Below, in pieces: positions 1 to 57,160 of a stretch of DNA of 57,160 nt (the first letter of the stretch is position 1; each line of letters begins with the position of its first letter). The stretch is from an uncultured archaeon (GTDB taxonomy: Archaea; Aenigmatarchaeota; Aenigmatarchaeia; CG10238-14; EX4484-224). The DNA lies in assembly GCA_964524025.1 (NCBI GenBank), contig CAZGBT010000001.1, positions 1-57,160 of the forward strand. The letters are read 5' to 3'. The position numbers and the translations under genes were made by a program. Below the pieces are notes generated by a model that searched no databases, was not told where the DNA came from, and saw only the letters and a program-made list of their open reading frames with translations.

Positions 1-335
1 AAAATGCAAGGTATTACCATTTTTCTATCTCTTTTGAAAACTCTTGCAAAATAAATTCCAGCAGTTATTATAGGAAGAAAAATAAAATAGCTGCTTAAAC
101 TCTTTATTTTATAAAAACCTATTAGTAAGCCTACTAAATGCGCAAATACGATCGAAAAAGTCCCTGGAACTATTCCTAAGATGCTGCTTAAAATCGGTCC
201 AAAAATGACAGAGGCCGAAAATTTCATCTTTGTTCCTAAAATTGGGGTTAATTTAACCTTTGTTAGAATTATAAAAAATGCAGCAAAAAGTATTGAAAAG
301 AAGGATTTTACAACGATTAATTTTTTGCGCTTCAT
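1..335 (-). CDS. hypothetical integral membrane protein (partial; continues beyond window edge)
   Basis: Hand translation of the reverse strand from the ATG at 335-333 is stop-free to position 1 (MKRKKLIVVKSFFSILFAAFFIILTKVKL...GPILSSILGIVPGTFSIVFAHLVGLLIGF...). It is strongly hydrophobic. It is absent from the ORF track because it is truncated. Confidence 0.35.
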   Translation of the reverse strand, partial: MKRKKLIVVKSFFSILFAAFFIILTKVKLTPILGTKMKFSASVIFGPILSSILGIVPGTFSIVFAHLVGLLIGFYKIKSLSSYFIFLPIITAGIYFARVFKRDRKMVIPCI

Positions 336-464
336 TATTCCTTAATTCAAAATTTTAATTTAAATTACTACTTTGCATTTTCGCTAGCTTTGGTGAGATG
401 TGCTCAAAATGAATTTTTCGCAAAATGAGAAAAACATTGTAATCGGTTTGTGAATTTTTTCGAA

Positions 465-482
465 AGGGTACATATGTACCCT
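465..482. promoter_or_regulatory. perfect 18-bp palindrome AGGGTACATATGTACCCT directly upstream of a TATA-like box (TTTTATAAATA, 484-494)
   Basis: Read directly from the sequence. It lies in the divergent intergenic region between the partial membrane gene (start 335, minus) and the ThyX-like gene (start 597, plus). Confidence 0.3.
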
Positions 483-596
483 CTTTTATAAATAGTTTTC
501 TATAATTCATTATATTTTTTCTGGTATGCAAAAGTGATTAAGTTAAAAAGTTGGATGAAATTAAGAAGTTTATTTTTCCAATTTTAACTCTATTTA

Positions 597-1961
597 ATGA
601 GGCCTGTTTCAAAAGTAGTTAGAGTAAAACTTTTAGATATAGCACCAAAATTTAGAGATTTTGGGCCTTCAGAAATGTTAGCTATTTCTGGAATTTTAAC
701 TATTAAATCAGCAAGTTTCCAAGCTATGCTTAAAAGCTTGAACAAATCTTTAGTTAAAAAATTCCATAGAGAAGCGACAGCTAGAGGTCATGCATCTCTC
801 TTAACCTCTCCAAACGTTTATTTTTGGTTAGAGGGAAGTAGAATTTTAGATTTTTACTTCACAAGCTTTCCTTTTGGTTCTTACATAATGCTTAGCTCTA
901 GAAGGTTTGGAATTAGTTTCAAAAATATAGTTATACCAGATTCTATACTCGAGAGCAAATTTTCTGAAAAATACGAGAAAATTTGCAGAGAAATGGTAAG
1001 GTTTTATGCAGAAGAGATGAAAAAGGTTGGGAAAGATAAAGCAAGAAAAATTTTGCCTATAGGTTTTGTCTCAAGAGGCTTTTTCAATTTTCCATTACAG
1101 CTTTTAATTGGCAGCTTAAAAGAAGCAGAGAACGAAAACTTTCCTAGAGAAATTCAGCTAATGCTGGCTAAGATGGAAAGAAAAATGAAAAAAATTGGAG
1201 AAATTTATGAGGCAGCAAAATCTTTGCCTTACAATACTACCTATCCTCATCCTAACTTATTTTCGGAGAAAAAGCTGAAGGTGAGAAAGTTTAGGCTAAA
1301 AATTTTAAACAAGGAAAAGTTTAAGCTGCCTAAGATAAAGATCTTACCTGAAGCTAAAAAGATAATGGAGAATTGCAAATTATGGAAAGGTTTTGTTGAT
1401 TCTGTTGAGAATAAGTTGACTGTAAAAGTAGAAGCGAGAGTTTCTCTTGCTGCTTGGAATGAAATAAAAAGGCATAGAACCGTAAGGCAGGATGTGGAAT
1501 CTATTTATGATGCAGCTGAAGATTGTTTAAAAAACAAAAGATTGATACATGTACCTAAAGGTATTAATAAGAAAAGGTTTTTAGAAATTTGCTCAGAAGC
1601 ACTTTCCCTTTATGAGGAAATGGTGGAAAACGGGATAGAAAAAAGGGATGCAATTTATATCTTGCCACACTCAATTACCTTAGGAATAAATCTTATTTTA
1701 AACGGTTATCATATTTTCGACCCATTCGGATTTTTAGGAGTTAGATCTTGTTCAACAGCTGATTATGAATTGAATGAACTTTCCCAGAAAATAATAGATG
1801 AAATTTGTAAAAGGATAAGTGGAATTAAAAAATTGCTAGGACCTAAATGTAAAATAGGTTTTTGCCCAGAAAGGATTTTTTGTGCTAATATTTTCAGGTT
1901 TGTTAAGAATTATAATCTTGAGTTGCACAAAAAATTGCAGGCCGAACTTTTGCAAATCTAA
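597..1961 (+). CDS. ThyX-like (FAD-dependent thymidylate synthase family) protein with tandem-duplicated architecture
   Basis: The C-terminal half carries the ThyX signature RHR-x7-S (IKRHRTVRQDVES) and a downstream LP...R...A-type segment (YILPHSITLG...RSCSTADYEL). The N-terminal half shows a degenerate copy (GHASLL...FPFGSYIMLSSRRF...ARKILPIGF) without RHR. At 454 aa it is about twice normal ThyX length. Confidence 0.45.
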   Translation: MRPVSKVVRVKLLDIAPKFRDFGPSEMLAISGILTIKSASFQAMLKSLNKSLVKKFHREATARGHASLLTSPNVYFWLEGSRILDFYFTSFPFGSYIMLSSRRFGISFKNIVIPDSILESKFSEKYEKICREMVRFYAEEMKKVGKDKARKILPIGFVSRGFFNFPLQLLIGSLKEAENENFPREIQLMLAKMERKMKKIGEIYEAAKSLPYNTTYPHPNLFSEKKLKVRKFRLKILNKEKFKLPKIKILPEAKKIMENCKLWKGFVDSVENKLTVKVEARVSLAAWNEIKRHRTVRQDVESIYDAAEDCLKNKRLIHVPKGINKKRFLEICSEALSLYEEMVENGIEKRDAIYILPHSITLGINLILNGYHIFDPFGFLGVRSCSTADYELNELSQKIIDEICKRISGIKKLLGPKCKIGFCPERIFCANIFRFVKNYNLELHKKLQAELLQI

Positions 1962-2512
1962 AGTTCTTTATACATAAACAATTGTGAAATAAACCTTCCC
2001 TTATACTTTATAGATTTTGGAAGTTTCCCATAAGTTTTGAATCCTAATTTTTTGTAAAACCTTATCGCAATCTTGTTATTTTCAAGGACTTCAAGCCTAG
2101 CTATTTTTATTCCTAACTTTTTCTTTGCAAGTTCTAACAAATTCTGAAGTAAGATCTTCCCTATCCCAAGATTCCTATAATTTTTAGAAACGCTAATTCC
2201 TATCGTGCCTACGTGCCTTTCCCTAAATTTTCCTTTTTTTATGTTGCATATTCCTACTATTTTTCCATCAAGCTCGGCAACCAAAACTATAGCTTGATCC
2301 TTTTCAATTAACTCAACCCAATTTTTTATCCATTCAATCTCTTCTGCCTTACTAAATTTCTTATTTACCAATATCATTGCATCTTCTTCGACAAGCGAAT
2401 TTATAAATTTCAAACATTCTGGCCAATCTTCAAATTTAAGATACCTTACTAAAATGTTTCTACCATCTTTAATTTTGAATTTTCCAACAATAGAGCCACA
2501 CTTGCTTTTCAT
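1958..2512 (-). CDS. GNAT family N-acetyltransferase
   Basis: It has an acetyl-CoA binding motif region (VSKNYRNLGIGKILLQNLLELAKK) and the typical GNAT length and layout. Confidence 0.8.
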   Translation of the reverse strand: MKSKCGSIVGKFKIKDGRNILVRYLKFEDWPECLKFINSLVEEDAMILVNKKFSKAEEIEWIKNWVELIEKDQAIVLVAELDGKIVGICNIKKGKFRERHVGTIGISVSKNYRNLGIGKILLQNLLELAKKKLGIKIARLEVLENNKIAIRFYKKLGFKTYGKLPKSIKYKGRFISQLFMYKEL

Positions 2513-2544
2513 GCTTTTTATAATGCAATTTTAATTTAAATAGA

Positions 2545-2630
2545 GCGGGGGTCGCCTAGCCTGGTCGATGGCGGCGGGCTTAGGACCCGCTGGGGTAGTC
2601 CCTTCGTGGGTTCAAATCCCACCCCCCGCA
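2545..2630 (+). tRNA. tRNA-Leu (anticodon UAG), long variable arm
   Basis: Acceptor stem GCGGGGG/CCCCCGC+A. Anticodon stem-loop GCGGG-CTTAGGA-CCCGC. T arm GTGGG-TTCAAAT-CCCAC. Long variable arm. It is a GC-rich patch in AT-rich DNA. Confidence 0.9.
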
Positions 2631-2974
2631 TTTATCGCATTCAAGAAAAATATTCCTATCTCTTTTGAGACTTCTTATGTTACTAGGCTTATCCTAGTTT
2701 GGGCAGGAAGATTTGGAAAAATACCTTTGTGTTTAAAAACCTTTCTCGAAGATAAAGAAGTTGAAAGAAGAGTTAAGAGTTGCTTTATTCCATATCGCTA
2801 GTAAAACCAGAGAAAGCAATAAAAATAGCTAGAGTAGTTGGATTTAAAGATATGGAAAGGTTTACAGAATTAGCTAAAGAGTTAAGAAAGTATGCTGAAA
2901 AGAAAGAGACCATAAAATCTTATGTAGCTTAGTTTTCCAGAAGCATTTAAATAAGAAATTTCTGGAATAAAATT

Positions 2975-4420
2975 ATGTCTGAGCAACTAGGCATTACAGT
3001 AAAAAAATCTGAAAATTTTAGCGAATGGTATACTCAAGTTGTTATAAAAGCTGGTTTAGCAGATTATGGTCCTGTAAAAGGAACTATAGCTTTTAAACCT
3101 TATGCCTATGAAATTTGGGAAAAGATTAGAGAGATTTTTGATAAAATGATCAAAAAGACTGGCCATAGAAATGCATATTTCCCGCTTCTAATACCAGAAA
3201 GCTTTCTTAAGAAGGAAGCAGAACATTTCGAGGGCTTTGTCCCAGAAGTTTTTTGGGTAACTAAGGCTGGCGATAGAGAATTGGGAGAAAAACTAGCAAT
3301 AAGACCTACTTCAGAAACTATAATTTATAGCTTTTTCTCTAAATGGATAAAAAGTTGGAGAGATTTACCTTTGCTAATCAATCAATGGTGTAACGTTTTA
3401 AGAGCTGAAATAAAAGCTACAAAGCCATTTATAAGAACTTCAGAATTCTTATGGCAAGAAGGTCATACAGCTCATGAAACTTTTGAAGAAGCAGAAAAAG
3501 AAGTAATGCTAATCCTAGGCTTTTATAAAAAATTAATAGAAGAATACCTTGCAATTCCTGTAATAGCCGGTAAAAAAAGCGAACTAGAAAAATTTCCGGG
3601 AGCAGTTTATACAGCAACTTTAGAAGCTATAATGCCAGATGGCAAAGCTTTGCAATTAGCAACATCTCATCATTTGGGTCAAAACTTTTCAAAACCGTTT
3701 GAAATAAAATTTTTGGGAAGGGATGGAAAAGAACATTATGTTTACCAAACTTGCTGGGGAATTTCTACACGCTTAATAGGAGCTTTGATAATGATTCATG
3801 GTGATGATAAGGGTTTAATCTTACCACCAAGAATAGCTCCTTATCAAGTTGTTATAATTCCGATTTATTATAGCGACGAAGAAAAGGAAAAAGTTTTTAG
3901 GAAATGCGAAAAAGTTGAGAAAGAATTAGTTAAAAATTCTATAAGGGTTATTTTTGACAATAGGGAAGAATATACACCTGGCTGGAAATTTAATGATTGG
4001 GAGCTTAGAGGAGTACCATTAAGGATAGAAATAGGACCTAAAGATGTTGAAAACAAGCAAGTAGTTTTGGCCAGAAGAGATACTTTTGAAAAAATTGTTG
4101 TTAAAGATGAAAAGCTGGTTGAAACAATTAATAAATTGCTCGAAGAAATTCAGAAAAATTTATTTGAGAGAGCAAAAAAATTGAAGGAAAGTTTAACTAC
4201 TAAAGTAAAAAATTTTGAAGAATTTAAGAAAGTTATAAAAGAAAAGGGAGGTTTTGTAAAAGCTTGTTGGTGCGGAAGCAAAATTTGCGAGCAAAAAATA
4301 AAAGAAGAAACAGGAGCTACTGTAAGAGCTATACCTATTGAAAAGGAAGAGATTTTTGGAAACTGCGTATATTGTAATAGGAAAGCAAAAGTAGTTGCTT
4401 ATTTTGCGAAAGCTTATTAA
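2975..4420 (+). CDS. proS: prolyl-tRNA synthetase (archaeal/eukaryal type)
   Basis: The N-terminus (FSEWYTQVVIKAGLADYGPVKGTIAFKPYAYEIWE) and class II motifs (AIRPTSET, FIRTSEFLWQEGHTAH) are typical of archaeal ProRS, and it has a C-terminal Zn-binding-type tail. Confidence 0.9.
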   Translation: MSEQLGITVKKSENFSEWYTQVVIKAGLADYGPVKGTIAFKPYAYEIWEKIREIFDKMIKKTGHRNAYFPLLIPESFLKKEAEHFEGFVPEVFWVTKAGDRELGEKLAIRPTSETIIYSFFSKWIKSWRDLPLLINQWCNVLRAEIKATKPFIRTSEFLWQEGHTAHETFEEAEKEVMLILGFYKKLIEEYLAIPVIAGKKSELEKFPGAVYTATLEAIMPDGKALQLATSHHLGQNFSKPFEIKFLGRDGKEHYVYQTCWGISTRLIGALIMIHGDDKGLILPPRIAPYQVVIIPIYYSDEEKEKVFRKCEKVEKELVKNSIRVIFDNREEYTPGWKFNDWELRGVPLRIEIGPKDVENKQVVLARRDTFEKIVVKDEKLVETINKLLEEIQKNLFERAKKLKESLTTKVKNFEEFKKVIKEKGGFVKACWCGSKICEQKIKEETGATVRAIPIEKEEIFGNCVYCNRKAKVVAYFAKAY

Positions 4421-4923
4421 TGAGATTTTGGATTCATATCGCAATAATTTTAATTATTCTAGCAGTACTAGCTTTATTCAACTTCAAGATTAGACTTTTC
4501 TTATTCGCTTTGTTAGCATCATTTTCTTTACTCCACAACAGAATTACCCAGAATTATATAGGATTCGAGCTTTGCACCCTTTTAACTGTAATTGCTACTT
4601 TAAAATATGGTTTTGCAACTGGCATTTTTGTAGCTTTATTTTCCTTTGGCTTAGGTTTGATATTTGGAACGGAGCCTGAGCCAGGAATTTTAATTTGCTT
4701 ATTAGCTTCTTTGCTAATAGTTATCGTATCTTCCTTTTTCGATTCAAAAGATTTACTAGTGGCTGGTATGCTATCTACTTTAGTTTATGATCTGGTCATA
4801 TCAACTTTTTACTATTCTACAGGTTCCAATCCTTTTACAATCCTTTCTTTTTCAGTTACTCATTTGCTACTAAACTTCCTCATTTTTAAGTCACTTGGGT
4901 CTTTTTTCTTTTCTTTAATTTAA
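4420..4923 (+). CDS. hypothetical polytopic membrane protein
   Basis: The ORF is hydrophobic throughout, with about 5 predicted TM helices. Its ATG overlaps the proS stop (TAATG). No family recognised. Confidence 0.5.
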   Translation: MRFWIHIAIILIILAVLALFNFKIRLFLFALLASFSLLHNRITQNYIGFELCTLLTVIATLKYGFATGIFVALFSFGLGLIFGTEPEPGILICLLASLLIVIVSSFFDSKDLLVAGMLSTLVYDLVISTFYYSTGSNPFTILSFSVTHLLLNFLIFKSLGSFFFSLI

Positions 4924-5696
4924 TCGTATAGCACTTGACACTTTTCACAGACAAAAGTTTTTCTCTTGTTAGGTTCTTGGAGATAGAATTTAATTGGATT
5001 TCCGCAAATTGGACATGGTTTATTAAACTTGTTATAAACGAAAAGAATTGGCTTAATCCTTTTCCTCTTTTTCTTTCTTTCGAAAAATTCTTTAGACAAA
5101 TTTTCTGTTATTTTAAGTAAAAATCTTAATTTTCTTTCTGGTATTTTTCCCACTAAGCTATCAGGGTGTATTTTTGCTCTGAATAAGATTTCATTAGCTA
5201 AAATGTTCCCTATTCCAGCTATGCAAGTCTGGTCTAATAAAACTATTTTTATTTTATTGTTCTTCCTGCTTTTGAGCCTGCTTAATGCTTCTTCTAGATT
5301 CCAATCTTTTCTTAAAGGATCTGGTCCTAATTGATTTTTCAACTTTTCAAACAGAGAATAATCGTTTATTTCGATTATGGGAGCGTTATAAACTACAATT
5401 TTTCCTTTACCAGTTTTTATGAAAAGCCTTACCTGCTTTTCTGGCTTTAGTAGTTTTTCGTTAATTTTGTAGAAATGGATTGAGCCATAGAGCATTAAAT
5501 GAATTCTTATTACAAACTCGTCAATAAAAATAAAAATATTTTTTCCTATACAATCGACTTTATCTATAATTTTTCCAACCAGATCTTCTTTTTTGACTTT
5601 AACTTTTTTACTTCTCCAATAAATTTCCTTAATTTCACTTCCTACAAATTTGCTCAACTTTAAAGTATAAACTTTTGCTGTAGGTCCTTCTACCAT
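4920..5696 (-). CDS. Fpg/Nei family DNA glycosylase / AP lyase
   Basis: H2TH motif (LLDQTCIAGIGNILANEILFRAKIHP). C-terminal zinc finger (CPICGNPI...CEKCQ). N-terminus is MVEGPT (Nei/NEIL-like rather than PELPEV). Confidence 0.8.
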   Translation of the reverse strand: MVEGPTAKVYTLKLSKFVGSEIKEIYWRSKKVKVKKEDLVGKIIDKVDCIGKNIFIFIDEFVIRIHLMLYGSIHFYKINEKLLKPEKQVRLFIKTGKGKIVVYNAPIIEINDYSLFEKLKNQLGPDPLRKDWNLEEALSRLKSRKNNKIKIVLLDQTCIAGIGNILANEILFRAKIHPDSLVGKIPERKLRFLLKITENLSKEFFERKKKRKRIKPILFVYNKFNKPCPICGNPIKFYLQEPNKRKTFVCEKCQVLYD

Positions 5697-5727
5697 TTTT
5701 GCCCTAGGTTAATTTTATAGGTAAAAG

Positions 5728-6087
5728 TTGTATTTCTTAATTAAACAGCAAAATGTAAATATGAGAACGCCGAGTTTCCTATCGAAAATAAAACAAAAAA
5801 AACAAAATAAGATATATCTAGTAGTTCTCCTAGTTTTAATTATCCTTACAGTTTATTTATCCCTCCTGCTTACGGGATCGCTAGTAATTTCAACTCCAAT
5901 AGTCCCTACAATAGTTCAAAAAGTCTGTATAGAATGCGGCAAATGGAGTAGTGCCGGATACGAAGATATATGCCATTGCATAGGATTGCACTTTTGGAAA
6001 ATAGAAATTGGTGGAGGGTACGGTTATTGCTGTGGTATACCAATTTATATTGGAAGAAAAGTATATCTTCCAAAGGTACACCGATAA
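5728..6087 (+). CDS. hypothetical small membrane-anchored Cys-rich protein
   Basis: TTG start, one N-terminal TM helix, then a Cys-rich tail (CIECGKW...CHCIGL...YCCG). No family recognised, so it could be non-coding. Confidence 0.3.
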   Translation: MYFLIKQQNVNMRTPSFLSKIKQKKQNKIYLVVLLVLIILTVYLSLLLTGSLVISTPIVPTIVQKVCIECGKWSSAGYEDICHCIGLHFWKIEIGGGYGYCCGIPIYIGRKVYLPKVHR

Positions 6088-6145
6088 TTCCTATTAGGAG
6101 CTTAGCTGACGATAAAATTGTGAGTAATAATTATTATTGTAAATT

Positions 6146-7063
6146 ATGCAGAAATATGTTTACGTAAAAGTTAACGATAGAAGGCTAAGGCTTTCTAATT
6201 TGGATAAACTTATATGGCCAGATGAAGGCATAACAAAGGCTGAATTAATAGAATATTACTATAAAATCTCTGCTTACATACTAAAATATCTGAAAGATAG
6301 GCCTTTAACTTTAAGAAGATGCCCAGACGGAATTAAAGGAGAAATTTTTATTCAAAAGCAAAAGCCTGAATGGACACCAGATTGGGTTAAAACTTTTCCT
6401 TACTTCTCAAAAACTTTGGGGAAAGTTGTGGAATATATAGTTTGTAACGATTTACCAACCTTAATATGGTTAGCAAATCTAGCTAATGTAGAATTTAATC
6501 CAACCCTTTCTAGAATAGACGATTTTGAACATCCAGATTTTATAGTTTTCGATCTAGATCCTTTCGAGCCAGCAAATTTTGAGGATGCAAAAGATATAGC
6601 TTTCATAATAAGAGATGGCCTAAAATCTCTTAAGATAAAATCTCATGTAAAGACTTCTGGAGGAACTGGTCTCCAAATTTTTGTGCCTATAGAAAGAAAA
6701 TATACGTTTGAGCAAACTAGAAATTTTGTTATTAAAATAGCTAAAATGGTTGAAGAAGTTTATCCAAAAGCCCTATCAGCTTTTTTACCTTATTCGGAAA
6801 GGAAAGGCAGAGTATTCATAGATCCGTTACAAAATTCTCCTACTAAAACTATAATAGCGGCTTATAGTTTGAAACCATTGCCTAAAGCTCCTGTTTCTAC
6901 TCCTTTAGAATGGAAAGAATTAGATAAAGTAACAGATCCGAAAGAATTTAATATAAATACAATCTTTGAAAGATTAAAGAAGAAAGGGGATATTTTCGAT
7001 AAGGTTTTAAAAGAAAAACAAAACTTGGATAAACCTTTTAAAGAATTGGGGATAAAGATTTAA
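6146..7063 (+). CDS. LigD-type polymerase/primase domain protein (NHEJ PrimPol, stand-alone)
   Basis: The N-terminus (RLRLSNLDKLIWPDEGITKAELIEYYYKISAYILKYLKDRPLTLRRCPDGI) and the FDLDP and SGGTGLQIFVPI motifs match the LigD Pol (archaeo-eukaryotic primase) domain. Confidence 0.8.
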   Translation: MQKYVYVKVNDRRLRLSNLDKLIWPDEGITKAELIEYYYKISAYILKYLKDRPLTLRRCPDGIKGEIFIQKQKPEWTPDWVKTFPYFSKTLGKVVEYIVCNDLPTLIWLANLANVEFNPTLSRIDDFEHPDFIVFDLDPFEPANFEDAKDIAFIIRDGLKSLKIKSHVKTSGGTGLQIFVPIERKYTFEQTRNFVIKIAKMVEEVYPKALSAFLPYSERKGRVFIDPLQNSPTKTIIAAYSLKPLPKAPVSTPLEWKELDKVTDPKEFNINTIFERLKKKGDIFDKVLKEKQNLDKPFKELGIKI

Positions 7064-7085
7064 GGTACTACATACTTTTTATATT

Positions 7086-7745
7086 ATGCTAGAGAAGTTC
7101 GCTACCATAACTTCTCTAGCTCTAGTAGATGCCATAAATCCTTGTACTTTGGCTGTTCAAGTTTTGTTACTCTCAAGTCTTTTAGCTTCTAGAGGCAGAA
7201 AATCTGTATTAATAGGAGGGATCCTTTTTTCCTTAACAATTTATGCAATGTACGCTCTCTATGGTTTAGGAATATTAGCAGCTATATATGCAGCTAATGT
7301 TCAATCTTTTTTGAAAATAATTTTAAAGGCTCTCTTGATTTTCTTAGCTTCTTTAGAAATTATTGCATTCTTTAGATATAGACCTGGTTTAGTTTCTGTT
7401 GAAATGCCAAAAGCATTTAGACCTTTCGCTAAAAGTTTGCTTCTTTCTGTTCAATCTCCTTTAATGACAATTCCTGTAGCTGCTCTATGTTCAGTTTTAT
7501 TGTTGCCTTGTTCCTCTGGTCCTTATGCAGTCGCTTTAATGATAGTTGCAAATTGGCAAGCTATTTTGAGGATTTTAACCATAGCCTATTACAACTTACT
7601 ATTTATAATTCCTATGATAGCTATAACTCTTATAGTTTACTTTGGAACCAAACCAAAGAAAATTTTGGAATGGAGAGAAAAACACATTAGGGAAATTCAT
7701 CTAATCTCTGGCTTACTTCTCTTATTAGTTTTCTTCCTAACTTAA
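7086..7745 (+). CDS. CcdA/DsbD-like thiol:disulfide transmembrane electron transporter
   Basis: Polytopic membrane protein with the two conserved Cys contexts of the DsbD_2 family (DAINPCTLAV in TM1; LLPCSSGPY in a later TM). Confidence 0.6.
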   Translation: MLEKFATITSLALVDAINPCTLAVQVLLLSSLLASRGRKSVLIGGILFSLTIYAMYALYGLGILAAIYAANVQSFLKIILKALLIFLASLEIIAFFRYRPGLVSVEMPKAFRPFAKSLLLSVQSPLMTIPVAALCSVLLLPCSSGPYAVALMIVANWQAILRILTIAYYNLLFIIPMIAITLIVYFGTKPKKILEWREKHIREIHLISGLLLLLVFFLT

Positions 7746-7746
7746 C

Positions 7747-8310
7747 ATGAAAAAACTAATATTTTTATTGCCGGTTTTAGTTTTAATAATCTCTGTAATT
7801 TTTTTATTAAAGCTTTTTTTACACCAAACCTATTCGGGGTCGTTCAATAAAAATATTTCTTCCAACTTTTCGATTCCCAACTTTTCAACCATTTATCTTT
7901 GTTATTCAGAAACATGCCCACACTGTGGACATTTAACCTCTTATCTTGAAACTCTAAATTTAAAGAGGACAAAGATTTATAAAACAAAAGATTCTGCTTT
8001 TACTTACAAATGTTTATTAAAGCTTGGAATAAGATGGGATTTTGGAGTTCCAATAGTTTTTGCTAAAACAAAGAATGAAACTATAGTAATCCAGGGTTAT
8101 CCATCAAGCTCTCAAGAGAAAGATGGATACTTTTTAGGAAAAGAAATAGAAAAGAAAATCTGCGAACAATCTAAAGGAACTCCATTTTTTGATAAAAATG
8201 GAAATTATTTGTTCTGCAAATTGCCTAATGGAATCATTTTAGGAAATAGGTATGCCATAAATTATTTAATAAATAAGTGCGAAAGGGAAGTTTGCGAAAA
8301 AATTTGTTAA
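7747..8310 (+). CDS. membrane-anchored thioredoxin-fold protein (CPHC active site)
   Basis: N-terminal TM anchor and a SETCPHCGHL CxxC motif. It starts 2 nt after the CcdA-like gene, so the two are likely an operon. Confidence 0.5.
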   Translation: MKKLIFLLPVLVLIISVIFLLKLFLHQTYSGSFNKNISSNFSIPNFSTIYLCYSETCPHCGHLTSYLETLNLKRTKIYKTKDSAFTYKCLLKLGIRWDFGVPIVFAKTKNETIVIQGYPSSSQEKDGYFLGKEIEKKICEQSKGTPFFDKNGNYLFCKLPNGIILGNRYAINYLINKCEREVCEKIC

Positions 8311-8861
8311 AGGCCAAGCTCTGAATGAATTTCTTTAAGAGCTTCTAGTCCTAACTCAAAAAATTTTTCTTTAGGAATTCCTAGTTTTTCGCAGAATAAA
8401 ATCCTTTCTCTACTAACTTTTCTCGCAAAATCTTTTTGCTTAAATTTCTTTGCTATAGATTCTACTCTAACTTCTTCCAATTTTTTATTTGGCATTACTA
8501 AAGCACAAGCTATTATTAGACCAGATAAAGAATCTGCAGCTACTAAAGCATATTCCAATTTATTTTTAGGTTCTATTCCTGTGTTTTCAAAGTTATGAGC
8601 TTTTATAGCCCTTAATATTTCTTCATCTTTTATATGCTTACTTAAAATTTCAGCAGCCATAATTCCATGCATTTTTGGATTATCCTTAGTTTTTTCATAA
8701 TCTATATCGTGAAGCAAGCCAACTAATCCCCATTTTTCTTTATCTTCGTTTAAAAATTCCGCTAGCTTTCTCATTATAGCTTCTACAGCTATGCAATGTT
8801 TAACAAGCTTGTCATCATTCAGATAATTTTTAAGCAAATTGATTGCTTCTTCCCTTTTCAT
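8307..8861 (-). CDS. HD-domain (HDIG-type) metal-dependent phosphohydrolase
   Basis: H...HD motif region (KHCIAVEAIM...GLLHDIDYE) and the typical size of about 180 aa. Confidence 0.75.
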   Translation of the reverse strand: MKREEAINLLKNYLNDDKLVKHCIAVEAIMRKLAEFLNEDKEKWGLVGLLHDIDYEKTKDNPKMHGIMAAEILSKHIKDEEILRAIKAHNFENTGIEPKNKLEYALVAADSLSGLIIACALVMPNKKLEEVRVESIAKKFKQKDFARKVSRERILFCEKLGIPKEKFFELGLEALKEIHSELGL

Positions 8862-9015
8862 TAAACCAAGATTATGACAGAAAATTTTTAAAACTTTTTA
8901 CAAGATTTTGTTAAAATATCACTAAGAATGTATAAAACAAAAAATCGAACACGAAGTCTCCAGAAAAAAGAGGGGTTAAAACTTCTTCACTTACTTTCAA
9001 TTAAATCGCCTTAGC

Positions 9016-9759
9016 TTACTGTCGTTTAATAGCGGTGGTAGCGTTTTTGCCAAATTCCTTTTTTATTATGTTTATTGCTTTTTCGACAATTAACCTCAGT
9101 ATTTTCTCTCCTTTTTCTTTTTTTGCTAAAGTTGGTTTACCCTTAACACCAGAGATTGTTACACACTCAGGTGGTAAAGGGTAAACGAAATATTTTAGCT
9201 TAGGCGGCATTTCATCAATTATTTTATCTTTCTTTACTAGAGAAGGCGAAATCGAAAGTAGGATTGATATCTCATCTTCACATGCATGAATTAAATCGGA
9301 TTCGATGAATTCTTTGTATTCCTCTTCTAGCAAGTTCCAATATTCAAAAGAAATTACCTTTATTCCATACTCTAAACTTACCTTCTTTGAAATTTCTTCA
9401 ATTAATTTTTTGTTATCCTCATGGGTGTTTACTATGATAAATTTTTTAAAACCTTGCTCCGAAAAAGAAACCAAATAATCTCTTAGAAGCGCACAAAAAG
9501 TTTTTAAGTTTATGCATAATGTTCCAGGGAATTTTTTGAATTCGGGATCGACGTATCCGAAAGTTATAGTAGGTCCTATCAGAATGTTTGCCCTTTCGGC
9601 TATTCTTCTTGATATTTCATCTGCTATGATTATATCAGTTCCTATGGGAGCCATCGGACCATGCTGCTCTATAGCTCCACAAGGAACTATGAGAATATCT
9701 TTCTTCTTTAAATACTCTTTCACATCTTCCCAAGTTAATTCAACTAATCTTAGTTTCAT
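9016..9759 (-). CDS. creatininase-family amidohydrolase (ArfB/creatinine amidohydrolase-like)
   Basis: Signature N-terminal region (ILIVPCGAIEQHGPMAPIGTDIIIA) and later metal-ligand region (HACEDE). Confidence 0.75.
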   Translation of the reverse strand: MKLRLVELTWEDVKEYLKKKDILIVPCGAIEQHGPMAPIGTDIIIADEISRRIAERANILIGPTITFGYVDPEFKKFPGTLCINLKTFCALLRDYLVSFSEQGFKKFIIVNTHEDNKKLIEEISKKVSLEYGIKVISFEYWNLLEEEYKEFIESDLIHACEDEISILLSISPSLVKKDKIIDEMPPKLKYFVYPLPPECVTISGVKGKPTLAKKEKGEKILRLIVEKAINIIKKEFGKNATTAIKRQ

Positions 9760-9760
9760 C

Positions 9761-10915
9761 TTAATTTCTATTTCTATATTTTATTTCGACTAACCTTTCT
9801 ACACCGAGTGCAAAACCTGTGGCTGGCACGTCCTTCTCAATCCCATATCTTCTTAAGAAGTTACCGATTAGACCATCATACCTCCCTCCTCCACCAACTT
9901 CTGGGTATGTTTTTTCGCAACCTATAATGTCAAACTGGACTACGAGTGAGGTATAGTACTCCCATCCTCTTATCATGGCGGGATCGAAAATGCAGCCTAC
10001 GCCACGCTTTTTCAATTCCTGAAGAAATTCTTTTAACATCTCTAGATTAATTCCTACAACTTCCTCTATCATTTTGATTTCACCAATGCCTCCTGTTAGG
10101 GAATAAACGCATCTCCAAGCTTCTTTCATCTTATTAGGCAAATTTTTAATCTTCCGCTCGATTTTTTGTTGGAGGTCTTCTATATTCATTCTCATTACTC
10201 TTAATTTGGATAATTTGTCGAGGTATTCCTTCATCCTACCCCTTTCCTCTAAGGTGTAGTAGCTATTTTTGCACAATGTTTTAAAGATATTAACATCACT
10301 TACCCTAAGAGAGACTTTGCCTGGAAAGAGTTTAGAGAGCAGCGTGTAGCCAAGAAAGAAAACCTCTATGTCAGCATCTAGGCTTGGATTACCAACGTAC
10401 TCTATCCCTATCTGAGTAAATTCTCTTCGCTTTGTTGGACTTAGCTTGCTTATATCCTCGTTTCTAAAGCAAGTGATAATATAGTATACTTTTAAAGGCA
10501 AGAATACCGAAGGACTAACTCCTTTTGCAATTAGTTTGGCGATAAACCTGCAAAGAGATGCTGTACCTTCAGGTCTTAGAACGCATAGATACGACTTAAT
10601 AGGTTTTTCGTATTCAAAGTCTGTAACGCGCACCAGGAAAAAGTCCCTCTTGACTCTTCTGATTGGTTCCTCTGGTCTCACTTCTCTTTCTGTCCATGGT
10701 ACTGTAAGTAAGTCGCTTGAAAGAGCTTCTGTGAATGTTTCAATCCTCTCTAAGGTTGGTGGTATGTATTCCTGGTATTCGTAAGTTTCAAAAAGCTCTC
10801 TTGCTAGTTTTTCTATTTCTCGCTGTATTCTTACTTTTTCTCCTATTCTATCGTCAAATCCTAGAGGCGGTGATAGCTTTGTAAGAAGTATATCTCTCAT
10901 AATCTCACCTGGCAA
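9761..10915 (-). CDS. histidyl-tRNA synthetase-like class II paralog (HisZ-like; no anticodon-binding domain)
   Basis: Class II motif 2-like (CFRNEDISKLSPTKRREFTQIGIEYVG) and HisRS motif 3 (GGGGRYDGLIGNF...PATGFALGVERL). At 384 aa it ends right after the catalytic core. Confidence 0.65.
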   Translation of the reverse strand: MPGEIMRDILLTKLSPPLGFDDRIGEKVRIQREIEKLARELFETYEYQEYIPPTLERIETFTEALSSDLLTVPWTEREVRPEEPIRRVKRDFFLVRVTDFEYEKPIKSYLCVLRPEGTASLCRFIAKLIAKGVSPSVFLPLKVYYIITCFRNEDISKLSPTKRREFTQIGIEYVGNPSLDADIEVFFLGYTLLSKLFPGKVSLRVSDVNIFKTLCKNSYYTLEERGRMKEYLDKLSKLRVMRMNIEDLQQKIERKIKNLPNKMKEAWRCVYSLTGGIGEIKMIEEVVGINLEMLKEFLQELKKRGVGCIFDPAMIRGWEYYTSLVVQFDIIGCEKTYPEVGGGGRYDGLIGNFLRRYGIEKDVPATGFALGVERLVEIKYRNRN

Positions 10916-11208
10916 TTTTTAGCGATTAGCCCCAGCATCCCTTTAGATCCTACTTTGACTAAAGAACTAAAACTAATGAACTAACCCACCCTTAGTTTTT
11001 CCCTTCATAATCCCTAATCATTTTTTTGTGATAAAAGGTAAGTAATTGAAAGTGGGATTTCGAATTTCTTAAGTTAACAAAATTTACTCTTAATTCAGGT
11101 TATTTTCCCACCTTCATCTATTTAAATCTTTCACATAATTTTTCTTTTTGAGAGGATGAAAAAGAGAACGGGTTTTCTAGTTCACCAAAGGAAATTCGGG
11201 TTGTAGAA

Positions 11209-11372
11209 ATGCATACTCAAAAATAGATTCTAAAGGAAGGATTACGATCCCTATTAGTTTTCGAGCGAGATTGAGGTTGTTAGAAGGTACTTTTGTTAAG
11301 CTTGTTCTCAGAGAAGGGGAAATTGTGATTAAACCAATAATAAAAGCTGAATTTAAGAGAAAGGGAAGATAA
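11209..11372 (+). pseudogene. AbrB/SpoVT-type (MazE-like) DNA-binding protein gene interrupted by a 1-nt frameshift in an A5 run
   Basis: The ATG at 11209 gives MHTQK then TAG. The adjacent frame is open from 11181 to the TAA at 11370-11372. It encodes ...KIDSKGRITIPISFRARLRLLEGTFVKLVLREGEIVIKP..., a classic swapped-hairpin AbrB motif, but has no ATG/GTG/TTG start. Adding one A to the run at 11219-11223 fuses both into a 54-aa ORF. Confidence 0.5.
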
Positions 11373-11376
11373 AATT

Positions 11377-12681
11377 ATGAAGTTTGATACTTCTCCAGTA
11401 AAAGGAACTAGAGATTTTTTACCAGAAGAAATGATCTTAAGACAGAAAATAATAGAGAAAATAAAAAACATTTTTGAAATTTTTGGTTTTTCACCCCTTG
11501 AAACTCCTGCTTTAGAAAAATGGGAAATTTTAGCTGCAAAAGGTGCAGGAGGAAGCGAAGTACTTAAAGAAACTTATAGGTTTAAGGATAAAGGCGGAAG
11601 AGATATAGGTTTGAGATACGATCTAACAGTTCCTTTAGCAAGAGTTATAGCTAATAACCCAAATTTACAACTTCCTTTTAAAAGATACCAAATACAAAAG
11701 GTTTGGAGGTACGGAGATGTAAAAAGAGGAAGGCTTAGAGAATTTTTACAATGCGACATAGATATAGTAGGAACAGAAAATTTAGTTGCTGACGCAGAAG
11801 TTATTGCTTGCGCTGTTAAAGTTTTGGAAGAACTAGGATTTAAAAACTTTTTTGTGAGGCTAAATAGCAGAAAGCTTTTAACTGCTTTAGTAATTTATGC
11901 AGGTATTTCTAAAGAAAAAGCGCTGGAAGTTTTCAGAAGTATAGATAAGTTAGATAAAATAGGATTAGATGGCGTAAAAGAGGAATTAAAGGAAAAAGGT
12001 TTTAGCAAACAGCAAATTTCTAAAATAGAAGAATTTTTGAAAATTTCTGGAGAACCTTTTGAAATCCTAAAGCAAGCAGAGAAGCTAGTAGGTGAAATAG
12101 AAGAAGGAAAAAGTGGTATAAAAGAGTTAAGAGAATTAGTTGAATATTTAAAGGAATTTGGAGTATACGATAAAATAAGGCTTGATTTGAGTTTGGCAAG
12201 AGGTTTGGATTATTATACAGGCCCTATTTTCGAAATATGGTGTGAAGAAAGAGGAATAGGAAGTTTAGCCGGCGGCGGTAGGTATGATGAACTAATAGGA
12301 TTGTTTGCTGGAAGGAAAGTACCAGCTACCGGAATAAGCTTGGGAATAGAAAGGATACTAGAAATTCTTAAGGAGAGAACCAAAAAAATTGAAAAAACTA
12401 AAGTTAAAGTTTTTGTCGCAGCAGCTACTGACGATGTGAAAAAAGATGTTTTTAAAATCGTCAAGATGTTGAGGGAAAATGGGATAAAAACAGATTTTGA
12501 CCTAAAAGGAAGGAAACTCAAAAGGCAACTTGAATATGCAGATTCCTTGCAAATTCCGTTTGTTGTTATAGTAGGAAAAGAAGAGTTAAAAGAGGATTGC
12601 GTTAGGTTAAGGGATATGAGAAAAAGGGAAGAAAGGAAAGTTAAAATAAATGAACTAATTCAAACTTTAACAAAATCCTAA
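11377..12681 (+). CDS. hisS: histidyl-tRNA synthetase
   Basis: N-terminal GTRDFLPEEM, motif 2 (RYGDVKRGRLREFLQCDIDIVG), motif 3 (GGGRYDELIGLF...PATGISLGIERI) and a C-terminal anticodon-binding domain. Confidence 0.9.
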   Translation: MKFDTSPVKGTRDFLPEEMILRQKIIEKIKNIFEIFGFSPLETPALEKWEILAAKGAGGSEVLKETYRFKDKGGRDIGLRYDLTVPLARVIANNPNLQLPFKRYQIQKVWRYGDVKRGRLREFLQCDIDIVGTENLVADAEVIACAVKVLEELGFKNFFVRLNSRKLLTALVIYAGISKEKALEVFRSIDKLDKIGLDGVKEELKEKGFSKQQISKIEEFLKISGEPFEILKQAEKLVGEIEEGKSGIKELRELVEYLKEFGVYDKIRLDLSLARGLDYYTGPIFEIWCEERGIGSLAGGGRYDELIGLFAGRKVPATGISLGIERILEILKERTKKIEKTKVKVFVAAATDDVKKDVFKIVKMLRENGIKTDFDLKGRKLKRQLEYADSLQIPFVVIVGKEELKEDCVRLRDMRKREERKVKINELIQTLTKS

Positions 12682-12966
12682 TTTTTCTCTTGCTTTTTTA
12701 CTCAACCTTTCAGGACTCCAAGGAGGATCGAAAGTTATTTCAACTTCAGTTGGTATTTTGAGTTTTTCTTCTACATTTCTTCTAACATCCTCTACTATTA
12801 AGCTAGCCATCGGACAGAAGGGTGAGGTTAAAGTCATTTTTATTCTAATTTTCTTCTCTCCAATGTTAATCTCATAAATTAATCCTAAGTCTACAACGCT
12901 TAAATTGAGTTCTGGGTCTTTAACTTTTTCCAAAATTTTGAGTACTTCTTCTTTGCTAACTTTCAT
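12667..12966 (-). CDS. DUF59/MIP18-family Fe-S assembly protein (SufT-like)
   Basis: Motif (KVKDPELNLSVVDLGLIYEINI...TLTSPFCPMA). Overlaps the upstream SufBD-like gene stop, which suggests an operon. Confidence 0.8.
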   Translation of the reverse strand: MKVSKEEVLKILEKVKDPELNLSVVDLGLIYEINIGEKKIRIKMTLTSPFCPMASLIVEDVRRNVEEKLKIPTEVEITFDPPWSPERLSKKAREKLGFC

Positions 12967-13868
12967 ATTCTCAGAAAACCTCTAACCAGTAAATCTATAG
13001 CCTTTTTCTTACTAAAACCTCTACTTCTCAAGTAATCTAACTGTTCTTCTTCTATTCTTCCTATAGAAGCTTCATGCGTTAACAAGGCATTTTTGCTTAA
13101 GTTTAGCAATTCGGGAATTAAAGATATGGTAGATTTCCTTCCAACAATTAATCCTTTGCAATCGATATGACCTCTTGAATTTTCTTTCCCTATTATTTTG
13201 CTTCTTGCTATTATTCTTGAGTTCTCTCTACCAACAACTCTTATTTTCAAACTTCCTTTTGAATTTTTTTCTAAAAGTTCGATTTCCTCCTTTGTAGAAA
13301 CCTTGCAGTTTTTGCAATCTATAAAAATTTTCAAATCTACTTTTGAGTTTTCTTTTACGATAACCCTTTTATGAAGGTTTAAGTTTAAAGGAGAGGAAAA
13401 GCATTTGTAAGTATAATCTAAATTTGCGTTTTTTGCCAAGATAAACTCATAAAATGGCTTTACTCTATCGGAAAAACCCCATTTATGGAAATGAACGTAT
13501 CTTACTGAAGAGCCTTCTTTAATTATGAATTTTCCCTTTACGTTATGCGTAATTCCGATAGATTTTTTCTTTACTAAGCAATATCCAAAAAAATTTACCT
13601 TTAAGTTCTTTTCTACTATAACTAAGTTCTGCAAATTTTGTTTTAAAGGAGAACAAAGGAATATGCAAGTTGATAAGGGAATGTTAACTTGCTTTTTTGC
13701 CCAAATAAAATAGCCTTCCTTTGGTTTCTTATCATAAAACCTTCTAACCCATTTGAATTTTTCCCAAGCTTCTTTGCTTTTTAAAATCTCAACTCCTTCA
13801 ACTTTTCTAATGCTAACTTCTTTATCAACCTGAAAATAATTTGCATTTCTTACATTTCTCGTAGCCAT
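12963..13868 (-). CDS. SufB/SufD-family Fe-S cluster assembly scaffold protein
   Basis: C-terminal signature (LLTHEASIGRIEEEQLDYLRSRGFSKKKAIDLLVRGF). It lies between SufC and the DUF59 gene. Confidence 0.75.
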   Translation of the reverse strand: MATRNVRNANYFQVDKEVSIRKVEGVEILKSKEAWEKFKWVRRFYDKKPKEGYFIWAKKQVNIPLSTCIFLCSPLKQNLQNLVIVEKNLKVNFFGYCLVKKKSIGITHNVKGKFIIKEGSSVRYVHFHKWGFSDRVKPFYEFILAKNANLDYTYKCFSSPLNLNLHKRVIVKENSKVDLKIFIDCKNCKVSTKEEIELLEKNSKGSLKIRVVGRENSRIIARSKIIGKENSRGHIDCKGLIVGRKSTISLIPELLNLSKNALLTHEASIGRIEEEQLDYLRSRGFSKKKAIDLLVRGFLRI

Positions 13869-14523
13869 ATTTTTTGATAACCATCCAAACTTTCTTCCAA
13901 TTTTTAGAAGAACAAACTATACTTCCGTTTAGCATTACATGAACGTAATCTGGATTTAATAACTTCAGAATTGAGCAATAATGCGTGATTAAAAGAATTG
14001 AATTTTGTTTATTTTTCCAATTTTTGATTAATTTTACTATTAATTTCAATTTTTCAACATCAATTCCAGAGTCTATTTCGTCAAGCATCAGAAATTTCGG
14101 ATTTAAAGCTAAAACTTGTATTAATTCAGAAATCTTTTTTTCACCACCGGAGAATTTAAGGTTTAATTCTCTTTCTAGGATATTGCCTAGAATTCCAAGT
14201 TTTACTTTAAAATTTGGGTTTATTCTTTCTAAAATGTCTTTAAGGGTTATGCCTTTAATAACTGGAGGGTTTTGAAAGGCTAGTGCAATCCCTAGTTTAC
14301 ATCTCTTCTCTGGAGCAAGTTTTCTTAGATCAATATCGTTAAACAAAATTTTTCCCTTTATCCTGTAATTTCCTATCCCCATTATTACTTTAGCAAGAGT
14401 TGTTTTACCACAAGCATTTGGTCCTATTAATGCATGAATTTCTCCTTCCTTTATCTCTAGTCTTATACCCTTTAGTATAATTTTTCCATTTACCTCAACC
14501 TTATCTAACTCTACTTTCAGCAT
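13825..14523 (-). CDS. sufC: Fe-S cluster assembly ATPase SufC
   Basis: Walker A (GPNACGKTT), ABC signature (FSGGEKK), Walker B (LMLDEIDSGID) and the H-loop ITH. The track ORF starts at 14568. I prefer the internal ATG at 14523 (MLKVELDKVEV...), which reduces overlap with the upstream regulator gene. Confidence 0.8.
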   Translation of the reverse strand: MLKVELDKVEVNGKIILKGIRLEIKEGEIHALIGPNACGKTTLAKVIMGIGNYRIKGKILFNDIDLRKLAPEKRCKLGIALAFQNPPVIKGITLKDILERINPNFKVKLGILGNILERELNLKFSGGEKKISELIQVLALNPKFLMLDEIDSGIDVEKLKLIVKLIKNWKNKQNSILLITHYCSILKLLNPDYVHVMLNGSIVCSSKNWKKVWMVIKKYGYEKCKKCKLFSG

Positions 14524-14824
14524 ACTTTCCCAGTTTCTTCCTAATTTTTTCACAAAGCATGCAAACATTTTTTTGGAATTCTTGTTCGGAGAGGTCTGAA
14601 AAGGTTAATCTTATAGAAAATTCCTCTAACTCCTTTTTTGCTATTTCCATTATTTTCTGAACTAGCTTCCCCCTTTTTTTTGCGACGTATTGAGAAACAG
14701 CTGGCTGGGTTATCCTTAATTTTCTTGAAATATCTGTTTGAGTGAAACCTTTTTCGAGCAATCTTTTAGCTACATAAGATCTAATTGCTGGTAATATGTA
14801 TTTGGATACAAACTCACACTTCAT
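14501..14824 (-). CDS. small HTH transcriptional regulator (XRE-like; heads the suf operon)
   Basis: HTH segment (FTQTDISRKLRITQPAVSQYVAKKRG) and a C-terminal CxxC (CMLC). Its start codon abuts the 15-bp palindrome at 14824-14838. Confidence 0.7.
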   Translation of the reverse strand: MKCEFVSKYILPAIRSYVAKRLLEKGFTQTDISRKLRITQPAVSQYVAKKRGKLVQKIMEIAKKELEEFSIRLTFSDLSEQEFQKNVCMLCEKIRKKLGKYAESRVR

Positions 14825-14838
14825 ATAACAGTGTTATA
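14824..14838. promoter_or_regulatory. palindrome TATAACAGTGTTATA (member of the TATAAC-N3-GTTATA family)
   Basis: Perfect 15-bp palindrome read from the sequence. It overlaps the regulator start codon by 1 nt and lies 36 nt upstream of the ATG at 14875. Confidence 0.55.
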
Positions 14839-14874
14839 CAAATTAAAATAAAAATTTAACATTTTTTTAATCAA

Positions 14875-15186
14875 ATGAGTGTAACTTTAAGAAGGAAGAT
14901 TACAGTAGTAATAGAAGCGCTGGGTTACAGCAGAGCAGATGCTCTCTTAAGAGCTCGTAAAAAAGCCGCTACAATGTTCATTGAGTATGTGGAATTGGGT
15001 TATTCAATAACGTACGAAGGGAAGATCAGTGGAATTGAAACCAAAGATGGTAGAGTAATCTTTCCAAATTTGGATGAGTACGAAACCCCGCTTATTATTC
15101 CAGAATTTTTACCTATAGGAAGGCTTACAAGGGATATATATAGGGCGAGATTAAGAGTGAGAGGAACAATAGAGGAAAAAATCTAG
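14875..15186 (+). CDS. hypothetical protein (103 aa)
   Basis: Clean ORF with a promoter-like palindrome 36 nt upstream. No family recognised. Confidence 0.45.
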   Translation: MSVTLRRKITVVIEALGYSRADALLRARKKAATMFIEYVELGYSITYEGKISGIETKDGRVIFPNLDEYETPLIIPEFLPIGRLTRDIYRARLRVRGTIEEKI

Positions 15187-16370
15187 GGTTGAAACCATTC
15201 AATTTCATAATATTGGTATCGGCTTCCAGGTAGCTCTATTTGTCTAGTAAGATAATAAGTGACCCCGCTCTCCCTTTCAGTTACAGCTAATAATAAATTT
15301 AGTCCAACTTCTTCGGCTATTCTTAAAGCAGATGCAAGTTCCGCACCTCCTATAAATTCGTCTTCACTAACAGCTAAAACACAAAAGCTAGGCTTTCCGG
15401 TTTTAGGAGTAACAACCTTTCCGTTTTTCCTATGAAAAGTTATAAAATCAAGCTCAATTTCCTTATAATCTTCTTCCTTCATCCCAGGTATTCCTAAGAT
15501 AAAGGTTTTTCTTACCGAATGTGCGACTCTAATTGCTCTTGCCCATTCAGAAATTAACATCCTTTCATATTTAGGAAAAACGTGCAAAACATGCTTCGAA
15601 TGAATCCATCTATCTTTTCTTACCGGGCTTACTCCAGGAAAGTAAATCCTGAAATGTGAACCAAATTTATAACCAGTTTTTACTATAAAACCTCTTAACC
15701 TCCAATCCTCATAAACTTCGTAAAGTGCTTTAAATAATTCAAAGTTTTTTGTTAATGCAAGCAAAGAATTAAAATCTAAATCTTCTCTTGTTTCTAAATT
15801 AGTTACTTTTAATCCGCAATGCTTAAGCAAAAACAAGGTTTCAAATATATCAAGTTTTAAAGTTTTCCCCCTTTCATGTTTTTTATAAACACCCAACTGC
15901 CCGAACCAAAAATCTGCAAAAAGTTTAAAATACTTTCTACCTTTTTCTATAACAGAAATCATATCGAAAGGAAAGTATCCGGCTTCGGCATCTATTTTAG
16001 GAAATTTCATTTGAGTAGAGGGATATTTAACTTTTTCTAATTTCCCAAACCTAACTTTTTTAAAAAATTTTATGAAAAGGCCCCTATCCTTCCAATCCCT
16101 ATAAGTGTTATATCTTGCAAAAAGTTTTGGTTGTTCTTTTAGGAATTTGGAGGCCAATTCGTTGAAATCTATTACTTTGTTCCCTTCCATACAAATCCAC
16201 TTCCTCATATCCATAAGATAAAGTGCTTCTTCAGGTTTGAGGAATATCTTCCCTTCTTTAAACTCTCCGATAAAAGACTCTTTTAACTTAGGAACTTCGC
16301 TGCCTTCTACTATCAACTCCTTTCCTTTAACTTTTATTATTCGCATAATTTTTATCAAGAAACTAATCAT
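15183..16370 (-). CDS. endA: tRNA-splicing endonuclease, long multi-unit form
   Basis: Catalytic unit (GFIVKTGYKFGSHFRIYFPG...HSKHVLHV...VRKTFILG) with the Tyr/His/Lys triad context. It also has an N-terminal EndA-N-like unit (EEALYLMD...YNTYRDWKDRGLFIK) and about 100 additional C-terminal residues. Confidence 0.8.
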   Translation of the reverse strand: MISFLIKIMRIIKVKGKELIVEGSEVPKLKESFIGEFKEGKIFLKPEEALYLMDMRKWICMEGNKVIDFNELASKFLKEQPKLFARYNTYRDWKDRGLFIKFFKKVRFGKLEKVKYPSTQMKFPKIDAEAGYFPFDMISVIEKGRKYFKLFADFWFGQLGVYKKHERGKTLKLDIFETLFLLKHCGLKVTNLETREDLDFNSLLALTKNFELFKALYEVYEDWRLRGFIVKTGYKFGSHFRIYFPGVSPVRKDRWIHSKHVLHVFPKYERMLISEWARAIRVAHSVRKTFILGIPGMKEEDYKEIELDFITFHRKNGKVVTPKTGKPSFCVLAVSEDEFIGGAELASALRIAEEVGLNLLLAVTERESGVTYYLTRQIELPGSRYQYYEIEWFQP

Positions 16371-16377
16371 TTAAATT

Positions 16378-17148
16378 ATGGTAAGAAGAAGAGGTTTGCC
16401 AGAAATTAACGAGCTTGTTGTCGTTAAAGTTTATAAAGTAACTCAATTTGCTGCTTGGTGTAAATTGGAGGAATATCCAGAATTAGAAGGAATAATACCA
16501 ATCTCAGAAGCTGCAGGAAAATGGATATTCGATGTAAGAGAAGTTGTAAAAGAAGGGAAACAATACGTTGCAAAAGTTATTAGAATTGACGAAAAAGATA
16601 AAATAGTAAAATTAAGCCTAAAAAGAGTTTCGAAAAGGGATGAAAAAGAAAAATTAAATCTATTCAGAAAAGAGTTAAGGGCAGAAAAAATTCTTGAGTT
16701 AATAGCGGAAAGTCTTGGAAAGAGTTTAGACGAAGCTTATGAAAACATAGGTTTTTTGCTCCAAGAAAAGTTTGGAGAAATGTACGATGGTTTAGAAAGG
16801 ATATTTAGAGAACCAAAAATATTGGATAAATTAAAGATAAAAAAGGAATGGAAGGATGCTTTATTAAAAGTTCTTAAGAAAACTTTTAGGGAAAAATGGA
16901 TTGAGCTAAAAGTTAATTTGCAGCTTTACTCTTTAGAAGGAGACGGTATTTGTAGAGTTAAAAAGGTCTTAGAAAGCCTATCTAAAAAAGGTCTTGAAGT
17001 TAAATACATATCACCGCCAAGATACTTGTTAAAACTCAAAACTACAAACCCAAAAAAAGATGAAAAAAAACTATTGCAAATTTTGAAAAAAACTGAAAAA
17101 TTGGCTAAGCAGTTGGGTTGTTATTTTTCTTACAGCAGAGAAGAATGA
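16378..17148 (+). CDS. eif2a: translation initiation factor aIF2 alpha subunit
   Basis: N-terminal S1 domain (LPEINELVVVKVYKVTQFAAWCKLEEYPELEGIIPISE), then helical and alpha-beta domains. Typical length. Confidence 0.85.
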   Translation: MVRRRGLPEINELVVVKVYKVTQFAAWCKLEEYPELEGIIPISEAAGKWIFDVREVVKEGKQYVAKVIRIDEKDKIVKLSLKRVSKRDEKEKLNLFRKELRAEKILELIAESLGKSLDEAYENIGFLLQEKFGEMYDGLERIFREPKILDKLKIKKEWKDALLKVLKKTFREKWIELKVNLQLYSLEGDGICRVKKVLESLSKKGLEVKYISPPRYLLKLKTTNPKKDEKKLLQILKKTEKLAKQLGCYFSYSREE

Positions 17149-17300
17149 AATTGAAAAAATGCCCTAAGTGTAAAATATATACTTTAAAAGATTTTTGTCC
17201 AAAATGCGGAGAAAAAACTATAAACCCACATCCTCCTAAGTATTCTCCGCTAGACAAGTGGGGCAAATATAGGAGGATTTTAAAAGCCTTATTAAGATAA
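17145..17300 (+). CDS. nop10: H/ACA RNP protein Nop10
   Basis: MKLKKCPKCKIYTLKDFCPKCGEKTINPHPPKYSPLDKWGKYRR is a canonical archaeal Nop10 zinc ribbon plus PP(K/R)FSP motif. The ATG at 17145 overlaps the aIF2-alpha stop (ATGA). The track start at 17118 is probably too long. Confidence 0.85.
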   Translation: MKLKKCPKCKIYTLKDFCPKCGEKTINPHPPKYSPLDKWGKYRRILKALLR

Positions 17301-17317
17301 AAAAACAAATTTGGAGT

Positions 17318-18112
17318 ATGGTTACACGTATAGTAGTTTATAAAAAGCCAAAAGTTAAGAATCCAGTCTTTGTTGAGGGTCTGCCAGGTATAGGAAATGT
17401 TGGGAGGGTTGCGGCTGGTTATTTGGTAGAGGAATTAAAAGCAGAAAAGTTTGCTGAGCTTATCTCTGATCATTTTCTTCCTTTGGCTTTAACAAGAGAA
17501 GATTCAACTTTGCATTTATTAAAGGCTGAATTTTTCTACTGGAAAGCTAAGAGGAAAAATCAGAGAGATCTAATCCTGATGATAGGAGATAGTCAAAGCG
17601 TAGACCCACAAGGTCAATACGAAATAACTACAGAGATACTTAAATTCCTAAGGAAATTCAAAGTAAAAGAGATATTTACTCTTGGTGGGTTGAGTATTGG
17701 AGAGGAGGTTGAAAAACCTAAAGTTATAGGTTTAACCAACGACCCTTCTTTAGTTAAAAAATATTCAAAGTATGGCATAATTTTTGATACAGGAACTAGA
17801 GTTGGTTCTGTAGTCGGAATAGCTGGTTTGTTGATAGCTTTAGGCAAGTATTATGGAATGAAGGGGGTTTGCCTATTAGGTGAAACAGCAGGTTTACCTA
17901 TAATTCCAGACCATAAAAGTGCTGAAAGCGTTCTGAAAGTTCTCGTAAAAATATTGAACTTAAAAATAGACCTTACAAAGCTTGAGAAGAAGATAGAAAA
18001 TATGAAAGATTTCTTAAAGAAGATGAAAGAAGCACAAGCTAGAATTTTAAGCCAATTGCTTATTAAGCCAACGAGAAAAGTAGAAGAGGAAAGGCTAACC
18101 TACATAGGTTAG
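17318..18112 (+). CDS. PAC2-family proteasome assembly chaperone
   Basis: N-terminal motif (VFVEGLPGIGNVGRVAAGYLVEEL) is typical of archaeal PAC2/COG1938 proteins. Confidence 0.75.
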   Translation: MVTRIVVYKKPKVKNPVFVEGLPGIGNVGRVAAGYLVEELKAEKFAELISDHFLPLALTREDSTLHLLKAEFFYWKAKRKNQRDLILMIGDSQSVDPQGQYEITTEILKFLRKFKVKEIFTLGGLSIGEEVEKPKVIGLTNDPSLVKKYSKYGIIFDTGTRVGSVVGIAGLLIALGKYYGMKGVCLLGETAGLPIIPDHKSAESVLKVLVKILNLKIDLTKLEKKIENMKDFLKKMKEAQARILSQLLIKPTRKVEEERLTYIG

Positions 18113-18144
18113 CAATTTAAAATTAGCTTGATTATAAGTTTTTT

Positions 18145-18735
18145 ATGCCAAAGTTATTAATACCAAGAAACAAATACTTAGCTTCTGGAATACACATAGG
18201 GATGAAAAGGAAAACTAAGGGAATGAAGAAATTTATTTATAGAATTAGGCCAGACGGTCTTGCCATAATAGATTTGCAAAAAATAGACGAAAGAATAAGG
18301 GTTGCTGCAAAATTTTTGGCAAGATGTAAAAATATACTTCTAGCTACAAGAAAAGCAATAGCTTATGCTCCTTTTAAAAAGCTCGGTGAAATAATAGGAG
18401 CTAAGGTCGTTACTGGTAGGTTCTTGCCAGGTACTTTAACCAATCCTCAGCTAGATGAATTTTGCGAGCCAGATGTAATTCTGATATCCGATCCGATAAT
18501 AGACGATCAAGCTTTAACAGAGGCTGTAAAGGCAAGGGTTCCTATAGTAGCATTTTGCAATACAGTTCATGAAATTAATAATTTAGACCTTATAATACCA
18601 ATGAATAATCAATCCAAAAAATCGATAGCTTTAGCTTGTTGGCTTTTAGCTAGGGAAATTCTGAAAGAAAGAGGGAAGATCAAAAGCTATAAGGAATTTA
18701 AGTATAGTTTAGAAGATTTTCTTAAGGAAGAATAG
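18145..18735 (+). CDS. rps2: 30S ribosomal protein S2 (uS2)
   Basis: Motifs (LLASGIHIGMK, GRFLPGTLTNP, ISDPIIDDQALTEA...VPIVAFCNT) are typical of archaeal uS2. Confidence 0.85.
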   Translation: MPKLLIPRNKYLASGIHIGMKRKTKGMKKFIYRIRPDGLAIIDLQKIDERIRVAAKFLARCKNILLATRKAIAYAPFKKLGEIIGAKVVTGRFLPGTLTNPQLDEFCEPDVILISDPIIDDQALTEAVKARVPIVAFCNTVHEINNLDLIIPMNNQSKKSIALACWLLAREILKERGKIKSYKEFKYSLEDFLKEE

Positions 18736-18817
18736 CTTTTAATATAGATGTGCTTCGATGAAAATAAATTTAAACTAAAAATCCTTTTTAATTCATATCA
18801 ATAATTCTAATCGGAGC

Positions 18818-21800
18818 ATGGTAAAGTTGGAAAGCGAAATAGAAGAATACAAGATTGAGATAAAGACTTGGATAAAAAAAATTAGGAAGAGAGACGGAAG
18901 AATAGTAGATTTTGACCCATCGAGAATAGCTAATGCAATTTGGAAGGCTGCAAAAGCAGTTGGCGGTAAAGATAAGAGAAGACCTTGGGAACTTGCAAAA
19001 CAAGTTGTTGAGTTATTGGAAAAAAAGCTGAAACCTGGTGAAATACCGAGTGTTGAGCAAGTTCAAGATCTAGTAGAAAAGGTTTTGGTCGAAAATGGTC
19101 ATTATAAAACTGCTAAAGCTTATATACTTTACAGACAAAAAAGGGCCGAGGCAAGGAAAGCTTGCGCAATTTTAGGCGTAAAAGACGACTTAAAACTTCC
19201 TTTAAATACTATAGTTATTTTAGCAGCTCGCTATTTGCTAAGGGATGAAAATAGGAATATAATAGAAACACCAAGTCAGCTTTTTAGAAGAGTTGCTAGA
19301 GCAATAGCTGAAGTAGAAAAACGATATGGTAAATCTGACGAATACGTTAAAGAATTGGAAGAGAAGTTTTACGAATTAATGACCTCTTTTAAGTTCCTCC
19401 CCAATTCTCCTACTCTTATGAACGCAGGAACTGGTAAGAATTTAACTTTAAGTGCATGTTTTGTTATTCCGATAGAAGACGATATGGAAAGTATTTTTGA
19501 AGCGTTAAAAACGATGGCTCTAGTACAGAAGGCAGGTGGTGGATGCATAGATGGGAAAGCAAAAATAGTTTTTGAAAACGATTCTGAATTTCATGTTTTA
19601 TCGCTAGAAGATTTTTATCAAAAATACAAAGGAAATGAGTTTTACGATGCAAAATATGATAGGTATGGTATTGACGTTAGGAATAAAAATATTTATGTTT
19701 ACTCCTTTGACCCTAAAAGGAAAAGAGTTGTTAAAGGTAAAGTGCAATTCATCTGGAAGTATATATTAGGCGAGAACGTTAAAAAGTTTTCAATCATAAC
19801 TAAGAAGGGAACTAGAATAATAACATCGCCTTGGCATCCATTTTTTGTTTTAACACCAAACTTTGAGATAATTCAAAAAAGAGCTGATGAGCTACAGAAA
19901 AACGATATGATCATAGGCTCCTTACCGATAGAAGAAATAGGTTTTAATTTCGATTATTGGCTTTTAGGTTTTATAACTGGAGATGGTTGTATAGGCAAGT
20001 ACAAGAATAAAAATTACGAGACTTGTAGGATAAGAATTTACGATAATGTAAAAGAAACTTTAGAAAAGATAAATGCGCATTTGGAAAGGAAATTTGGGAA
20101 GAAGTATGCAATTCAGAAAGATAGGAATATATTCTACATAGATATTAAAACACCAAAAGTTACTTCTTACTATTTAAAGTTGAAAAAGAAGGTTTTCAAG
20201 AATAAAATCTCAGCCCTTTCATTCATCGCTGGTTTATTTGATGCAGAAGGTTACGTTGGGAAGAAACCTTCTCTTCAACTTTCAACTGTCAAAAAAAGTT
20301 TGATGGAGAAAATAGCCTATTTGTTAAATTCTTTAGGAATAAAGGCTAGAATAAGGGAGAAGAAAAGAAAGGACGGAAAAGATTATGTAATACATATAGA
20401 AGAATACAGTGCAATCTTAAGGTTTTATGAACTAATAGGGAAACATTTGCAAAGAGAAGATAAGAAAAAGAAGTTAGTTTCAATACTAAGAAAAAGCAAG
20501 GGAGGATCTTTCGGTTTGCCTTTAAATTTTGAGGAATTTAAAAAGATAATGTCAAGATTTGGTGTTAGTTTTAAAACTAATGGCAACCAAACTTTAGCTA
20601 TTTTTAAGAACAAAAAGCTGTCGCTAGGTCAATGGCATAAAAGAGGGGTTGTTGCAAAATCTACTCTAGTAAGATTTTTAAAAGAAATAGAAGGGAATGT
20701 AATGGAAATTAAAAATTTGAGAAAGCTTATAGAATCTGTTGAAACTGTTAAGTCGATTTCTGCTAATACTGCTAAAGCAATCTTTTATGATTTGACGGTT
20801 AAAGACTACCAAAATTATTTAGCAGGAGATGGTGGTTTGGTTTTTATCCATAATACTGGATTTGATTTTTCGAAATTAAGACCTAGAGGAGATGTTGTAA
20901 AATCTACAGGAGGCATAGCTTCGGGACCAATTTCTTTTATGAAAATTTTCGATGCAGCAACTGAACAAATAAAACAAGGCGGAAAGCGTCGTGGAGCTAA
21001 CATGGGAATTTTAAGAGTAGATCATCCAGACATTCTTGATTTTATAGTTTGTAAGGAAAGAGAAGGAGAATTGAGGAATTTCAACATCTCGGTTGCTGTT
21101 ACAGACGATTTCATGAGGGCGGTCGAAAGAGACGAAGAAATAGACCTTATAAACCCAAGAACCAAAAAGCCAGTTAAAAGGATAAAAGCCAGAGTTATTT
21201 GGAATTTAATGGCAACTATGGCTTGGAAGAATGGAGAACCAGGAATTATATTTATAGATACAATAAACAAATACAATCCAACTCCGCATGTTGGAAGAAT
21301 CGAAGCAACTAACCCATGTGGAGAACAACCTCTTTTACCCTATGAAAGCTGCAATTTGGGTTCAATCAATCTTTCGAAATTCGTCGAAGACGGTAAGATA
21401 AAGTGGGAAGAATTAAGAGAAACTGTTAGGTTAGCTGTTAGGTTTTTGGATAACGTGATAGATGCAAATTCCTATCCAATACCAGAAATAGAAAAAGCAA
21501 CAAAGGCTAACAGAAAAATTGGTTTGGGTGTTATGGGATTTGCAGATATGCTAATTAAACTTGGAATTCCTTACAACTCAGAGAAAGCCTTAGAAATTGC
21601 AGAAAAGGTTATGAAATTTATAAGCGAGGAAGCGAGAAAGATGAGTGTTGAATTAGGGAAGGAGAAAGGAAACTTCCCAAACTTTAAAGGGAGCACCTGG
21701 GAGAAGAAAGGTTATAAGTATATGAGAAATGCTACAGTAACAACTATAGCTCCAACTGGTACTATAAGCGAAATAGCCGGTTGTTCTCAAGGTATAGAGC

Positions 21801-22267
21801 CTTTATTTGCTATTGCTTACGTTAGAAATGTAAAGGAAAGTTTGGGTTACGATTTGACTGTTATAAATCCTTTATTTGAAATGATAGCTATTCAAAGGGG
21901 TTTCTATTCAGACGAACTTATAAAAAAGATAGCAAGGAGTACTTCTATTCAGCATATAAAAGAAATACCAGAAGATGTTAGAAGGATTTTTGTTACAGCT
22001 TTAGACATAGCACCAGAATGGCATGTTAGGATGCAAGCAGCATTTCAGAAATATACAGATAATGCAGTAAGCAAAACTGTTAATTTACCTTATGACGCAA
22101 CACCAGAGGATGTTGAAAGGATATTTATGCTTGCCTGGAAACTTGGTTGTAAAGGGATTACTGTTTATAGGTTTGGCAGCAGAAAAGTGCAAGTTATAAA
22201 GACGCTTGCAGAAGGAGGCCCTATTACTCCTGAAAGTTTTTCGAGGTGTCCAAGCTGTGAGTTATGA
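18818..22267 (+). CDS. nrdJ: adenosylcobalamin-dependent (class II) ribonucleotide reductase with N-terminal ATP-cone, interrupted by an intein
   Basis: ATP-cone ([23 protein letters not shown]). Motifs [17 protein letters not shown]|...|[13 protein letters not shown]...[16 protein letters not shown]...[10 protein letters not shown]-terminal Cys pair (CPSCEL). Confidence 0.8.
19544..20854 (+). mobile_element. intein (437 aa) with LAGLIDADG homing-endonuclease domain inside nrdJ
   Basis: It starts with Cys (CIDGKAKIV) right after the extein KAGGG and ends VFIHN, followed by +1 Thr ([10 protein letters not shown]). It has two LAGLIDADG motifs ([11 protein letters not shown]; [12 protein letters not shown]) and a block-B-like TSPWHPFF. 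Removing it restores the conserved GGGTGFDFS extein motif. Confidence 0.85.
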
Positions 22268-22348
22268 AGATTTAGATGTTTGGGTTCCTAAAAGGAAGAA
22301 GAAAAAGTATAAGAGTTATAAGAAGGGTTTTGGAAGAAAATATAAAAG

Positions 22349-22675
22349 GTGGCAGAAATGGAAAGAAAAAGAAGTTTAGTTTTTATTTATTCCACCTTTC
22401 CTACTATTAAAGATGCAAAAAAGATTGGAGAAATTCTAGTTAATGAAAAATTAGCGGCTTGTGTAAACATATTTAAATTAAATAGCATCTTTAGATGGAA
22501 AGGGAAGATCGAAAGAACAAAAGAATTTGGAGTATTTTTTAAAACTTTGCCAGAAAAGGAAAAAGCAGTAAGGAAAAGGATAAAGGAATTACACCCATAC
22601 GAAGTTCCGTGTATCCTAAGTTTTAAGGTTAAAGCTAGTAAGCAGTTTTGGGAATGGGTTAGAGGTGAAATTTAA
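22349..22675 (+). CDS. cutA: divalent-cation tolerance protein CutA
   Basis: Motif (EKLAACVNI...W.GKIE...E) and size are typical of CutA1. The start is GTG at 22349 or, more likely, ATG at 22358. Confidence 0.8.
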   Translation: MAEMERKRSLVFIYSTFPTIKDAKKIGEILVNEKLAACVNIFKLNSIFRWKGKIERTKEFGVFFKTLPEKEKAVRKRIKELHPYEVPCILSFKVKASKQFWEWVRGEI

Positions 22676-23238
22676 TGGGTTATATTTATCTTTACACAGG
22701 AAACGGAGCTGGTAAGACTACTAATGCCCTAGGTTTGGCTTTAAGGTGCGTAGGACATAAGAAAAAAGTTGTAATAATTCAGTTCATGAAATGGTGGAAG
22801 AATATCGGAGAATATAAGATAAGAAATAGGTTAAAACCTTACTATGAAATTTATCAGTTCGGAAGGCCTGGTTGGCTAAAGATAAGGCCTAGCAGAAAAA
22901 AAGTAGTAAAGATAAATAGCATGAAATTTAAGGTAAGGAAAATTGAAGAGTTTGATAAAAAAGCTTGCAAAAAAGCCTTAGAATTCGCTAGAAAAATTGT
23001 AAAAAAGAAAAGACCCCATCTTTTGGTTCTAGACGAAATTAATTTGGCAATTCATTGCGGCCTTTTAGACGTTGAGGAAGTTCTGAAATTTTTGGATGAA
23101 ATACCAGAAGAAACGCACGTCGTTCTAACTGGAAGATATGCACCAAAGGAATTAATAGAAAGGGCAGATTTTGTAAACGAGATTAATGTTATAAAAATGC
23201 CTAAAAAATTAATTGCGACCGAAGGAATACAATATTAA
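22675..23238 (+). CDS. cobA: ATP:cob(I)alamin adenosyltransferase (CobA/CobO/BtuR type)
   Basis: P-loop and family motifs (IYLYTGNGAGKTTNALGLALRCVGHKKKVVIIQFMK; LLVLDEINLAI; VLTGR.AP.ELIE.AD.V.E). Confidence 0.8.
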   Translation: MGYIYLYTGNGAGKTTNALGLALRCVGHKKKVVIIQFMKWWKNIGEYKIRNRLKPYYEIYQFGRPGWLKIRPSRKKVVKINSMKFKVRKIEEFDKKACKKALEFARKIVKKKRPHLLVLDEINLAIHCGLLDVEEVLKFLDEIPEETHVVLTGRYAPKELIERADFVNEINVIKMPKKLIATEGIQY

Positions 23239-23246
23239 GTGAGAAT

Positions 23247-23426
23247 ATGGCAAGGCCTGTCGTGGATCAGGAAAAATGTATAGGTTGTGGAACTTGTGTT
23301 GCTTTATGCCCAGAGGTATTTGACCTAAACAAAGAAGGAAAATCTTATGTAAAAAATCCAGAAGGAAAATGTAACCTAAAAGAAGTAGTGGAAGCTTGTC
23401 CAGTTGGCGCTATAAAGCTCGAGTGA
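23247..23426 (+). CDS. small 4Fe-4S ferredoxin (59 aa)
   Basis: Hand-translated: MARPVVDQEKCIGCGTCVALCPEVFDLNKEGKSYVKNPEGKCNLKEVVEACPVGAIKLE. It has CxxCxxC...CP plus a distal CP motif. It falls below the ORF-track length cutoff. Confidence 0.75.
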   Translation: MARPVVDQEKCIGCGTCVALCPEVFDLNKEGKSYVKNPEGKCNLKEVVEACPVGAIKLE

Positions 23427-23942
23427 TTAAACAAACTTTACTATTTCGCTTAACCTTTTTCTTCCTGTTTTTTCTGGTTTTTCTTTCGGATAACCTATAG
23501 GTAAGATAGCTATTGGCACTAAATTTTTTGGTATTCCCATAACTCTTCTTACAGAATCTTCGTCAAAAGCGCCAACCCAGCAAGTTGCTAATCCCAATTC
23601 ATAGCAAGCTAACATAGCGAAAGTTGCAGCTATAGTAGCATCTTGTAAAGAGTAAAGTCTTCTCCCCCTTTCTCCATAATAAATTCCAGATTCTTCAGGA
23701 TTCGCACAGAATACAAGAACTACTGGAGCTTCAGCTATAAATTTTTGTCCGAATGCAGCTATTGCAAGCTTCTTCTTTTTTTCCCTATCTTTAGTTATGT
23801 AAATCCTATAAGCCTGGAGATTTCCTGCTGAAGGAGCAGAATTGGCGGCCTTTAATATTTTCTCCAATTTTTCGTCTTCGACATCTTTACTTAAATAAGA
23901 TCTAACCGATCTTCTTTTTTCAATTAACTCAAAAAATTCCAT
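23427..23942 (-). CDS. nitroreductase-family oxidoreductase
   Basis: Motifs IEKRRSVRSYLSKDV and ILKAANSAPSAGNLQAYRIYI. I chose the internal ATG at 23942 (MEFFELIEKRRS...), giving a typical 171-aa protein. The track start at 24116 adds a low-complexity N-extension that overlaps the next gene. Confidence 0.75.
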   Translation of the reverse strand: MEFFELIEKRRSVRSYLSKDVEDEKLEKILKAANSAPSAGNLQAYRIYITKDREKKKKLAIAAFGQKFIAEAPVVLVFCANPEESGIYYGERGRRLYSLQDATIAATFAMLACYELGLATCWVGAFDEDSVRRVMGIPKNLVPIAILPIGYPKEKPEKTGRKRLSEIVKFV

Positions 23943-23976
23943 AAACTTTTTATCATTCAAAGATTTTTTATAATAA

Positions 23977-24660
23977 ATGTCCATTCCTACTCTTAAGTCA
24001 CCCGTTGAACAAGAACTTGAAAAATTAAAGGAATTGTGTGGATATAGAGAAGATATAGTTAGGAAATTGGAAAAATGTTGTTTGCGCTTGTATGAAGTTG
24101 GGGAAATAGTAGGCATTCATCCTTTAATGATTTTAGATATAGCTTATATTTTGCTAAAGCAAAATCCAGAAATAGAAATTAAGGTTGAGCATTACGTTGG
24201 TTCTGGAAAGAAAAGGGTAAGAACGGATGTTTATGCAGAGATTGGAAATAAAACAGCTATTTATGAGATAGAGACTTTCAACTCATGTTTTGCTTTTATA
24301 GAAATAGGCAAAACTCCTGATGGAAGAAGGATATTTTATGAATTACTTCCACAGGAGGTTATAGAAATTAGGCTTGGAAGCAAAGCAGCTAGGTATAGCA
24401 GGTATGCCGATAAATTTTCTTTTGTAATACCAAGTTCTAAAAAAATGGAAATACTTAAATCCAAAGCTATTAAGTTTCTTCAAACACCCCTTGAAAAGAG
24501 GAAGAAAAAAGATTGCAGAGAATTGCTACGTCTTATAAACTTAGTTTATAGAAATCCTCCTGTATCTTTTGATGAGCTGATGGGTGCTAAGTTGGATGGA
24601 TTGATTTTTCTTGATTTAAAAACGTTGGCTTACGAAGCAATAGGAGAACCTTTTCTTTAA
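23977..24660 (+). CDS. hypothetical protein, possibly PD-(D/E)xK nuclease-fold
   Basis: The segment RTDVYAEIGNKTAIYEIET resembles a D...E.K/E-x-E restriction-endonuclease-like core. No family recognised with confidence. Confidence 0.35.
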   Translation: MSIPTLKSPVEQELEKLKELCGYREDIVRKLEKCCLRLYEVGEIVGIHPLMILDIAYILLKQNPEIEIKVEHYVGSGKKRVRTDVYAEIGNKTAIYEIETFNSCFAFIEIGKTPDGRRIFYELLPQEVIEIRLGSKAARYSRYADKFSFVIPSSKKMEILKSKAIKFLQTPLEKRKKKDCRELLRLINLVYRNPPVSFDELMGAKLDGLIFLDLKTLAYEAIGEPFL

Positions 24661-24678
24661 GGAAATGTAAAGATTTTT

Positions 24679-25698
24679 ATGAAAGAAGCTCTTCTATGGA
24701 AAAAAGAAAACAATAAAGTAAGGTGCAATTTATGCGCTAGAAGGTGTTTAATACCTGAAGGCAAAACTGGTTTTTGTTTGGTAAGAAAAAATATCAATGG
24801 CAAACTTTTTTCGTTAAATTATGGTAAATTGGTTGCTGCTGATGTAGATCCTATAGAGAAAAAACCTTTATTTCATTTTTTACCAGGAAGCTATGCATTT
24901 TCGATAGCTGCAGCTGGATGCAACTATTGCTGCTCTTATTGTTGTAATTGGTATATTAGCCAAGTTTATAGAGATAAAAGAAGCCAGGAAGTTGTTGGAG
25001 AGGAATATACTAGTGAAGAAATAGTAAAACTTGCTTTAGAAAATGGCTGCAAGTCAATAAGTTATACTTATACAGAGCCAACTATATTTTTTGAGTTTGC
25101 CTACGATACTGCAAAGCTAGCGCATAAGGAAGGTTTGAAAAATACTTTTGTAACTAATGGTTACATGACTCCAGAGGCTGTGAAACATATAGCAAAATAT
25201 TTAGATGCAGCAACTGTAGATTTTAAAGGGAATGCTGACCCAAAGTTTTACTTGAAATTTGCAAAAGTTCCTTCGGTTGAACCAATTTTTGAATGTCTTA
25301 AAGAGATGAAAAGAAACAAAATTTTTATAGAAATAACTAATTTAGTTGTTCCAAAATTTGGTGAGAAAGAGGAAAGTTTTAGAAAATTGGTAAGATGGAT
25401 AATAGATGAATTAGGACCAGAAACACCTTTCCACATTTTAAGATTTTTGCCTAATTATAGAGTTTTGGATTGGCAACCTACTCCTGTAAAACTTTTGGAT
25501 AAATTTTGGAAAATAGCTAAGGAGGAAGGTTTAATTTTTGTTTATATAGGAAACGTTCCAGGTTATAAGGAAAATACTTATTGTCCAAAATGTGGCGAAT
25601 TGCTAATAGAAAGATTTGGAGTTTCAGCTTTAAGTATTAACTTAAAAAATGGAAAATGTCCAAAGTGTGGCTTTAAATTGCATGGAGTTTTTGCTTAG
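24679..25698 (+). CDS. AmmeMemoRadiSam-system radical SAM enzyme (PflA-like activase family)
   Basis: N-terminal Cys motif (CNLCARRCLIPEGKTGFCLVRKN), DPIEKKPLFHFLPGS, a radical SAM cluster motif (GCNYCCSYCCNW) and a C-terminal zinc ribbon (CPKCG...CPKCG). Confidence 0.8.
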   Translation: MKEALLWKKENNKVRCNLCARRCLIPEGKTGFCLVRKNINGKLFSLNYGKLVAADVDPIEKKPLFHFLPGSYAFSIAAAGCNYCCSYCCNWYISQVYRDKRSQEVVGEEYTSEEIVKLALENGCKSISYTYTEPTIFFEFAYDTAKLAHKEGLKNTFVTNGYMTPEAVKHIAKYLDAATVDFKGNADPKFYLKFAKVPSVEPIFECLKEMKRNKIFIEITNLVVPKFGEKEESFRKLVRWIIDELGPETPFHILRFLPNYRVLDWQPTPVKLLDKFWKIAKEEGLIFVYIGNVPGYKENTYCPKCGELLIERFGVSALSINLKNGKCPKCGFKLHGVFA

Positions 25699-26804
25699 TT
25701 CTTTTCTTTCATAGCTTCGAGTACCCTTTCTTTTGCTATACTAACTGCAACTTTTCTTGGAGATTCATCTCTCTTTTTGGCTTCTTCCAGAACTAGCCTA
25801 ACGTTTTTCTTTATTTTTTGCTCTACTAATTTCCACATTTTTTCTTCGCCATAGCCCATATATTCAACGTAGCTTGAAATAACACCGCCTGCATTTGCTA
25901 CAAAATCTGGAACTACCCAAATACCTTTTTTATGCAAAATTTCTTCGAATTCTGGTTTTGCTGGTATGTTAGAAGCTTCCACTATAAGCTTTGCTTCTAT
26001 TTTTCCTACGTTTTTTTCGTTTATAACGTCTGGCAAAGCAGCTGGTATTAAGATATCTACAGGTAGTGTGAAAAGATGCTCGGTCGAAAAAACTTCGCCA
26101 GGTTTGTAATTTATTACGCTTCCAGTTTCTCTTTTGATTTTAATTAATCTAGGTATATCTATACCATCTTTATTGTATAAAGTACCTTTGCTATCGCTTA
26201 CAGCAACTATTTTTGCACCCTCTTCATATAGGTATTTAGCTATCGAAGATCCTACATTTCCAAAACCTTCTATTGCAACTGTGCATTCGTCGAGCTTTAA
26301 CCCAATAAATTCGGCTGCAACTTTCGTTGCATGAAACACGCCAAAGCCTGTTGAGCCAAGTTCATGGGGTAATCCACCTAAATCTTTAGGTTTTCCCGTA
26401 CAACTATTCAAATTCTTATTACCTTCTACAAGCCATCTCATTTCTTCTGCTCCAGTTCCCATATCAGGAGCTCCTATATACATCTCTGGAGCAATACCCC
26501 TTAAAGCTCTTCCAAAGGCTCTCATTAAAGCTCTTTTTTTCTCTTTATCCATCTTAGGGTTGGCCTTTATTCCTGCTTTTGCTCCACCAAATGGCAACTC
26601 AGCCATTGCACATTTCCAAGTCATAGTTCTCGCTAGTCTAAAAACTTCAAAAACTGTAATCGTTGGTGATATCCTTATGCCACCCTTTCCAGGACCTAAA
26701 GCGGTATTATCTATTACAACAACTCCTTTTAAGTTAACTCTTGGATCATAGACCTCTATTATTTTTTCCGGCCCTATTTCGTCGCCAAAAGTTTCTACGT
26801 TCAT
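25695..26804 (-). CDS. Glu/Leu/Phe/Val-family amino-acid dehydrogenase (glutamate dehydrogenase-like)
   Basis: Catalytic Lys motif (GPGKGGIRISP), the GGAKAGI motif, and a Rossmann GFGNVGS. Confidence 0.8.
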   Translation of the reverse strand: MNVETFGDEIGPEKIIEVYDPRVNLKGVVVIDNTALGPGKGGIRISPTITVFEVFRLARTMTWKCAMAELPFGGAKAGIKANPKMDKEKKRALMRAFGRALRGIAPEMYIGAPDMGTGAEEMRWLVEGNKNLNSCTGKPKDLGGLPHELGSTGFGVFHATKVAAEFIGLKLDECTVAIEGFGNVGSSIAKYLYEEGAKIVAVSDSKGTLYNKDGIDIPRLIKIKRETGSVINYKPGEVFSTEHLFTLPVDILIPAALPDVINEKNVGKIEAKLIVEASNIPAKPEFEEILHKKGIWVVPDFVANAGGVISSYVEYMGYGEEKMWKLVEQKIKKNVRLVLEEAKKRDESPRKVAVSIAKERVLEAMKEKN

Positions 26805-26855
26805 GACAATTCATAATAGTGGCAGAAATAAATTTTTTTCTTTTATTTACTAATC

Positions 26856-27785
26856 ATGTCGATAAGACTATATCCTACTAGCAAAGAATGGTTTGATACA
26901 AGGAAATGGCAAAAAAGAGTTAAGTTAATAAGTGGAGTAGAATGTTATTTGATTCCCTTTATCAGGCACATTACGTCCGTTTTTCCAGGTCTTGATCGTA
27001 GGTTAATCGTACCAGTGCTTATGGTAGTTCTTTATAAGAAATTAATGTTTCCTTTTTTCGATTTTGTTAATTTGCAACATAGACGGCTACGTAACTATAT
27101 AAGGAAAATGGTAAGAGAGGGTTATTTAAAGGGATACGAAGAGGAGCCAACTCCTTTAGAAAGAGACGCTTATGATGAAATTAAAATTTCTCACAAGTTG
27201 AGCGGAAAGCAAAATAGGCCCGTCGAACTGCCATTTTACAACTTGAGAAAACTCGTAAAGGTGCTTACGGGTATAAACTTAGATAGAATTGGGGTAGAGA
27301 TAGTTCCTTTCAGTTCTACCTTCAAAACAACACCTGCAACTTCTGCTATTGCGTGCTGTTTAGCCAGCCCGCGTTCTGTAGAAGAAATAAGCACCTTAAC
27401 AGGTTATTCAACTAACACTGTAAGTAATTGCTTATGCGGGTTTCGGTGGTTAAAAATAGTTAAGAGGAGAAAGGGAAAGTTCGAATTAACATCGTTAGAT
27501 CATTACGTTGATGCATATAGATCTTTCGAAGATCATCTGCAAAAAATGCTTAGAAGAACAAAAACATATTGCTTAGCTGTTGCTGGCGAAAAAATTGATT
27601 GCAGTCCTAACACAGTAAAAATGTGGAAAACTTCTAGCGCGATGCCATATGTAGTACCAAAAAAATCTATATGGCTTGCTTATAACTTAAAATTGCTGGA
27701 TGAGGATGAAAGGGATTTTTTGCTTACTTTTCGCGATTACAGGGAATTTATCTCATCACTAGAAGAGCCAGCACCTTTTGGTTAA
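26856..27785 (+). CDS. hypothetical protein with probable winged-helix/HTH segments
   Basis: Long clean ORF. The segments SVEEISTLTGYSTNTVSNCL and IDCSPNTVKMWK look HTH-like. No family recognised. Confidence 0.4.
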   Translation: MSIRLYPTSKEWFDTRKWQKRVKLISGVECYLIPFIRHITSVFPGLDRRLIVPVLMVVLYKKLMFPFFDFVNLQHRRLRNYIRKMVREGYLKGYEEEPTPLERDAYDEIKISHKLSGKQNRPVELPFYNLRKLVKVLTGINLDRIGVEIVPFSSTFKTTPATSAIACCLASPRSVEEISTLTGYSTNTVSNCLCGFRWLKIVKRRKGKFELTSLDHYVDAYRSFEDHLQKMLRRTKTYCLAVAGEKIDCSPNTVKMWKTSSAMPYVVPKKSIWLAYNLKLLDEDERDFLLTFRDYREFISSLEEPAPFG

Positions 27786-27888
27786 AATAACTACACCCAC
27801 TGCGATAGATTGGCAATTGGAATACCTTTGTTAGTTTTAGGTATCTTTGCAAAGTTTTTTCTAAACCTTTTCTAAAATTTAAAACTTT

Positions 27889-28869
27889 TTAATGAACCAT
27901 TACAGGTCCTTTAGTTCCATGCAAATAATTATAAGCTTGTAAAGCCGCTTTACAACCTTCTCCAGCTGCAACTACTAACTGCTTAAAAGGAACGTTGGTT
28001 ATATCACCTGCAGCAAAAACCCCGGGTCTTATTTTGTCTGAATCTGGATAAAAAGTTTCATTTTTCTGCGTAATTACGATTTGATTTCTTTCGTCTAGTT
28101 TTACAAAATCTTTGAATGGACTCGGATCTATAACTAAACCTATTTGGATAAAGATTCCATCAACTTTTAATTCAAAAGTTTCGCCAGTTCCTACTATTTT
28201 TCCTTCTTCCATTTTAGTTTTTTCTAAAACTATACTTTCTACCTTATCCTTTCCTTTAATTTCCTTAACTATCGCCCAAAGTATTATCTCAATATTTTCT
28301 TTAGACTTAACCCTTTCCACTAATTCTTCAAAGCCTCTAAACTCACCTCTTCTATGGATTAGATATACTTTTTTTGCAAATTTGCTTCCAAGTAGAGCTG
28401 CCTCTAAAGCAGAGTTTCCGCCGCCTATTACAGCAACTACTTTATCTTTAAATAAAGGCATATCACAAGTTGCACAATAGCTAACACCTTTTCCTAAAAA
28501 TTTATCTTCCCCAGGTACGTTTAGCTTGCGGGGTGTCTTTCCCATAGCAATTATTATAGTTTTGCATTTCCACTCTTGCTTATTAGTTTTAACTACGTAA
28601 AATCCCTCTTTTTCTTCAAAACCCTTAACTTCTTCAAAAGCAATTTTTAAACCATTTTCTAATGCTTGTTCAAAAATTCTTTTTACTAATTCAGAACCTT
28701 TAATTTGTTTAAAGCCTGGATAATTTTCTATAACTTCAGCCCAATTCGCTTGCCCTCCTATTTCTTTTGTTATTAAAATGGTTTTCATTTTCCTTCTTAA
28801 AGCATAAATAGCAGCTGTTAAACCTGCAATTCCACCTCCGCAAATTATTAAATCGTAAATTTCTTCCAT
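27889..28869 (-). CDS. trxB: thioredoxin reductase
   Basis: FAD motif (YDLIICGGGIAGLTAA), redox-active CATCD, NAD(P)H motif (VIGGGNSALEAA) and GDIT near the C-terminus. Confidence 0.9.
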   Translation of the reverse strand: MEEIYDLIICGGGIAGLTAAIYALRRKMKTILITKEIGGQANWAEVIENYPGFKQIKGSELVKRIFEQALENGLKIAFEEVKGFEEKEGFYVVKTNKQEWKCKTIIIAMGKTPRKLNVPGEDKFLGKGVSYCATCDMPLFKDKVVAVIGGGNSALEAALLGSKFAKKVYLIHRRGEFRGFEELVERVKSKENIEIILWAIVKEIKGKDKVESIVLEKTKMEEGKIVGTGETFELKVDGIFIQIGLVIDPSPFKDFVKLDERNQIVITQKNETFYPDSDKIRPGVFAAGDITNVPFKQLVVAAGEGCKAALQAYNYLHGTKGPVMVH

Positions 28870-28931
28870 AGTTTATCTACAAAAAATTTTTAGCAAAGAA
28901 AAGAAAAAACCAAGCAAGTTTTTCATAAATT

Positions 28932-29183
28932 TTAACTTTTTTTTATTAAAAATAAAACTTCGTCACGATTTGGTATACCAATTATTACATGCTTTCTATC
29001 TACTATTGCTGCTGGTACGCTTCTTATGTTATAAATAGAAGTTAACAGCTTGCCTTCTTCAGAAAGTGCGTCGATGATTTTTAATTTAAGGTCCAGCTCT
29101 CTTTTAAAACTTTCCCAAACTATTTTTGCTATTGGGCAGTGGGGACAATTTTTTGAAATTAAAAGTATAACTTCTTTTGTCAC
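28932..29183 (-). CDS. small glutaredoxin/thioredoxin-like protein (CPHC)
   Basis: 83 aa with ISKNCPHCPIAK and a cis-Pro context (SVPAAIV). Adjacent to trxB. Confidence 0.7.
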   Translation of the reverse strand: MTKEVILLISKNCPHCPIAKIVWESFKRELDLKLKIIDALSEEGKLLTSIYNIRSVPAAIVDRKHVIIGIPNRDEVLFLIKKS

Positions 29184-29217
29184 GTTAAATTTATTAGCTA
29201 TTATGATTTAAATCCCT

Positions 29218-29278
29218 AAATCTGATGAGGAAGGACGGGCAGGTTGAACCAATGAGAATGCCTCCCTTCCTGAAGAGG
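29218..29278 (+). ncRNA. candidate box C/D-like sRNA or K-turn hairpin RNA
   Basis: An isolated GC-rich patch in an intergenic region. It contains CTGATGA (C box, 29222-29228), a C'-like ATGAGA (29252-29257), exactly 12 nt (ATGCCTCCCTTC), then CTGA (D box, 29270-29273). The D' box is poor, and the two guide regions can pair with each other (AGGAAGG/CCTTCCT). Confidence 0.35.
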
Positions 29279-29283
29279 GGAAG

Positions 29284-29559
29284 ATGAGAAGGGTAAGAGT
29301 AAAAATTTACGGAAGAGTTCAAGGTGTATTTTTTAGAGCAAATACAAAAAGATTAGCTGATGAAGTAGGAGTAAAAGGTTGGATAAGAAATTGCGAAGAT
29401 GGAACTGTAGAAGCTGTTTTCGAAGGAGAAGATAAAGCTGTAGAAAAAATGATTAAATGGTGTCATAAAGGTCCACCTTTAGCTAGGGTAGAAAAGGTTA
29501 AAGTAAATGAAGAAAAGTTTAAGGGAGAGTTCAAAGATTTTAGAATAATTTACTTTTAA
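29284..29559 (+). CDS. acyP: acylphosphatase
   Basis: Canonical motif (VKIYGRVQGVFFRANTKRLADEVGVKGWIRNCEDGTVEAVFEG) and 91-aa size. Confidence 0.9.
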   Translation: MRRVRVKIYGRVQGVFFRANTKRLADEVGVKGWIRNCEDGTVEAVFEGEDKAVEKMIKWCHKGPPLARVEKVKVNEEKFKGEFKDFRIIYF

Positions 29560-30521
29560 CAAACACCCTTACCTGTTGTACTCCCTGAATAACTTACTGA
29601 AAAACCTCTGTTTGCTTGTTTTTCTGTTAACTTAATCTTACAAAATTCTGGTTTTTCTTCAAATCCACAGCAAATTATTGTTTTTACAGCTTCTGCCGAC
29701 CTTCCTCCAAAATTATATTCGTTAACTCTTTGATCGTTAAGTATTAAAGTTGGAGAGCCTGTAACTCTGTACTTAGCTTGCAAATCAAAATCTTCTTCAG
29801 CATATTTTAAACCTCTTTGCGAATCATTCATGCAATCTTCAAGCTTTCCTTTATCTACGCTAGCTACATCTAAACATTTTTCTGATTCGCCTTTCTTTAT
29901 GAAGCAATCTATATATTTCCAGAACTTATCAGATTGTTCTTCTCTTATGCAAATTTCCTTTAAATTTTCAGTGGCCTCCTTATCTCCATGCATGCTTCTT
30001 ATTTTTCCGTTTTCAATAGATCCTAAATATCTAACTTCTATATAATCAGCCATTTCTGGAATATTCTTTACTATTTCATTCAAAACCCTTAGCATTTGTA
30101 AACCAAAAGGACAGTAGCTCACTACAAAAGCTCTTAAAATTGGTTTTTTTCTTTTCGGTAAACTCTCACAACTTTGTGCAGCAATAGTTTTTCTTAGACT
30201 TTCTGAAGTATCAAAAGGATTTGAAACGAATAAGTATTTACCATCTTTAGTTATGTAAACCGGTATTTCTCTTCCTCTATAGCTAGTAACAACTTTATAC
30301 ATACCAGAAAACTCTTCAACTCTTACCAGAGTTGCCTTTCCACCCTGAACTAAATTTTTGTTAATGTATTCAATAGCTTTCCTTCCAGCTTCTTCAGCAG
30401 TTAGCAGTTGGACAGCTTTGCCACCAATTTTTAATATGTTAAAAAAACTTAGCAAAAAGAGAACCAAAAGAGCAAGAGTCGAAAAAAACCAAACATTCAA
30501 TTTTATCTTTGCTCCTTCCAT
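29556..30521 (-). CDS. membrane-anchored DsbA-like thioredoxin-fold protein (single-Cys CPFG site)
   Basis: N-terminal TM anchor, VVSYCPFGLQ in place of CxxC, and the cis-Pro region VTGSPTLILND typical of the DsbA-like fold. Confidence 0.45.
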   Translation of the reverse strand: MEGAKIKLNVWFFSTLALLVLFLLSFFNILKIGGKAVQLLTAEEAGRKAIEYINKNLVQGGKATLVRVEEFSGMYKVVTSYRGREIPVYITKDGKYLFVSNPFDTSESLRKTIAAQSCESLPKRKKPILRAFVVSYCPFGLQMLRVLNEIVKNIPEMADYIEVRYLGSIENGKIRSMHGDKEATENLKEICIREEQSDKFWKYIDCFIKKGESEKCLDVASVDKGKLEDCMNDSQRGLKYAEEDFDLQAKYRVTGSPTLILNDQRVNEYNFGGRSAEAVKTIICCGFEEKPEFCKIKLTEKQANRGFSVSYSGSTTGKGVC

Positions 30522-30522
30522 C

Positions 30523-31281
30523 CTATCTACCGAATATTTTGAGCATTAATTTGAAGAAACTTTGTTTTTTAACTTTAAATTCTTTCCCTAGAAGCCAATA
30601 GCCTAGTTTTTTAATTTCAACTGCAGCCTTACTTTCTGGAAACAATTCAAACAAAGGCCTTCTTAAAAATATACTTTCCTCAACTTTCCTGTCTTCAGGA
30701 ATTCTTGCTAAAATTGGATAATCGAAAAAGGCTTCTACAAAATCCATAAACTTAAACTTCTTTGGTATTCTGTTTATTACTACACCCAAAATTTTTTTAT
30801 CGAGTTTTTCAGCTAGCTTTAGCACTTTTAAACCATCTAGAATAGCTGGTAGATTTGGGTTTGTAACCAAAATTATTTCATCACAAGCTTCTAAACAAGC
30901 TAGAGTTTCTCTTCCTATGCCAGCAGAACCATCTAGCAATATGAAATCTGCTTTAGGTAAGATTGGTAAGACAGCATTTATTAACATGGAAGGTTCTAAA
31001 CCGCTCAATTTTCCTAAACTTATACTTCCAGGTATTAAGTTAATTCCAGATGGTAATTTGTAGATGCATCTTTCGATTTCAAAATTTCCTCTTAAAAAAT
31101 CATGAAGAGTAATGTTTGGTGCTAGCAAACCAAAATGCAAGGCTAAATTTGGGGTTGTAAGGTTTGCATCTATAGCATAAACCCTTTGGTTTAGTTCTGC
31201 TAAAGCATAAGCTAGGTTTGCCGTCAAAAAGGTTTTTCCAGTTCCTCCTTTTCCAGAAGTTATCAAAATAACCCTTGCCAC
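30523..31281 (-). CDS. minD: MinD/ParA-family P-loop ATPase (archaeal MinD-like)
   Basis: Deviant Walker A (ITSGKGGTGKTFLTANLA) and Walker B region (FILLDGSAG). Confidence 0.8.
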   Translation of the reverse strand: MARVILITSGKGGTGKTFLTANLAYALAELNQRVYAIDANLTTPNLALHFGLLAPNITLHDFLRGNFEIERCIYKLPSGINLIPGSISLGKLSGLEPSMLINAVLPILPKADFILLDGSAGIGRETLACLEACDEIILVTNPNLPAILDGLKVLKLAEKLDKKILGVVINRIPKKFKFMDFVEAFFDYPILARIPEDRKVEESIFLRRPLFELFPESKAAVEIKKLGYWLLGKEFKVKKQSFFKLMLKIFGR

Positions 31282-31464
31282 AATTATAAAAGAGTAAATA
31301 GATTAAAATTTGTTAAGAATTATGGGGGTCTTACCTTTAACGCAATTCAAACCACCTCTAATTCAAGTAGATTATGTAAGCATATCAGTTTCTTTCTTAA
31401 TAGGCTTTCTAGTTGCAATGTTGTTTTTCGCAAGAGATAAAAGGAAAGAGCCTGAGGTGTTTGG

Positions 31465-32115
31465 ATGAAAACTAGATTTCTTTACATAAATTATGTAGGG
31501 AAGGTTAAAGCTAGTGGAGAAGTTTTTGATACAAATTTAGAAGAAATAGCTAAAAAAGAAGGAATTTATGATGAAAAAAGAAAGTATAAACCGCTTGCTG
31601 TAATAACTGGTTCAAACAGATTGTTTAGAGCATTAGAGGAAGAAATTTCTAAGATGGATGTTGGCGAAAAGAAAATTATAACTCTACCTCCAGAAAAGGC
31701 TTTTGGGTTAAGAGATGAAAAATTGAAAAGAGTCTTTTCTTTAAAAGATTTTGAGAAAGAACCTCAGGTTGGCCAAAAAGTTTTTTTAAGAGGATTAGAA
31801 GGGAGGATAATAAGTATTAGCGGAGGAAGGGTTATAGTAGATTTTAACCATCCGTTAGCTGGTAAGGAATTAGAATTTGAAATAGAAGTTGTAAAAGAGG
31901 CTAAAGATTTGAAAGAAAAGGTTTTAGTCGTGCTCGATTCTTTTACTAATTCTTCTGAAAGTTTTGAAGTTTTGGTTAAAAACGAAAAAGTTGAGATAAA
32001 AGATTTAAAAAATATCCTTACACCATCGCTTAGAATTTCTATTAAAGATGCTATATTCAAATTTCTTAAAAATTTGAAAGAAGTGATTTTTATAAATCAA
32101 TTTTCAGCAAGCTAA
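31465..32115 (+). CDS. FKBP-type peptidyl-prolyl cis-trans isomerase (SlyD-like, archaeal long type)
   Basis: Motifs INYVGKVKASGEVFDTN, an IF-domain insertion, and VDFNHPLAGKELEFEIEV. Confidence 0.85.
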   Translation: MKTRFLYINYVGKVKASGEVFDTNLEEIAKKEGIYDEKRKYKPLAVITGSNRLFRALEEEISKMDVGEKKIITLPPEKAFGLRDEKLKRVFSLKDFEKEPQVGQKVFLRGLEGRIISISGGRVIVDFNHPLAGKELEFEIEVVKEAKDLKEKVLVVLDSFTNSSESFEVLVKNEKVEIKDLKNILTPSLRISIKDAIFKFLKNLKEVIFINQFSAS

Positions 32116-32778
32116 ACTTTTTATAATTTTTAAGGCTTGAACTAAATTTTTAACTTCATAGTCGCTTTTTACTTTCTTACTTTCCTTAAGGTAGTATTTG
32201 GAATGCTCGAATTTTTTAATTAGTATGGTTTTGATTCCAAGCCTTCTAGCAGATTTTATGCTTTCGACTGAATTATCTATAAGTAAAACTTCTTTTGGTT
32301 TTACTCTCAATTTTCTTAAAATTATTCGAAAATATTTTACTTCTTTTTTGCAGCATTTCGTATCATCTTGAGAAAATCTTTTGAATATAAACTTAGAAAG
32401 TTTTGCTTTTTCAACTTTCCAATTAACAACTTCTTTTATAGCATTCGAAACTATTACAGGTTTAAGCCCAAGCTTTTTAACTCCTTTAAGAAATTTTTTT
32501 GCTTCTTTTCTAACTTTAAGATATTTCAAAGCTTTTTTATAGGCATTTTTCCAAAAATCTCCAAGTTTTAATTTGTTAGAATAAATCCTCCAATCATACC
32601 ATTCCTTTTTTCCTTCCAATTCTTTTCCTATTTTCCAAAAAATTTCCTTTGCACGTTTTTTAGAAATTTTAAGTTTTTTGCTTATTTTTTGATAAAATTG
32701 CCTTAGAACTTCTGCCTCTAACCTTCTATTATCGATTAAGGTTCCGTCCAGATCTACAAGGACGAATTTAAGTTTCAT
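32104..32778 (-). CDS. HAD-superfamily hydrolase
   Basis: Motif I (VLVDLDGTLID), motif II-like VSNA, and motif IV (LIDNSVESIKSA). Confidence 0.7.
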   Translation of the reverse strand: MKLKFVLVDLDGTLIDNRRLEAEVLRQFYQKISKKLKISKKRAKEIFWKIGKELEGKKEWYDWRIYSNKLKLGDFWKNAYKKALKYLKVRKEAKKFLKGVKKLGLKPVIVSNAIKEVVNWKVEKAKLSKFIFKRFSQDDTKCCKKEVKYFRIILRKLRVKPKEVLLIDNSVESIKSARRLGIKTILIKKFEHSKYYLKESKKVKSDYEVKNLVQALKIIKSLAC

Positions 32779-32867
32779 AATAAAGTAGTAGTGCTGGTAG
32801 TTTAAGCTGTTTGGTTGCTTTATTGTCGATAAGCAAGCTATTTAACTTTTTCTTTCACTTAAAGTTT

Positions 32868-33788
32868 ATGGGCGTTGAGGAACTTATAAACGAAGCATTA
32901 AATGGGGATAAAAGAGCAATAGCCAGATTGATATCTATAGCAGAAGATTATCCTGAACATGCAACTTCTCTTGTAAGAGAGTTAAAAGAATATGTCAAGG
33001 AATGTCCAGTTATTGGTATTACTGGTCCACAGGGTGTTGGAAAAAGTACTTTAATTGGTAAAATAGTAAAAACTTTAAAAGGAGATTACAGAGATATAGA
33101 AAGAATAGCAATTCTTTGTATAGACCCCTCAAGTATTATAACTGGGGGTGCGTTTTTAGGAGATAGAATAAGAATGGCTGACTATATAGATGAAAAAGTT
33201 TTTGTAAGAAGCATGGCTACGAGAGGAAGTTTGATTGGTGGAATTTGTAGGGCGGCTTATGCAGCTCTTTACATTTACAAAGCAACTTACAGACCTGACC
33301 TTATACTAGTAGAAACCACTGGCACAGGTCAGGCTGATGTTGGAATACTGGCGTTTACCGATAAAACATTGCTTGTCTTAACACCAGCGGCTGGTGATGA
33401 GATCCAAGTTTTAAAAGCAGGTTGCATAGAGTTAGCTGATGCAATTGTTGTTAATAAAGCTGATTTGCCAGGATCTGATATAGCTGTTAGCATTCTTTCT
33501 GAGTGGTTTCCTAACAAGCCCATTTTCAAGACTAATGTAATTTCTGGTGAAGGAATTAAAGAAGTTGTAGAGTATATTTTAAGTCCTGAAAAAGTTTCTG
33601 AAGAAGAGCGACTAAGAAAGTATAGGATCGGTATAAAACTTTTTGCAGCAGATAAATTTATGAATGGTCTTGAAAAGTATCTAGACGAATGCAATTTGGA
33701 GGATTATATAAAAGAAGGTATAGACTTGCTATCGGCTTCTGAGCAAATTTTAAGCAATTTTATTAAAAAGATGTATCAAGAAGGTTAG
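32868..33788 (+). CDS. MeaB/ArgK-family G3E GTPase (AdoCbl-enzyme chaperone family)
   Basis: GDKRAIARLISIAED, P-loop (GPQGVGKST), VETTGTGQADV and NKADL. I chose the internal ATG at 32868 (MGVEELINEAL...). The track start at 32811 is TTG with a hydrophobic junk-like extension. Confidence 0.75.
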   Translation: MGVEELINEALNGDKRAIARLISIAEDYPEHATSLVRELKEYVKECPVIGITGPQGVGKSTLIGKIVKTLKGDYRDIERIAILCIDPSSIITGGAFLGDRIRMADYIDEKVFVRSMATRGSLIGGICRAAYAALYIYKATYRPDLILVETTGTGQADVGILAFTDKTLLVLTPAAGDEIQVLKAGCIELADAIVVNKADLPGSDIAVSILSEWFPNKPIFKTNVISGEGIKEVVEYILSPEKVSEEERLRKYRIGIKLFAADKFMNGLEKYLDECNLEDYIKEGIDLLSASEQILSNFIKKMYQEG

Positions 33789-34223
33789 TTATAGATTTTC
33801 TTCTGTAACTACTTTAACTCCTTTTTGAATGAGCATTGCAGCCAGAACTCCATAGCCTTCTTTCAGCTCTCCATTAATGTAAGTTTTTCCACATCCGCAA
33901 GAAGGAGATTTTTGCTTAAGAATAGCCTCTTTTACTCCTAACTTTTTACAAAGATTCGCTATAAATTTAACAGCCTTTAAAACTTTCTCTGTTACATCTT
34001 TTCCGCTTTTAGTAAGGATTTTACCCTTACCGATTATAACATCGAAACCATCAGTTGTTAAATATATCTCTTCTCTAGGAACACCTAAACCAGCAAAAAC
34101 TTCAGGGCAAACGGGTATTAAAATATCTTTTTTGTACAAATCAAAAACTTTTTCGTTGAAATTTGATTTACCATTATATTTGCATTTAATACCTAGTAAA
34201 CAGGCGCTTACTATTTTAACCAT
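33789..34223 (-). CDS. DUF523 family protein (2-thiouracil desulfurase-like)
   Basis: N-terminal signature (VSACLLGIKCKYNGK), ...PVCPE..., and a C-terminal SPSCG motif. Confidence 0.75.
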   Translation of the reverse strand: MVKIVSACLLGIKCKYNGKSNFNEKVFDLYKKDILIPVCPEVFAGLGVPREEIYLTTDGFDVIIGKGKILTKSGKDVTEKVLKAVKFIANLCKKLGVKEAILKQKSPSCGCGKTYINGELKEGYGVLAAMLIQKGVKVVTEENL

Positions 34224-35589
34224 CTTTAAACCTTACTATATCTCTATCGTCTAAAAATTCACCAGTTTGTATTTCTATTATATTTAAAGGAATTTTGCCT
34301 GCATTTTCTAACTTATGCTTGGTAGTTGCTGGTATAAAAATGCTTTCTCCGCTTTTTAATAAAACTTCTTTTTCACCAGCCTTTATTTTTGCAACTCCCC
34401 TTACAACTACCCAATGTTCATTTCTATGATAATGCATATGTAAACTCAAACTTTTTCCTGGATAAACTGTTAAGAGTCTTATCTTATAAGTTGGCGTTTC
34501 TTCTAGAGTTGTATAAAAACCCCATGGTCTATAAACAGTAGAGTGAAACTTTACTTTTTCATTTCCTTTCTCTTTAAGCTTTTTTACCAATTCTTTTATT
34601 TTTTGCGAAGATTTTCGAGGAGCTACGAGTAATACGTCGTCTGTTCCTATTATTATCATGTCTTTTACGTCTATGCAAGCAACAAATTTATTGGAAATTA
34701 TGAGATTATTTTTTGAATTTATACAGAAATACTCACCGCTTGCAGCATTTCCGTTAGAATCTTTCTTCATAAGCTCGTAAATTGATTCAAAACTTCCTAT
34801 ATCACTCCAAAAACTCTTAAGAGGAATTACAGCAACTTTTTTTGATTTTTCTAACAATCCCTTATCGACAGAGATCGATGGTAATTCTGAATACTTTCCG
34901 CCTTCTTCAAAAATTTTACAAATATTGCTTGCATATTTTTTGCATTCCTCAAAGAAAATTTTGGTTGAGAATACAAACATACCGCTATTCCATAAGCACC
35001 CTTCTTTTATTAGCCTTTCTGCCATTTCTTTATCTGGTTTTTCTATAAATCTTAAAACCCTAAAGCCGTATCCAACTCTTTCAGCTGGCTTTATGTATCC
35101 ATAACCTGTATGAGGGCAAGTTGGTTTTATTCCAAACGTTACTAAAAAACTTTCAGCTAACTTTTCTGCTTCTTTAAAAGCTTTCTTTAAATCTTCATCT
35201 ATTCCGACGAAATGATCTGAAGGAAGAATAGAAACTATAGAATCTCCCCATTCTTTTTGAATAGTCTTCAAACCCAAATAGATAGCTGGCAAAGTATTTT
35301 TAGATAAGGGTTCTGTTATTATGTTTAAACTTAATCCCATTTCTTCGAGTTGTTGTTCTATCAAGAACTTTTGCTTTTCGTTGGTTATTACGTAAATTTC
35401 TTCAGGTTTTGAGAACAAAAGAGCTCTTTTAACAGTTCTTTGAAATAAAGACTCAAAACTAGATGGAAACCCTTTTATTACAGGAGAAAATGGTTGAGTT
35501 TTAAATTTTATAAACTGTTTTGCAAAATTTTCTCTGCTTAAAGGAAATAACCTAGTTCCAAAACCACCAGCTAAGATTAAGGTTTTCAT
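34216..35589 (-). CDS. manC: mannose-1-phosphate guanylyltransferase / mannose-6-phosphate isomerase (bifunctional, cupin C-terminus)
   Basis: NTP-transferase N-terminus (LILAGGFGTRLFPLS) and a C-terminal cupin (HYHRNEHWVVVRGVAKI...IPATTKHKLEN). Confidence 0.85.
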   Translation of the reverse strand: MKTLILAGGFGTRLFPLSRENFAKQFIKFKTQPFSPVIKGFPSSFESLFQRTVKRALLFSKPEEIYVITNEKQKFLIEQQLEEMGLSLNIITEPLSKNTLPAIYLGLKTIQKEWGDSIVSILPSDHFVGIDEDLKKAFKEAEKLAESFLVTFGIKPTCPHTGYGYIKPAERVGYGFRVLRFIEKPDKEMAERLIKEGCLWNSGMFVFSTKIFFEECKKYASNICKIFEEGGKYSELPSISVDKGLLEKSKKVAVIPLKSFWSDIGSFESIYELMKKDSNGNAASGEYFCINSKNNLIISNKFVACIDVKDMIIIGTDDVLLVAPRKSSQKIKELVKKLKEKGNEKVKFHSTVYRPWGFYTTLEETPTYKIRLLTVYPGKSLSLHMHYHRNEHWVVVRGVAKIKAGEKEVLLKSGESIFIPATTKHKLENAGKIPLNIIEIQTGEFLDDRDIVRFKDG

Positions 35590-35622
35590 GCTAATTAGTT
35601 CAAGAATATTAAATTTATAAGG

Positions 35623-36660
35623 ATGAAGTTTAAGCTAATTTGGTTCGATTCTTTTGGGGCAAAAAGCTCCTGCACGCTTGTAGAAACTAGGGATGTTAAA
35701 ATACTAATAGATCCTGGAGTTGCTATAATGCATAGAAGTTTTCCAGTGCCTATTTATAAAAAAGTAGCTTGGAAACTTGAAGCAAAAAGAAAGATAAAAA
35801 AAGTAGCTAGAGATGTTGATATTATAGTAATTTCTCATTACCATTGGGACCATTTTTTGCCTAAGGACTTAAAAATTTATCAAGGTAAAATACTTTTTGT
35901 TAAAAATCCTAACGAATATATCAACGATTCTCAAAGAAAAAGAGCAGAAGGATTTTATGGCAAGCTAATAAAATTTGGAAAATTGGAAAGATGCAAAAAA
36001 GTAAAATTTGAAGATCCTGCTGAAAGTTTGAGGTCTTTAAGAATAGATTTTGGGGATTACCAGAAAAGAAGAGAAGAATTAATTAAAAATGGAATAGAGT
36101 GGTTCAAGAAAAGAGTAAAAAAATGGAAATCTTACAAGATAATTCCAGAAGGAAAGTTCAAAAATTTCGAGATCTATTTTGCAGAAGGAAGGAAATTCAA
36201 GTTTGGCAAGACTACTATTAAATTTATCGGTCCCCTTTTTCATGGTATCGAATATTCAAGAGTTGGTTGGGTTTTTGCAACTTTAATTAAAGAAGGGAAA
36301 GAAAAATTGATGCATACATCAGACCTTAATGGCCCAATTATAGAAGATTATGCCGATTTAATAATTAGAGAAAAGCCAGATTATCTCATTTTAGATGGTC
36401 CTATGACTTACATGCTCGGTTATACGCTCAATCTAATAAACTTTAGAAGGGTTTTGGATAATGTAAAAAGAATTTTAAAGAAAGTTAAGCTTAAAGTTAT
36501 GATTTGGGATCATCATTTGCCTAGAGAACCCAAATTCAGAGAAAGAACAAAAGAAGTTTGGGAAGTAGCAAAGAAATTGAGAAAGAAATTGTTAACAGCA
36601 AGCGAATTCCAGCTTGGGAAGAAACCTGTTGTAGAATTAGCAAATTTCAGCATTAATTAA
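35623..36660 (+). CDS. MBL-fold metallo-hydrolase, UPF0282-like
   Basis: The N-terminus (FDSFGAKSSCTLVETRDVKILIDPGVAI) resembles archaeal UPF0282. HxHxDH-type motif (ISHYHWDHF). Confidence 0.6.
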   Translation: MKFKLIWFDSFGAKSSCTLVETRDVKILIDPGVAIMHRSFPVPIYKKVAWKLEAKRKIKKVARDVDIIVISHYHWDHFLPKDLKIYQGKILFVKNPNEYINDSQRKRAEGFYGKLIKFGKLERCKKVKFEDPAESLRSLRIDFGDYQKRREELIKNGIEWFKKRVKKWKSYKIIPEGKFKNFEIYFAEGRKFKFGKTTIKFIGPLFHGIEYSRVGWVFATLIKEGKEKLMHTSDLNGPIIEDYADLIIREKPDYLILDGPMTYMLGYTLNLINFRRVLDNVKRILKKVKLKVMIWDHHLPREPKFRERTKEVWEVAKKLRKKLLTASEFQLGKKPVVELANFSIN

Positions 36661-36833
36661 GTTTTGTGTAGAAGAATTATGAAGTTTGTAGAAGTTTTGA
36701 AAAGTAGAGGTAAGCCATTCAGTTTGATCCTGTCAAGAAAAAATTGAAAAATTGTGTAGAAAGTTTGGGAACCGCTTTTTTACATTTTTTAGTTCTTATG
36801 CATAACAAAGACAGGCTTAAAAGCTGAAGTGTA

Positions 36834-37715
36834 ATGTTTAAAAAATTATCTTTTCAAGTAAAATCGATGGTTGAATATTGGGTATTAATATTCGCAAATG
36901 TGGATAAAACCACTATTAATTTGAGAAATCCAGACCTACGTGGCATTTTAGAAGTTAGAAAAAAGGTAGCTCAATTAACGGCTGAATCTAATGTACATAT
37001 GGGCGGTGCTTTCATGACAGGAAGGGGTTTAGAAGCAGGAGAATATCATTTAGCACTTTATAAGGGTATTCTTTACAGAGTTGAAGCAGAGTATGGTGGT
37101 ATTGTTATAGAAAGGAAAGAAGATGGGTATATAAGATGGGAGTATACAGTACCTTTTTCTATTAGGCTTGAAGCGTTGAAATTGCAACAAAAGATAGTAG
37201 AACGTTGGGATAAGCCTATTGAATCTAAACAAACAATGGTAACTGTACGAGAAGAACCCAAAAAAATTGAGCAAAGTTATGAAGAATTGTTAGAATTGCT
37301 TAGATCACTTGATATAGGTTTTATCGATTTAGTAAGTGGAGAAGTTTATGGGAATAACCCACGGTGGAAAACTACACATTCAAGAACTGGTTTAGACGTA
37401 ATTCCTATGATAAGCGGAAAAGATGTTTCACTTAAGCGTGAGCTTCATTATGCTTTATCAAGTTACGGGTTAAAAGGTAAAGATGTTACTGTAATACTAA
37501 TAGGCGATTCAGTTGGTGATATACCATTCCTTAATCCACCGCTTGTTAAAAAAATATTGGAACCTTACGTAAGAGGATTGTCCATTAAATCGTATGGTGT
37601 AAATCCAACCGGACTTTTCAAGGAATATATAGAAGAAATTGGAGGAACATGTCTTTATGGGACTCCGGAAAGTTGTTTTTCAAGATGCTTGGTTTGCGAG
37701 CTAGAATCCCTTTAA
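36834..37715 (+). CDS. hypothetical protein, distantly HAD-like
   Basis: Degenerate HAD motif I (FANVDKTTI, first Asp replaced by Asn) and a motif IV-like ILIGDSVGDIPF. The true start may be the ATG at 36867. Family assignment is weak. Confidence 0.35.
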   Translation: MFKKLSFQVKSMVEYWVLIFANVDKTTINLRNPDLRGILEVRKKVAQLTAESNVHMGGAFMTGRGLEAGEYHLALYKGILYRVEAEYGGIVIERKEDGYIRWEYTVPFSIRLEALKLQQKIVERWDKPIESKQTMVTVREEPKKIEQSYEELLELLRSLDIGFIDLVSGEVYGNNPRWKTTHSRTGLDVIPMISGKDVSLKRELHYALSSYGLKGKDVTVILIGDSVGDIPFLNPPLVKKILEPYVRGLSIKSYGVNPTGLFKEYIEEIGGTCLYGTPESCFSRCLVCELESL

Positions 37716-37781
37716 TTTTCTTTAAACATTATCAAGTAAGCAGCGGTTTCACCGTGATACAATTTTATAGTAATCTGTTAA

Positions 37782-37856
37782 AGGCCCCGGCGGGATTTGA
37801 ACCCGCGACCTCCGGGTCCGAAGCCCGGCGCCCTATCCTGGCTAGGCTACGGGGCC
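37782..37856 (-). tRNA. tRNA-Arg (anticodon UCG)
   Basis: The reverse complement folds as a cloverleaf. Acceptor GGCCCCG/CGGGGCC+T, D stem GCCT/GGGC, anticodon stem-loop CCGGG-CTTCGGA-CCCGG, T arm GCGGG-TTCAAAT-CCCGC. Confidence 0.9.
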
Positions 37857-38074
37857 TAAATTTTTTGAAGTATTAAATTTTTTACTTTTTTAGGATCTAC
37901 TTTGCCCTCGCACTCTTTTGCAACCTCTCTAATTAATTTAGTTAAAGAACTTCTTATTCCAGCTTTGTATTCTAAAATTAATTTCGAATGTTTTGCTAAA
38001 ACTTTTTCAACAATTTCATTTAACTCTACAGGTTCTTCTTCGAATTTTAAAATAATTCTTTTCTTTTTACCCAT
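37856..38074 (-). CDS. small GatB/YqeY-domain-like protein
   Basis: The C-terminal part (VLAKHSKLILEYKAGIRSSLTKLIREVAKECEGKVDPKKVKNLILQKI) resembles the GatB/YqeY tail domain. The start was chosen at the ATG at 38074 (MGKKKR). Its stop codon overlaps the 5' base of tRNA-Arg. Confidence 0.45.
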   Translation of the reverse strand: MGKKKRIILKFEEEPVELNEIVEKVLAKHSKLILEYKAGIRSSLTKLIREVAKECEGKVDPKKVKNLILQKI

Positions 38075-38747
38075 AAACTTCACTTCCAACCTTTTCTCCT
38101 TTTAGCACTTTTTCTAATTCATTAGGGTTACTTCCTATAAAAATAAGTTTTATTTTACTTCTTTTGGCTATTCTTAAAGCTGACAGATCGAACAATTCAT
38201 AAGTTCCAGGTTCAGCTTTTTGGCTTTTAATTAACTCAAAAAATTCATCGTAGCTTAATTTATCGATTTTCTTTGCATCATCAAACTTTTTAGGATCTTT
38301 ATCGTAAATACCGCTTACATCGCTTATGTTAATAACTACTTTACAACCTATTGCTTCAGCAAATAATACTGAATTAAAATCTGTCGAACAGCCAGGCTGA
38401 TTACCGCAGCCTATGAAAAATGAATAGGATTGGTCAAAAGATTTAAGCAATTCGTTAACAGTCGAAATAGGCTCTGGATAACAGTTTTTAAGCGAAGAAA
38501 TCAATAATCTAGCGTTTAACCTTGTAGCTTCAATTCCTATTTTGTCTAAATCGTTTTTGTTTTGGGTAAAATTGGAGGCTAATTTAATATACTCCCTTGC
38601 AACTTTTCCGCCTCCAGTTATTATAACAAACCTAAAACCTTTTTCTGCAAAACTATCTAAAATTTCAACGTACTTCTTTAATTTTTCTGGTGATTGTAGG
38701 AATTCGTTGATTACGCTACCGCCAAGAGATATTACGAATGTTTTCAT
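38067..38747 (-). CDS. pyrH: UMP kinase (archaeal PyrH)
   Basis: Amino-acid-kinase fold motifs (FVISLGGSVI, VIITGGGKVAREY, DVSGIYDKDPKK). Confidence 0.85.
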   Translation of the reverse strand: MKTFVISLGGSVINEFLQSPEKLKKYVEILDSFAEKGFRFVIITGGGKVAREYIKLASNFTQNKNDLDKIGIEATRLNARLLISSLKNCYPEPISTVNELLKSFDQSYSFFIGCGNQPGCSTDFNSVLFAEAIGCKVVINISDVSGIYDKDPKKFDDAKKIDKLSYDEFFELIKSQKAEPGTYELFDLSALRIAKRSKIKLIFIGSNPNELEKVLKGEKVGSEVYG

Positions 38748-38782
38748 GATTATAAAGAGTTAGAGTTGAAAATAAGTTTAAG

Positions 38783-38797
38783 TATAACGGCGTTATA
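38783..38797. promoter_or_regulatory. palindrome TATAACGGCGTTATA (TATAAC-N3-GTTATA family), compact bidirectional promoter candidate
   Basis: It lies 35 nt from the pyrH start (38747, minus) and 34 nt from the trxA start (38832, plus). It has the same half-sites as the sites at 14824, 42954, 45240 and 47599. Confidence 0.5.
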
Positions 38798-38831
38798 AAG
38801 ATTAAACTTTTTCGCTTTTATTTTCTTATTA

Positions 38832-39161
38832 ATGGCAGAAGAAATTTCAGAAAAAGATTTTAAGGAAAAGGTGTTGGAAAGGAGTAAGAAAATACCTGTA
38901 ATAGTTGACTTTTGGGCACCTTGGTGTATGCCATGTGTCTTCTTAGCTCCTATTTTAGAAAATGCTGTAAAAGAGTTTAAGAATAAGGTTGTTCTCGTTA
39001 AAGTAAACGTTCAGGAAAATCCAAGGTTAGCGATGAAATACGGTATTATGTCTATTCCTAATGTTAAGATGTTTAGAAACGGAAAAGTAGTTGATGAATT
39101 TATAGGGTTACAATCTGAGGATTTTATAAAGAATTGGATAAGGAAGAATTTAAAAAGCTAA
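38832..39161 (+). CDS. trxA: thioredoxin
   Basis: Active site (DFWAPWCMPC), cis-Pro (SIPNVKMF), 109 aa. Confidence 0.9.
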   Translation: MAEEISEKDFKEKVLERSKKIPVIVDFWAPWCMPCVFLAPILENAVKEFKNKVVLVKVNVQENPRLAMKYGIMSIPNVKMFRNGKVVDEFIGLQSEDFIKNWIRKNLKS

Positions 39162-39186
39162 AAATCCTAAAAAATTGGTTTTTCCC

Positions 39187-39684
39187 TCACTGTACTTCTA
39201 TTACATATGGCTGTCTTTCTTCGAAGATCTTTTTAAGTAGTTTTGCGAGCTCTCTATCTCTCAATCTCCCTACTACCCCATCCTCTTCCAAGATTTTGTA
39301 TAAAGCTTCTGTAAGTTTCGATATGTTTCTATCAGCTTCTGATACAACTTCTTTAAATTTACTGAAAGGAATTTTTCCTTCCAATTTTTGTAGGATGGAT
39401 GATTCGACTGCTTTTCTAAGTTCCTTCCAAACGTAGTCATCAAGTTTTTCTGGTTCATTGATGTCGACTTTGTACGTTCGTTTATTTAATCTTAGAAAGA
39501 GGCCTTCATCGCCTCTATATTCAATCTCGATTGTAAGAATTGTTGGAGGAAGGTTTTTTATTAATTCCTTAAGGCTTTTGTCTTCGATGTGAAGAGCTTT
39601 ATCCCTTGTAAGCTCGTAAACTATAGTAGATTTTTCAGAAAGGTATTTTTTGTAATGATTAACTATTATTGCCATTACAGACAC
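39187..39684 (-). CDS. hypothetical protein (165 aa)
   Basis: Clean ORF with no recognised motif. An inverted repeat TTATAGT-N6-ACTATAA (39694-39713) lies 9 nt upstream of its start. Confidence 0.4.
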   Translation of the reverse strand: MSVMAIIVNHYKKYLSEKSTIVYELTRDKALHIEDKSLKELIKNLPPTILTIEIEYRGDEGLFLRLNKRTYKVDINEPEKLDDYVWKELRKAVESSILQKLEGKIPFSKFKEVVSEADRNISKLTEALYKILEEDGVVGRLRDRELAKLLKKIFEERQPYVIEVQ

Positions 39685-39802
39685 TTTATCACCTTATAGT
39701 AACTAGACTATAACTTTTTTAAAGTTTTTGTTTAACTAGTTTGGCGGTTATTCATTTTACTGAGCTTAGAAATAGATTTTTTATAATGCAAAGTAGAAAG
39801 TT

Positions 39803-40456
39803 TTAGGGATTGTCGTTAAGTAGCTTGCTTAATTTTTCACTTATTTCTTTTACAATTTTTTCTGGCGGAATGTCAACGCTTTCACATTTTATTTCTATGA
39901 ATTTTACGCCTTGTTTTCTAAGAAATTCCTTTACAGGTTTTGTCATTTCTTCGTAAATTCTAAATCTTTCTTTTATAATTTCTGGTTCATCGTCTTCCCT
40001 TCTCACCAATTTTCCTCCACAGACGTCACAAATTCCTTCAACCTTTGGCTTTAAGAACCTTAGATTATAAACCTTGCCACATTTTTCACAAACAACTCTT
40101 GAAGATAATCTTTCGACTATTACCCATTCAGGAACTAAAAGGTCTATTATGGCATCTATTTTTGTTATAGAAAGCAAAAATTTTGCTTGGTTAAGAGTTC
40201 TCGGGTATCCATCAAGAATAAAACCTTTTACTTTTTCTATTTTTTCTTTAACTACTTCATTTACTATCTCATCAGGAACAAGCTCTCCTTTTTCTACGTA
40301 TTTTTTTACTTCTTTCCCTAACTCGCTACCTTTTTTAATTTCCTCCCTGAATATATCGCCAGTTGAGATGTGCTCAATTCCAAAAATTTCTTTTAGACGA
40401 GAAGAATAAGTTCCCTTTCCAGAACCTGGAGGCCCAAAGATTATCAGTTTTAACAT
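39803..40456 (-). CDS. adk: adenylate kinase (long, zinc-lid type)
   Basis: P-loop (GPPGSGKGT), GDIFR, DGYPRT and a lid with CEKCGKVYN...CDVCGGKL. Confidence 0.9.
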   Translation of the reverse strand: MLKLIIFGPPGSGKGTYSSRLKEIFGIEHISTGDIFREEIKKGSELGKEVKKYVEKGELVPDEIVNEVVKEKIEKVKGFILDGYPRTLNQAKFLLSITKIDAIIDLLVPEWVIVERLSSRVVCEKCGKVYNLRFLKPKVEGICDVCGGKLVRREDDEPEIIKERFRIYEEMTKPVKEFLRKQGVKFIEIKCESVDIPPEKIVKEISEKLSKLLNDNP

Positions 40457-40644
40457 TAATAAAGTTTATACTTGAGCAGATTTATGGGTTATCAAATTCG
40501 TCTTTGAAAAATGGTTTGGATTATCCTGAATAAGGGTATACAGTATTTTCTGGTGTTAAATAAGAGTCTGTCTTCTCTGAATTTAGATATTGCCAAGTCG
40601 ATTAATACGGATATATAAGCTAAGTTTAAATTTAGTTTTGAGAA

Positions 40645-40744
40645 GCCGGGGTAGTTCAGCGGCAGAACGCCGGACTCATATCCAATGAGTTGCGATAGAT
40701 GAGCGAGATATCCGGAGACGGGGGTTCGAATCCCTCCCCCGGCA
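40645..40744 (+). tRNA. tRNA-Met/Ile2 (anticodon CAU, elongator-type) with a 29-nt intron at the canonical 37/38 position
   Basis: Acceptor GCCGGGG/CCCCGGC+A, D arm GTTC-AGCGGCA-GAAC. The anticodon stem CCGGA...TCCGG is restored only if 40681-40709 is removed, giving the loop CTCATAA. T arm GGGGG-TTCGAAT-CCCTC. The G1:C72 pair argues against an initiator. Confidence 0.85.
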
Positions 40745-41031
40745 TTTTAGTTTTTTGGATGTTAACAGTAAATAACCACGCTTTTTTTAGCAGAAATTAT
40801 TTATAATCAATTTTTTGGTTCGATAGGAATCAGTACTAAAGAGATGGAAAAAGTAAAACGGTTTTAACATTGAGTTTAACATAAAGGTTTTTATATTTTG
40901 TTTCACTTATTTTTATTACTGAAAAAGAATAAAAGCATAACCTAAGTATTCAACTATCTTTGAAGAGAAAAGAAAAAGAATACGAAAAACTTGTAGTTAT
41001 TTGTCTTCCTTTCTTGAGAGAATTCCCTAAA

Positions 41032-41152
41032 GGAGAGGCCGTCTCCGCTGAGAGGCGACCTCTCCGGGGAAGGGAGGTGTGGTTTTCACACCTCCCCCCA
41101 CCCCCGGCCTTAGAAAGGAAGTTGGGGGTGCAACGCACCCCCCGCCGCGGGG
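41032..41152 (+). other. array of GC-rich stem-loops forming the 5' flank/leader of the GC-rich ORF
   Basis: Hairpin A at 41032-41065 (GGAGAGG...CCTCTCC, about 13 bp, imperfect). Hairpin B at 41072-41096 (GGGAGGTGTG-gtttt-CACACCTCCC, 10 bp, perfect). Hairpin C at 41124-41142 (GGGGGTGC-aac-GCACCCCC). An overlapping hairpin D at 41139-41152 (CCCCG-ccg-CGGGG). Confidence 0.5.
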
Positions 41153-41181
41153 TCTGGGAAGGCAGGGAGAAATAGGAAGCC

Positions 41182-42909
41182 ATGTGGTGGAACTGGTGGA
41201 TAGGTGGGGTCTCCTGGGGGGTCTACGCGTTCCTCTTTACGTACTTACTGTGGCGAGATGAATGGACCGGAAGACGAAGACCGAAGAGGAGTCTCCTTGT
41301 TGGACTCCTCTTCGTCGGCGTGGGAGCAGGTGTAGGTCTGGCAGCTGCAAGAGTCCCATTGCACCTCTTCGTCATCAACGCTGTGGTACTTCCGCCAATT
41401 GTCATACTCGCTGTACTGGCTATAATAGCTGCGGTGGGCTGGTTGGGTGAACGCGGCCATGAGATGCTATCCATCGTACTGGTATCCCTCCTGATTGCCT
41501 CATCCATCCTTGGAGGATGGCTTCTTATGCGAAACATCAGATACGCCAATGCAGAGGAGTTCAAGGGGTATATCCGCTACGAGCAAGGCACGGTCGACAT
41601 CTTCCCAGAGATAGACCCTTCGCAGCTTAGGCTGACCACGGCTGAGATAGCAAAAAGCATAGCTGAGATGAAGAAGACGAGTGCTGCCAGCAAGGTATTA
41701 AGCGTCCACCTAGGTATCTACGAAGGCGAGTTGTGCTGGATAGCGACACTAAGCGAAAAACCCTATCTAGGTATGCTGATAGGGAAGTCCAACAGAGTAC
41801 GTGAGATTGTAGTAGTGCCCGTCAACGACTGCACCGGCGAGGAAGCCTTCACAGTTCCGCTGTCCACAGGGGTTGGGGAGAATCTATGGTTCGACCGGGA
41901 TATGCTTGTCTATGCTCAGTACAACTATCCATACCGTACGTTCACACGTGCATACCTAACATGGTCGCCAGAATACGACACTCTCGTCTGGATAACAACT
42001 AGCTACTATGAAAAGCCGTATGGGCCCCTCGTGGATCCAAGAGTAGAGGTATGGTCGCTCGATGGACGACTGTTAGCTCAGTACACACCGTGGGAGGCCC
42101 CTGGATGGGTTGTACAGCGTTGGGACGAGCGATGGCTCGAGAGCGTAGGAGACTCCTTTGGCGACTTCCGATGGGATGAACAAAACAACTTGAACTTCTG
42201 GAATGGCATACCTCGACCATCTGACAGATCGGCCGACCCTGACGAAGAAATGAGGTACCAACGGTGGTCTGGGGAGATAGTAGGAGTCCTTCTCTTCCAC
42301 AACAAACTAAATCCAAGTCTGCTCGAGTTCGTCGTCATAGCGCATCGAAACGGCATATACCTCTACAGCCTACACAACCTAGCTCTAATAACACCTACAG
42401 AGGCGAAGAAGGTGGCGCTTGCCGGCCTTCCTGCGTTGCCAAAGGGACGTGAGTACGCAACACCGTTAGCCCTCCTCTACCGAATAGGGAGCCACCTGTA
42501 TTATCACATCCCGGTGTTCGTTAAGGAAGGAGAACGTTACTTACCAGCATACTTCGTGCTCGTGAGAGCCACTGATAGGCGGTGCATACGGATAAGCTGC
42601 GCGGAGGTAGGAGGAATGAGGGAGGCTGTGTTAGCTGCCTACCAGGAGGTGGGCAGGATACCTAAAGTCCCGGAAGAGCGTAAGGTGACTGGTATACTAA
42701 CGCGGAAGTTGGTTTACACCAAGGAGGGCAACAGCCGGATATGGCTAGAGCTCCGGATAGGAAACGAAACGGAGTGGTTCCTGGCCAAAGCTGAAGTACT
42801 CGACGACGAGGACGTCCGCGACCTGCTCCTCGCCGAGCCTGGATGGGAGCTGGTGCTACTAGTCTCACCAGACAACGAAGTTCTCGACGTCTTGGAAGCC
42901 CATCCGTAA
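41182..42909 (+). CDS. hypothetical membrane protein (575 aa; 4 N-terminal TM helices plus a large W/Y-rich soluble domain), compositionally foreign
   Basis: It is the longest ORF in the ~60% GC island, and the other ORFs there are nested or antisense. N-terminus MWWNWWIGGVSWGVYAFLF, followed by three more hydrophobic helices. No family recognised. The C-terminal LYYHIPVFVKEGERYLPAYFVLV...REAVLAAY is only faintly reminiscent of UPF0182/COG1615. Confidence 0.6.
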   Translation: MWWNWWIGGVSWGVYAFLFTYLLWRDEWTGRRRPKRSLLVGLLFVGVGAGVGLAAARVPLHLFVINAVVLPPIVILAVLAIIAAVGWLGERGHEMLSIVLVSLLIASSILGGWLLMRNIRYANAEEFKGYIRYEQGTVDIFPEIDPSQLRLTTAEIAKSIAEMKKTSAASKVLSVHLGIYEGELCWIATLSEKPYLGMLIGKSNRVREIVVVPVNDCTGEEAFTVPLSTGVGENLWFDRDMLVYAQYNYPYRTFTRAYLTWSPEYDTLVWITTSYYEKPYGPLVDPRVEVWSLDGRLLAQYTPWEAPGWVVQRWDERWLESVGDSFGDFRWDEQNNLNFWNGIPRPSDRSADPDEEMRYQRWSGEIVGVLLFHNKLNPSLLEFVVIAHRNGIYLYSLHNLALITPTEAKKVALAGLPALPKGREYATPLALLYRIGSHLYYHIPVFVKEGERYLPAYFVLVRATDRRCIRISCAEVGGMREAVLAAYQEVGRIPKVPEERKVTGILTRKLVYTKEGNSRIWLELRIGNETEWFLAKAEVLDDEDVRDLLLAEPGWELVLLVSPDNEVLDVLEAHP

Positions 42910-42952
42910 GCACCATCCCTACGTAGACCCCCCCATTTTATTTTTTCTTTTA

Positions 42953-42969
42953 TTATAACACTGTTATAA
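42953..42969. promoter_or_regulatory. palindrome TTATAACACTGTTATAA (TATAAC-N3-GTTATA family)
   Basis: Perfect 17-bp palindrome. Its 15-bp core ends 39 nt upstream of the deoxyhypusine synthase ATG (43008). It lies about 20 bp after the right edge of the GC island. Confidence 0.5.
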
Positions 42970-43007
42970 ATTTTTAAATCGAATATAACATCCTTAATAA
43001 AAATTTA

Positions 43008-43928
43008 ATGAAAACTGTAAAGGATTTTGAGTTGGAAAAAATAGAAACCTTCTCTCAACTTTTGCAACAAATGAAAGATTCGGCTGGCTTTAACGCAAAA
43101 TTTTTGGCAGAAGCTTTTGAAATTTTAAAGGAAATGCTAAGAGATGGTAAATGCTTGAAATTTCTTTCCTTTCCTGCTTGCATAATAGCTACTGGAACTA
43201 GAGGAATAATAAGAGATTTTGTTAAGAAAAAGTGGTTCGATGTGGTTATAACAACTTGCGGAACTTTAGACCATGATTTGGCGAGGAGTTTTAAACCCTA
43301 TTATCATGGAACTTTTTTTGCTGACGATTTTGAGTTAGCTGAAAAAGGAGTTCATAGACTTGGTAATATCTTCGTTCCAAAAGAAAGTTACGGTATTATA
43401 ATAGAGAAAAAAATGAAAGAATTTTTACCAGAAATTTGGAGGGAAAAGAAAGAATTGGCAACTTATGAGCTTTGCTGGGAATTAGGCAAAAGGATAAATA
43501 ATGAAAACTCAATTCTTTACTGGGCCTATAAGAATAAAATACCGATCATAGTGCCTGGAATTACAGACGGTGCAGTTGGCTATCAAATCTGGGAGTTTAG
43601 CCAGGACCACGATTTTAAGATTAACGTTTTGAAGGATGAACAACTCTTAAGCGATTTAATTTGGAATGCAGAAAGAAGTGGAGCTTTAATTTTGGGTGGT
43701 GGAATCTCAAAACATCATGTAATTTGGTGGAATCAATTTAAAAAAGGTTTGGATTATGCAGTTTATATAACGACAGCAACCGAATGGGACGGAAGCTTAA
43801 GCGGAGCAAGACCTAGGGAAGCTGTAAGTTGGGGGAAGATAAAGAAAAAAGCTAGATTCACTTTTGTTATATGCGATGTTACAATTGCATTACCAATTCT
43901 TTATAAAGGTTTGCTAGAAGTTATTTGA
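43008..43928 (+). CDS. dys: deoxyhypusine synthase
   Basis: Motifs FLSFPACIIATGTRGIIRDFVKKKWFDVVITTCGTLDHDL, ILGGGISKHHV and EAVSWGKI. Confidence 0.85.
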   Translation: MKTVKDFELEKIETFSQLLQQMKDSAGFNAKFLAEAFEILKEMLRDGKCLKFLSFPACIIATGTRGIIRDFVKKKWFDVVITTCGTLDHDLARSFKPYYHGTFFADDFELAEKGVHRLGNIFVPKESYGIIIEKKMKEFLPEIWREKKELATYELCWELGKRINNENSILYWAYKNKIPIIVPGITDGAVGYQIWEFSQDHDFKINVLKDEQLLSDLIWNAERSGALILGGGISKHHVIWWNQFKKGLDYAVYITTATEWDGSLSGARPREAVSWGKIKKKARFTFVICDVTIALPILYKGLLEVI

Positions 43929-43984
43929 AATGTGATGTCAATAAAGTAAGTTTGTTTTTCTTCGTAAAATTATAAAAAACTGAT

Positions 43985-44254
43985 TTAAATCTCCCCACAT
44001 TCTTTAAGCCAATTATCTATAGCTTTTTTAATATCGACTACAACAACTTCTCCGCTTGGTAGAGTTCTCTTAATAGTTAGCGGAATCAGTTTTTTCTTGA
44101 ATTCCTCTTTAGCTATTTCAACAGGACTTTTCTTATCTTTTTTTACCAAAACCGGGGCTCCTAACGCAATTTGTAAAGCTCTGGCAGAGATTATTCTAGC
44201 TACTTCGAAGCGGGTTAGTCTATCCTTTGGCCAAATCAGTTTCTCACCTCTCAA
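43985..44254 (-). CDS. rpoK: DNA-directed RNA polymerase subunit K (Rpo6)
   Basis: Core motif ([25 protein letters not shown]). It lies directly downstream of rpoN, as in other archaea. Confidence 0.85.
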
Positions 44255-44256
44255 TT

Positions 44257-44451
44257 TTACATCTTGAATTTTGCTACCTCCTTAAGCAAGTCTACATGTC
44301 CTAAAAATAGTTGCCTGCAGCAAAACCTTTTTAAACCTAGGTCATCTAGAACTTTCTTTGGATCCTCCCCCTTTTCTACCCTTTTCTTAAATTCTTCCCA
44401 TAGATGTCCAACAACCTTTCCGCAGCTAAAACATCTAACAGGAATAATCAT
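44257..44451 (-). CDS. rpoN: DNA-directed RNA polymerase subunit N (Rpo10)
   Basis: [21 protein letters not shown]...[14 protein letters not shown] is a canonical Rpo10 zinc bundle. Confidence 0.9.
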
Positions 44452-44496
44452 AAAACAAAATTTATAAACAAAAGTTTATAACTCTTTTGTTAAATA

Positions 44497-45231
44497 ATGC
44501 TTAAATTGCCTTTCAATCCTATAGAAAGGGCAAAAAAAGTTGAAAAAGTTGTTTGTAGGAATAATTCAAGAAAATATTATCGCTTTAGGTTTTCTAGGTA
44601 TTATGGAGGCATAGTTACTGCAGACGCTGTAGGTTGTTGCTTTTTATGCGCTTATTGCTGGAATTATTTTAGGAATTTGAATCCAGAAAAATATGGAAAG
44701 TTCTATTCAAGCAAGGAAGTTGCTAACATTTTAGAAAAAATTGCGTTAAAGAAAAATTGCTTTAGAATAAGGATTAGCGGCGCAGAACCAATCCTTGGAG
44801 AAAAAAGTTTTAATCATTTTATTAAAATTTTAAAAATTTTGAAAGAAAGATTGAACCCAGAATTTATTTTGGAAACTAATGGTTTAGTTTTGGGTTATTA
44901 TCCAAAATTTTGTAAGAAACTGGCTGAGTTTAAAGATAATTTATTCGTAAGAATTTCTGTAAAGGGCTGGGATGAGAGAAGTTTCGAAAAAGTTACTGGA
45001 GCTAAAGGCGAATTTTTTAAATTCCCTCTAATAGCTTTAAAGAATTTAAGAGAGTTAGGTGTAAATGCATGGCCTGCTGTTATGTACGAAATTTTTAAAG
45101 GGAAAGGATTGGAGGAAATTCATAAAAGAATGAAAGAAATGGGCATAGAAATCGAAGAATTGGAGTTAGAGTATCTTGAGTTGTACCCTTTTGTAAAGAA
45201 GAATTTGAAGAAAAGAGGGTTGCTACTTTGA
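44497..45231 (+). CDS. radical SAM domain protein (function unknown)
   Basis: CX3CX2C cluster motif (GCCFLCAYCWNYF) and an SAM-binding glycine-rich segment (RISGAEPIL). Confidence 0.65.
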   Translation: MLKLPFNPIERAKKVEKVVCRNNSRKYYRFRFSRYYGGIVTADAVGCCFLCAYCWNYFRNLNPEKYGKFYSSKEVANILEKIALKKNCFRIRISGAEPILGEKSFNHFIKILKILKERLNPEFILETNGLVLGYYPKFCKKLAEFKDNLFVRISVKGWDERSFEKVTGAKGEFFKFPLIALKNLRELGVNAWPAVMYEIFKGKGLEEIHKRMKEMGIEIEELELEYLELYPFVKKNLKKRGLLL

Positions 45232-45238
45232 TTTTTAA

Positions 45239-45255
45239 TTATAACACTGTTATAA
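45239..45255. repeat. palindrome TTATAACACTGTTATAA (19 bp if flanking A/T are included), between convergent genes
   Basis: It is identical to the 17-mers at 42953 and 47598. It occupies most of the 24-bp gap between the stop of 44497..45231 (+) and the stop of 45256..45591 (-). Confidence 0.5.
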
Positions 45256-45591
45256 TCAAATTTCCTTTACTTCGCCTTTTTCGACTATAACTAAAGGCCT
45301 TGACTCAACCAAAGCTCTTGTTATTTTCTTTCTGGCATTTTCCAGTAATCTCCATAAAGTTCCTCTAGAGGTATTCATCCTTTTTGCAGCCTCTTCTTGC
45401 TTCAAGTTTTCAAGATCGACAAGCCTTAAGGCTTCTAATTCTGGATAGCTTAATTCAATGGGGTTTGGGTTTAAGCAAGGATTAGGTATAAATTCCTTTA
45501 CTTTTGGTAAATGATAGAGGATTAAAGGGGAAAAAGGCCTTCCTGGGCCAAACCTACGCATACACCATCTCCATCTCCTTCTCCACCTCAC
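45256..45591 (-). CDS. DUF134 (UPF0251) family DNA-binding protein
   Basis: Family core (ELEALRLVDLENLKQEEAAKRMNTSRGTLWRLLENARKKITRALVE). The N-terminus is R/W-rich (MRWRRRWRWCMRRFGPGRP). Confidence 0.75.
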   Translation of the reverse strand: MRWRRRWRWCMRRFGPGRPFSPLILYHLPKVKEFIPNPCLNPNPIELSYPELEALRLVDLENLKQEEAAKRMNTSRGTLWRLLENARKKITRALVESRPLVIVEKGEVKEI

Positions 45592-45673
45592 AATTTTTAT
45601 TTTAACTTGAAAAAATTAATTGCAATCGCACAAAATTATATTTTCCATTAGCGAAATCTTTAAATATTTGCAT

Positions 45674-45695
45674 ATGCACAAAAAATTTTGTGCAT
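45674..45695. promoter_or_regulatory. inverted repeat ATGCACAAAA-aa-TTTTGTGCAT (candidate operator), with an extra GCACAAAA half-site at 45628-45635
   Basis: Read from the sequence. It lies in the divergent intergenic region between the DUF134 gene (start 45591, minus) and the DUF5320-like gene (ATG 45716, plus). It overlaps the palindrome TGCATATGCA (45669-45678). Confidence 0.4.
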
Positions 45696-45715
45696 ACGCT
45701 AAAAAAGGTGAGAAT

Positions 45716-46120
45716 ATGCCATGGGGATGGGGTTGGGGAAGAGGTTGGAGATGGGGATTTTGGCTAACAGGAATGCCAGGATGGATGAGATGGACTTACT
45801 TTAGCTATAATTATCCAGTAACAGCCTATCCATGGTTCTGGAGATGCAGATGGTTTCCATGGCTGCCAAGATGGTGGTGGACAGGAATGTATGGGCCAGT
45901 AGTCTGGACACCGCAAGGGCCTTTCCTTCAATCTCAATTAACTTTTCAGCCTCAGCAATCTTTTCAACCCTTTTTCCAGCCTTCACCTCAAGATGAGTTG
46001 AGTTACTTAGAAAATGAGCTAAAAATGCTTGAGGAAGAGAGAAAAGCAATAGAAAAAGAAATAGAAAGCATAAAGAAGAGAATAGAAGAATTAAAGCAAA
46101 AGACTAGCTTTAATATCTAG
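45716..46120 (+). CDS. DUF5320-like protein with extremely Trp-rich N-terminal region and C-terminal coiled coil
   Basis: The ATG at 45716 is preceded by GGTGA. MPWGWGWGRGWRWGFWLTGMPGWMRW...PWFWRCRWFPWLPRWWWTGMYGPVVW has 16 Trp in about 66 residues. A Q/P/F-rich linker and the coiled coil ELSYLENELKMLEEERKAIEKEIESIKKRIEELKQK follow. The position after a DUF134 gene and before a NifX-like gene matches the usual DUF5320 context. Confidence 0.6.
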   Translation: MPWGWGWGRGWRWGFWLTGMPGWMRWTYFSYNYPVTAYPWFWRCRWFPWLPRWWWTGMYGPVVWTPQGPFLQSQLTFQPQQSFQPFFQPSPQDELSYLENELKMLEEERKAIEKEIESIKKRIEELKQKTSFNI

Positions 46121-46141
46121 GAAATCAAATTGAGTATCAAC

Positions 46142-46648
46142 ATGAAGTTAAAGATAGCTGTACCTGCAAACGGAGAAAATTTAGAAGCTACAATAAGCCC
46201 AGTTTTTGGTAGGTGTCCCTATTTTTTAATAATTGAAGTGGAAAACAAAGAGATCAAAAATTTTAAAGCTATAAAAAATCCAGCAGCCCAAGCCTTTGGA
46301 GGAGCAGGAATTCAAGCAGCTCAGGTTATAGCTAACGAAGGAGTGGATACAGTTATTTGCGGTAATATAGGACCCAATGCATTTAACGCTTTAAACCAGC
46401 TTGGCATTAAAGTTTATGCCGGGTTTTCAGGTGTGATAAAAGATATTGTAGATAAATTTCTAAAAGGTGAAATTCAACCAACTCAGCCAATATTTCCTGC
46501 TATAAAACCAGGAAGAGGATTTGGTTACGGTGGTCCTACAGAATGCGTTTGTCCAAATTGTGGTTTTAGAGTACCACATCAGCGCGGCATACCTTGCGCT
46601 CAGCATATTTGCCCAAGATGTGGATCAAGGATGGTAAGAGGAAATTAG
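46142..46648 (+). CDS. NifX/NifB-C-terminal-like (dinitrogenase FeMo-cofactor biosynthesis domain) protein with C-terminal zinc ribbon
   Basis: MKLKIAVPANGENLEATISPVFGRCPYFLIIEV...GAGIQAAQVIANEGVDTVICGNIGPNAFNALNQLGIKVY, plus CPNCG...CPRCG. Confidence 0.8.
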   Translation: MKLKIAVPANGENLEATISPVFGRCPYFLIIEVENKEIKNFKAIKNPAAQAFGGAGIQAAQVIANEGVDTVICGNIGPNAFNALNQLGIKVYAGFSGVIKDIVDKFLKGEIQPTQPIFPAIKPGRGFGYGGPTECVCPNCGFRVPHQRGIPCAQHICPRCGSRMVRGN

Positions 46649-47409
46649 CATTATTCATTTTTTTCTTATTTTTAATCATGCTTCTACCTTTAGCATTAAA
46701 AGAGAAAGAAGAATTGAATAAAGAATTAACGCTGATAATAGTATACGATAACAAGGTTTATAAGAAAGGTTTAAGAAATGGCTGGGGCTTTTCATGTTTT
46801 ATCAAAACCCGAAATTATAGTTTACTTTTTGATACAGGAGCAGACCCAAAAACTTTATTGCTTAATATGAAAGGTTTAAAGATAAATCCTTTAGATTTAG
46901 ATTCGATTTTTATTTCTCATGAGCATTTAGACCATACAGGTGGTTTTTCAGCTATTTTAAAACTAAATCCCAACTTAAAAGTTTTTATTCCTAAGTCGGC
47001 ATCTGTCGAAATTCCTGAAAAAAATGTGATAAGGATCGAAAAATTTACTCCAATTTACGAAAATATCTATAGCACAGGCGAATTAGGAGGTTTTGTTAAG
47101 GAGCAATCTCTAGTAGTTAATACTAGCAAAGGATTGGTTATAATAACTGGGTGTGCACATCCAGGAATTTTAAACATAGTTAAGAAAGTAAAAGAAAATT
47201 TGAAAGATAAAATTTATTTGGTAATTGGGGGCTTTCATCTTTTTGGAGAAGATGAAGAAACTATTAAGGAAATTGCTAATGAGATGTTTAATTTAACATA
47301 CCTAATTTGTCCATGTCATTGTAGCGGGGATCTTGCAGAGAAAGTTTTTAGAGGAATCTTTAAGAAAAGATTTCTAGAATGTGGAGTTGGAAGAGAAATA
47401 AACGTTTAG
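46594..47409 (+). CDS. MBL-fold metallo-hydrolase (COG1237-like), probable N-terminal signal anchor
   Basis: HxHxDH motif (ISHEHLDHTGG), GCAHPGI and a late CHCSG. The start is ambiguous (46594, 46618 or 46678), and the first two overlap the upstream gene. Confidence 0.7.
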   Translation: MRSAYLPKMWIKDGKRKLALFIFFLFLIMLLPLALKEKEELNKELTLIIVYDNKVYKKGLRNGWGFSCFIKTRNYSLLFDTGADPKTLLLNMKGLKINPLDLDSIFISHEHLDHTGGFSAILKLNPNLKVFIPKSASVEIPEKNVIRIEKFTPIYENIYSTGELGGFVKEQSLVVNTSKGLVIITGCAHPGILNIVKKVKENLKDKIYLVIGGFHLFGEDEETIKEIANEMFNLTYLICPCHCSGDLAEKVFRGIFKKRFLECGVGREINV

Positions 47410-47597
47410 CTAATTCTGCATAAAAGTCTACACTTTAAGCCTGAAATGAGGTAAAGTTTAAAATTCTAACTTATTACTTAAAAAATAACAAAGTAAAACA
47501 TTTTCGGTCTTACCATGAAAAGAAGATATAAGCTATTTCTCTAAGGTTTGATTAAAAATCCCTCGGATAGTTACCTCCCTTTATTTTTCTTCATTTT

Positions 47598-47614
47598 TTA
47601 TAACACTGTTATAA
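47598..47614. promoter_or_regulatory. palindrome TTATAACACTGTTATAA (TATAAC-N3-GTTATA family)
   Basis: Perfect 17-bp palindrome. Its 15-bp core ends 36 nt upstream of the ATG at 47650. It is preceded by a T-rich tract similar to the one before the 42953 copy. Confidence 0.5.
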
Positions 47615-47649
47615 AAGATTGCAAAAAAAGGAGCAAATAAACAAATATA

Positions 47650-48297
47650 ATGCAAATTATTGCTTGGAGAGGTGGAATAGAAAATGGAAATGAAAACACT
47701 ATAAAAGCTATAAAATTTTCTCTGAAATGGGCTGATATAATAGAAGTAGATGTTAGGATGACTTCTGACAAAAAGTTAGTTCTTTCACATTCACCGCGTT
47801 TTGAAAATCTTTTTATAAGGAAGCATAAATTAAGCGAGTTGAAGAAAAAAGGAGAGATAAACGAGTTATATGAGGCTTTAGATCTTGTTACGCCAAAAAA
47901 GGCTTTAATGATAGATTTGAAGGATAAGGGCTTAGAAAGATTTGTTTTAAACGAAATTAGAAACTATAAGCTAGAGAATATAATAATAAACTCGTTACAA
48001 AAAGATATCTTGTTTAAGGTAAGAAGGTTAAATAAAAGAATTAAGATAAGCGTTGGGTTTGGAAGAAAAGCTGGAAATCTTACTTACATAAGAAAAGTTG
48101 TGGATAAACTTTCGCCGTATTGTTTGGCTATTTTCAAATCAAACATGAAAGTCATTAGGTTTGTAAAATCTAATTTCAAAGTTAAAACATTTGTCTGGCT
48201 TATTAAAAAGTTTGATGAGTTAAAGAATTTGATGGATTGTGATGGTATAATAACTCCATTTCCGATGAAACTTTCTTTAAAACTAAGGAAAAAATAG
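47650..48297 (+). CDS. glycerophosphodiester phosphodiesterase (GDPD)-like protein, divergent
   Basis: It has ENTIKAIKFSLKWADIIEVDVRMTSDKKLVLSHS. The usual HRG is WRG and the usual HD is HS, so catalytic competence is uncertain. Confidence 0.5.
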   Translation: MQIIAWRGGIENGNENTIKAIKFSLKWADIIEVDVRMTSDKKLVLSHSPRFENLFIRKHKLSELKKKGEINELYEALDLVTPKKALMIDLKDKGLERFVLNEIRNYKLENIIINSLQKDILFKVRRLNKRIKISVGFGRKAGNLTYIRKVVDKLSPYCLAIFKSNMKVIRFVKSNFKVKTFVWLIKKFDELKNLMDCDGIITPFPMKLSLKLRKK

Positions 48298-48338
48298 TGA
48301 ACGAAGCTCTTATTTTTGTGTTGTTCTATAAAATTACT

Positions 48339-48851
48339 ATGAAAGTAGCTGTCGGATCTGGTAATCCAGTAAAGCTGAAAGCTGTTGAAGAAGTGTTTAG
48401 GAATTTTTTTGGAGACGTAAAAGTAATAGGAGTTAGAGTGGAAAGTGGAGTTTCTTCACAACCAGTTAACGAAGAAGTTATAAAAGGTGCGATTCAGAGA
48501 GCAAAACTTGCGATAAAAAAGTGTGAAGCGGACTTTGGTGTTGGCATAGAATCTGGAATTATTAGGTTTGGAGAAAAATTTTACAATTTAAACTTTATTG
48601 CAATAATTGACAGGAGCGGTAATCTATTTACGGGAATCTCTGGTGGTTTTGAATTACAGGATGAGATAGTGGAAGAATTGAATAAAGGCAAGGAATTAAG
48701 CGATATAGTAGAGGAAATTACCGGACTAAGTAACATTAGGCACAATAAGGGTCTAATAGGAATTTTAACTGACGGAAAGATAGACAGAAAAGAACTCATT
48801 AAGCAGGGTGTTTTTATGGCATTAGCTTCTATGCGTAAATTATGCAAATAA
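48339..48851 (+). CDS. inosine/xanthosine triphosphatase (YjjX-like NTPase)
   Basis: MKVAVGSGNPVKLKAVEEVF...GVSSQP and the later GIESG motif. I chose the ATG at 48339 over the GTG at 48297 in the track. Confidence 0.7.
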   Translation: MKVAVGSGNPVKLKAVEEVFRNFFGDVKVIGVRVESGVSSQPVNEEVIKGAIQRAKLAIKKCEADFGVGIESGIIRFGEKFYNLNFIAIIDRSGNLFTGISGGFELQDEIVEELNKGKELSDIVEEITGLSNIRHNKGLIGILTDGKIDRKELIKQGVFMALASMRKLCK

Positions 48852-49663
48852 TAGCCTCTACAGGTGGCAAAGGGGGAACAGGAAAAACGACTTTTGCAAT
48901 TTTATTAGCTTTTAAGTTGGTTAAAGAAGGAAAAAAAGTAGTTTTATGCGATTGCGATATAGAATGTCCAAATTGTTACATAATATTAAATCAAGAGTTA
49001 AAAAATGGAGACTCTCTTTTCAGGTTTTTTCCTGAATTAGATAGGGATAAGTGTAAAAAATGCGGCTTATGTTCTAAAGTTTGTAAGGAAAATGCAATTC
49101 TTTGGGTTAGAGGTAAATTTCCCATATTTTTTAAGGAAATTTGCTCTTGTTGTGGAGCTTGTTGGATTGTTTGCCCTAACAATGCTATAAAAAAGAAAGC
49201 TGAGGAAGCAGGAAAGGTTTTCTATAATAAAATAAACGAGAATTTTTGGCTTGTTACAGGAGTTTCCAACGAAAAAATTTCTGAAACCGGACCTTTAGTA
49301 AGACAAGTTAAAGAAAAAGCTATAAATCTTGCGAAAAGGATAGATGCAGATTTTTTGATAATAGATACAGCTCCTGGAACTCATTGTAACGTTATCCAAG
49401 CTTTGATGAACTGCGATAAAGTTTATGCTGTAACCGAGCCAACTCCTTTGGGAGCTCACGACCTTAAGCTTATTTTAGAACTAATTCAGAAATTAGGGTT
49501 AAAAGCAGAAATCGTCTTGAATAAAGCTGGTTTAGGAAAGGATGAATTAATAGAAAAAATTGCTAAACAGTTTGAAACTAAAATTTCTTTTAGAATTCCT
49601 TACTCAGAAGATTTAATGAAAGCTTACTCAAGAAAAGAGTTGCATAAGGTTGAGATATTATGA
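48842..49663 (+). CDS. MinD/ParA-like P-loop ATPase with inserted 2x[4Fe-4S] ferredoxin domain
   Basis: Walker A (STGGKGGTGKTT), CDCDIECPN, two ferredoxin motifs (CKKCGLCSKVCKENAI; CSCCGACWIVCPNNAI) and Walker B (LIIDTAPG). Confidence 0.8.
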   Translation: MQIIASTGGKGGTGKTTFAILLAFKLVKEGKKVVLCDCDIECPNCYIILNQELKNGDSLFRFFPELDRDKCKKCGLCSKVCKENAILWVRGKFPIFFKEICSCCGACWIVCPNNAIKKKAEEAGKVFYNKINENFWLVTGVSNEKISETGPLVRQVKEKAINLAKRIDADFLIIDTAPGTHCNVIQALMNCDKVYAVTEPTPLGAHDLKLILELIQKLGLKAEIVLNKAGLGKDELIEKIAKQFETKISFRIPYSEDLMKAYSRKELHKVEIL

Positions 49664-50511
49664 AAATAGTTATAGCAAGCGGTAAAGGAGGGACTGGAAA
49701 AAGTATGATAGCAAGCAGTTTAGCTATTCTTATTTCTAAAAAAAGGAAAGTTGTTGCATGCGATTGCGATGTAGATGCGCCAAATCTAGCTTTATGGCTT
49801 GGTATTACTAAATTTGATGAGATAAAAAAGATTTCAGTTTCTCAGAAAGCTTTTATAAACCAGGAAATTTGTAAACGATGCGGAAAATGCAAGGAATATT
49901 GCCAATTTTTTGCTATAGAGAAAGTTAATGAAGAGTTTAAGGTTAACCAATTTCTATGCGAGGGTTGCGGAGTTTGCAAAATAGTTTGTCCTTTTAATGC
50001 AATAGAGCTAAGAGAAGTTGAAAGTGGAGAAATAAGGATTAATTATTCTGCATACGACTTTCCAGTAATTTCTGGCTTTTTATATCCAGGCCAAACAGGT
50101 TCTGGTAAAATAGTAGAATTAGTTAAAAAAGAAATCGAGAGGTTTGAGTATGAAATCGCTATCTTAGATGCTCCAGCAGGTTTAGGATGTCCTGTAATAG
50201 CAGCCCTGAAAGATGCAGATTATGCTATTCTCGTTACGGAACCAAGCCCTACAGCATTCTTAGATTTAAAAAGAATTTTAAAACTAGTTAATCATTTTAA
50301 CTTGCAATATGGGGTTGTGATAAATAAGTTTGATCTAAACGAGAAAATTTCCGATGAAATAGAGAGTTTTGTAAGTAAAAATTTGCTAGGCAAGATACCT
50401 TATGACAAAAGAATTGTAGATTGTTTGATTAGCTTAAAACCAGCTATTTTTGTGAAAGAAGTAGAGAAGAAAATAAAAATTATGCTTTCAGAATTATTTA
50501 GCAGAATTTAA
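49660..50511 (+). CDS. MinD/ParA-like P-loop ATPase with inserted 2x[4Fe-4S] ferredoxin domain (paralog)
   Basis: ASGKGGTGKS, CDCDVDAPN, CKRCGKCKEYCQFFAI, CEGCGVCKIVCPFNAI and ILDAPAG. It overlaps the stop of the preceding paralog (ATGA). Confidence 0.8.
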   Translation: MKIVIASGKGGTGKSMIASSLAILISKKRKVVACDCDVDAPNLALWLGITKFDEIKKISVSQKAFINQEICKRCGKCKEYCQFFAIEKVNEEFKVNQFLCEGCGVCKIVCPFNAIELREVESGEIRINYSAYDFPVISGFLYPGQTGSGKIVELVKKEIERFEYEIAILDAPAGLGCPVIAALKDADYAILVTEPSPTAFLDLKRILKLVNHFNLQYGVVINKFDLNEKISDEIESFVSKNLLGKIPYDKRIVDCLISLKPAIFVKEVEKKIKIMLSELFSRI

Positions 50512-51461
50512 GAGAACAAATTTTCCTCCAACTCTTTTATCTTATGCTCAACAATTTCTTCCTTACAACCGCTTGCATAAATAGAAAGAAAACAGGAGGC
50601 ATCATTGTATTTAGCTACTTGTATAATAGAGCAACATTTGTCATTCAAAGCTCTTGAAAGCGCTCCCGATGCAACTGGAGCGCCTAGGGCAATTAGGTAA
50701 GCGCTAATGTATTGTTCACGCTCCCATTGATCGATAGACTTGGAAAATAATTCCTTACTTTTCTTAAATATTTTTTCTTCGTAACTTGGTACTTTTATTT
50801 CTAGATTTTTTCTTTCGCTAATTTCAGAAATTACAGCAGATGATAGATAAAACGAAGCCTCAGAAAAGGTATCTTGCTTATCTAACTCTAAACCATCTAA
50901 GTCATATTGCAGAACTTGTTCATAAAGTTCTATTCCAAAAATTTTAAGACCTTCCCAATCCACTAAACCATCTCTAATACTGTCCACCAACGCATGTAAT
51001 AGCTCGTTAATTATGGGGGTTAGGAAAGCTTTATTTAACCTTTCTGGGTCTATAGAAATCACACGATGCAAAAAAAGACGTTTTTCTATGTAAATAAGAG
51101 CTTCAGAAACTTCGTGTAAAATGTCATAGCCTTTCAGTTTGCTATAACACCAAGCTGGGATTGCTATTAAAGTTCTGTCTTCTCCGATAGGAAAGCAACA
51201 AAAGTTAAAAAAAGATAAGTCTTTACCATTATAAACGAATGTTAAGGAAGATGGTAGTATCCTTTCTGCTAAATCTTTTCCGATTAAATCGGATGTGAAT
51301 TTATAAATTATTTGGGAAGCTTTGACTTGAGCATTAAGTATTGTGCTAGCGTCTGTGGTGAAGATTATTTCACCTCTTCTATCACGAATGGCTGGAAATA
51401 TACGTTTTCTTATAAACCTCATTAATTTTTTAGGTAGCCCCGAATAAGCGATTCTCATCAT
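50508..51461 (-). CDS. hypothetical protein (317 aa)
   Basis: Long clean ORF with no recognised motif. It is the last gene of a same-strand group running from 53408 to 50508. Confidence 0.45.
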   Translation of the reverse strand: MMRIAYSGLPKKLMRFIRKRIFPAIRDRRGEIIFTTDASTILNAQVKASQIIYKFTSDLIGKDLAERILPSSLTFVYNGKDLSFFNFCCFPIGEDRTLIAIPAWCYSKLKGYDILHEVSEALIYIEKRLFLHRVISIDPERLNKAFLTPIINELLHALVDSIRDGLVDWEGLKIFGIELYEQVLQYDLDGLELDKQDTFSEASFYLSSAVISEISERKNLEIKVPSYEEKIFKKSKELFSKSIDQWEREQYISAYLIALGAPVASGALSRALNDKCCSIIQVAKYNDASCFLSIYASGCKEEIVEHKIKELEENLFS

Positions 51462-51612
51462 CTAACTCTTCGAACTTAAACTTTTATTACTACTAAGCTA
51501 GCTTTTCTTAAAGGAAATATAAAAGCTTTTATCAACTTTGTAGAATGTTAATTCATAACTATTATAACCATAGACTTGGATGCAGAGGTATAAAAAGTCG
51601 TTATATGACACT

Positions 51613-51879
51613 CTAAGAAGAAGTTAGCTTGTTAATAAATTTCCCTATAGCATCTCTGTATCTTTGGAGTGCTCTGTCAAGATTTTTCAGCAATTCTTCT
51701 CTGCAAACATTCTCATACTTTTGTACCTTTTCTTTCAATTCTTCAGCAGAAATTTTCCCCTCATAAAATGATTTTCCATCGGCGTATAAGCGAGCTTCAT
51801 AAGTTGCTAAAACAAGAGAGATTTTATCTGAAGAATCTTCAGTAACTCTTTCAAGTTCTCTCTTAAACTCTTCCAACAT
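51613..51879 (-). CDS. hypothetical small helical protein (88 aa)
   Basis: Charged, helical-looking ORF. It overlaps the 3' end of the upstream membrane-protein gene by 17 nt, which suggests translational coupling. Confidence 0.4.
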   Translation of the reverse strand: MLEEFKRELERVTEDSSDKISLVLATYEARLYADGKSFYEGKISAEELKEKVQKYENVCREELLKNLDRALQRYRDAIGKFINKLTSS

Positions 51880-52495
51880 ATCGTTCTAAGATTCTTTTTA
51901 ATCTTTTTAAAGCTTGTGTAGGGATGTAATATGTTCTTGTGTGAGCGTCATAAAAGCCAAATTTTTTGCATAGCTCTGCTTCAAATGCTAGTCTTTCAAT
52001 TAATACTTCCATGTAAATCTCTGGAAAATTTACTATTAATTCTAGCAAATAGACATTTGAAGGTCGTCTAGTCTCGAGGATATACCTTGCTACGTTTCTT
52101 AACGCTGCAAAAAATCGTTCATAAGCTTCATAATGGCCGGTTGGGCTAATTGTCCCTCTTTCCGTTCCTCTCATTTTTAAATAGGCAGCTATTTCCCCAG
52201 CTTTAAAGATCAATACTTTTTCTATAAAATCTCTATCAACATCTTGAACAGACTCCATTAAGCGTTTTTCCCAATACTCCTGAGTAAACTCTTCCTTTTT
52301 TCTTTTCACTCTTGCAGCACTTTTAGCTTTTCCTACCCCCTTTATAATTAACCAAAAAGGAAGTGAAATGAGAATTCCGAAAATAGAGACTCCTCCTATT
52401 AGCTGAAAGTATCCAGTTGGCTTAGAGGTAAAATAGAAAAATGAAAAGCATATTAAAAGGAAAAGGATAACGATTAGAAATAACTTAAGCTTCAT
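51863..52495 (-). CDS. hypothetical membrane protein (2 N-terminal TM helices plus a cytoplasmic domain)
   Basis: MKLKLFLIVILFLLICFSFFYF and GGVSIFGILISLPFWLII are followed by a basic stretch and a soluble domain of about 130 aa. No family recognised. Confidence 0.45.
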   Translation of the reverse strand: MKLKLFLIVILFLLICFSFFYFTSKPTGYFQLIGGVSIFGILISLPFWLIIKGVGKAKSAARVKRKKEEFTQEYWEKRLMESVQDVDRDFIEKVLIFKAGEIAAYLKMRGTERGTISPTGHYEAYERFFAALRNVARYILETRRPSNVYLLELIVNFPEIYMEVLIERLAFEAELCKKFGFYDAHTRTYYIPTQALKRLKRILERYVGRV

Positions 52496-52529
52496 TAATT
52501 AATAGTAAAGCGAAAGGGGTAAAAAATCG

Positions 52530-53408
52530 CTAGTGAAAGACTCTGAGATTAAAGAATTTGAAAGAAGAAAGTAACTTAGCTAAATTTGTAACGCTTAAAT
52601 TATTCTTTCCATTTTCAAAATCCCTTATAGCTTCTCTACTAACTCCAATTAGCTTAGCTGCTTCCTTTTGGGTTAAACCCAACTTCTTTCTAAATTCTTT
52701 AAATCTAAGCAATAAACCAAGTTTTGGTATGTTTGAAATTATTTTTATCCATTCATCCCCTTTAGGCCATTTTTCTTTTAAATAATGAATTCTTGATCCT
52801 CTTCCTTTCCTTCCAGTTATGCAATTTTCAATTTCCTTAGGAGGTTTAAAACCTATTAATTTGAAGAAATTGTAAACTGTTGCATCAGAAGTTTTTGACA
52901 AAAGTGCATAGCCACATTCCTTGCCTCTCTTAAACCCACTTCTGTACTTTACTGCATAAAAATTTAAGCCAAGCTCTTTGAGTTTTTGGATTAGAAATTC
53001 TACATCTTCTTTTCTAAAATTGTTTGTAGCTAAAACTATCCAAGGAACTCTATTTGGATCGGGATGTCTAACTAAACTTCCGTCACCAATGTACCAGAAA
53101 AGTAGGGTTGTTGGGGTAAGTTCTAAATCTCTTGGAACTACCTTTTGTGTTTTACCATTAATTTTGGTATACAATCTTCTTCTTAATCGGATAAAAAGTT
53201 CGTGGGATGTGTACAACGAATAAGTTTCATTCCTTCTATCAAAAGTAAAGTAACATCGTAATCCCCATCTTTCCAGTTTGCTTTTAATCCACTCTAAAAG
53301 TTTCTTGTCTTTTGCCGTTACTTTTAGCCGACAGTATTTGTTTTTGTCGATTGTTATGCAACCGTCTCCTAGGAGAAGTCCATTAATAATGTCTTCTAAT
53401 TTATCCAT
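52530..53408 (-). CDS. free-standing double-motif LAGLIDADG endonuclease-like protein fused to a C-terminal XRE-type HTH
   Basis: LAGLIDADG motifs (INGLLLGDGCI; LLFWYIGDGSL) and a C-terminal HTH (LGLTQKEAAKLIGVSREAIRDFENGKNNLSV). Confidence 0.7.
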   Translation of the reverse strand: MDKLEDIINGLLLGDGCITIDKNKYCRLKVTAKDKKLLEWIKSKLERWGLRCYFTFDRRNETYSLYTSHELFIRLRRRLYTKINGKTQKVVPRDLELTPTTLLFWYIGDGSLVRHPDPNRVPWIVLATNNFRKEDVEFLIQKLKELGLNFYAVKYRSGFKRGKECGYALLSKTSDATVYNFFKLIGFKPPKEIENCITGRKGRGSRIHYLKEKWPKGDEWIKIISNIPKLGLLLRFKEFRKKLGLTQKEAAKLIGVSREAIRDFENGKNNLSVTNLAKLLSSFKFFNLRVFH

Positions 53409-53509
53409 ATAGGATTCTTATAATTTTGGTCTACTTATTAATTTCTAGACACCTCATTTCAAAATTCAAAATAGAAATATGTAGAAAAAAATATTTATTT
53501 TAAAATATA

Positions 53510-53944
53510 CTATCTTTTGCTTCTTTGCTTATGTTTTCGTGCTCCTCTTTTACTAGCTCCCTTGGCTTTATGCGGTTCGTTTCTCCTAGGATCGTAAACA
53601 AGCAAACCTCTATCATAAGCTAAAAACCTTTCTCTTAACTCTTTACTTCTGCTAAACTCTACCAAACCTTTAGCTATAGCTTGCCTTATAGCTTCTGCCT
53701 GACTTACTATACCACCACCCTTAGCTGTTACGTAAATATTAACTTTTGCAGCAACTTCAGGAGCTAGGTATAAAGGTTCTTTGATCCACATTCTCAAAAC
53801 TTCAGTCCCCCAAACCTCTAAAGGCCTGGAGTTTATGAAGATTTTTCCTTTGCCAGCCTCAACCTTAGCTCTTGCAACAGCAGTTTTCCTTTTTCCAGTA
53901 ACAAAAACATATTTTTTCTTTTCTTCTCTTTTCTTTTTTGGCAT
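53510..53944 (-). CDS. rps9: 30S ribosomal protein S9 (uS9)
   Basis: GKRKTAVARAKV...GGGIVSQAEAIRQAIAKGL...DPRRNEPHKAKGASKRGARKHKQRSKR. Confidence 0.9.
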   Translation of the reverse strand: MPKKKREEKKKYVFVTGKRKTAVARAKVEAGKGKIFINSRPLEVWGTEVLRMWIKEPLYLAPEVAAKVNIYVTAKGGGIVSQAEAIRQAIAKGLVEFSRSKELRERFLAYDRGLLVYDPRRNEPHKAKGASKRGARKHKQRSKR

Positions 53945-54020
53945 AAAGATTCATTATCTTTAATTTATTTAAAAAATCTTTAACAATTAGCTATTTAACT
54001 TTAAGGTAGTAGTTAATGTT

Positions 54021-54806
54021 ATGAGTTATATTGTAAAAGAAATTTGTACAGAAGCGAGTAATTTAATGGAAGACGAGCATAAGAAGTTAAATAAAAAAGG
54101 TATAGCAAAGAAAATAGATAATGAGCTACAACGTCTGGTAGGAAATGTTGGAATTTGTCTCAAAAATTGTTTGAATAATATATCTGGGTATCTTACCCCT
54201 TTGACAGGATTGGAAATTGATACATCAGAGTTAGAAGTTAAAGACCTTGTTGTCGAATCCAATTTACTTTCTTTAATTACGGATAGAATTTATGCTTATT
54301 GGAAAACTTTCTGGGAGAAAAAAAGAGAAGAAATTTTGAAAAAAGTTGTAGAGAGGGTAAGAAAAAAGTATGGTTTAACTAAGCTTTTTGTCGACTTTTA
54401 CGATCCAAATCCTATAATTCCACAAACTTCTGTTGGGTTGATTCGAGAAACATCTGTTTGGCGTTATACCTTAAAACGTCCTAGAGGTTTAGAATTTCGT
54501 TATTGCACTTATTTGGAGATAGAGGTAAAAGAAAGTGTAAGCAGGCAAGAGAGGAAGGTTTTTGCTTGGATGGTAAGAAAAAGAACTGAAAAAGGTTTGC
54601 TGAGAAAGGACTCGCCATGGCGTTGGGGAGAAAGAGAAGATGAAGTAGGATTGGCCTACGAACTTGGACTTAATGTAATAAAGTTAGGACCAAATTGGGC
54701 TCTAGTTCAAACTATGTTTATACCAGGAGTGCCTATTTATAGTGAAGTATGGGAAGTTTATAATGAAGCTCTAGAAAAGCTTTATGGGGTTAAACCGAAA
54801 AGTTAA
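54021..54806 (+). CDS. hypothetical protein (261 aa)
   Basis: Clean ORF on the opposite strand to the flanking ribosomal genes. No recognised motif. Confidence 0.4.
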   Translation: MSYIVKEICTEASNLMEDEHKKLNKKGIAKKIDNELQRLVGNVGICLKNCLNNISGYLTPLTGLEIDTSELEVKDLVVESNLLSLITDRIYAYWKTFWEKKREEILKKVVERVRKKYGLTKLFVDFYDPNPIIPQTSVGLIRETSVWRYTLKRPRGLEFRYCTYLEIEVKESVSRQERKVFAWMVRKRTEKGLLRKDSPWRWGEREDEVGLAYELGLNVIKLGPNWALVQTMFIPGVPIYSEVWEVYNEALEKLYGVKPKS

Positions 54807-54831
54807 GATTCGAATTTTTTAAATTAAATTT

Positions 54832-55209
54832 ATGAGAGAAGAAGTTAGAAGATGGTTTCTTCAAGCGAAAGCTGATTTGAAAACAGCTTTGGATTGTATG
54901 AAAACACAAAACTATTATGCTTGTGTATTCTTTTGTCAACAAGCCATAGAAAAAGCGTTAAAAGCTTATTACATACATAAAAAAAGAGAACTTCCGCCTA
55001 AGACTCATGATCTGACGCAACTTGTAGCTAAATTAAAATTAAAGAAATTTGAAAGAATAGCAAAAAAATTAACACCTGAATTTGTGATTACTAGGTATCC
55101 GGATGCAGCTAATGGCATACCTTATTTGCTTTACGATAAAGAAGATTGTAAAGAAAGTTTGAAATACGCAAGAGAGGTTTTAAAATGGGTAGGAAAAAAG
55201 TTGAAATAA
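54832..55209 (+). CDS. HEPN-domain protein (toxin-like partner of a HEPN/MNT module)
   Basis: RWFLQAKADLKTA...QQAIEKALKAYYIHKKRELPPKTHDLTQL...ITRYPD is typical of the HEPN PF05168-type layout. Confidence 0.8.
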   Translation: MREEVRRWFLQAKADLKTALDCMKTQNYYACVFFCQQAIEKALKAYYIHKKRELPPKTHDLTQLVAKLKLKKFERIAKKLTPEFVITRYPDAANGIPYLLYDKEDCKESLKYAREVLKWVGKKLK

Positions 55210-55514
55210 AGGATAAAGATGTTTTAAATTTTCTTAAAAAAGTTAAGCAAAAATTTAGAGTTGAAAAGGTAATATGGTTTGGTTCAAGAGTTAGAGGAGA
55301 TTATTTAGTAAGTAGCGATTACGATTTCATCCTAGTTTCTAAAAAATTTAGAGGTATACCTTTTCGTAAAAGGATAGTTAAAGTTCTGGAATTAACTAAA
55401 AAGCCATGGAAGTTTGATGTTATTTGCTATACGCCTGAAGAATTTGAAAAAAAGAAGAAGGAAATTTGCATAGTCAAGGAAGCCTTGGAGAAAGGTATTT
55501 TATTAGAAATTTAG
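55185..55514 (+). CDS. minimal nucleotidyltransferase (MNT; partner of HEPN)
   Basis: GS-x-ARG / DxD motif region (VIWFGSRVRGDYLVSSDYDFILV). It overlaps the HEPN gene by 25 nt. Confidence 0.8.
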   Translation: MGRKKVEIKDKDVLNFLKKVKQKFRVEKVIWFGSRVRGDYLVSSDYDFILVSKKFRGIPFRKRIVKVLELTKKPWKFDVICYTPEEFEKKKKEICIVKEALEKGILLEI

Positions 55515-56296
55515 CCTACTTTAAATTCTACAATTTTAGGTAAACTACCAAGCTTATGTTTTAATGCTAAATCTATGTAATAAACTTTTTTATATCCTAA
55601 CAATCTTGCTCCTACTATATCGCAAGCTACACAATCTTCGCTAGCTATTGTACAATCAAATCTTTTCAATCTTCCTGTGAGATGAGAACCAAGCATTCCT
55701 GTAGTAGCATCTATTAAAGCAAGGTTTGGTTTTACATGCTTAATCAAATCGATCAATCTTAAACTCCAAATTTTGTAATCTTCTTCTTTATGCATATATC
55801 CTTTAGTCGGTAGTTTATTCCATGGCTTTAAAATCCCCATCATATTTTTCATGCTTAAAGTTACTTCGTAGGCATGTTCCTTTAAAACTGCAGCAGAAAT
55901 TAAATAGCAATCTAAACAAATCTTGTTGACTTTAAATTCCCAAAAATCTCCTTTAATTTTCTTGAAGCTGCCTTTATTTAAATCAACCAATTTTATGCCA
56001 TATTTTTCTTCTAATTCTAAATAACCAGCTTCTTCAAAACATTCAAAAGTATTGAAAGTGCCTCCTGCACCCTCTCCTACGAATATTTCTTCAATTTCTC
56101 TAGAATGTAAAAATTCTATTATACCCTCAACAAATTCTTTCCTTGTAATGGCTCCAGATTCGTTAGGCATAACTTCTACTAAATTAGGCTTTATAAGAAC
56201 TTTACTTTTAGTTATTTCAGGATTAAGTTTCTTTAGGCATTCAAAAGTCCTTTCTCTAGTATTTTTCCCATAACAAACAACAACTTTGCTTACCAT
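55511..56296 (-). CDS. DUF362-domain protein
   Basis: VLIKPNLVE...GAITRKEFVEGIIEFL and a later IDATTGM motif are typical of DUF362. Its start overlaps the L13 gene stop by 7 nt. Confidence 0.65.
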   Translation of the reverse strand: MVSKVVVCYGKNTRERTFECLKKLNPEITKSKVLIKPNLVEVMPNESGAITRKEFVEGIIEFLHSREIEEIFVGEGAGGTFNTFECFEEAGYLELEEKYGIKLVDLNKGSFKKIKGDFWEFKVNKICLDCYLISAAVLKEHAYEVTLSMKNMMGILKPWNKLPTKGYMHKEEDYKIWSLRLIDLIKHVKPNLALIDATTGMLGSHLTGRLKRFDCTIASEDCVACDIVGARLLGYKKVYYIDLALKHKLGSLPKIVEFKVG

Positions 56297-56712
56297 CTTT
56301 TCTTTGCACCTAGAGCTAAGGAAATTTCCTCTAACGTTATATACTTAGTCCTTAATTTTGAAGCATCGGCCTCTTTTGGTCTTAAAAATTCTTTTCCTTC
56401 AAATTCTTTGGGAACTCCTATATAAACTTTTAGTCTCCTAAAAGCTTCTCTTCCTTTATGCTTTTTCCAAGGAAGCATTCCTCTAACAGTTCTTCTAAAA
56501 ATGCCATCTGGAGTTCTAGGATAAAATGGACCATGCTGAGGAGATCCTCTCAACCTTTTTCTTAAATATTCTTTAATTTTCATCTTAGGATCTCCAGAAA
56601 TTATAGCCTTTTCACAATTTACAACTACAACTTTTTCACCTTCCAACAATTTTTTAGCTATAATCGAGGCTAGCCTCCCTAAGATCATCCCTTTTGCATC
56701 GTAAACTAGCAT
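56290..56712 (-). CDS. rpl13: 50S ribosomal protein L13 (uL13)
   Basis: VYDAKGMILGRLASIIAKKLLEGEKVVVVNCEKAIISG...MLPWKKHKGREAFRRLKVY. Confidence 0.9.
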   Translation of the reverse strand: MLVYDAKGMILGRLASIIAKKLLEGEKVVVVNCEKAIISGDPKMKIKEYLRKRLRGSPQHGPFYPRTPDGIFRRTVRGMLPWKKHKGREAFRRLKVYIGVPKEFEGKEFLRPKEADASKLRTKYITLEEISLALGAKKRW

Positions 56713-56743
56713 AAAAATAGCATTAGTTTAAGTTATTAAAAAG

Positions 56744-57109
56744 TTAGCACATAAGTTTTACGTTACTACCTTTCGGATTTTCTTCAAAAAGTTGTTTAAT
56801 ACTAATAGCTCTGCCCCCAGCTTTTTCTATTTTTTCTTTAGCCTTTTTTGAAAATCTCCATGCAGCAATAGTTAATTTTTTTGTTAAGCTACCACAACCT
56901 AAGACAACACCTGGAACTACTATAGTCTCGCCTTCTTTAGCATATCTTTCTATTCTTGATAGATTTACTTCAACTCTTTGCCTTGTAGGTTTTTCTAATT
57001 TTTCAGCAACCGTTTTCCATAAAGGAACTTTAAGCTCTCCGCCTTTTTTTCTTAAAAATTGTATGAGCTCCTTTAAGTAAGGATTTGTAGGTCCAGTTCT
57101 TTTTGCCAT
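56744..57109 (-). CDS. rpl18e: 50S ribosomal protein L18e
   Basis: [18 protein letters not shown]...[56 protein letters not shown]. Confidence 0.85.
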
Positions 57110-57160
57110 AAAAATTAATGCAAAAATTAGTTTTAAGTTATTTTCTTATCCGTTCCAGAA

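Follow-up and report, generated by a model that had tools for sequence, protein, structure and literature searches.

TATAACA-N-TGTTATA, a recurrent archaeal palindrome, as the putative operator of a conserved, uncharacterised HTH transcription factor family

The palindrome and its neighbouring genes

What surrounds the palindrome TATAAC-N3-GTTATA in this uncultured archaeon? The window, by which we mean the whole 57,160-nt stretch of DNA that was analyzed, carries the palindrome at the head of an sms (suf-like) operon and at four further sites. These sites and the genes around them, listed in order along the window, are as follows.

12667..12966, minus strand: FeS_assembly_P (DUF59/SufT-like) protein, last gene of the operon (PF01883)
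12963..13868, minus strand: smsB/sufBD-type scaffold subunit, 301 aa (PF01458, SUFBD_core)
13825..14568, minus strand: smsC/sufC, ABC-type ATPase of the Fe-S assembly scaffold (PF00005 on an identical metagenome contig)
14501..14824, minus strand: 107-aa XRE-type HTH regulator, candidate binder, first gene of the sms operon
14824..14838, unstranded: putative operator 1, TATAACAGTGTTATA, occupying -14..+1 relative to the minus-strand start of the HTH-smsCB operon
14843..14859, unstranded: TATA-like element AAAATAAAAATTTAA, AT-rich and central in the 50 bp between the two divergent genes
14875..15186, plus strand: 103-aa protein, divergent from the HTH gene, with no Pfam, NCBIfam or PDB match
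38067..38747, minus strand: pyrH-like amino-acid kinase family gene (UMP kinase), putative operator 2 target (PF00696)
38783..38797, unstranded: putative operator 2, TATAACGGCGTTATA, centred in the divergent pyrH/thioredoxin intergenic region
38832..39161, plus strand: thioredoxin (trx), putative operator 2 target (PF00085, E = 1.4e-27)
42953..42969 (core 42954-42968), unstranded: putative operator 3, 17-bp palindrome, 39 nt upstream of the dys ATG
43008..43928, plus strand: deoxyhypusine synthase (dys), putative operator 3 target (PF01916, E = 6.5e-110)
44497..45231, plus strand: radical SAM ([4Fe-4S]) enzyme gene (PF04055), ending 9 nt before the site 4 core
45238..45256 (core 45240-45254), unstranded: operator-like site 4, 19-bp palindrome
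45256..45591, minus strand: DUF134 putative DNA-binding protein (PF02001), stop codon 2 nt after the site 4 core
47596..47616 (core 47599-47613), unstranded: putative operator 5, 21-bp palindrome, 36 nt upstream of the ATG at 47650
47650..50511, plus strand: putative operator 5 target operon of four genes
47650-48297, plus strand: GDPD-like gene, first in that operon
48297-48851, plus strand: NTPase_I-T, same operon
48842-49663 and 49660-50511, plus strand: two CbiA/MinD-type ATPases with 4Fe-4S ferredoxin domains, same operon

An exact search of the whole window returned the palindrome at 14824, 38783, 42954, 45240, and 47599 and nowhere else, the same five coordinates that an earlier, sequence-only reading of this DNA had picked out. 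The mean count in dinucleotide shuffles is 0.01, and five copies were never reached. Four of the sites are one 15-mer on either strand, TATAACA-C/G-TGTTATA, a perfect 7-1-7 palindrome; the remaining site, TATAACG-G-CGTTATA, is likewise perfect. Symmetry continues beyond the core to 17 bp at 42953-42969, 19 bp at 45238-45256, and 21 bp at 47596-47616; an extension to 17-19 bp had previously been given for these three sites. No other palindrome recurs in the window, and this one stands without a halo of degenerate copies: the degenerate search that the same reading had called for, run here on the window, yields 7 extra matches when two mismatches are permitted, close to the ~4.5 expected by chance. 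The half-sites also occur at chance frequency in the window (TGTTATA, 15 versus 13.7 expected; TATAACA, 10 versus 12.2 expected). All five sites are intergenic in a window of which 9.2% is non-coding (coding fraction 0.908). No site was found in a further 9.4 kb of the same organism's sequence upstream of the window. In four vent metagenomes, contigs of the window organism are fragmentary and their differences too few to footprint the sites. A scan of a viral collection with the 15-mer gave at least ~118 matches, which we regard as chance.

The position of the sites relative to start codons is regular. The gap from palindrome to ATG, described previously as 34-39 nt at four plus-strand genes, was remeasured as 36, 34, 39, and 36 nt for the ATGs at 14875, 38832, 43008, and 47650, respectively. 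At 14824 the palindrome does touch the HTH start codon, as had been noticed: the A of the HTH gene ATG pairs with the opening T of the site, and the same site lies at -51..-37 of the divergent 103-aa gene. Two further placements had been missed. The 38783 site has the trx ATG at 34 nt and, on its other side, the pyrH ATG (38747, minus strand) at 35 nt. The 45240 site is an orphan flanked by the two stop codons of a convergent gene pair, radical-SAM and DUF134, with no recognisable promoter. Directly after operator 3 stands a TATA-like box, ATTTTTAAAT (42970-42979). Beside the 42954 site, the GC-rich 40.9-42.9 kb region was considered as a possible structured RNA, an idea that was rejected; this region has no Rfam match, and its ORF gives a plausible membrane protein.

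Could the palindrome simply be a dispersed repeat, such as the end of a mobile element, a recombination site, or a hairpin terminator? In its favor, four of the copies have the same sequence, and one is placed as a terminator would be, between convergent genes. However, likeness among the five sites ends at 15-21 bp and their flanks are unrelated, the distance to the ATGs stays at 34-39 nt, an AT-rich stem closed by a 1-3 nt loop is judged from its sequence to be very weak as RNA, and homologous promoters in different phyla retain the site (see below). We therefore regard a dispersed repeat as hardly credible.

The HTH family and the palindrome across archaea

The 107-aa protein belongs by profile to XRE/HTH_3, its match to Pfam HTH_3 (PF01381) over residues 20-63 being marginal (23.8 bits, cutoff 23), and PF01381 is precomputed in many homologues. 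Its AF2 model (pLDDT 88.9) is all-helical, with helices 29-36 and 40-48 flanked by more helices. The family to which it belongs comprises 1,373 clusters at 50% identity (E ≤ 1e-10), archaeal with few bacterial members, and its proteins are 105-130 aa long. Alignments reveal the signature LPAIR...TQPAVSQY...RG...CxxC, in which the recognition helix TQPAVSQY is invariant, as are Pro12, Arg15, Gln29, Pro41, Ala42, Ser44, Tyr46, and Arg51, while Cys3, Glu4, Cys88, and Cys91 are nearly so. The window protein has every one of these residues, and its gene carries the family's TATAAC-N3/4-GTTATA site at its own promoter (14824-14838). Most members have additional C-terminal Cys pairs; the window protein has only Cys3, Cys88, and Cys91. 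Searches of Pfam, NCBIfam, and the PDB found nothing like the family beyond generic HTH entries, and among solved structures the regulator found generic HTH matches alone, both by sequence and by fold. A full-text search of the openly accessible literature found no description of the family, the regulator, or the motif.

The motif is non-random and co-occurs with this HTH family across archaea. In 80 metagenome loci selected by HTH homology alone (464 kb), we found 82 sites, 7 with N3 and 75 with N4 spacing and none with N2 or N5, placed at promoters, either that of the HTH gene itself or that of the operon which includes it; in 80 control archaeal loci (1.04 Mb) the one site observed was inside a coding region. 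Of the 49 HTH-anchored loci whose upstream DNA spans at least 2.8 kb, 42 have the site upstream, the joint conservation of motif and regulator that the sequence-only reading had proposed checking. No exact site is present in the other 7, nor in locus L291. The pairing was seen in at least 20 distinct lineages ranging from 25 to 55% GC. For example, the first three homologues found each have a version of the palindrome upstream: TGTTAT..TTGTTATATAACAA..TATAAC-GATA-GTTATA in a 52% GC genome (P0002/L120), TATAACAACGATATA in P0003/L128, and TTAAC-GA-GTTAA in P0004. Similarly, an independent look-up of three loci returned TATAACGGTGTTATA, 33 nt from the HTH ATG, in L292, where iscS-iscU is divergent from the HTH gene; TATAACAATTGTTATA in L290, where metY-metX is divergent from HTH-nadA; and TATAACATCGTTATA in L289, from Bathyarchaeia. 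The operons with an HTH homologue and a site encode smsCB/sufCB, iscSU, cysK-cysE, metY-metX, or nadA. Two loci, L258 and L273, have HTH-sufC-sufBD as in the window, and some 50 Methanobacteriales-type loci have the order site(s)-cysK-cysE-HTH, including that of Methanobrevibacter smithii (L264), whose protein is annotated merely as a 'transcriptional regulator'. As a negative control we used 80 loci anchored on deoxyhypusine synthase, the closest sampled relatives by that enzyme (identity ≤ 73%); they contain no ATAAC-N3-GTTAT, and their dys upstream regions are unrelated. Most best matches of these loci, though not all, are labelled Ca. Aenigmatarchaeota.

We propose that the palindrome is the DNA binding site, or operator, of the adjacent Cys-bearing HTH regulator, and on this comparative evidence binding is very probable. 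It is also likely that TATAACA-N-TGTTATA is the operator of a conserved uncharacterised archaeal transcription factor with the family consensus TATAAC-N3/4-GTTATA. The earlier suggestions that a dimeric protein would bind the palindrome, and that the XRE-like HTH protein is the candidate binder, gain strong support from comparative genomics, in that loci fetched by homology to the HTH protein carry the same palindrome; the predicted autoregulatory operator heading the suf operon is likewise matched by palindromes at HTH gene or operon promoters in at least 20 lineages.

Co-occurrence by itself is no proof of binder identity, and another protein, either the DUF134 HTH protein or a regulator encoded outside the window, might bind the palindrome while the XRE-HTH gene is merely co-regulated. 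The 45240 site touches the DUF134 gene, and the 7-1-7 architecture recalls that of Fur-family boxes; those of PerR, Fur, and Zur are 7-1-7 inverted repeats. Against this, the HTH gene is the sole constant in the HTH-anchored loci, where the neighbours vary (smsCB, iscSU, cysKE, metYX, nadA) and the site stays, and both the recognition helix and the half-site are invariant. Furthermore, the 45240 site adjoins the DUF134 gene at its 3' end, away from its promoter, and DUF134 was rejected as the binder when blastp found no homologue of it in 81 HTH-anchored loci. Across genomes the motif tracks the XRE-HTH gene, and a different binder is improbable. No Fur-family gene was found among the ~62 of ~70 window ORFs scanned.

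Promoter architecture and the predicted mode of action

In the window organism the usual TATA box resembles TTTAAA and occupies -31..-23 relative to the ATG, a position that reflects mRNAs that are mostly leaderless. At most window sites a separate TATA-like element stands between palindrome and ATG, and alignment shows that the window sites and their relatives share an order in which the palindrome is followed by a TTTAAA/TTTATATA box and then by ~22-25 nt to the ATG. In the 50-bp intergenic region upstream of the sms operon, the AAAATAAAAATTTAA element is ~27 nt from the HTH ATG and ~24-26 nt from the ATG at 14875, and we infer that it is the shared or overlapping TATA region of both divergent leaderless promoters. 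Because a separate element intervenes, the GTTATA half is in the window probably not itself the TATA box and lies at or just upstream of the BRE. The idea that the GTTATAA(A) half doubles as the TATA box is thus probably wrong for the window, with an apparent overlap in some relatives, L229 and M. smithii L264. In gut metatranscriptomes, high-depth M. smithii contigs begin at position 2170 of L264, 20 nt past the operator array whose last half-site forms TTATATTA, and span cysK and cysE into the HTH gene; these contigs suggest that cysK transcription begins near 2170.

These arrangements bear on the possibility that the palindrome is a core-promoter feature, a back-to-back TATA/BRE pair for bidirectional promoters with no dedicated regulator. 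TTATA(A) does resemble a TATA box, 2 of the 5 sites separate divergent genes, in L229 and M. smithii the TATA box seems to be formed by the distal half-site, and the window has another palindromic TATA pair, TTTATAAAC-AAAA-GTTTATAAC, at 44461-44482. Yet ~40 other window promoters do without the palindrome and have a TTTAAA-like box that is nearer to the ATG than the half-site is, by ~10 nt; only 5 sites exist, with the palindrome at -54..-35 and the usual box at -31..-23. Three sites serve one gene or none and their symmetry is still perfect, the hexamers and the N3/N4 spacing are kept from 25% to 55% GC only beside the HTH family, and the 82 sites of HTH-anchored loci compare with 1 in twice as much control DNA. 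A core-promoter origin is thus very improbable.

How would an operator at these positions act? The perfect dyad symmetry, together with half-sites that are not enriched on their own, suggests that an HTH dimer would bind both half-sites. At its own operon the site lies at -14..+1, with the TATA box on one side and the leaderless start on the other, and bound protein should block RNA polymerase recruitment there, resulting in autorepression and in repression of Fe-S assembly. From this geometry, repression at the sms promoter is fairly probable. At the other promoters (103-aa gene, trx, pyrH, dys, and the GDPD-MinD/Fer4 operon) the site occupies the position of the BRE, next to the TATA box, and the bound HTH protein would most likely compete with TFB/TBP, again giving repression.

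Alternatively, the same protein could have a dual function in the manner of SurR, repressing or activating according to site position. It would then repress where the site is between TATA and start (HTH-smsCB here, iscS in L292) and activate, through TFB/TBP recruitment, where the site is just upstream of BRE/TATA; the activated genes would be trx, dys, the GDPD operon, and the 103-aa gene in the window, and the HTH gene in L213, L243, L258, and L292. In four or five window promoters a separate TATA-like box follows immediately on the site, whose end is at -40..-35, and both in the window and in L292 a single site serves two divergent genes at unequal distances. The archaeal activators Ptr2, TFB-RF1, and SurR bind just upstream of BRE/TATA, and -51..-37 is the classical activator position. 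However, the site and BRE/TATA are contiguous or overlap by 0-3 nt, and occlusion is favored because of this closeness and because the footprint of a dimer is usually wider than the core. Moreover, the site arrays of Methanobacteriales overlap the TATA box or start, as is typical of repression. We judge dual function to be the less likely outcome, though a genuine contender.

Which signal might the HTH regulator sense? Since homologues sit with smsCB, iscSU, cysKE, metYX, or nadA and have conserved cysteines, the signal would most likely be Fe-S cluster or reduced-sulfur status, making the protein a functional analogue of SufR, IscR, or CymR. Sensing through its cysteines is plausible, at a little under an even chance; in the window protein, with three cysteines and no additional C-terminal pairs, cluster binding is less certain. 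The regulon first put forward, linking the suf operon, trx/pyrH, dys, and a GDPD-like gene, is retained as a prediction, with its theme recast as Fe-S cluster and cysteine/sulfur metabolism, the GDPD-like gene heading an operon with two MinD/ferredoxin-domain ATPases; dys and pyrH are outside this theme and count against the regulon reading. More broadly, and only tentatively, the family may constitute an ancient archaea-wide Fe-S/sulfide sensor-regulator acting via Cys3/Cys88/Cys91, possibly with an inter-subunit cluster, that co-evolved with the minimal SMS and MIS machineries and with cysteine/homocysteine synthesis. One operator would have been kept from DPANN-like archaea to Bathyarchaeia and gut methanogens, and the regulator, possibly dual-function, would have been recruited more broadly in this reduced genome, where it would also control thioredoxin, hypusination, and nucleotide metabolism.

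A literature search found no transcriptional regulator described for archaeal SMS/SmsCB, MIS/IscSU, or archaeal cysteine biosynthesis, and the recent primary papers and 2026 review that it covered name solely bacterial sensors, IscR, SufR, NsrR, RirA, and FNR. Our analysis supplies a specific protein family (~1,400 clusters at 50% identity), an operator nearly invariant across phyla, and a predicted regulon. Consequently, the regulation of Fe-S/sulfur homeostasis in archaea becomes directly testable, including in cultured M. smithii, whose operator-bearing cysK-cysE-HTH operon shows expression in gut metatranscriptomes. In our judgement, operators conserved across archaeal phyla appear to be rare, and with this one the regulons of thousands of archaeal MAGs could be annotated.

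Comparison with known regulators

The best fold match to the AF2 model, though weak (Foldseek E = 0.5, TM about 0.3) and confined to the HTH core, is to XRE-type C proteins such as C.Esp1396I, small all-helical HTH dimers on short palindromes that overlap their own promoter. The long N-terminal helix and Cys-bearing C-terminal helices of the HTH protein have no counterpart in C proteins, whose biology, the control of restriction-modification, is unrelated to that of the HTH family.

SurR of the Thermococcales is, by comparison, an archaeal sulfur-responsive regulator with a CxxC motif, a short palindrome of GTT/AAC triplets spaced by 3, and a repressor or activator outcome set by site position relative to BRE/TATA. 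Its motif is GTT-N3-AAC, whereas in the window the two half-sites stand in the opposite order, TATAAC-N3-GTTATA, and are longer. The SurR fold is an ArsR-type winged helix with an N-terminal CxxC in the DNA-binding domain, and the HTH protein, which scores 16.3 bits against HTH_5, under the cutoff of 22, has its CxxC (88-91) in a C-terminal helix. SurR targets are hydrogenase and S0-reduction genes.

The Rrf2-family proteins IscR and CymR are dimeric, are encoded with target operons, and couple Fe-S biogenesis (IscR) or cysteine metabolism (CymR) to cluster/sulfur status, the cluster being held by three Cys and one other ligand. Fold, family, and operator differ from those of the HTH protein, which has no Rrf2 (PF02082) match at E ≤ 0.01.

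Finally, SufR of cyanobacteria and actinobacteria (e.g., M. tuberculosis Rv1460, PMC6034842) is a small autorepressor heading or divergent from the suf operon, with a palindromic operator. The two proteins have no sequence relationship: SufR, at ~215-240 aa, combines a winged HTH in its N-terminal domain with a 4-Cys domain at the C terminus, where a [4Fe-4S] cluster governs its DNA binding, and the 107-aa HTH protein matches no SufR or DeoR/ArsR-type family above cutoff in Pfam or NCBIfam. The SufR operator, CAAC-N6-GTTG, differs from TATAAC-N3-GTTATA. Unlike SufR, the HTH family is predicted to control also cysKE, metYX, iscSU, and nadA in other archaea. Like SufR, the HTH gene heads its HTH-smsC-smsB-DUF59 operon and has the site at its own promoter (-14..+1); the cysteine ligands of SufR report Fe-S status and, by analogy, those of the HTH protein may do the same.

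Occurrence of the palindrome in the window

Does TATAAC-N3-GTTATA occur in the window (33% GC) more often than chance would place it? An exact pattern search found five copies (14824, 38783, 42954, 45240 and 47599) against 0.01 expected from dinucleotide shuffles of the 57,160-bp window, which bears out the five-copy claim of the sequence-only reading, and all five lie in non-coding DNA, which makes up 9.2% of the window. In the degenerate search, allowing two mismatches added only about as many matches as chance would, and the 7-mer half-site alone is not enriched (25 seen, about 26 expected); no other recurring palindrome was found across the window. Once oriented by strand, four of the five copies share one 15-mer, TATAACA-C/G-TGTTATA, a perfect 7-1-7 palindrome with a single central base. 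The fifth, TATAACG-G-CGTTATA, is perfect too, and three copies extend to 17, 19 and 21 bp.

The window matches contigs of hydrothermal-vent metagenomes and carries archaeal-type genes (eIF2-alpha, Nop10, tRNA-splicing endonuclease, rpoK/rpoN and deoxyhypusine synthase); the best deoxyhypusine synthase relatives among species-representative genomes are from Candidatus Aenigmatarchaeota MAGs, at no more than 73% identity, which makes the source probably a DPANN-like archaeon with few sampled relatives. The genes at the sites are as follows.

Genes at the palindromic sites
14501-14824, minus strand: 107-aa HTH protein, then ABC ATPase SmsC/SufC, a 301-aa SufBD-core protein and an FeS_assembly_P protein
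38067-38747, minus strand: pyrH
38832-39161, plus strand: thioredoxin
43008-43928, plus strand: deoxyhypusine synthase (dys)
44497-45231, plus strand: radical SAM protein
45256-45591, minus strand: DUF134 protein
47650-50511, plus strand: GDPD-like protein, NTPase_I-T, two MinD/CbiA ATPases with 4Fe-4S ferredoxin domains

The operon headed by the HTH gene is a minimal SUF-like (SMS) operon. Besides the regulator's own gene with this Fe-S assembly operon, the putative targets comprise an uncharacterised 103-aa protein, thioredoxin and pyrH, deoxyhypusine synthase, and an operon including two Fe-S ATPases of the MinD/NBP35 type; dys and pyrH lie outside the sulfur theme. The palindrome-to-ATG distances reported earlier are right, and the minus-strand start of pyrH is also 35 nt from site 38783. 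Site 45240 occupies the 24-nt gap between the stops of two convergent genes. No ORF of at least 20 aa starts beside it. On the minus strand the site is followed by a ATTAAAAAT box, and it could conceivably belong to an antisense promoter or serve as a roadblock. For a regulator acting locally, five perfect sites in ~66 kb are many, which may reflect a broader role in this small genome; the organism's additional 9.4 kb of sequence contained no further site.

Several other features of this DNA deserve mention. The gene cluster at 45256-50511 looks conserved and groups little-understood genes related to metals or Fe-S (DUF134, DUF5320, NifX/NifB-like Nitro_FeMo-Co, metallo-beta-lactamase fold, GDPD-like, NTPase_I-T and the two MinD/CbiA ATPases with ferredoxin domains). 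A 43% GC stretch (40900-42950), just 3' of a tRNA gene, matches no Rfam family and was perhaps acquired horizontally as an island. Its 575-aa ORF (41182-42909, plus strand) encodes N-terminal transmembrane helices, matches neither Pfam nor NCBIfam, and has GC-rich hairpins ahead of it at ~41040-41170. The 100-nt tRNA gene (40645-40744, plus strand; Rfam, 63 bits) was missed by ARAGORN and presumably contains an intron. The ribonucleotide reductase large subunit (18818-22267, plus strand) is split by an intein whose domains (intein splicing, PI-PfuI endonuclease, Stirrup) include a LAGLIDADG homing endonuclease, and a 292-aa protein (52530-53408, minus strand) fuses a LAGLIDADG_2 endonuclease domain to a C-terminal HTH_3 domain. 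Toxin-antitoxin-like pairs of HEPN and minimal nucleotidyltransferase genes occur twice in ~66 kb (window 54832-55514, plus strand; 7039-7774 of the organism's further upstream sequence, L293). Finally, two divergent histidyl-tRNA-synthetase-like genes lie 461 bp apart (9761-10915, minus strand; 11377-12681, plus strand), the former perhaps a HisZ-like paralogue.

Promoter geometry and predicted mode of action

Most window genes with an upstream gap have a TTTAAA-like box at about -31 to -23 of the ATG and no Shine-Dalgarno sequence, which indicates leaderless mRNAs. At the HTH-smsCB operon the palindrome spans -14 to +1, 3' of an AT-rich box at about -35 to -19; between such a box and the start is the classical archaeal repressor position, where polymerase recruitment is blocked. 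The palindrome ends at -40 to -35, and so at the BRE position, in the promoters of the 103-aa gene, trx, pyrH, dys and the GDPD operon, where a separate TATA-like element (for example, GATTAAAC or ATTTTTAAAT) directly adjoins it. Alignment of five window promoters with six homologous HTH promoters gave a common layout: the palindrome, a TTTAAA/TTTATATA box within 0-6 nt, and ~22-25 nt to the ATG. The earlier suggestion that a half-site doubles as the TATA box thus probably does not hold for the window organism, which has a separate element at most sites, but it holds in part for relatives: in L229, a 55% GC locus, the distal half-site itself appears to serve as the TATA box, and likewise in Methanobrevibacter smithii (L264). 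There, gut metatranscriptome contigs begin at L264:2170, 20 nt past the operator array, whose last half-site is TTATATTA. They extend via cysK and cysE into the HTH gene at 10-50 times the depth seen in the flanking genes; both contig ends and depths are only rough guides.

We propose that the regulator would act on the pre-initiation complex. It is fairly likely to repress its own operon in the window organism; at the other sites it would either occlude the BRE/TATA region, which we favour, or recruit TFB/TBP. The main points of the sequence-only reading are supported, and we infer both binding and the sign of regulation.

Two further observations concern promoters and transcripts. The divergent rpoN and radical-SAM genes are separated by 45 bp, within which lies a palindromic pair of TATA-like boxes (44461-44482, TTTATAAAC-AAAA-GTTTATAAC), each at canonical distance from the far-side gene and distinct as a pair from the operator motif. 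In four M. smithii gut metatranscriptomes (L264 3970-4220), the high-depth contigs stop near 4163, inside the HTH gene (3989-4372), beyond which depth falls sharply, 4- to 100-fold by run; RNA processing, termination or an assembly artefact could explain the drop.

Regulator and site in other archaea

Is the adjacent HTH protein the binder? A first homology search with it gave three relatives, and in each a form of the site lies upstream. P0002 (43% identity; genome GC 52%) is followed by nadA, with metY and metX divergent and cysteine desulfurases and NifU nearby, and has TGTTAT..TTGTTATATAACAA..TATAAC-GATA-GTTATA upstream; P0003 has TATAACAACGATATA, then TTTTAAAT. Four additional homologous loci yielded three more cases: HTH divergent from iscS-iscU, with TATAACGGTGTTATA 33 nt from the HTH ATG (L292); HTH-nadA divergent from metY-metX-metW, with TATAACAATTGTTATA (L290); and an HTH-nadA locus from Bathyarchaeia, with TATAACATCGTTATA (L289). 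The third relative, P0004, is a divergent member (loci L123-L126) that lacks Cys3 and Cys88 and reads TAPAVSQY instead of TQPAVSQY; its site, TTAAC-GA-GTTAA, ~10-25 nt 5' of the HTH ATG, keeps the TAAC/GTTA core with a shorter spacer and changed outer bases. These changes may represent protein-site co-variation.

We also retrieved 80 metagenome loci solely by a conserved HTH peptide and counted sites by spacer.

Sites in HTH-anchored and control archaeal loci
HTH-anchored, 464 kb: N3, 7; N4, 75; N2/N5, 0; inverted half-site order, 2
Deoxyhypusine-synthase-anchored control, 1.04 Mb: N3, 0; N4, 1; N2/N5, 0; inverted order, 0

The site thus tracks the HTH gene (82 sites in 464 kb versus one in 1.04 Mb, the latter within a coding region), which supports the adjacent HTH protein as predicted binder and autoregulator. 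Of the HTH-anchored loci, 49 include 2.8 kb or more of upstream sequence, and 42 of these have a site upstream; motif and regulator are conserved together. The window-like order HTH-sufC-sufBD recurs in two loci (L258 and L273). About 50 Methanobacteriales-type loci have the operon cysK-cysE-HTH, often with cysS next, and sites 40-110 nt 5' of cysK, often two or three in tandem; the M. smithii protein is annotated solely as 'transcriptional regulator'. Site-bearing genomes span 25 to 55% GC. Neighbours vary and the site persists; the HTH gene is therefore the sole constant of these neighbourhoods. Such a pairing of constant gene and constant site is typical of a transcription factor that controls its own gene through an operator, and binding is predicted on this ground. 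The predicted regulator-operator pair reaches well beyond the window and is conserved across Archaea.

DUF134 was considered as binder and rejected: no HTH-anchored locus contains a DUF134 homologue. A 119-aa regulator paralogue, 33% identical to the window protein, occurs in L120 (11440-11799, minus strand), 1.1 kb away from the main copy and adjoining a cysteine desulfurase gene, and in L290 (7355-7714, minus strand), where no Pfam hit is recorded for the adjoining genes. Two family members thus share one sulfur/Fe-S neighbourhood in some archaea.

The protein family, its possible signal and known systems

The family grew to 306 proteins in a profile search and to 1,373 clusters at 50% identity (E <= 1e-10) in an exhaustive HMM search. 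In family alignments the LPAIR motif and the second HTH helix (TQPAVSQY..RG) are invariant, the latter fitting the invariant half-site, and Cys3, Glu4, Cys88 and Cys91 nearly so. The window protein has three cysteines in total and lacks the two to four additional C-terminal cysteines of most members. The window protein has a marginal Pfam HTH_3 match alone, nothing specific in NCBIfam, and no Rrf2, SufR or ArsR-type match. Its AlphaFold2 model is confident (pLDDT 88.9) and has seven helices; neither sequence nor fold searches gave a solved structure like the protein as a whole, and Foldseek's best match (E = 0.5) is the XRE-type controller protein C.Esp1396I.

Across archaea the family is linked to smsCB, iscSU, cysK-cysE, metY-metX, nadA, whose product is a [4Fe-4S] enzyme, fdhD and cysteine desulfurases. 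From these genes and the conserved cysteines we infer, by likeness to SufR, IscR/NsrR and CymR, that the signal may be Fe-S cluster or reduced-sulfur status.

Searches of openly available full text, including recent papers on SMS and on the IscSU-based MIS system and a 2026 review, turned up neither an archaeal regulator for these systems nor the TATAAC-N3-GTTATA motif. We rate the protein as a putative autoregulated regulator of Fe-S/sulfur homeostasis with a palindromic operator, from an undescribed family. Functionally closest are SufR, IscR, CymR and the archaeal SurR; the regulator falls outside all four families, and the SurR site, GTT-N3-AAC, has its half-sites in the order opposite to TATAAC-N3-GTTATA.

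Follow-up and report, generated by a model that had tools for sequence, protein, structure and literature searches.

A sharply bounded GC-rich single-gene island in an AT-rich Aenigmatarchaeota genome, best read as a recent horizontal acquisition

Between a tRNA gene and the deoxyhypusine synthase gene dys of an uncultured archaeon lies a short GC-rich stretch of DNA, in surroundings that are otherwise AT-rich. The question raised by this locus is where the stretch came from, and by what route. A first-pass annotation, made from the DNA letters, had proposed recent transfer from a high-GC donor, a selectively maintained GC-rich gene, or a chimera of metagenomic assembly, and had pointed to possible remnants of integration at the tRNA. 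I considered these possibilities over the whole stretch of DNA that was analysed, 57,160 nt in length (hereafter the window). The features of the locus, spanning 40645-43928, are as follows, with the evidence for each in brackets.

40645..40744, + strand: tRNA-Met(CAT), a host gene whose anticodon loop contains a 29-nt intron, its 3' end toward the island (Rfam RF00005, 63.1 bits; ARAGORN with the intron option)
40737..40755, + strand: left copy of a 19-nt imperfect direct repeat, CCCCGGCATTTTAGTTTTT, consisting of the final 8 nt of the tRNA and its T-rich flank (repeat search)
40745..41030, no strand: AT-rich, host-like spacer, 25.5% GC, opening with the oligo-T terminator of the tRNA (GC; contiguity with host genes)
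40983..41166, no strand: 184-nt stretch (48 nt AT-rich and 136 nt of GC-rich hairpins) with the left composition junction (absent from all other assemblies)
41031..41181, + strand: GC-rich (66%) structured leader of 151 nt, upstream of the foreign gene (RNA fold)
41182..42909, + strand: foreign CDS of 575 aa, intact (ORF call, homologs, AlphaFold, hhalign, GC3)
42910..42934, + strand: 3' tail of the island, 25 nt, 68% GC, with a terminal C7 tract (change point at 42935)
42928..42946, + strand: right copy of the repeat, CCCCCCCATTTTATTTTTT, across the right composition boundary, also an oligo-T terminator-like run after the CDS (repeat search)
42935..43007, + strand: host intergenic DNA, 12% GC, upstream of dys (GC)
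42954-42968, + strand: host palindrome, TATAACACTGTTATA (4 copies in the window, 0 expected)
43008..43928, + strand: dys, host deoxyhypusine synthase, right neighbour of the island (PF01916; 73% identity to an Aenigmatarchaeota MAG)

The tRNA-Met(CAT) is overlooked by ARAGORN at default settings, and is recovered with the intron option. The tRNA that the first-pass annotation had placed next to the island is therefore real, but 286 nt separate its end from the GC boundary, and the left join is seen in one contig only. The single credible gene of 575 aa that it had described corresponds to one intact ORF, at 41182-42909.

The island (41031-42934) is 54.6% GC, compared to 32.8% in the remainder of the window. 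Maximum-likelihood change points fall at 41025 (from 0.25 to 0.60 GC) and 42935 (from 0.58 to 0.30), in agreement with the sharp switches originally placed at ~41031 and ~42934, and the hand counts of G+C reported with these (36/60 at 41281-41340, 18/60 at 43021-43080) are exact. The accompanying description of a ~60% GC island in a ~30% GC genome applies to the first ~300 nt of the island (61.7%), but not to the island as a whole; locally, the leader is 66.2% GC and the CDS 53.4%. No other long GC-rich segment exists in the window, where the remaining peaks of at least 45% GC are 150-300 nt long, three of them over three tRNA genes and the others minor.

Windowed GC, tetranucleotide and codon profiles all set the island apart from its host. 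Its tetranucleotide distance to the window mean is 0.81 (median 0.20), and the GC3 of its gene is 0.592, ~10 SD away from the 0.250±0.034 of 50 host ORFs. The choice of Arg, Leu and Ile codons in this gene is foreign to the host, CGN accounting for 64% of Arg codons (8% in the host), and Lys makes up 3.3% of the protein, compared to 11.8% in the host. Relative synonymous codon usage (RSCU) shows a correlation of -0.21 with host genes, and of +0.34 to +0.47 with 55-59% GC contigs of the Bathyarchaeota type. With its divergent composition and codon usage, and its discrete boundaries, the segment is a compositional island.

The leader upstream of the gene contains three stem-loops (41032-41065, 41072-41096 and 41124-41142). 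The RNA fold of positions 41020-41190 reaches -86.8 kcal/mol (z = -3.9), and none of 200 shuffles was equally stable. At gathering thresholds, Rfam returned just the three tRNAs and no match to the leader, and no leader-like sequence was seen upstream of the homologs described below. Searching for copies of the leader and spacer by blastn-short, against the window and all loci, gave nothing above chance matches of 15-16 nt, and hairpin 2 of the leader was absent from viral contigs in an exact search.

The 575-aa protein has no match in Pfam (PF03699 at E ≤1 included), NCBIfam or PHROG. In its AlphaFold model (pLDDT 83, pTM 0.70), residues 2-128 form four predicted TM helices at the N-terminus, and a β-rich domain of ~450 aa comes after them. 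The first loop, RDEWTGRRRPKRS, has 6 K+R by manual count, and from the positive-inside rule alone the large β-rich domain of this membrane-anchored protein probably faces outward. Foldseek against the PDB gave only weak matches to five- and six-bladed propellers and to OB-folds (TM < 0.27, rmsd > 19 Å), and a PDB sequence profile matched one WD40-like blade; these weak propeller matches hint that the middle region may be a propeller-like, β-rich domain. In BFVD, the structure A0A6G5YLZ4 matches the window protein over its full length (TM 0.52, E 8e-19). The C-terminal ~140 residues are homologous to the C-terminus of UPF0182 (98% probability in hhalign, against a UPF0182 member), and HMM matches lead to proteins that pass the PF03699 cut-off; only distant full-length UPF0182 proteins (P0120 and P0121) have these residues in common with it. 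Through this domain, the family would be distantly related to the UPF0182 membrane proteins.

The protein belongs to a rare archaeal family of ~575-610 aa, devoid of a Pfam domain, with ~87 representatives among 1.84 billion proteins. The search for donor lineages with the protein located named members in Bathyarchaeota, Odinarchaeota and Baldrarchaeota MAGs, on contigs of up to 1.19 Mb, but the closest homolog is just 57-61% identical, and the window protein stands alone on a long branch. The 28 homologs range from 41 to 61% identity, and every invariant residue of the family is present in the window protein. Synteny around the homologs is kept within lineages (L003 with L168, L002 with L169), and in all eight other contexts, from genomes of 36-65% GC, the GC content of the homolog is within 4 points of that of its flanks. 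One GC-matched context is a 55% GC contig (k141_157267, L170), from an ENA assembly shared with the window's genome. In low-GC genomes, the homologs are 37-40% GC, with a GC3 of 0.27-0.32.

For the host, the best named matches of ProRS are Aenigmatarchaeota MAGs (71-75% identity), and dys, adk, rpoN and rpoK are likewise closest to MAGs of this group. By these similarities, the host is an Aenigmatarchaeota (DPANN) archaeon. Copies of the window locus aside, no homolog of the island gene was found near dys in the related dys loci fetched, a comparison confined to these loci. Judging from these comparisons, the family looks native in other lineages, and absent from the recipient's relatives at the dys loci fetched. 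A dys scan of genome and metagenome contigs found no empty site, and otherwise recovered the window's own locus alone (L001, also as L084); the dys relatives are at most 73% identical, with a rearranged dys/adk order. The lack of an empty site in a close relative reflects sampling, the nearest sampled relatives being 73% identical for dys and 75% for ProRS.

The island gene is best read as acquired horizontally, and recently, from a donor of ~55% GC that has yet to be sampled. The recent transfer from a higher-GC donor put forward in the first-pass annotation is borne out by foreign composition, codon and amino-acid usage, and by a family that appears native, with matching GC, in eight genomes. 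The gene would have kept the codon and amino-acid usage of its donor because there was too little time for amelioration. I infer the direction of transfer, its recency and the type of donor, with "recent" read from composition alone.

I consider it probable that, fairly recently, the AT-rich Aenigmatarchaeota genome received ~1.9 kb of DNA from an archaeon of higher GC, inserted between genes. The donor would probably be of a Bathyarchaeia- or Asgard-type lineage of ~50-60% GC, from the same hydrothermal community. The inserted piece would comprise one intact gene, the 151-nt leader and the 25-nt tail, and would now precede dys and, in this assembly, follow the tRNA-Met. As to the route, I would favour donor DNA acquired by cell contact and inserted by an illegitimate or microhomology-mediated event, or else the loss of a larger element, over a classical integrase event at the tRNA. 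A more elaborate version joins these elements: an episymbiotic Aenigmatarchaeote may have taken the gene of an envelope protein, very recently, from a Bathyarchaeia- or Asgard-type partner, as naked or cell-bridge DNA without a mobile element, and may use it at the symbiont-host interface. I would give this combination a small chance only. If it were true, the unameliorated island would be a molecular pointer to the host lineage of the episymbiont, and the leader, dense in hairpins and 66% GC, would have a role as a functional RNA or as a recombination structure, and not be donor junk.

An alternative to the insertion of contact-acquired DNA, suggested in the first-pass annotation, is an integrative element that entered the 3' end of the tRNA-Met by site-specific recombination, with attL at 40730-40756 and attR at 42915-42946, and that later lost its integrase and other genes, leaving the island as a remnant. 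To the left of the island there is indeed a tRNA-Met whose 3' end points toward it, and the att-like repeat is present as annotated: the best ungapped match, 16/19, aligns 40737-40755 with 42928-42946, which puts the two copies exactly on the 3' end of the tRNA and on the right-hand composition edge. Within the 57 kb, no other match on either strand has as few as three mismatches (0.05 expected), and its empirical p is ~0.001-0.003 when compared to other windows and to the 3' ends of ORFs in AT-rich archaeal loci. However, 58 of 3000 dinucleotide shuffles of the right edge score as high (p≈0.02), so that its significance in terms of local composition is marginal. With regard to the reservation, made when the repeat was first noted, that it might be no better than random flanks, these figures place it only marginally above chance. 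A further weak match to the tRNA 3' end (13/15) occurs in the leader, but is equalled in 121 of 3000 shuffles. In addition, the repeat is of low complexity, its common part being a C-run and an oligo-T terminator-like motif, the kind of sequence that ends archaeal genes; tRNA sequence makes up only 8 of its 19 nt, and including 'ATCCCT' requires a 5-7-nt indel.

The position of the island also argues against an element of this type. The foreign DNA does not start at the tRNA 3' end, from which it is separated by the 286 nt of host-like, 25% GC DNA, and the adjacency to the tRNA is itself uncertain, because it depends on the left join seen in one contig. In the ~10 kb to each side, the called genes have no integrase or transposase domain, in line with the original observation. 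Moreover, an unameliorated and hence recent insert would be expected to show near-perfect att copies. Integration at the tRNA with attL/attR remnants is therefore not established, and I regard its chances as slim.

The junctions bear on whether the island could be an artefact of assembly or binning, in which a GC-rich gene of another organism was joined in silico to an AT-rich contig. The right junction, from the island gene through a 98-nt spacer to dys, rpoK and beyond, runs unbroken through one JGI/Logan contig and one ENA MEGAHIT contig of 16 kb. It is seen in two sequence variants, one with an A573V SNP and C6 in place of C7; the C7 tract that ends the island tail is C6 in the other assemblies. 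PF01916 is annotated for dys on both L001 and L166, and the host-specific palindrome lies 20 nt past the right island edge. Since independent assemblies and two variants of the strain all show this junction, the link between gene and host is unlikely to be chimeric on this side.

The left junction is present in the window's own contig alone. Every other assembly breaks at this edge, as an artefact would predict: positions 40745-40982/3 are joined to host genes in two contigs, one ending at 40982 (ENA k141_202075) and one at 40983 (Logan SRR7051321_71514), and contigs restart at 41167 (JGI Ga0190367_1012537 and ENA k141_44336). It is also the case that the same ENA assembly contains high-GC archaea with homologs (the Bathyarchaeia of L003, and L170). 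However, the break positions are the same at k=31 and k=141, on which ground breaks caused by repeats were rejected, and such k-independent breaks (Logan, MEGAHIT k141) point to read drop-out over the -87 kcal/mol hairpins, and not to a repeat or a false join. The exact gene was found in no other contig with high-GC surroundings. The chimera explanation is thus largely excluded for the gene-host link on the right, with the left junction resting on its own contig, and an artefact appears highly unlikely.

It is likewise very improbable that the gene is an old resident whose high GC is kept by selection, for instance for mRNA or protein stability at high temperature: the long isolated branch of the protein and the strongly structured leader could be read in this way, but the idea of a selectively maintained GC-rich gene is unsupported because the homologs in low-GC genomes are themselves low in GC and function without it, the excess of GC falls mostly on synonymous third positions (0.59, compared to 0.25 in the host), and no homolog occurs in the related Aenigmatarchaeota loci fetched. 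A viral origin was rejected, as no viral relatives were found in IMG/VR (with the family profile), PHROGs or INPHARED (tblastn), and the hairpin 2 search was also negative; the full-length BFVD match noted above, to a viral structure, stands apart from these negatives.

Recent transfer from a GC-richer archaeon thus remains the preferred reading of the island. Unameliorated single-gene transfers into DPANN are rare sequence-only clues to the partners of uncultured episymbionts, and this gene would point to a partner or neighbour of ~55% GC that has this rare membrane-protein family; the family, with its β-rich domain, is worth characterising. The locus also illustrates how a short hairpin-rich GC segment can break several metagenome assemblies at the same base.

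In archaea and bacteria, tRNA-targeted integrative elements and genomic islands employ tyrosine recombinases, and are flanked by att direct repeats. The island resembles these in its position downstream of a tRNA 3' end (in this assembly), in the imperfect repeat at the tRNA end and the far edge, and in its foreign composition. In contrast to such elements, it has no integrase, its 16/19 repeat is of low complexity, a 286-nt host-like gap separates it from the tRNA, and its cargo is one gene.

The encoded protein resembles UPF0182 (PF03699) in its architecture, with TM helices bundled at the N-terminus and a large β-rich domain after them, and in its homologous C-terminal ~140 residues. Unlike UPF0182 proteins, it has 4 predicted TM helices and not 7, its family measures ~575-610 aa and not ~900-1000, and it has no PF03699 match at E ≤1, the C-terminal domain being the only alignable part. 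UPF0182 has been linked to the regulation of FtsH in Actinobacteria (2026 preprint, bioRxiv 10.1101/2025.11.14.688347).

Finally, the closest parallel is the transfer of genes to DPANN archaea from TACK, Asgard or Euryarchaeota partners that co-occur with them. In an inference of horizontal gene transfers in Ca. Aenigmarchaeota, Ca. Bathyarchaeota was the second-largest donor group, with 7.5% of the inferred transfers (Li et al. 2021, mSystems, PMC8407114). The present case differs from these in that the best match of the island gene is just 57-61% identical, in that the protein family is uncharacterised, and in that it is a single locus, identified from an unameliorated composition step with boundaries at the base-pair level and not from best-hit statistics of the HGTector type. 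It agrees with them in its Aenigmatarchaeota recipient, its thermal habitat, and a gene family otherwise found in Bathyarchaeota and Asgard archaea. Set beside these systems, the island is a clean but ordinary recent horizontal gene transfer, with at most a weak integration scar at the tRNA.

The compositional island proposed in the first-pass annotation is real. Two-state likelihood places its change points at 41025 and 42935, and GC over 200-nt windows climbs from 0.24 (40800–40999) to 0.605 (41000–41199), stays at 0.49–0.60 up to 42899 and is 0.31 thereafter. Segment 41031–42934 has 54.6% GC, against 32.8% in the remainder of the 57-kb window, and departs further from the window mean in tetranucleotide usage than any other segment (distance 0.81, median 0.20). 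The hand counts of G+C were exact on recount, but the figure of ∼60% GC holds for the first 300 nt (61.7%, with 66.2% in the 151-nt leader) and not for the CDS (53.4%). No second segment like it was found in the window, where the remaining peaks of at least 45% GC are only 150–300 nt long, three of them over the three tRNA genes and the remainder minor. As claimed, the island holds a single gene.

Layout of the locus, left to right, and copies of a recurrent palindrome
39803–40456, minus strand: adk
40645–40744: tRNA-Met(CAT) with a 29-nt intron (Rfam 63 bits; ARAGORN with introns)
Between tRNA-Met and leader: spacer, 286 nt, 25.5% GC
Between spacer and 41182: leader, 151 nt, 66% GC, three stem-loops
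41182–42909: single ORF, 575 aa
3′ of the ORF: GC-rich tail, 25 nt, with a C7 tract at its end
Between tail and dys: host intergenic region, 12% GC
From 43008: dys (deoxyhypusine synthase)
14824–14838, 42954–42968, 45240–45254, 47599–47613: palindrome TATAACA[C/G]TGTTATA

A perfect 12-nt inverted repeat (GGGGGGTCTACG / CGTAGACCCCCC) surrounds the CDS, with one arm just within its 5′ end (41216–41227) and the other shortly 3′ of the stop codon (42922–42933); by a rough estimate, ∼0.1–0.3 such pairs are expected by chance per 1.9 kb.

The gene is foreign to the window's genome. Its GC3 is 0.592, against 0.250±0.034 in 50 host ORFs, 64% of its Arg codons are CGN (8% in the host), and the protein contains 3.3% Lys (11.8% in the host) and is enriched in Trp, Arg, Ala and Pro. 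Its RSCU correlates at −0.21 with host genes, and at 0.34–0.47 with genes of the homolog-bearing contigs of 55–59% GC. I consider it probably a genuine horizontally acquired gene.

The first-pass annotation had taken an imperfect repeat, between the tRNA-Met 3′ end with its flank and the right island edge, as possible attL/attR remnants of integration at the tRNA. The repeat exists, with a best ungapped match of 16/19 (direct copies at 40737–40755, CCCCGGCATTTTAGTTTTT, and 42928–42946, CCCCCCCATTTTATTTTTT); it is the only match with three or fewer mismatches in the window (0.05 expected), and its rank corresponds to p ∼0.001 among all 51-nt windows and p ∼0.0025 among 1,570 ORF 3′ ends of AT-rich archaeal loci. 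However, 58 of 3,000 dinucleotide-preserving shuffles of the right edge score equally well, and the shared part is a C-run plus T4-A-T6, the kind of sequence in which archaeal genes and tRNA genes end (oligo-T termination). Only 8 nt of the repeat belong to the tRNA, the foreign composition begins 286 nt past it, and a recent insert would be expected to show cleaner att sites. Site-specific integration at tRNA-Met, with the repeat as its trace, is rated unlikely. In line with the claimed absence of mobility genes, no integrase or transposase domain was found in called genes within ∼10 kb either side of the island.

An assembly chimera, also put forward earlier, is contradicted by the right junction. 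JGI contig Ga0190367_1012537, found in Logan too, spans window positions 41167–44165, differing at two points, C-to-T at 42899 (A573V) and C6 instead of C7, with a possible third mismatch in an alignment column near 44160. The 16-kb ENA contig k141_44336 likewise begins at 41167 and runs through dys, rpoK, rpoN and more host genes. The right junction is thus reproduced by different assemblers, in two variants, and the foreign gene is solidly established as physically joined to Aenigmatarchaeota DNA. On the left, the last covered base is 40982 in ENA contig k141_202075 (50.4 kb) and 40983 in Logan contig SRR7051321_71514, so that, given the restart at 41167, the 184 nt of 40983–41166, which hold the left composition switch, are unique to the window's own contig. 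The ENA (MEGAHIT k141), Logan and JGI contigs, two strain variants included, break at the same bases flanking this stretch. Since the break points are alike for MEGAHIT at k=141 and for Logan, built at k=31, a repeat is unlikely as their cause; read drop-out over highly stable GC hairpins is probably responsible, and would be the most economical account. The leader RNA (41020–41190) folds at −86.8 kcal/mol (z = −3.9), a stability reached in 0 of 200 shuffles. The tRNA-Met, missed by default ARAGORN and found with introns, is real, but the spacer separates it from the island and the left join is seen in one contig; that the two are neighbours is probable.

Genes of the resident genome resemble those of Aenigmatarchaeota: ProRS has its best named matches in Candidatus Aenigmatarchaeota (71–75% identity), dys is 73% identical to that of a hot-spring Aenigmatarchaeota MAG, and relatives of adk, rpoN and rpoK come mostly from Aenigmatarchaeota-labelled loci. 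An identical ProRS is recorded on a 120.5-kb contig, and no closer relative was found in the genome or the metagenome collection. The 15-nt palindrome lies 20 nt past the right island edge (TATAACACTGTTATA) and has four copies in the window (0 expected, 100 shuffles), at least two of them intergenic, upstream of dys and between a radical-SAM gene and a DUF134 gene. It looks like a putative operator for a host transcription factor, and as it recurs elsewhere in the window, the right flank carries a motif expected for host DNA. In the nearest Aenigmatarchaeota MAGs (loci L004–L007, L009 and L012) a convergent adk comes after dys, whereas here (39803–44451) adk is found on the opposite strand upstream of dys, with the tRNA and island in between; the locus is thus rearranged relative to these relatives.

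Several other genes of the window deserve mention. A 292-aa gene with LAGLIDADG_2 and HTH_3 domains (∼52529–53407, minus strand; 11363–12241 of L166, the ENA contig locus right of the island) adjoins the gene for ribosomal protein S9, ∼9.6 kb to the right of the island; it looks like a free-standing homing endonuclease from its domains, and is the sole mobility-related gene nearby. An intein, containing a Stirrup domain and a homing endonuclease of LAGLIDADG/PI-PfuI type, interrupts the ribonucleotide reductase large subunit (18818–22267, plus strand, 1149 aa). A DUF134 protein whose N-terminus is Arg/Trp-rich (MRWRRRWRWCMRR...; 45256–45591, minus strand) is followed by a Trp-, Gly- and Arg-rich protein of 166 aa (MPWGWGWGRGWRWGFW...; 45620–46120, plus strand), within which GC climbs locally to ∼47% (45701–46000). 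Two adjacent HisRS-like genes (9761–10915, minus strand; 11377–12681, plus strand) comprise a full HisRS with anticodon-binding domain and a shorter, HisZ-like paralog with the catalytic core only.

A word-seeded HMMER search for relatives of the island protein returned 28 homologs (41–61% identity, all ∼570–660 aa, without Pfam domains), the named ones from Bathyarchaeota, Odinarchaeota and Baldrarchaeota, on contigs of up to 1.19 Mb. When 1.84 billion representatives were searched exhaustively with the family profile, only 87 proteins reached E ≤1e-3, 15 of them ≤1e-30; the family is rare. Homolog GC lies within 4 points of the flanks in 8/8 fetched contexts, in genomes of 36–65% GC, so that family GC tracks genome GC and the earlier suggestion of a selectively maintained GC-rich gene is ruled out. 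Locus L003 has downstream HTH, histone and S17e genes in common with L168, and L002 shares with L169 an upstream DUF87 ATPase and a downstream CDP-alcohol phosphatidyltransferase; this synteny within lineages and the GC match indicate a chromosomal, vertically inherited family there. Locus L170, in the ENA assembly that also contains the window's genome, has a native copy (gene 56% GC, GC3 0.61, contig ∼55% GC), which was rejected as donor, being only 52% identical to the window protein. In a neighbour-joining tree the latter is a long lone branch beside the Bathyarchaeota/Baldrarchaeota clade, and the donor lineage is unsampled.

An AlphaFold2 model built on the 28-sequence alignment (pLDDT 83, pTM 0.70) has four N-terminal helices (residues 2–128), then a nearly all-β region. 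The first loop, RDEWTGRRRPKRS, carries 6 K+R by manual count, and by the positive-inside rule would be cytoplasmic, with the large domain outside. Foldseek against the PDB gave weak five-/six-bladed propeller (GH43, sialidase) and OB-like matches (TM <0.27), and the family profile matches one WD40-type blade of designed propellers. The model is matched along its whole length by a viral protein, BFVD A0A6G5YLZ4 (588 aa; Foldseek TM 0.52, E 7.8e-19); viral contigs and phage records in IMG/VR, PHROGs and INPHARED yielded no sequence relatives. Distantly related proteins recovered with the profile are true UPF0182 (PF03699) members, which have the C-terminal ∼140 residues in common with the island family (hhalign probability 98%). 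UPF0182 proteins, linked to FtsH regulation, are described with a periplasmic dome and 7 TM helices (2026 preprint, bioRxiv 10.1101/2025.11.14.688347), in contrast to the four N-terminal helices modeled here.

The mechanism is not new: transfer into Aenigmatarchaeota from TACK and Euryarchaeota has already been documented statistically, with Bathyarchaeota as the second-largest donor group (PMC8407114). To these known transfers the locus adds an especially clean single-gene case, its right boundary placed at the base-pair level, in which the gene encodes an uncharacterised envelope-type protein.
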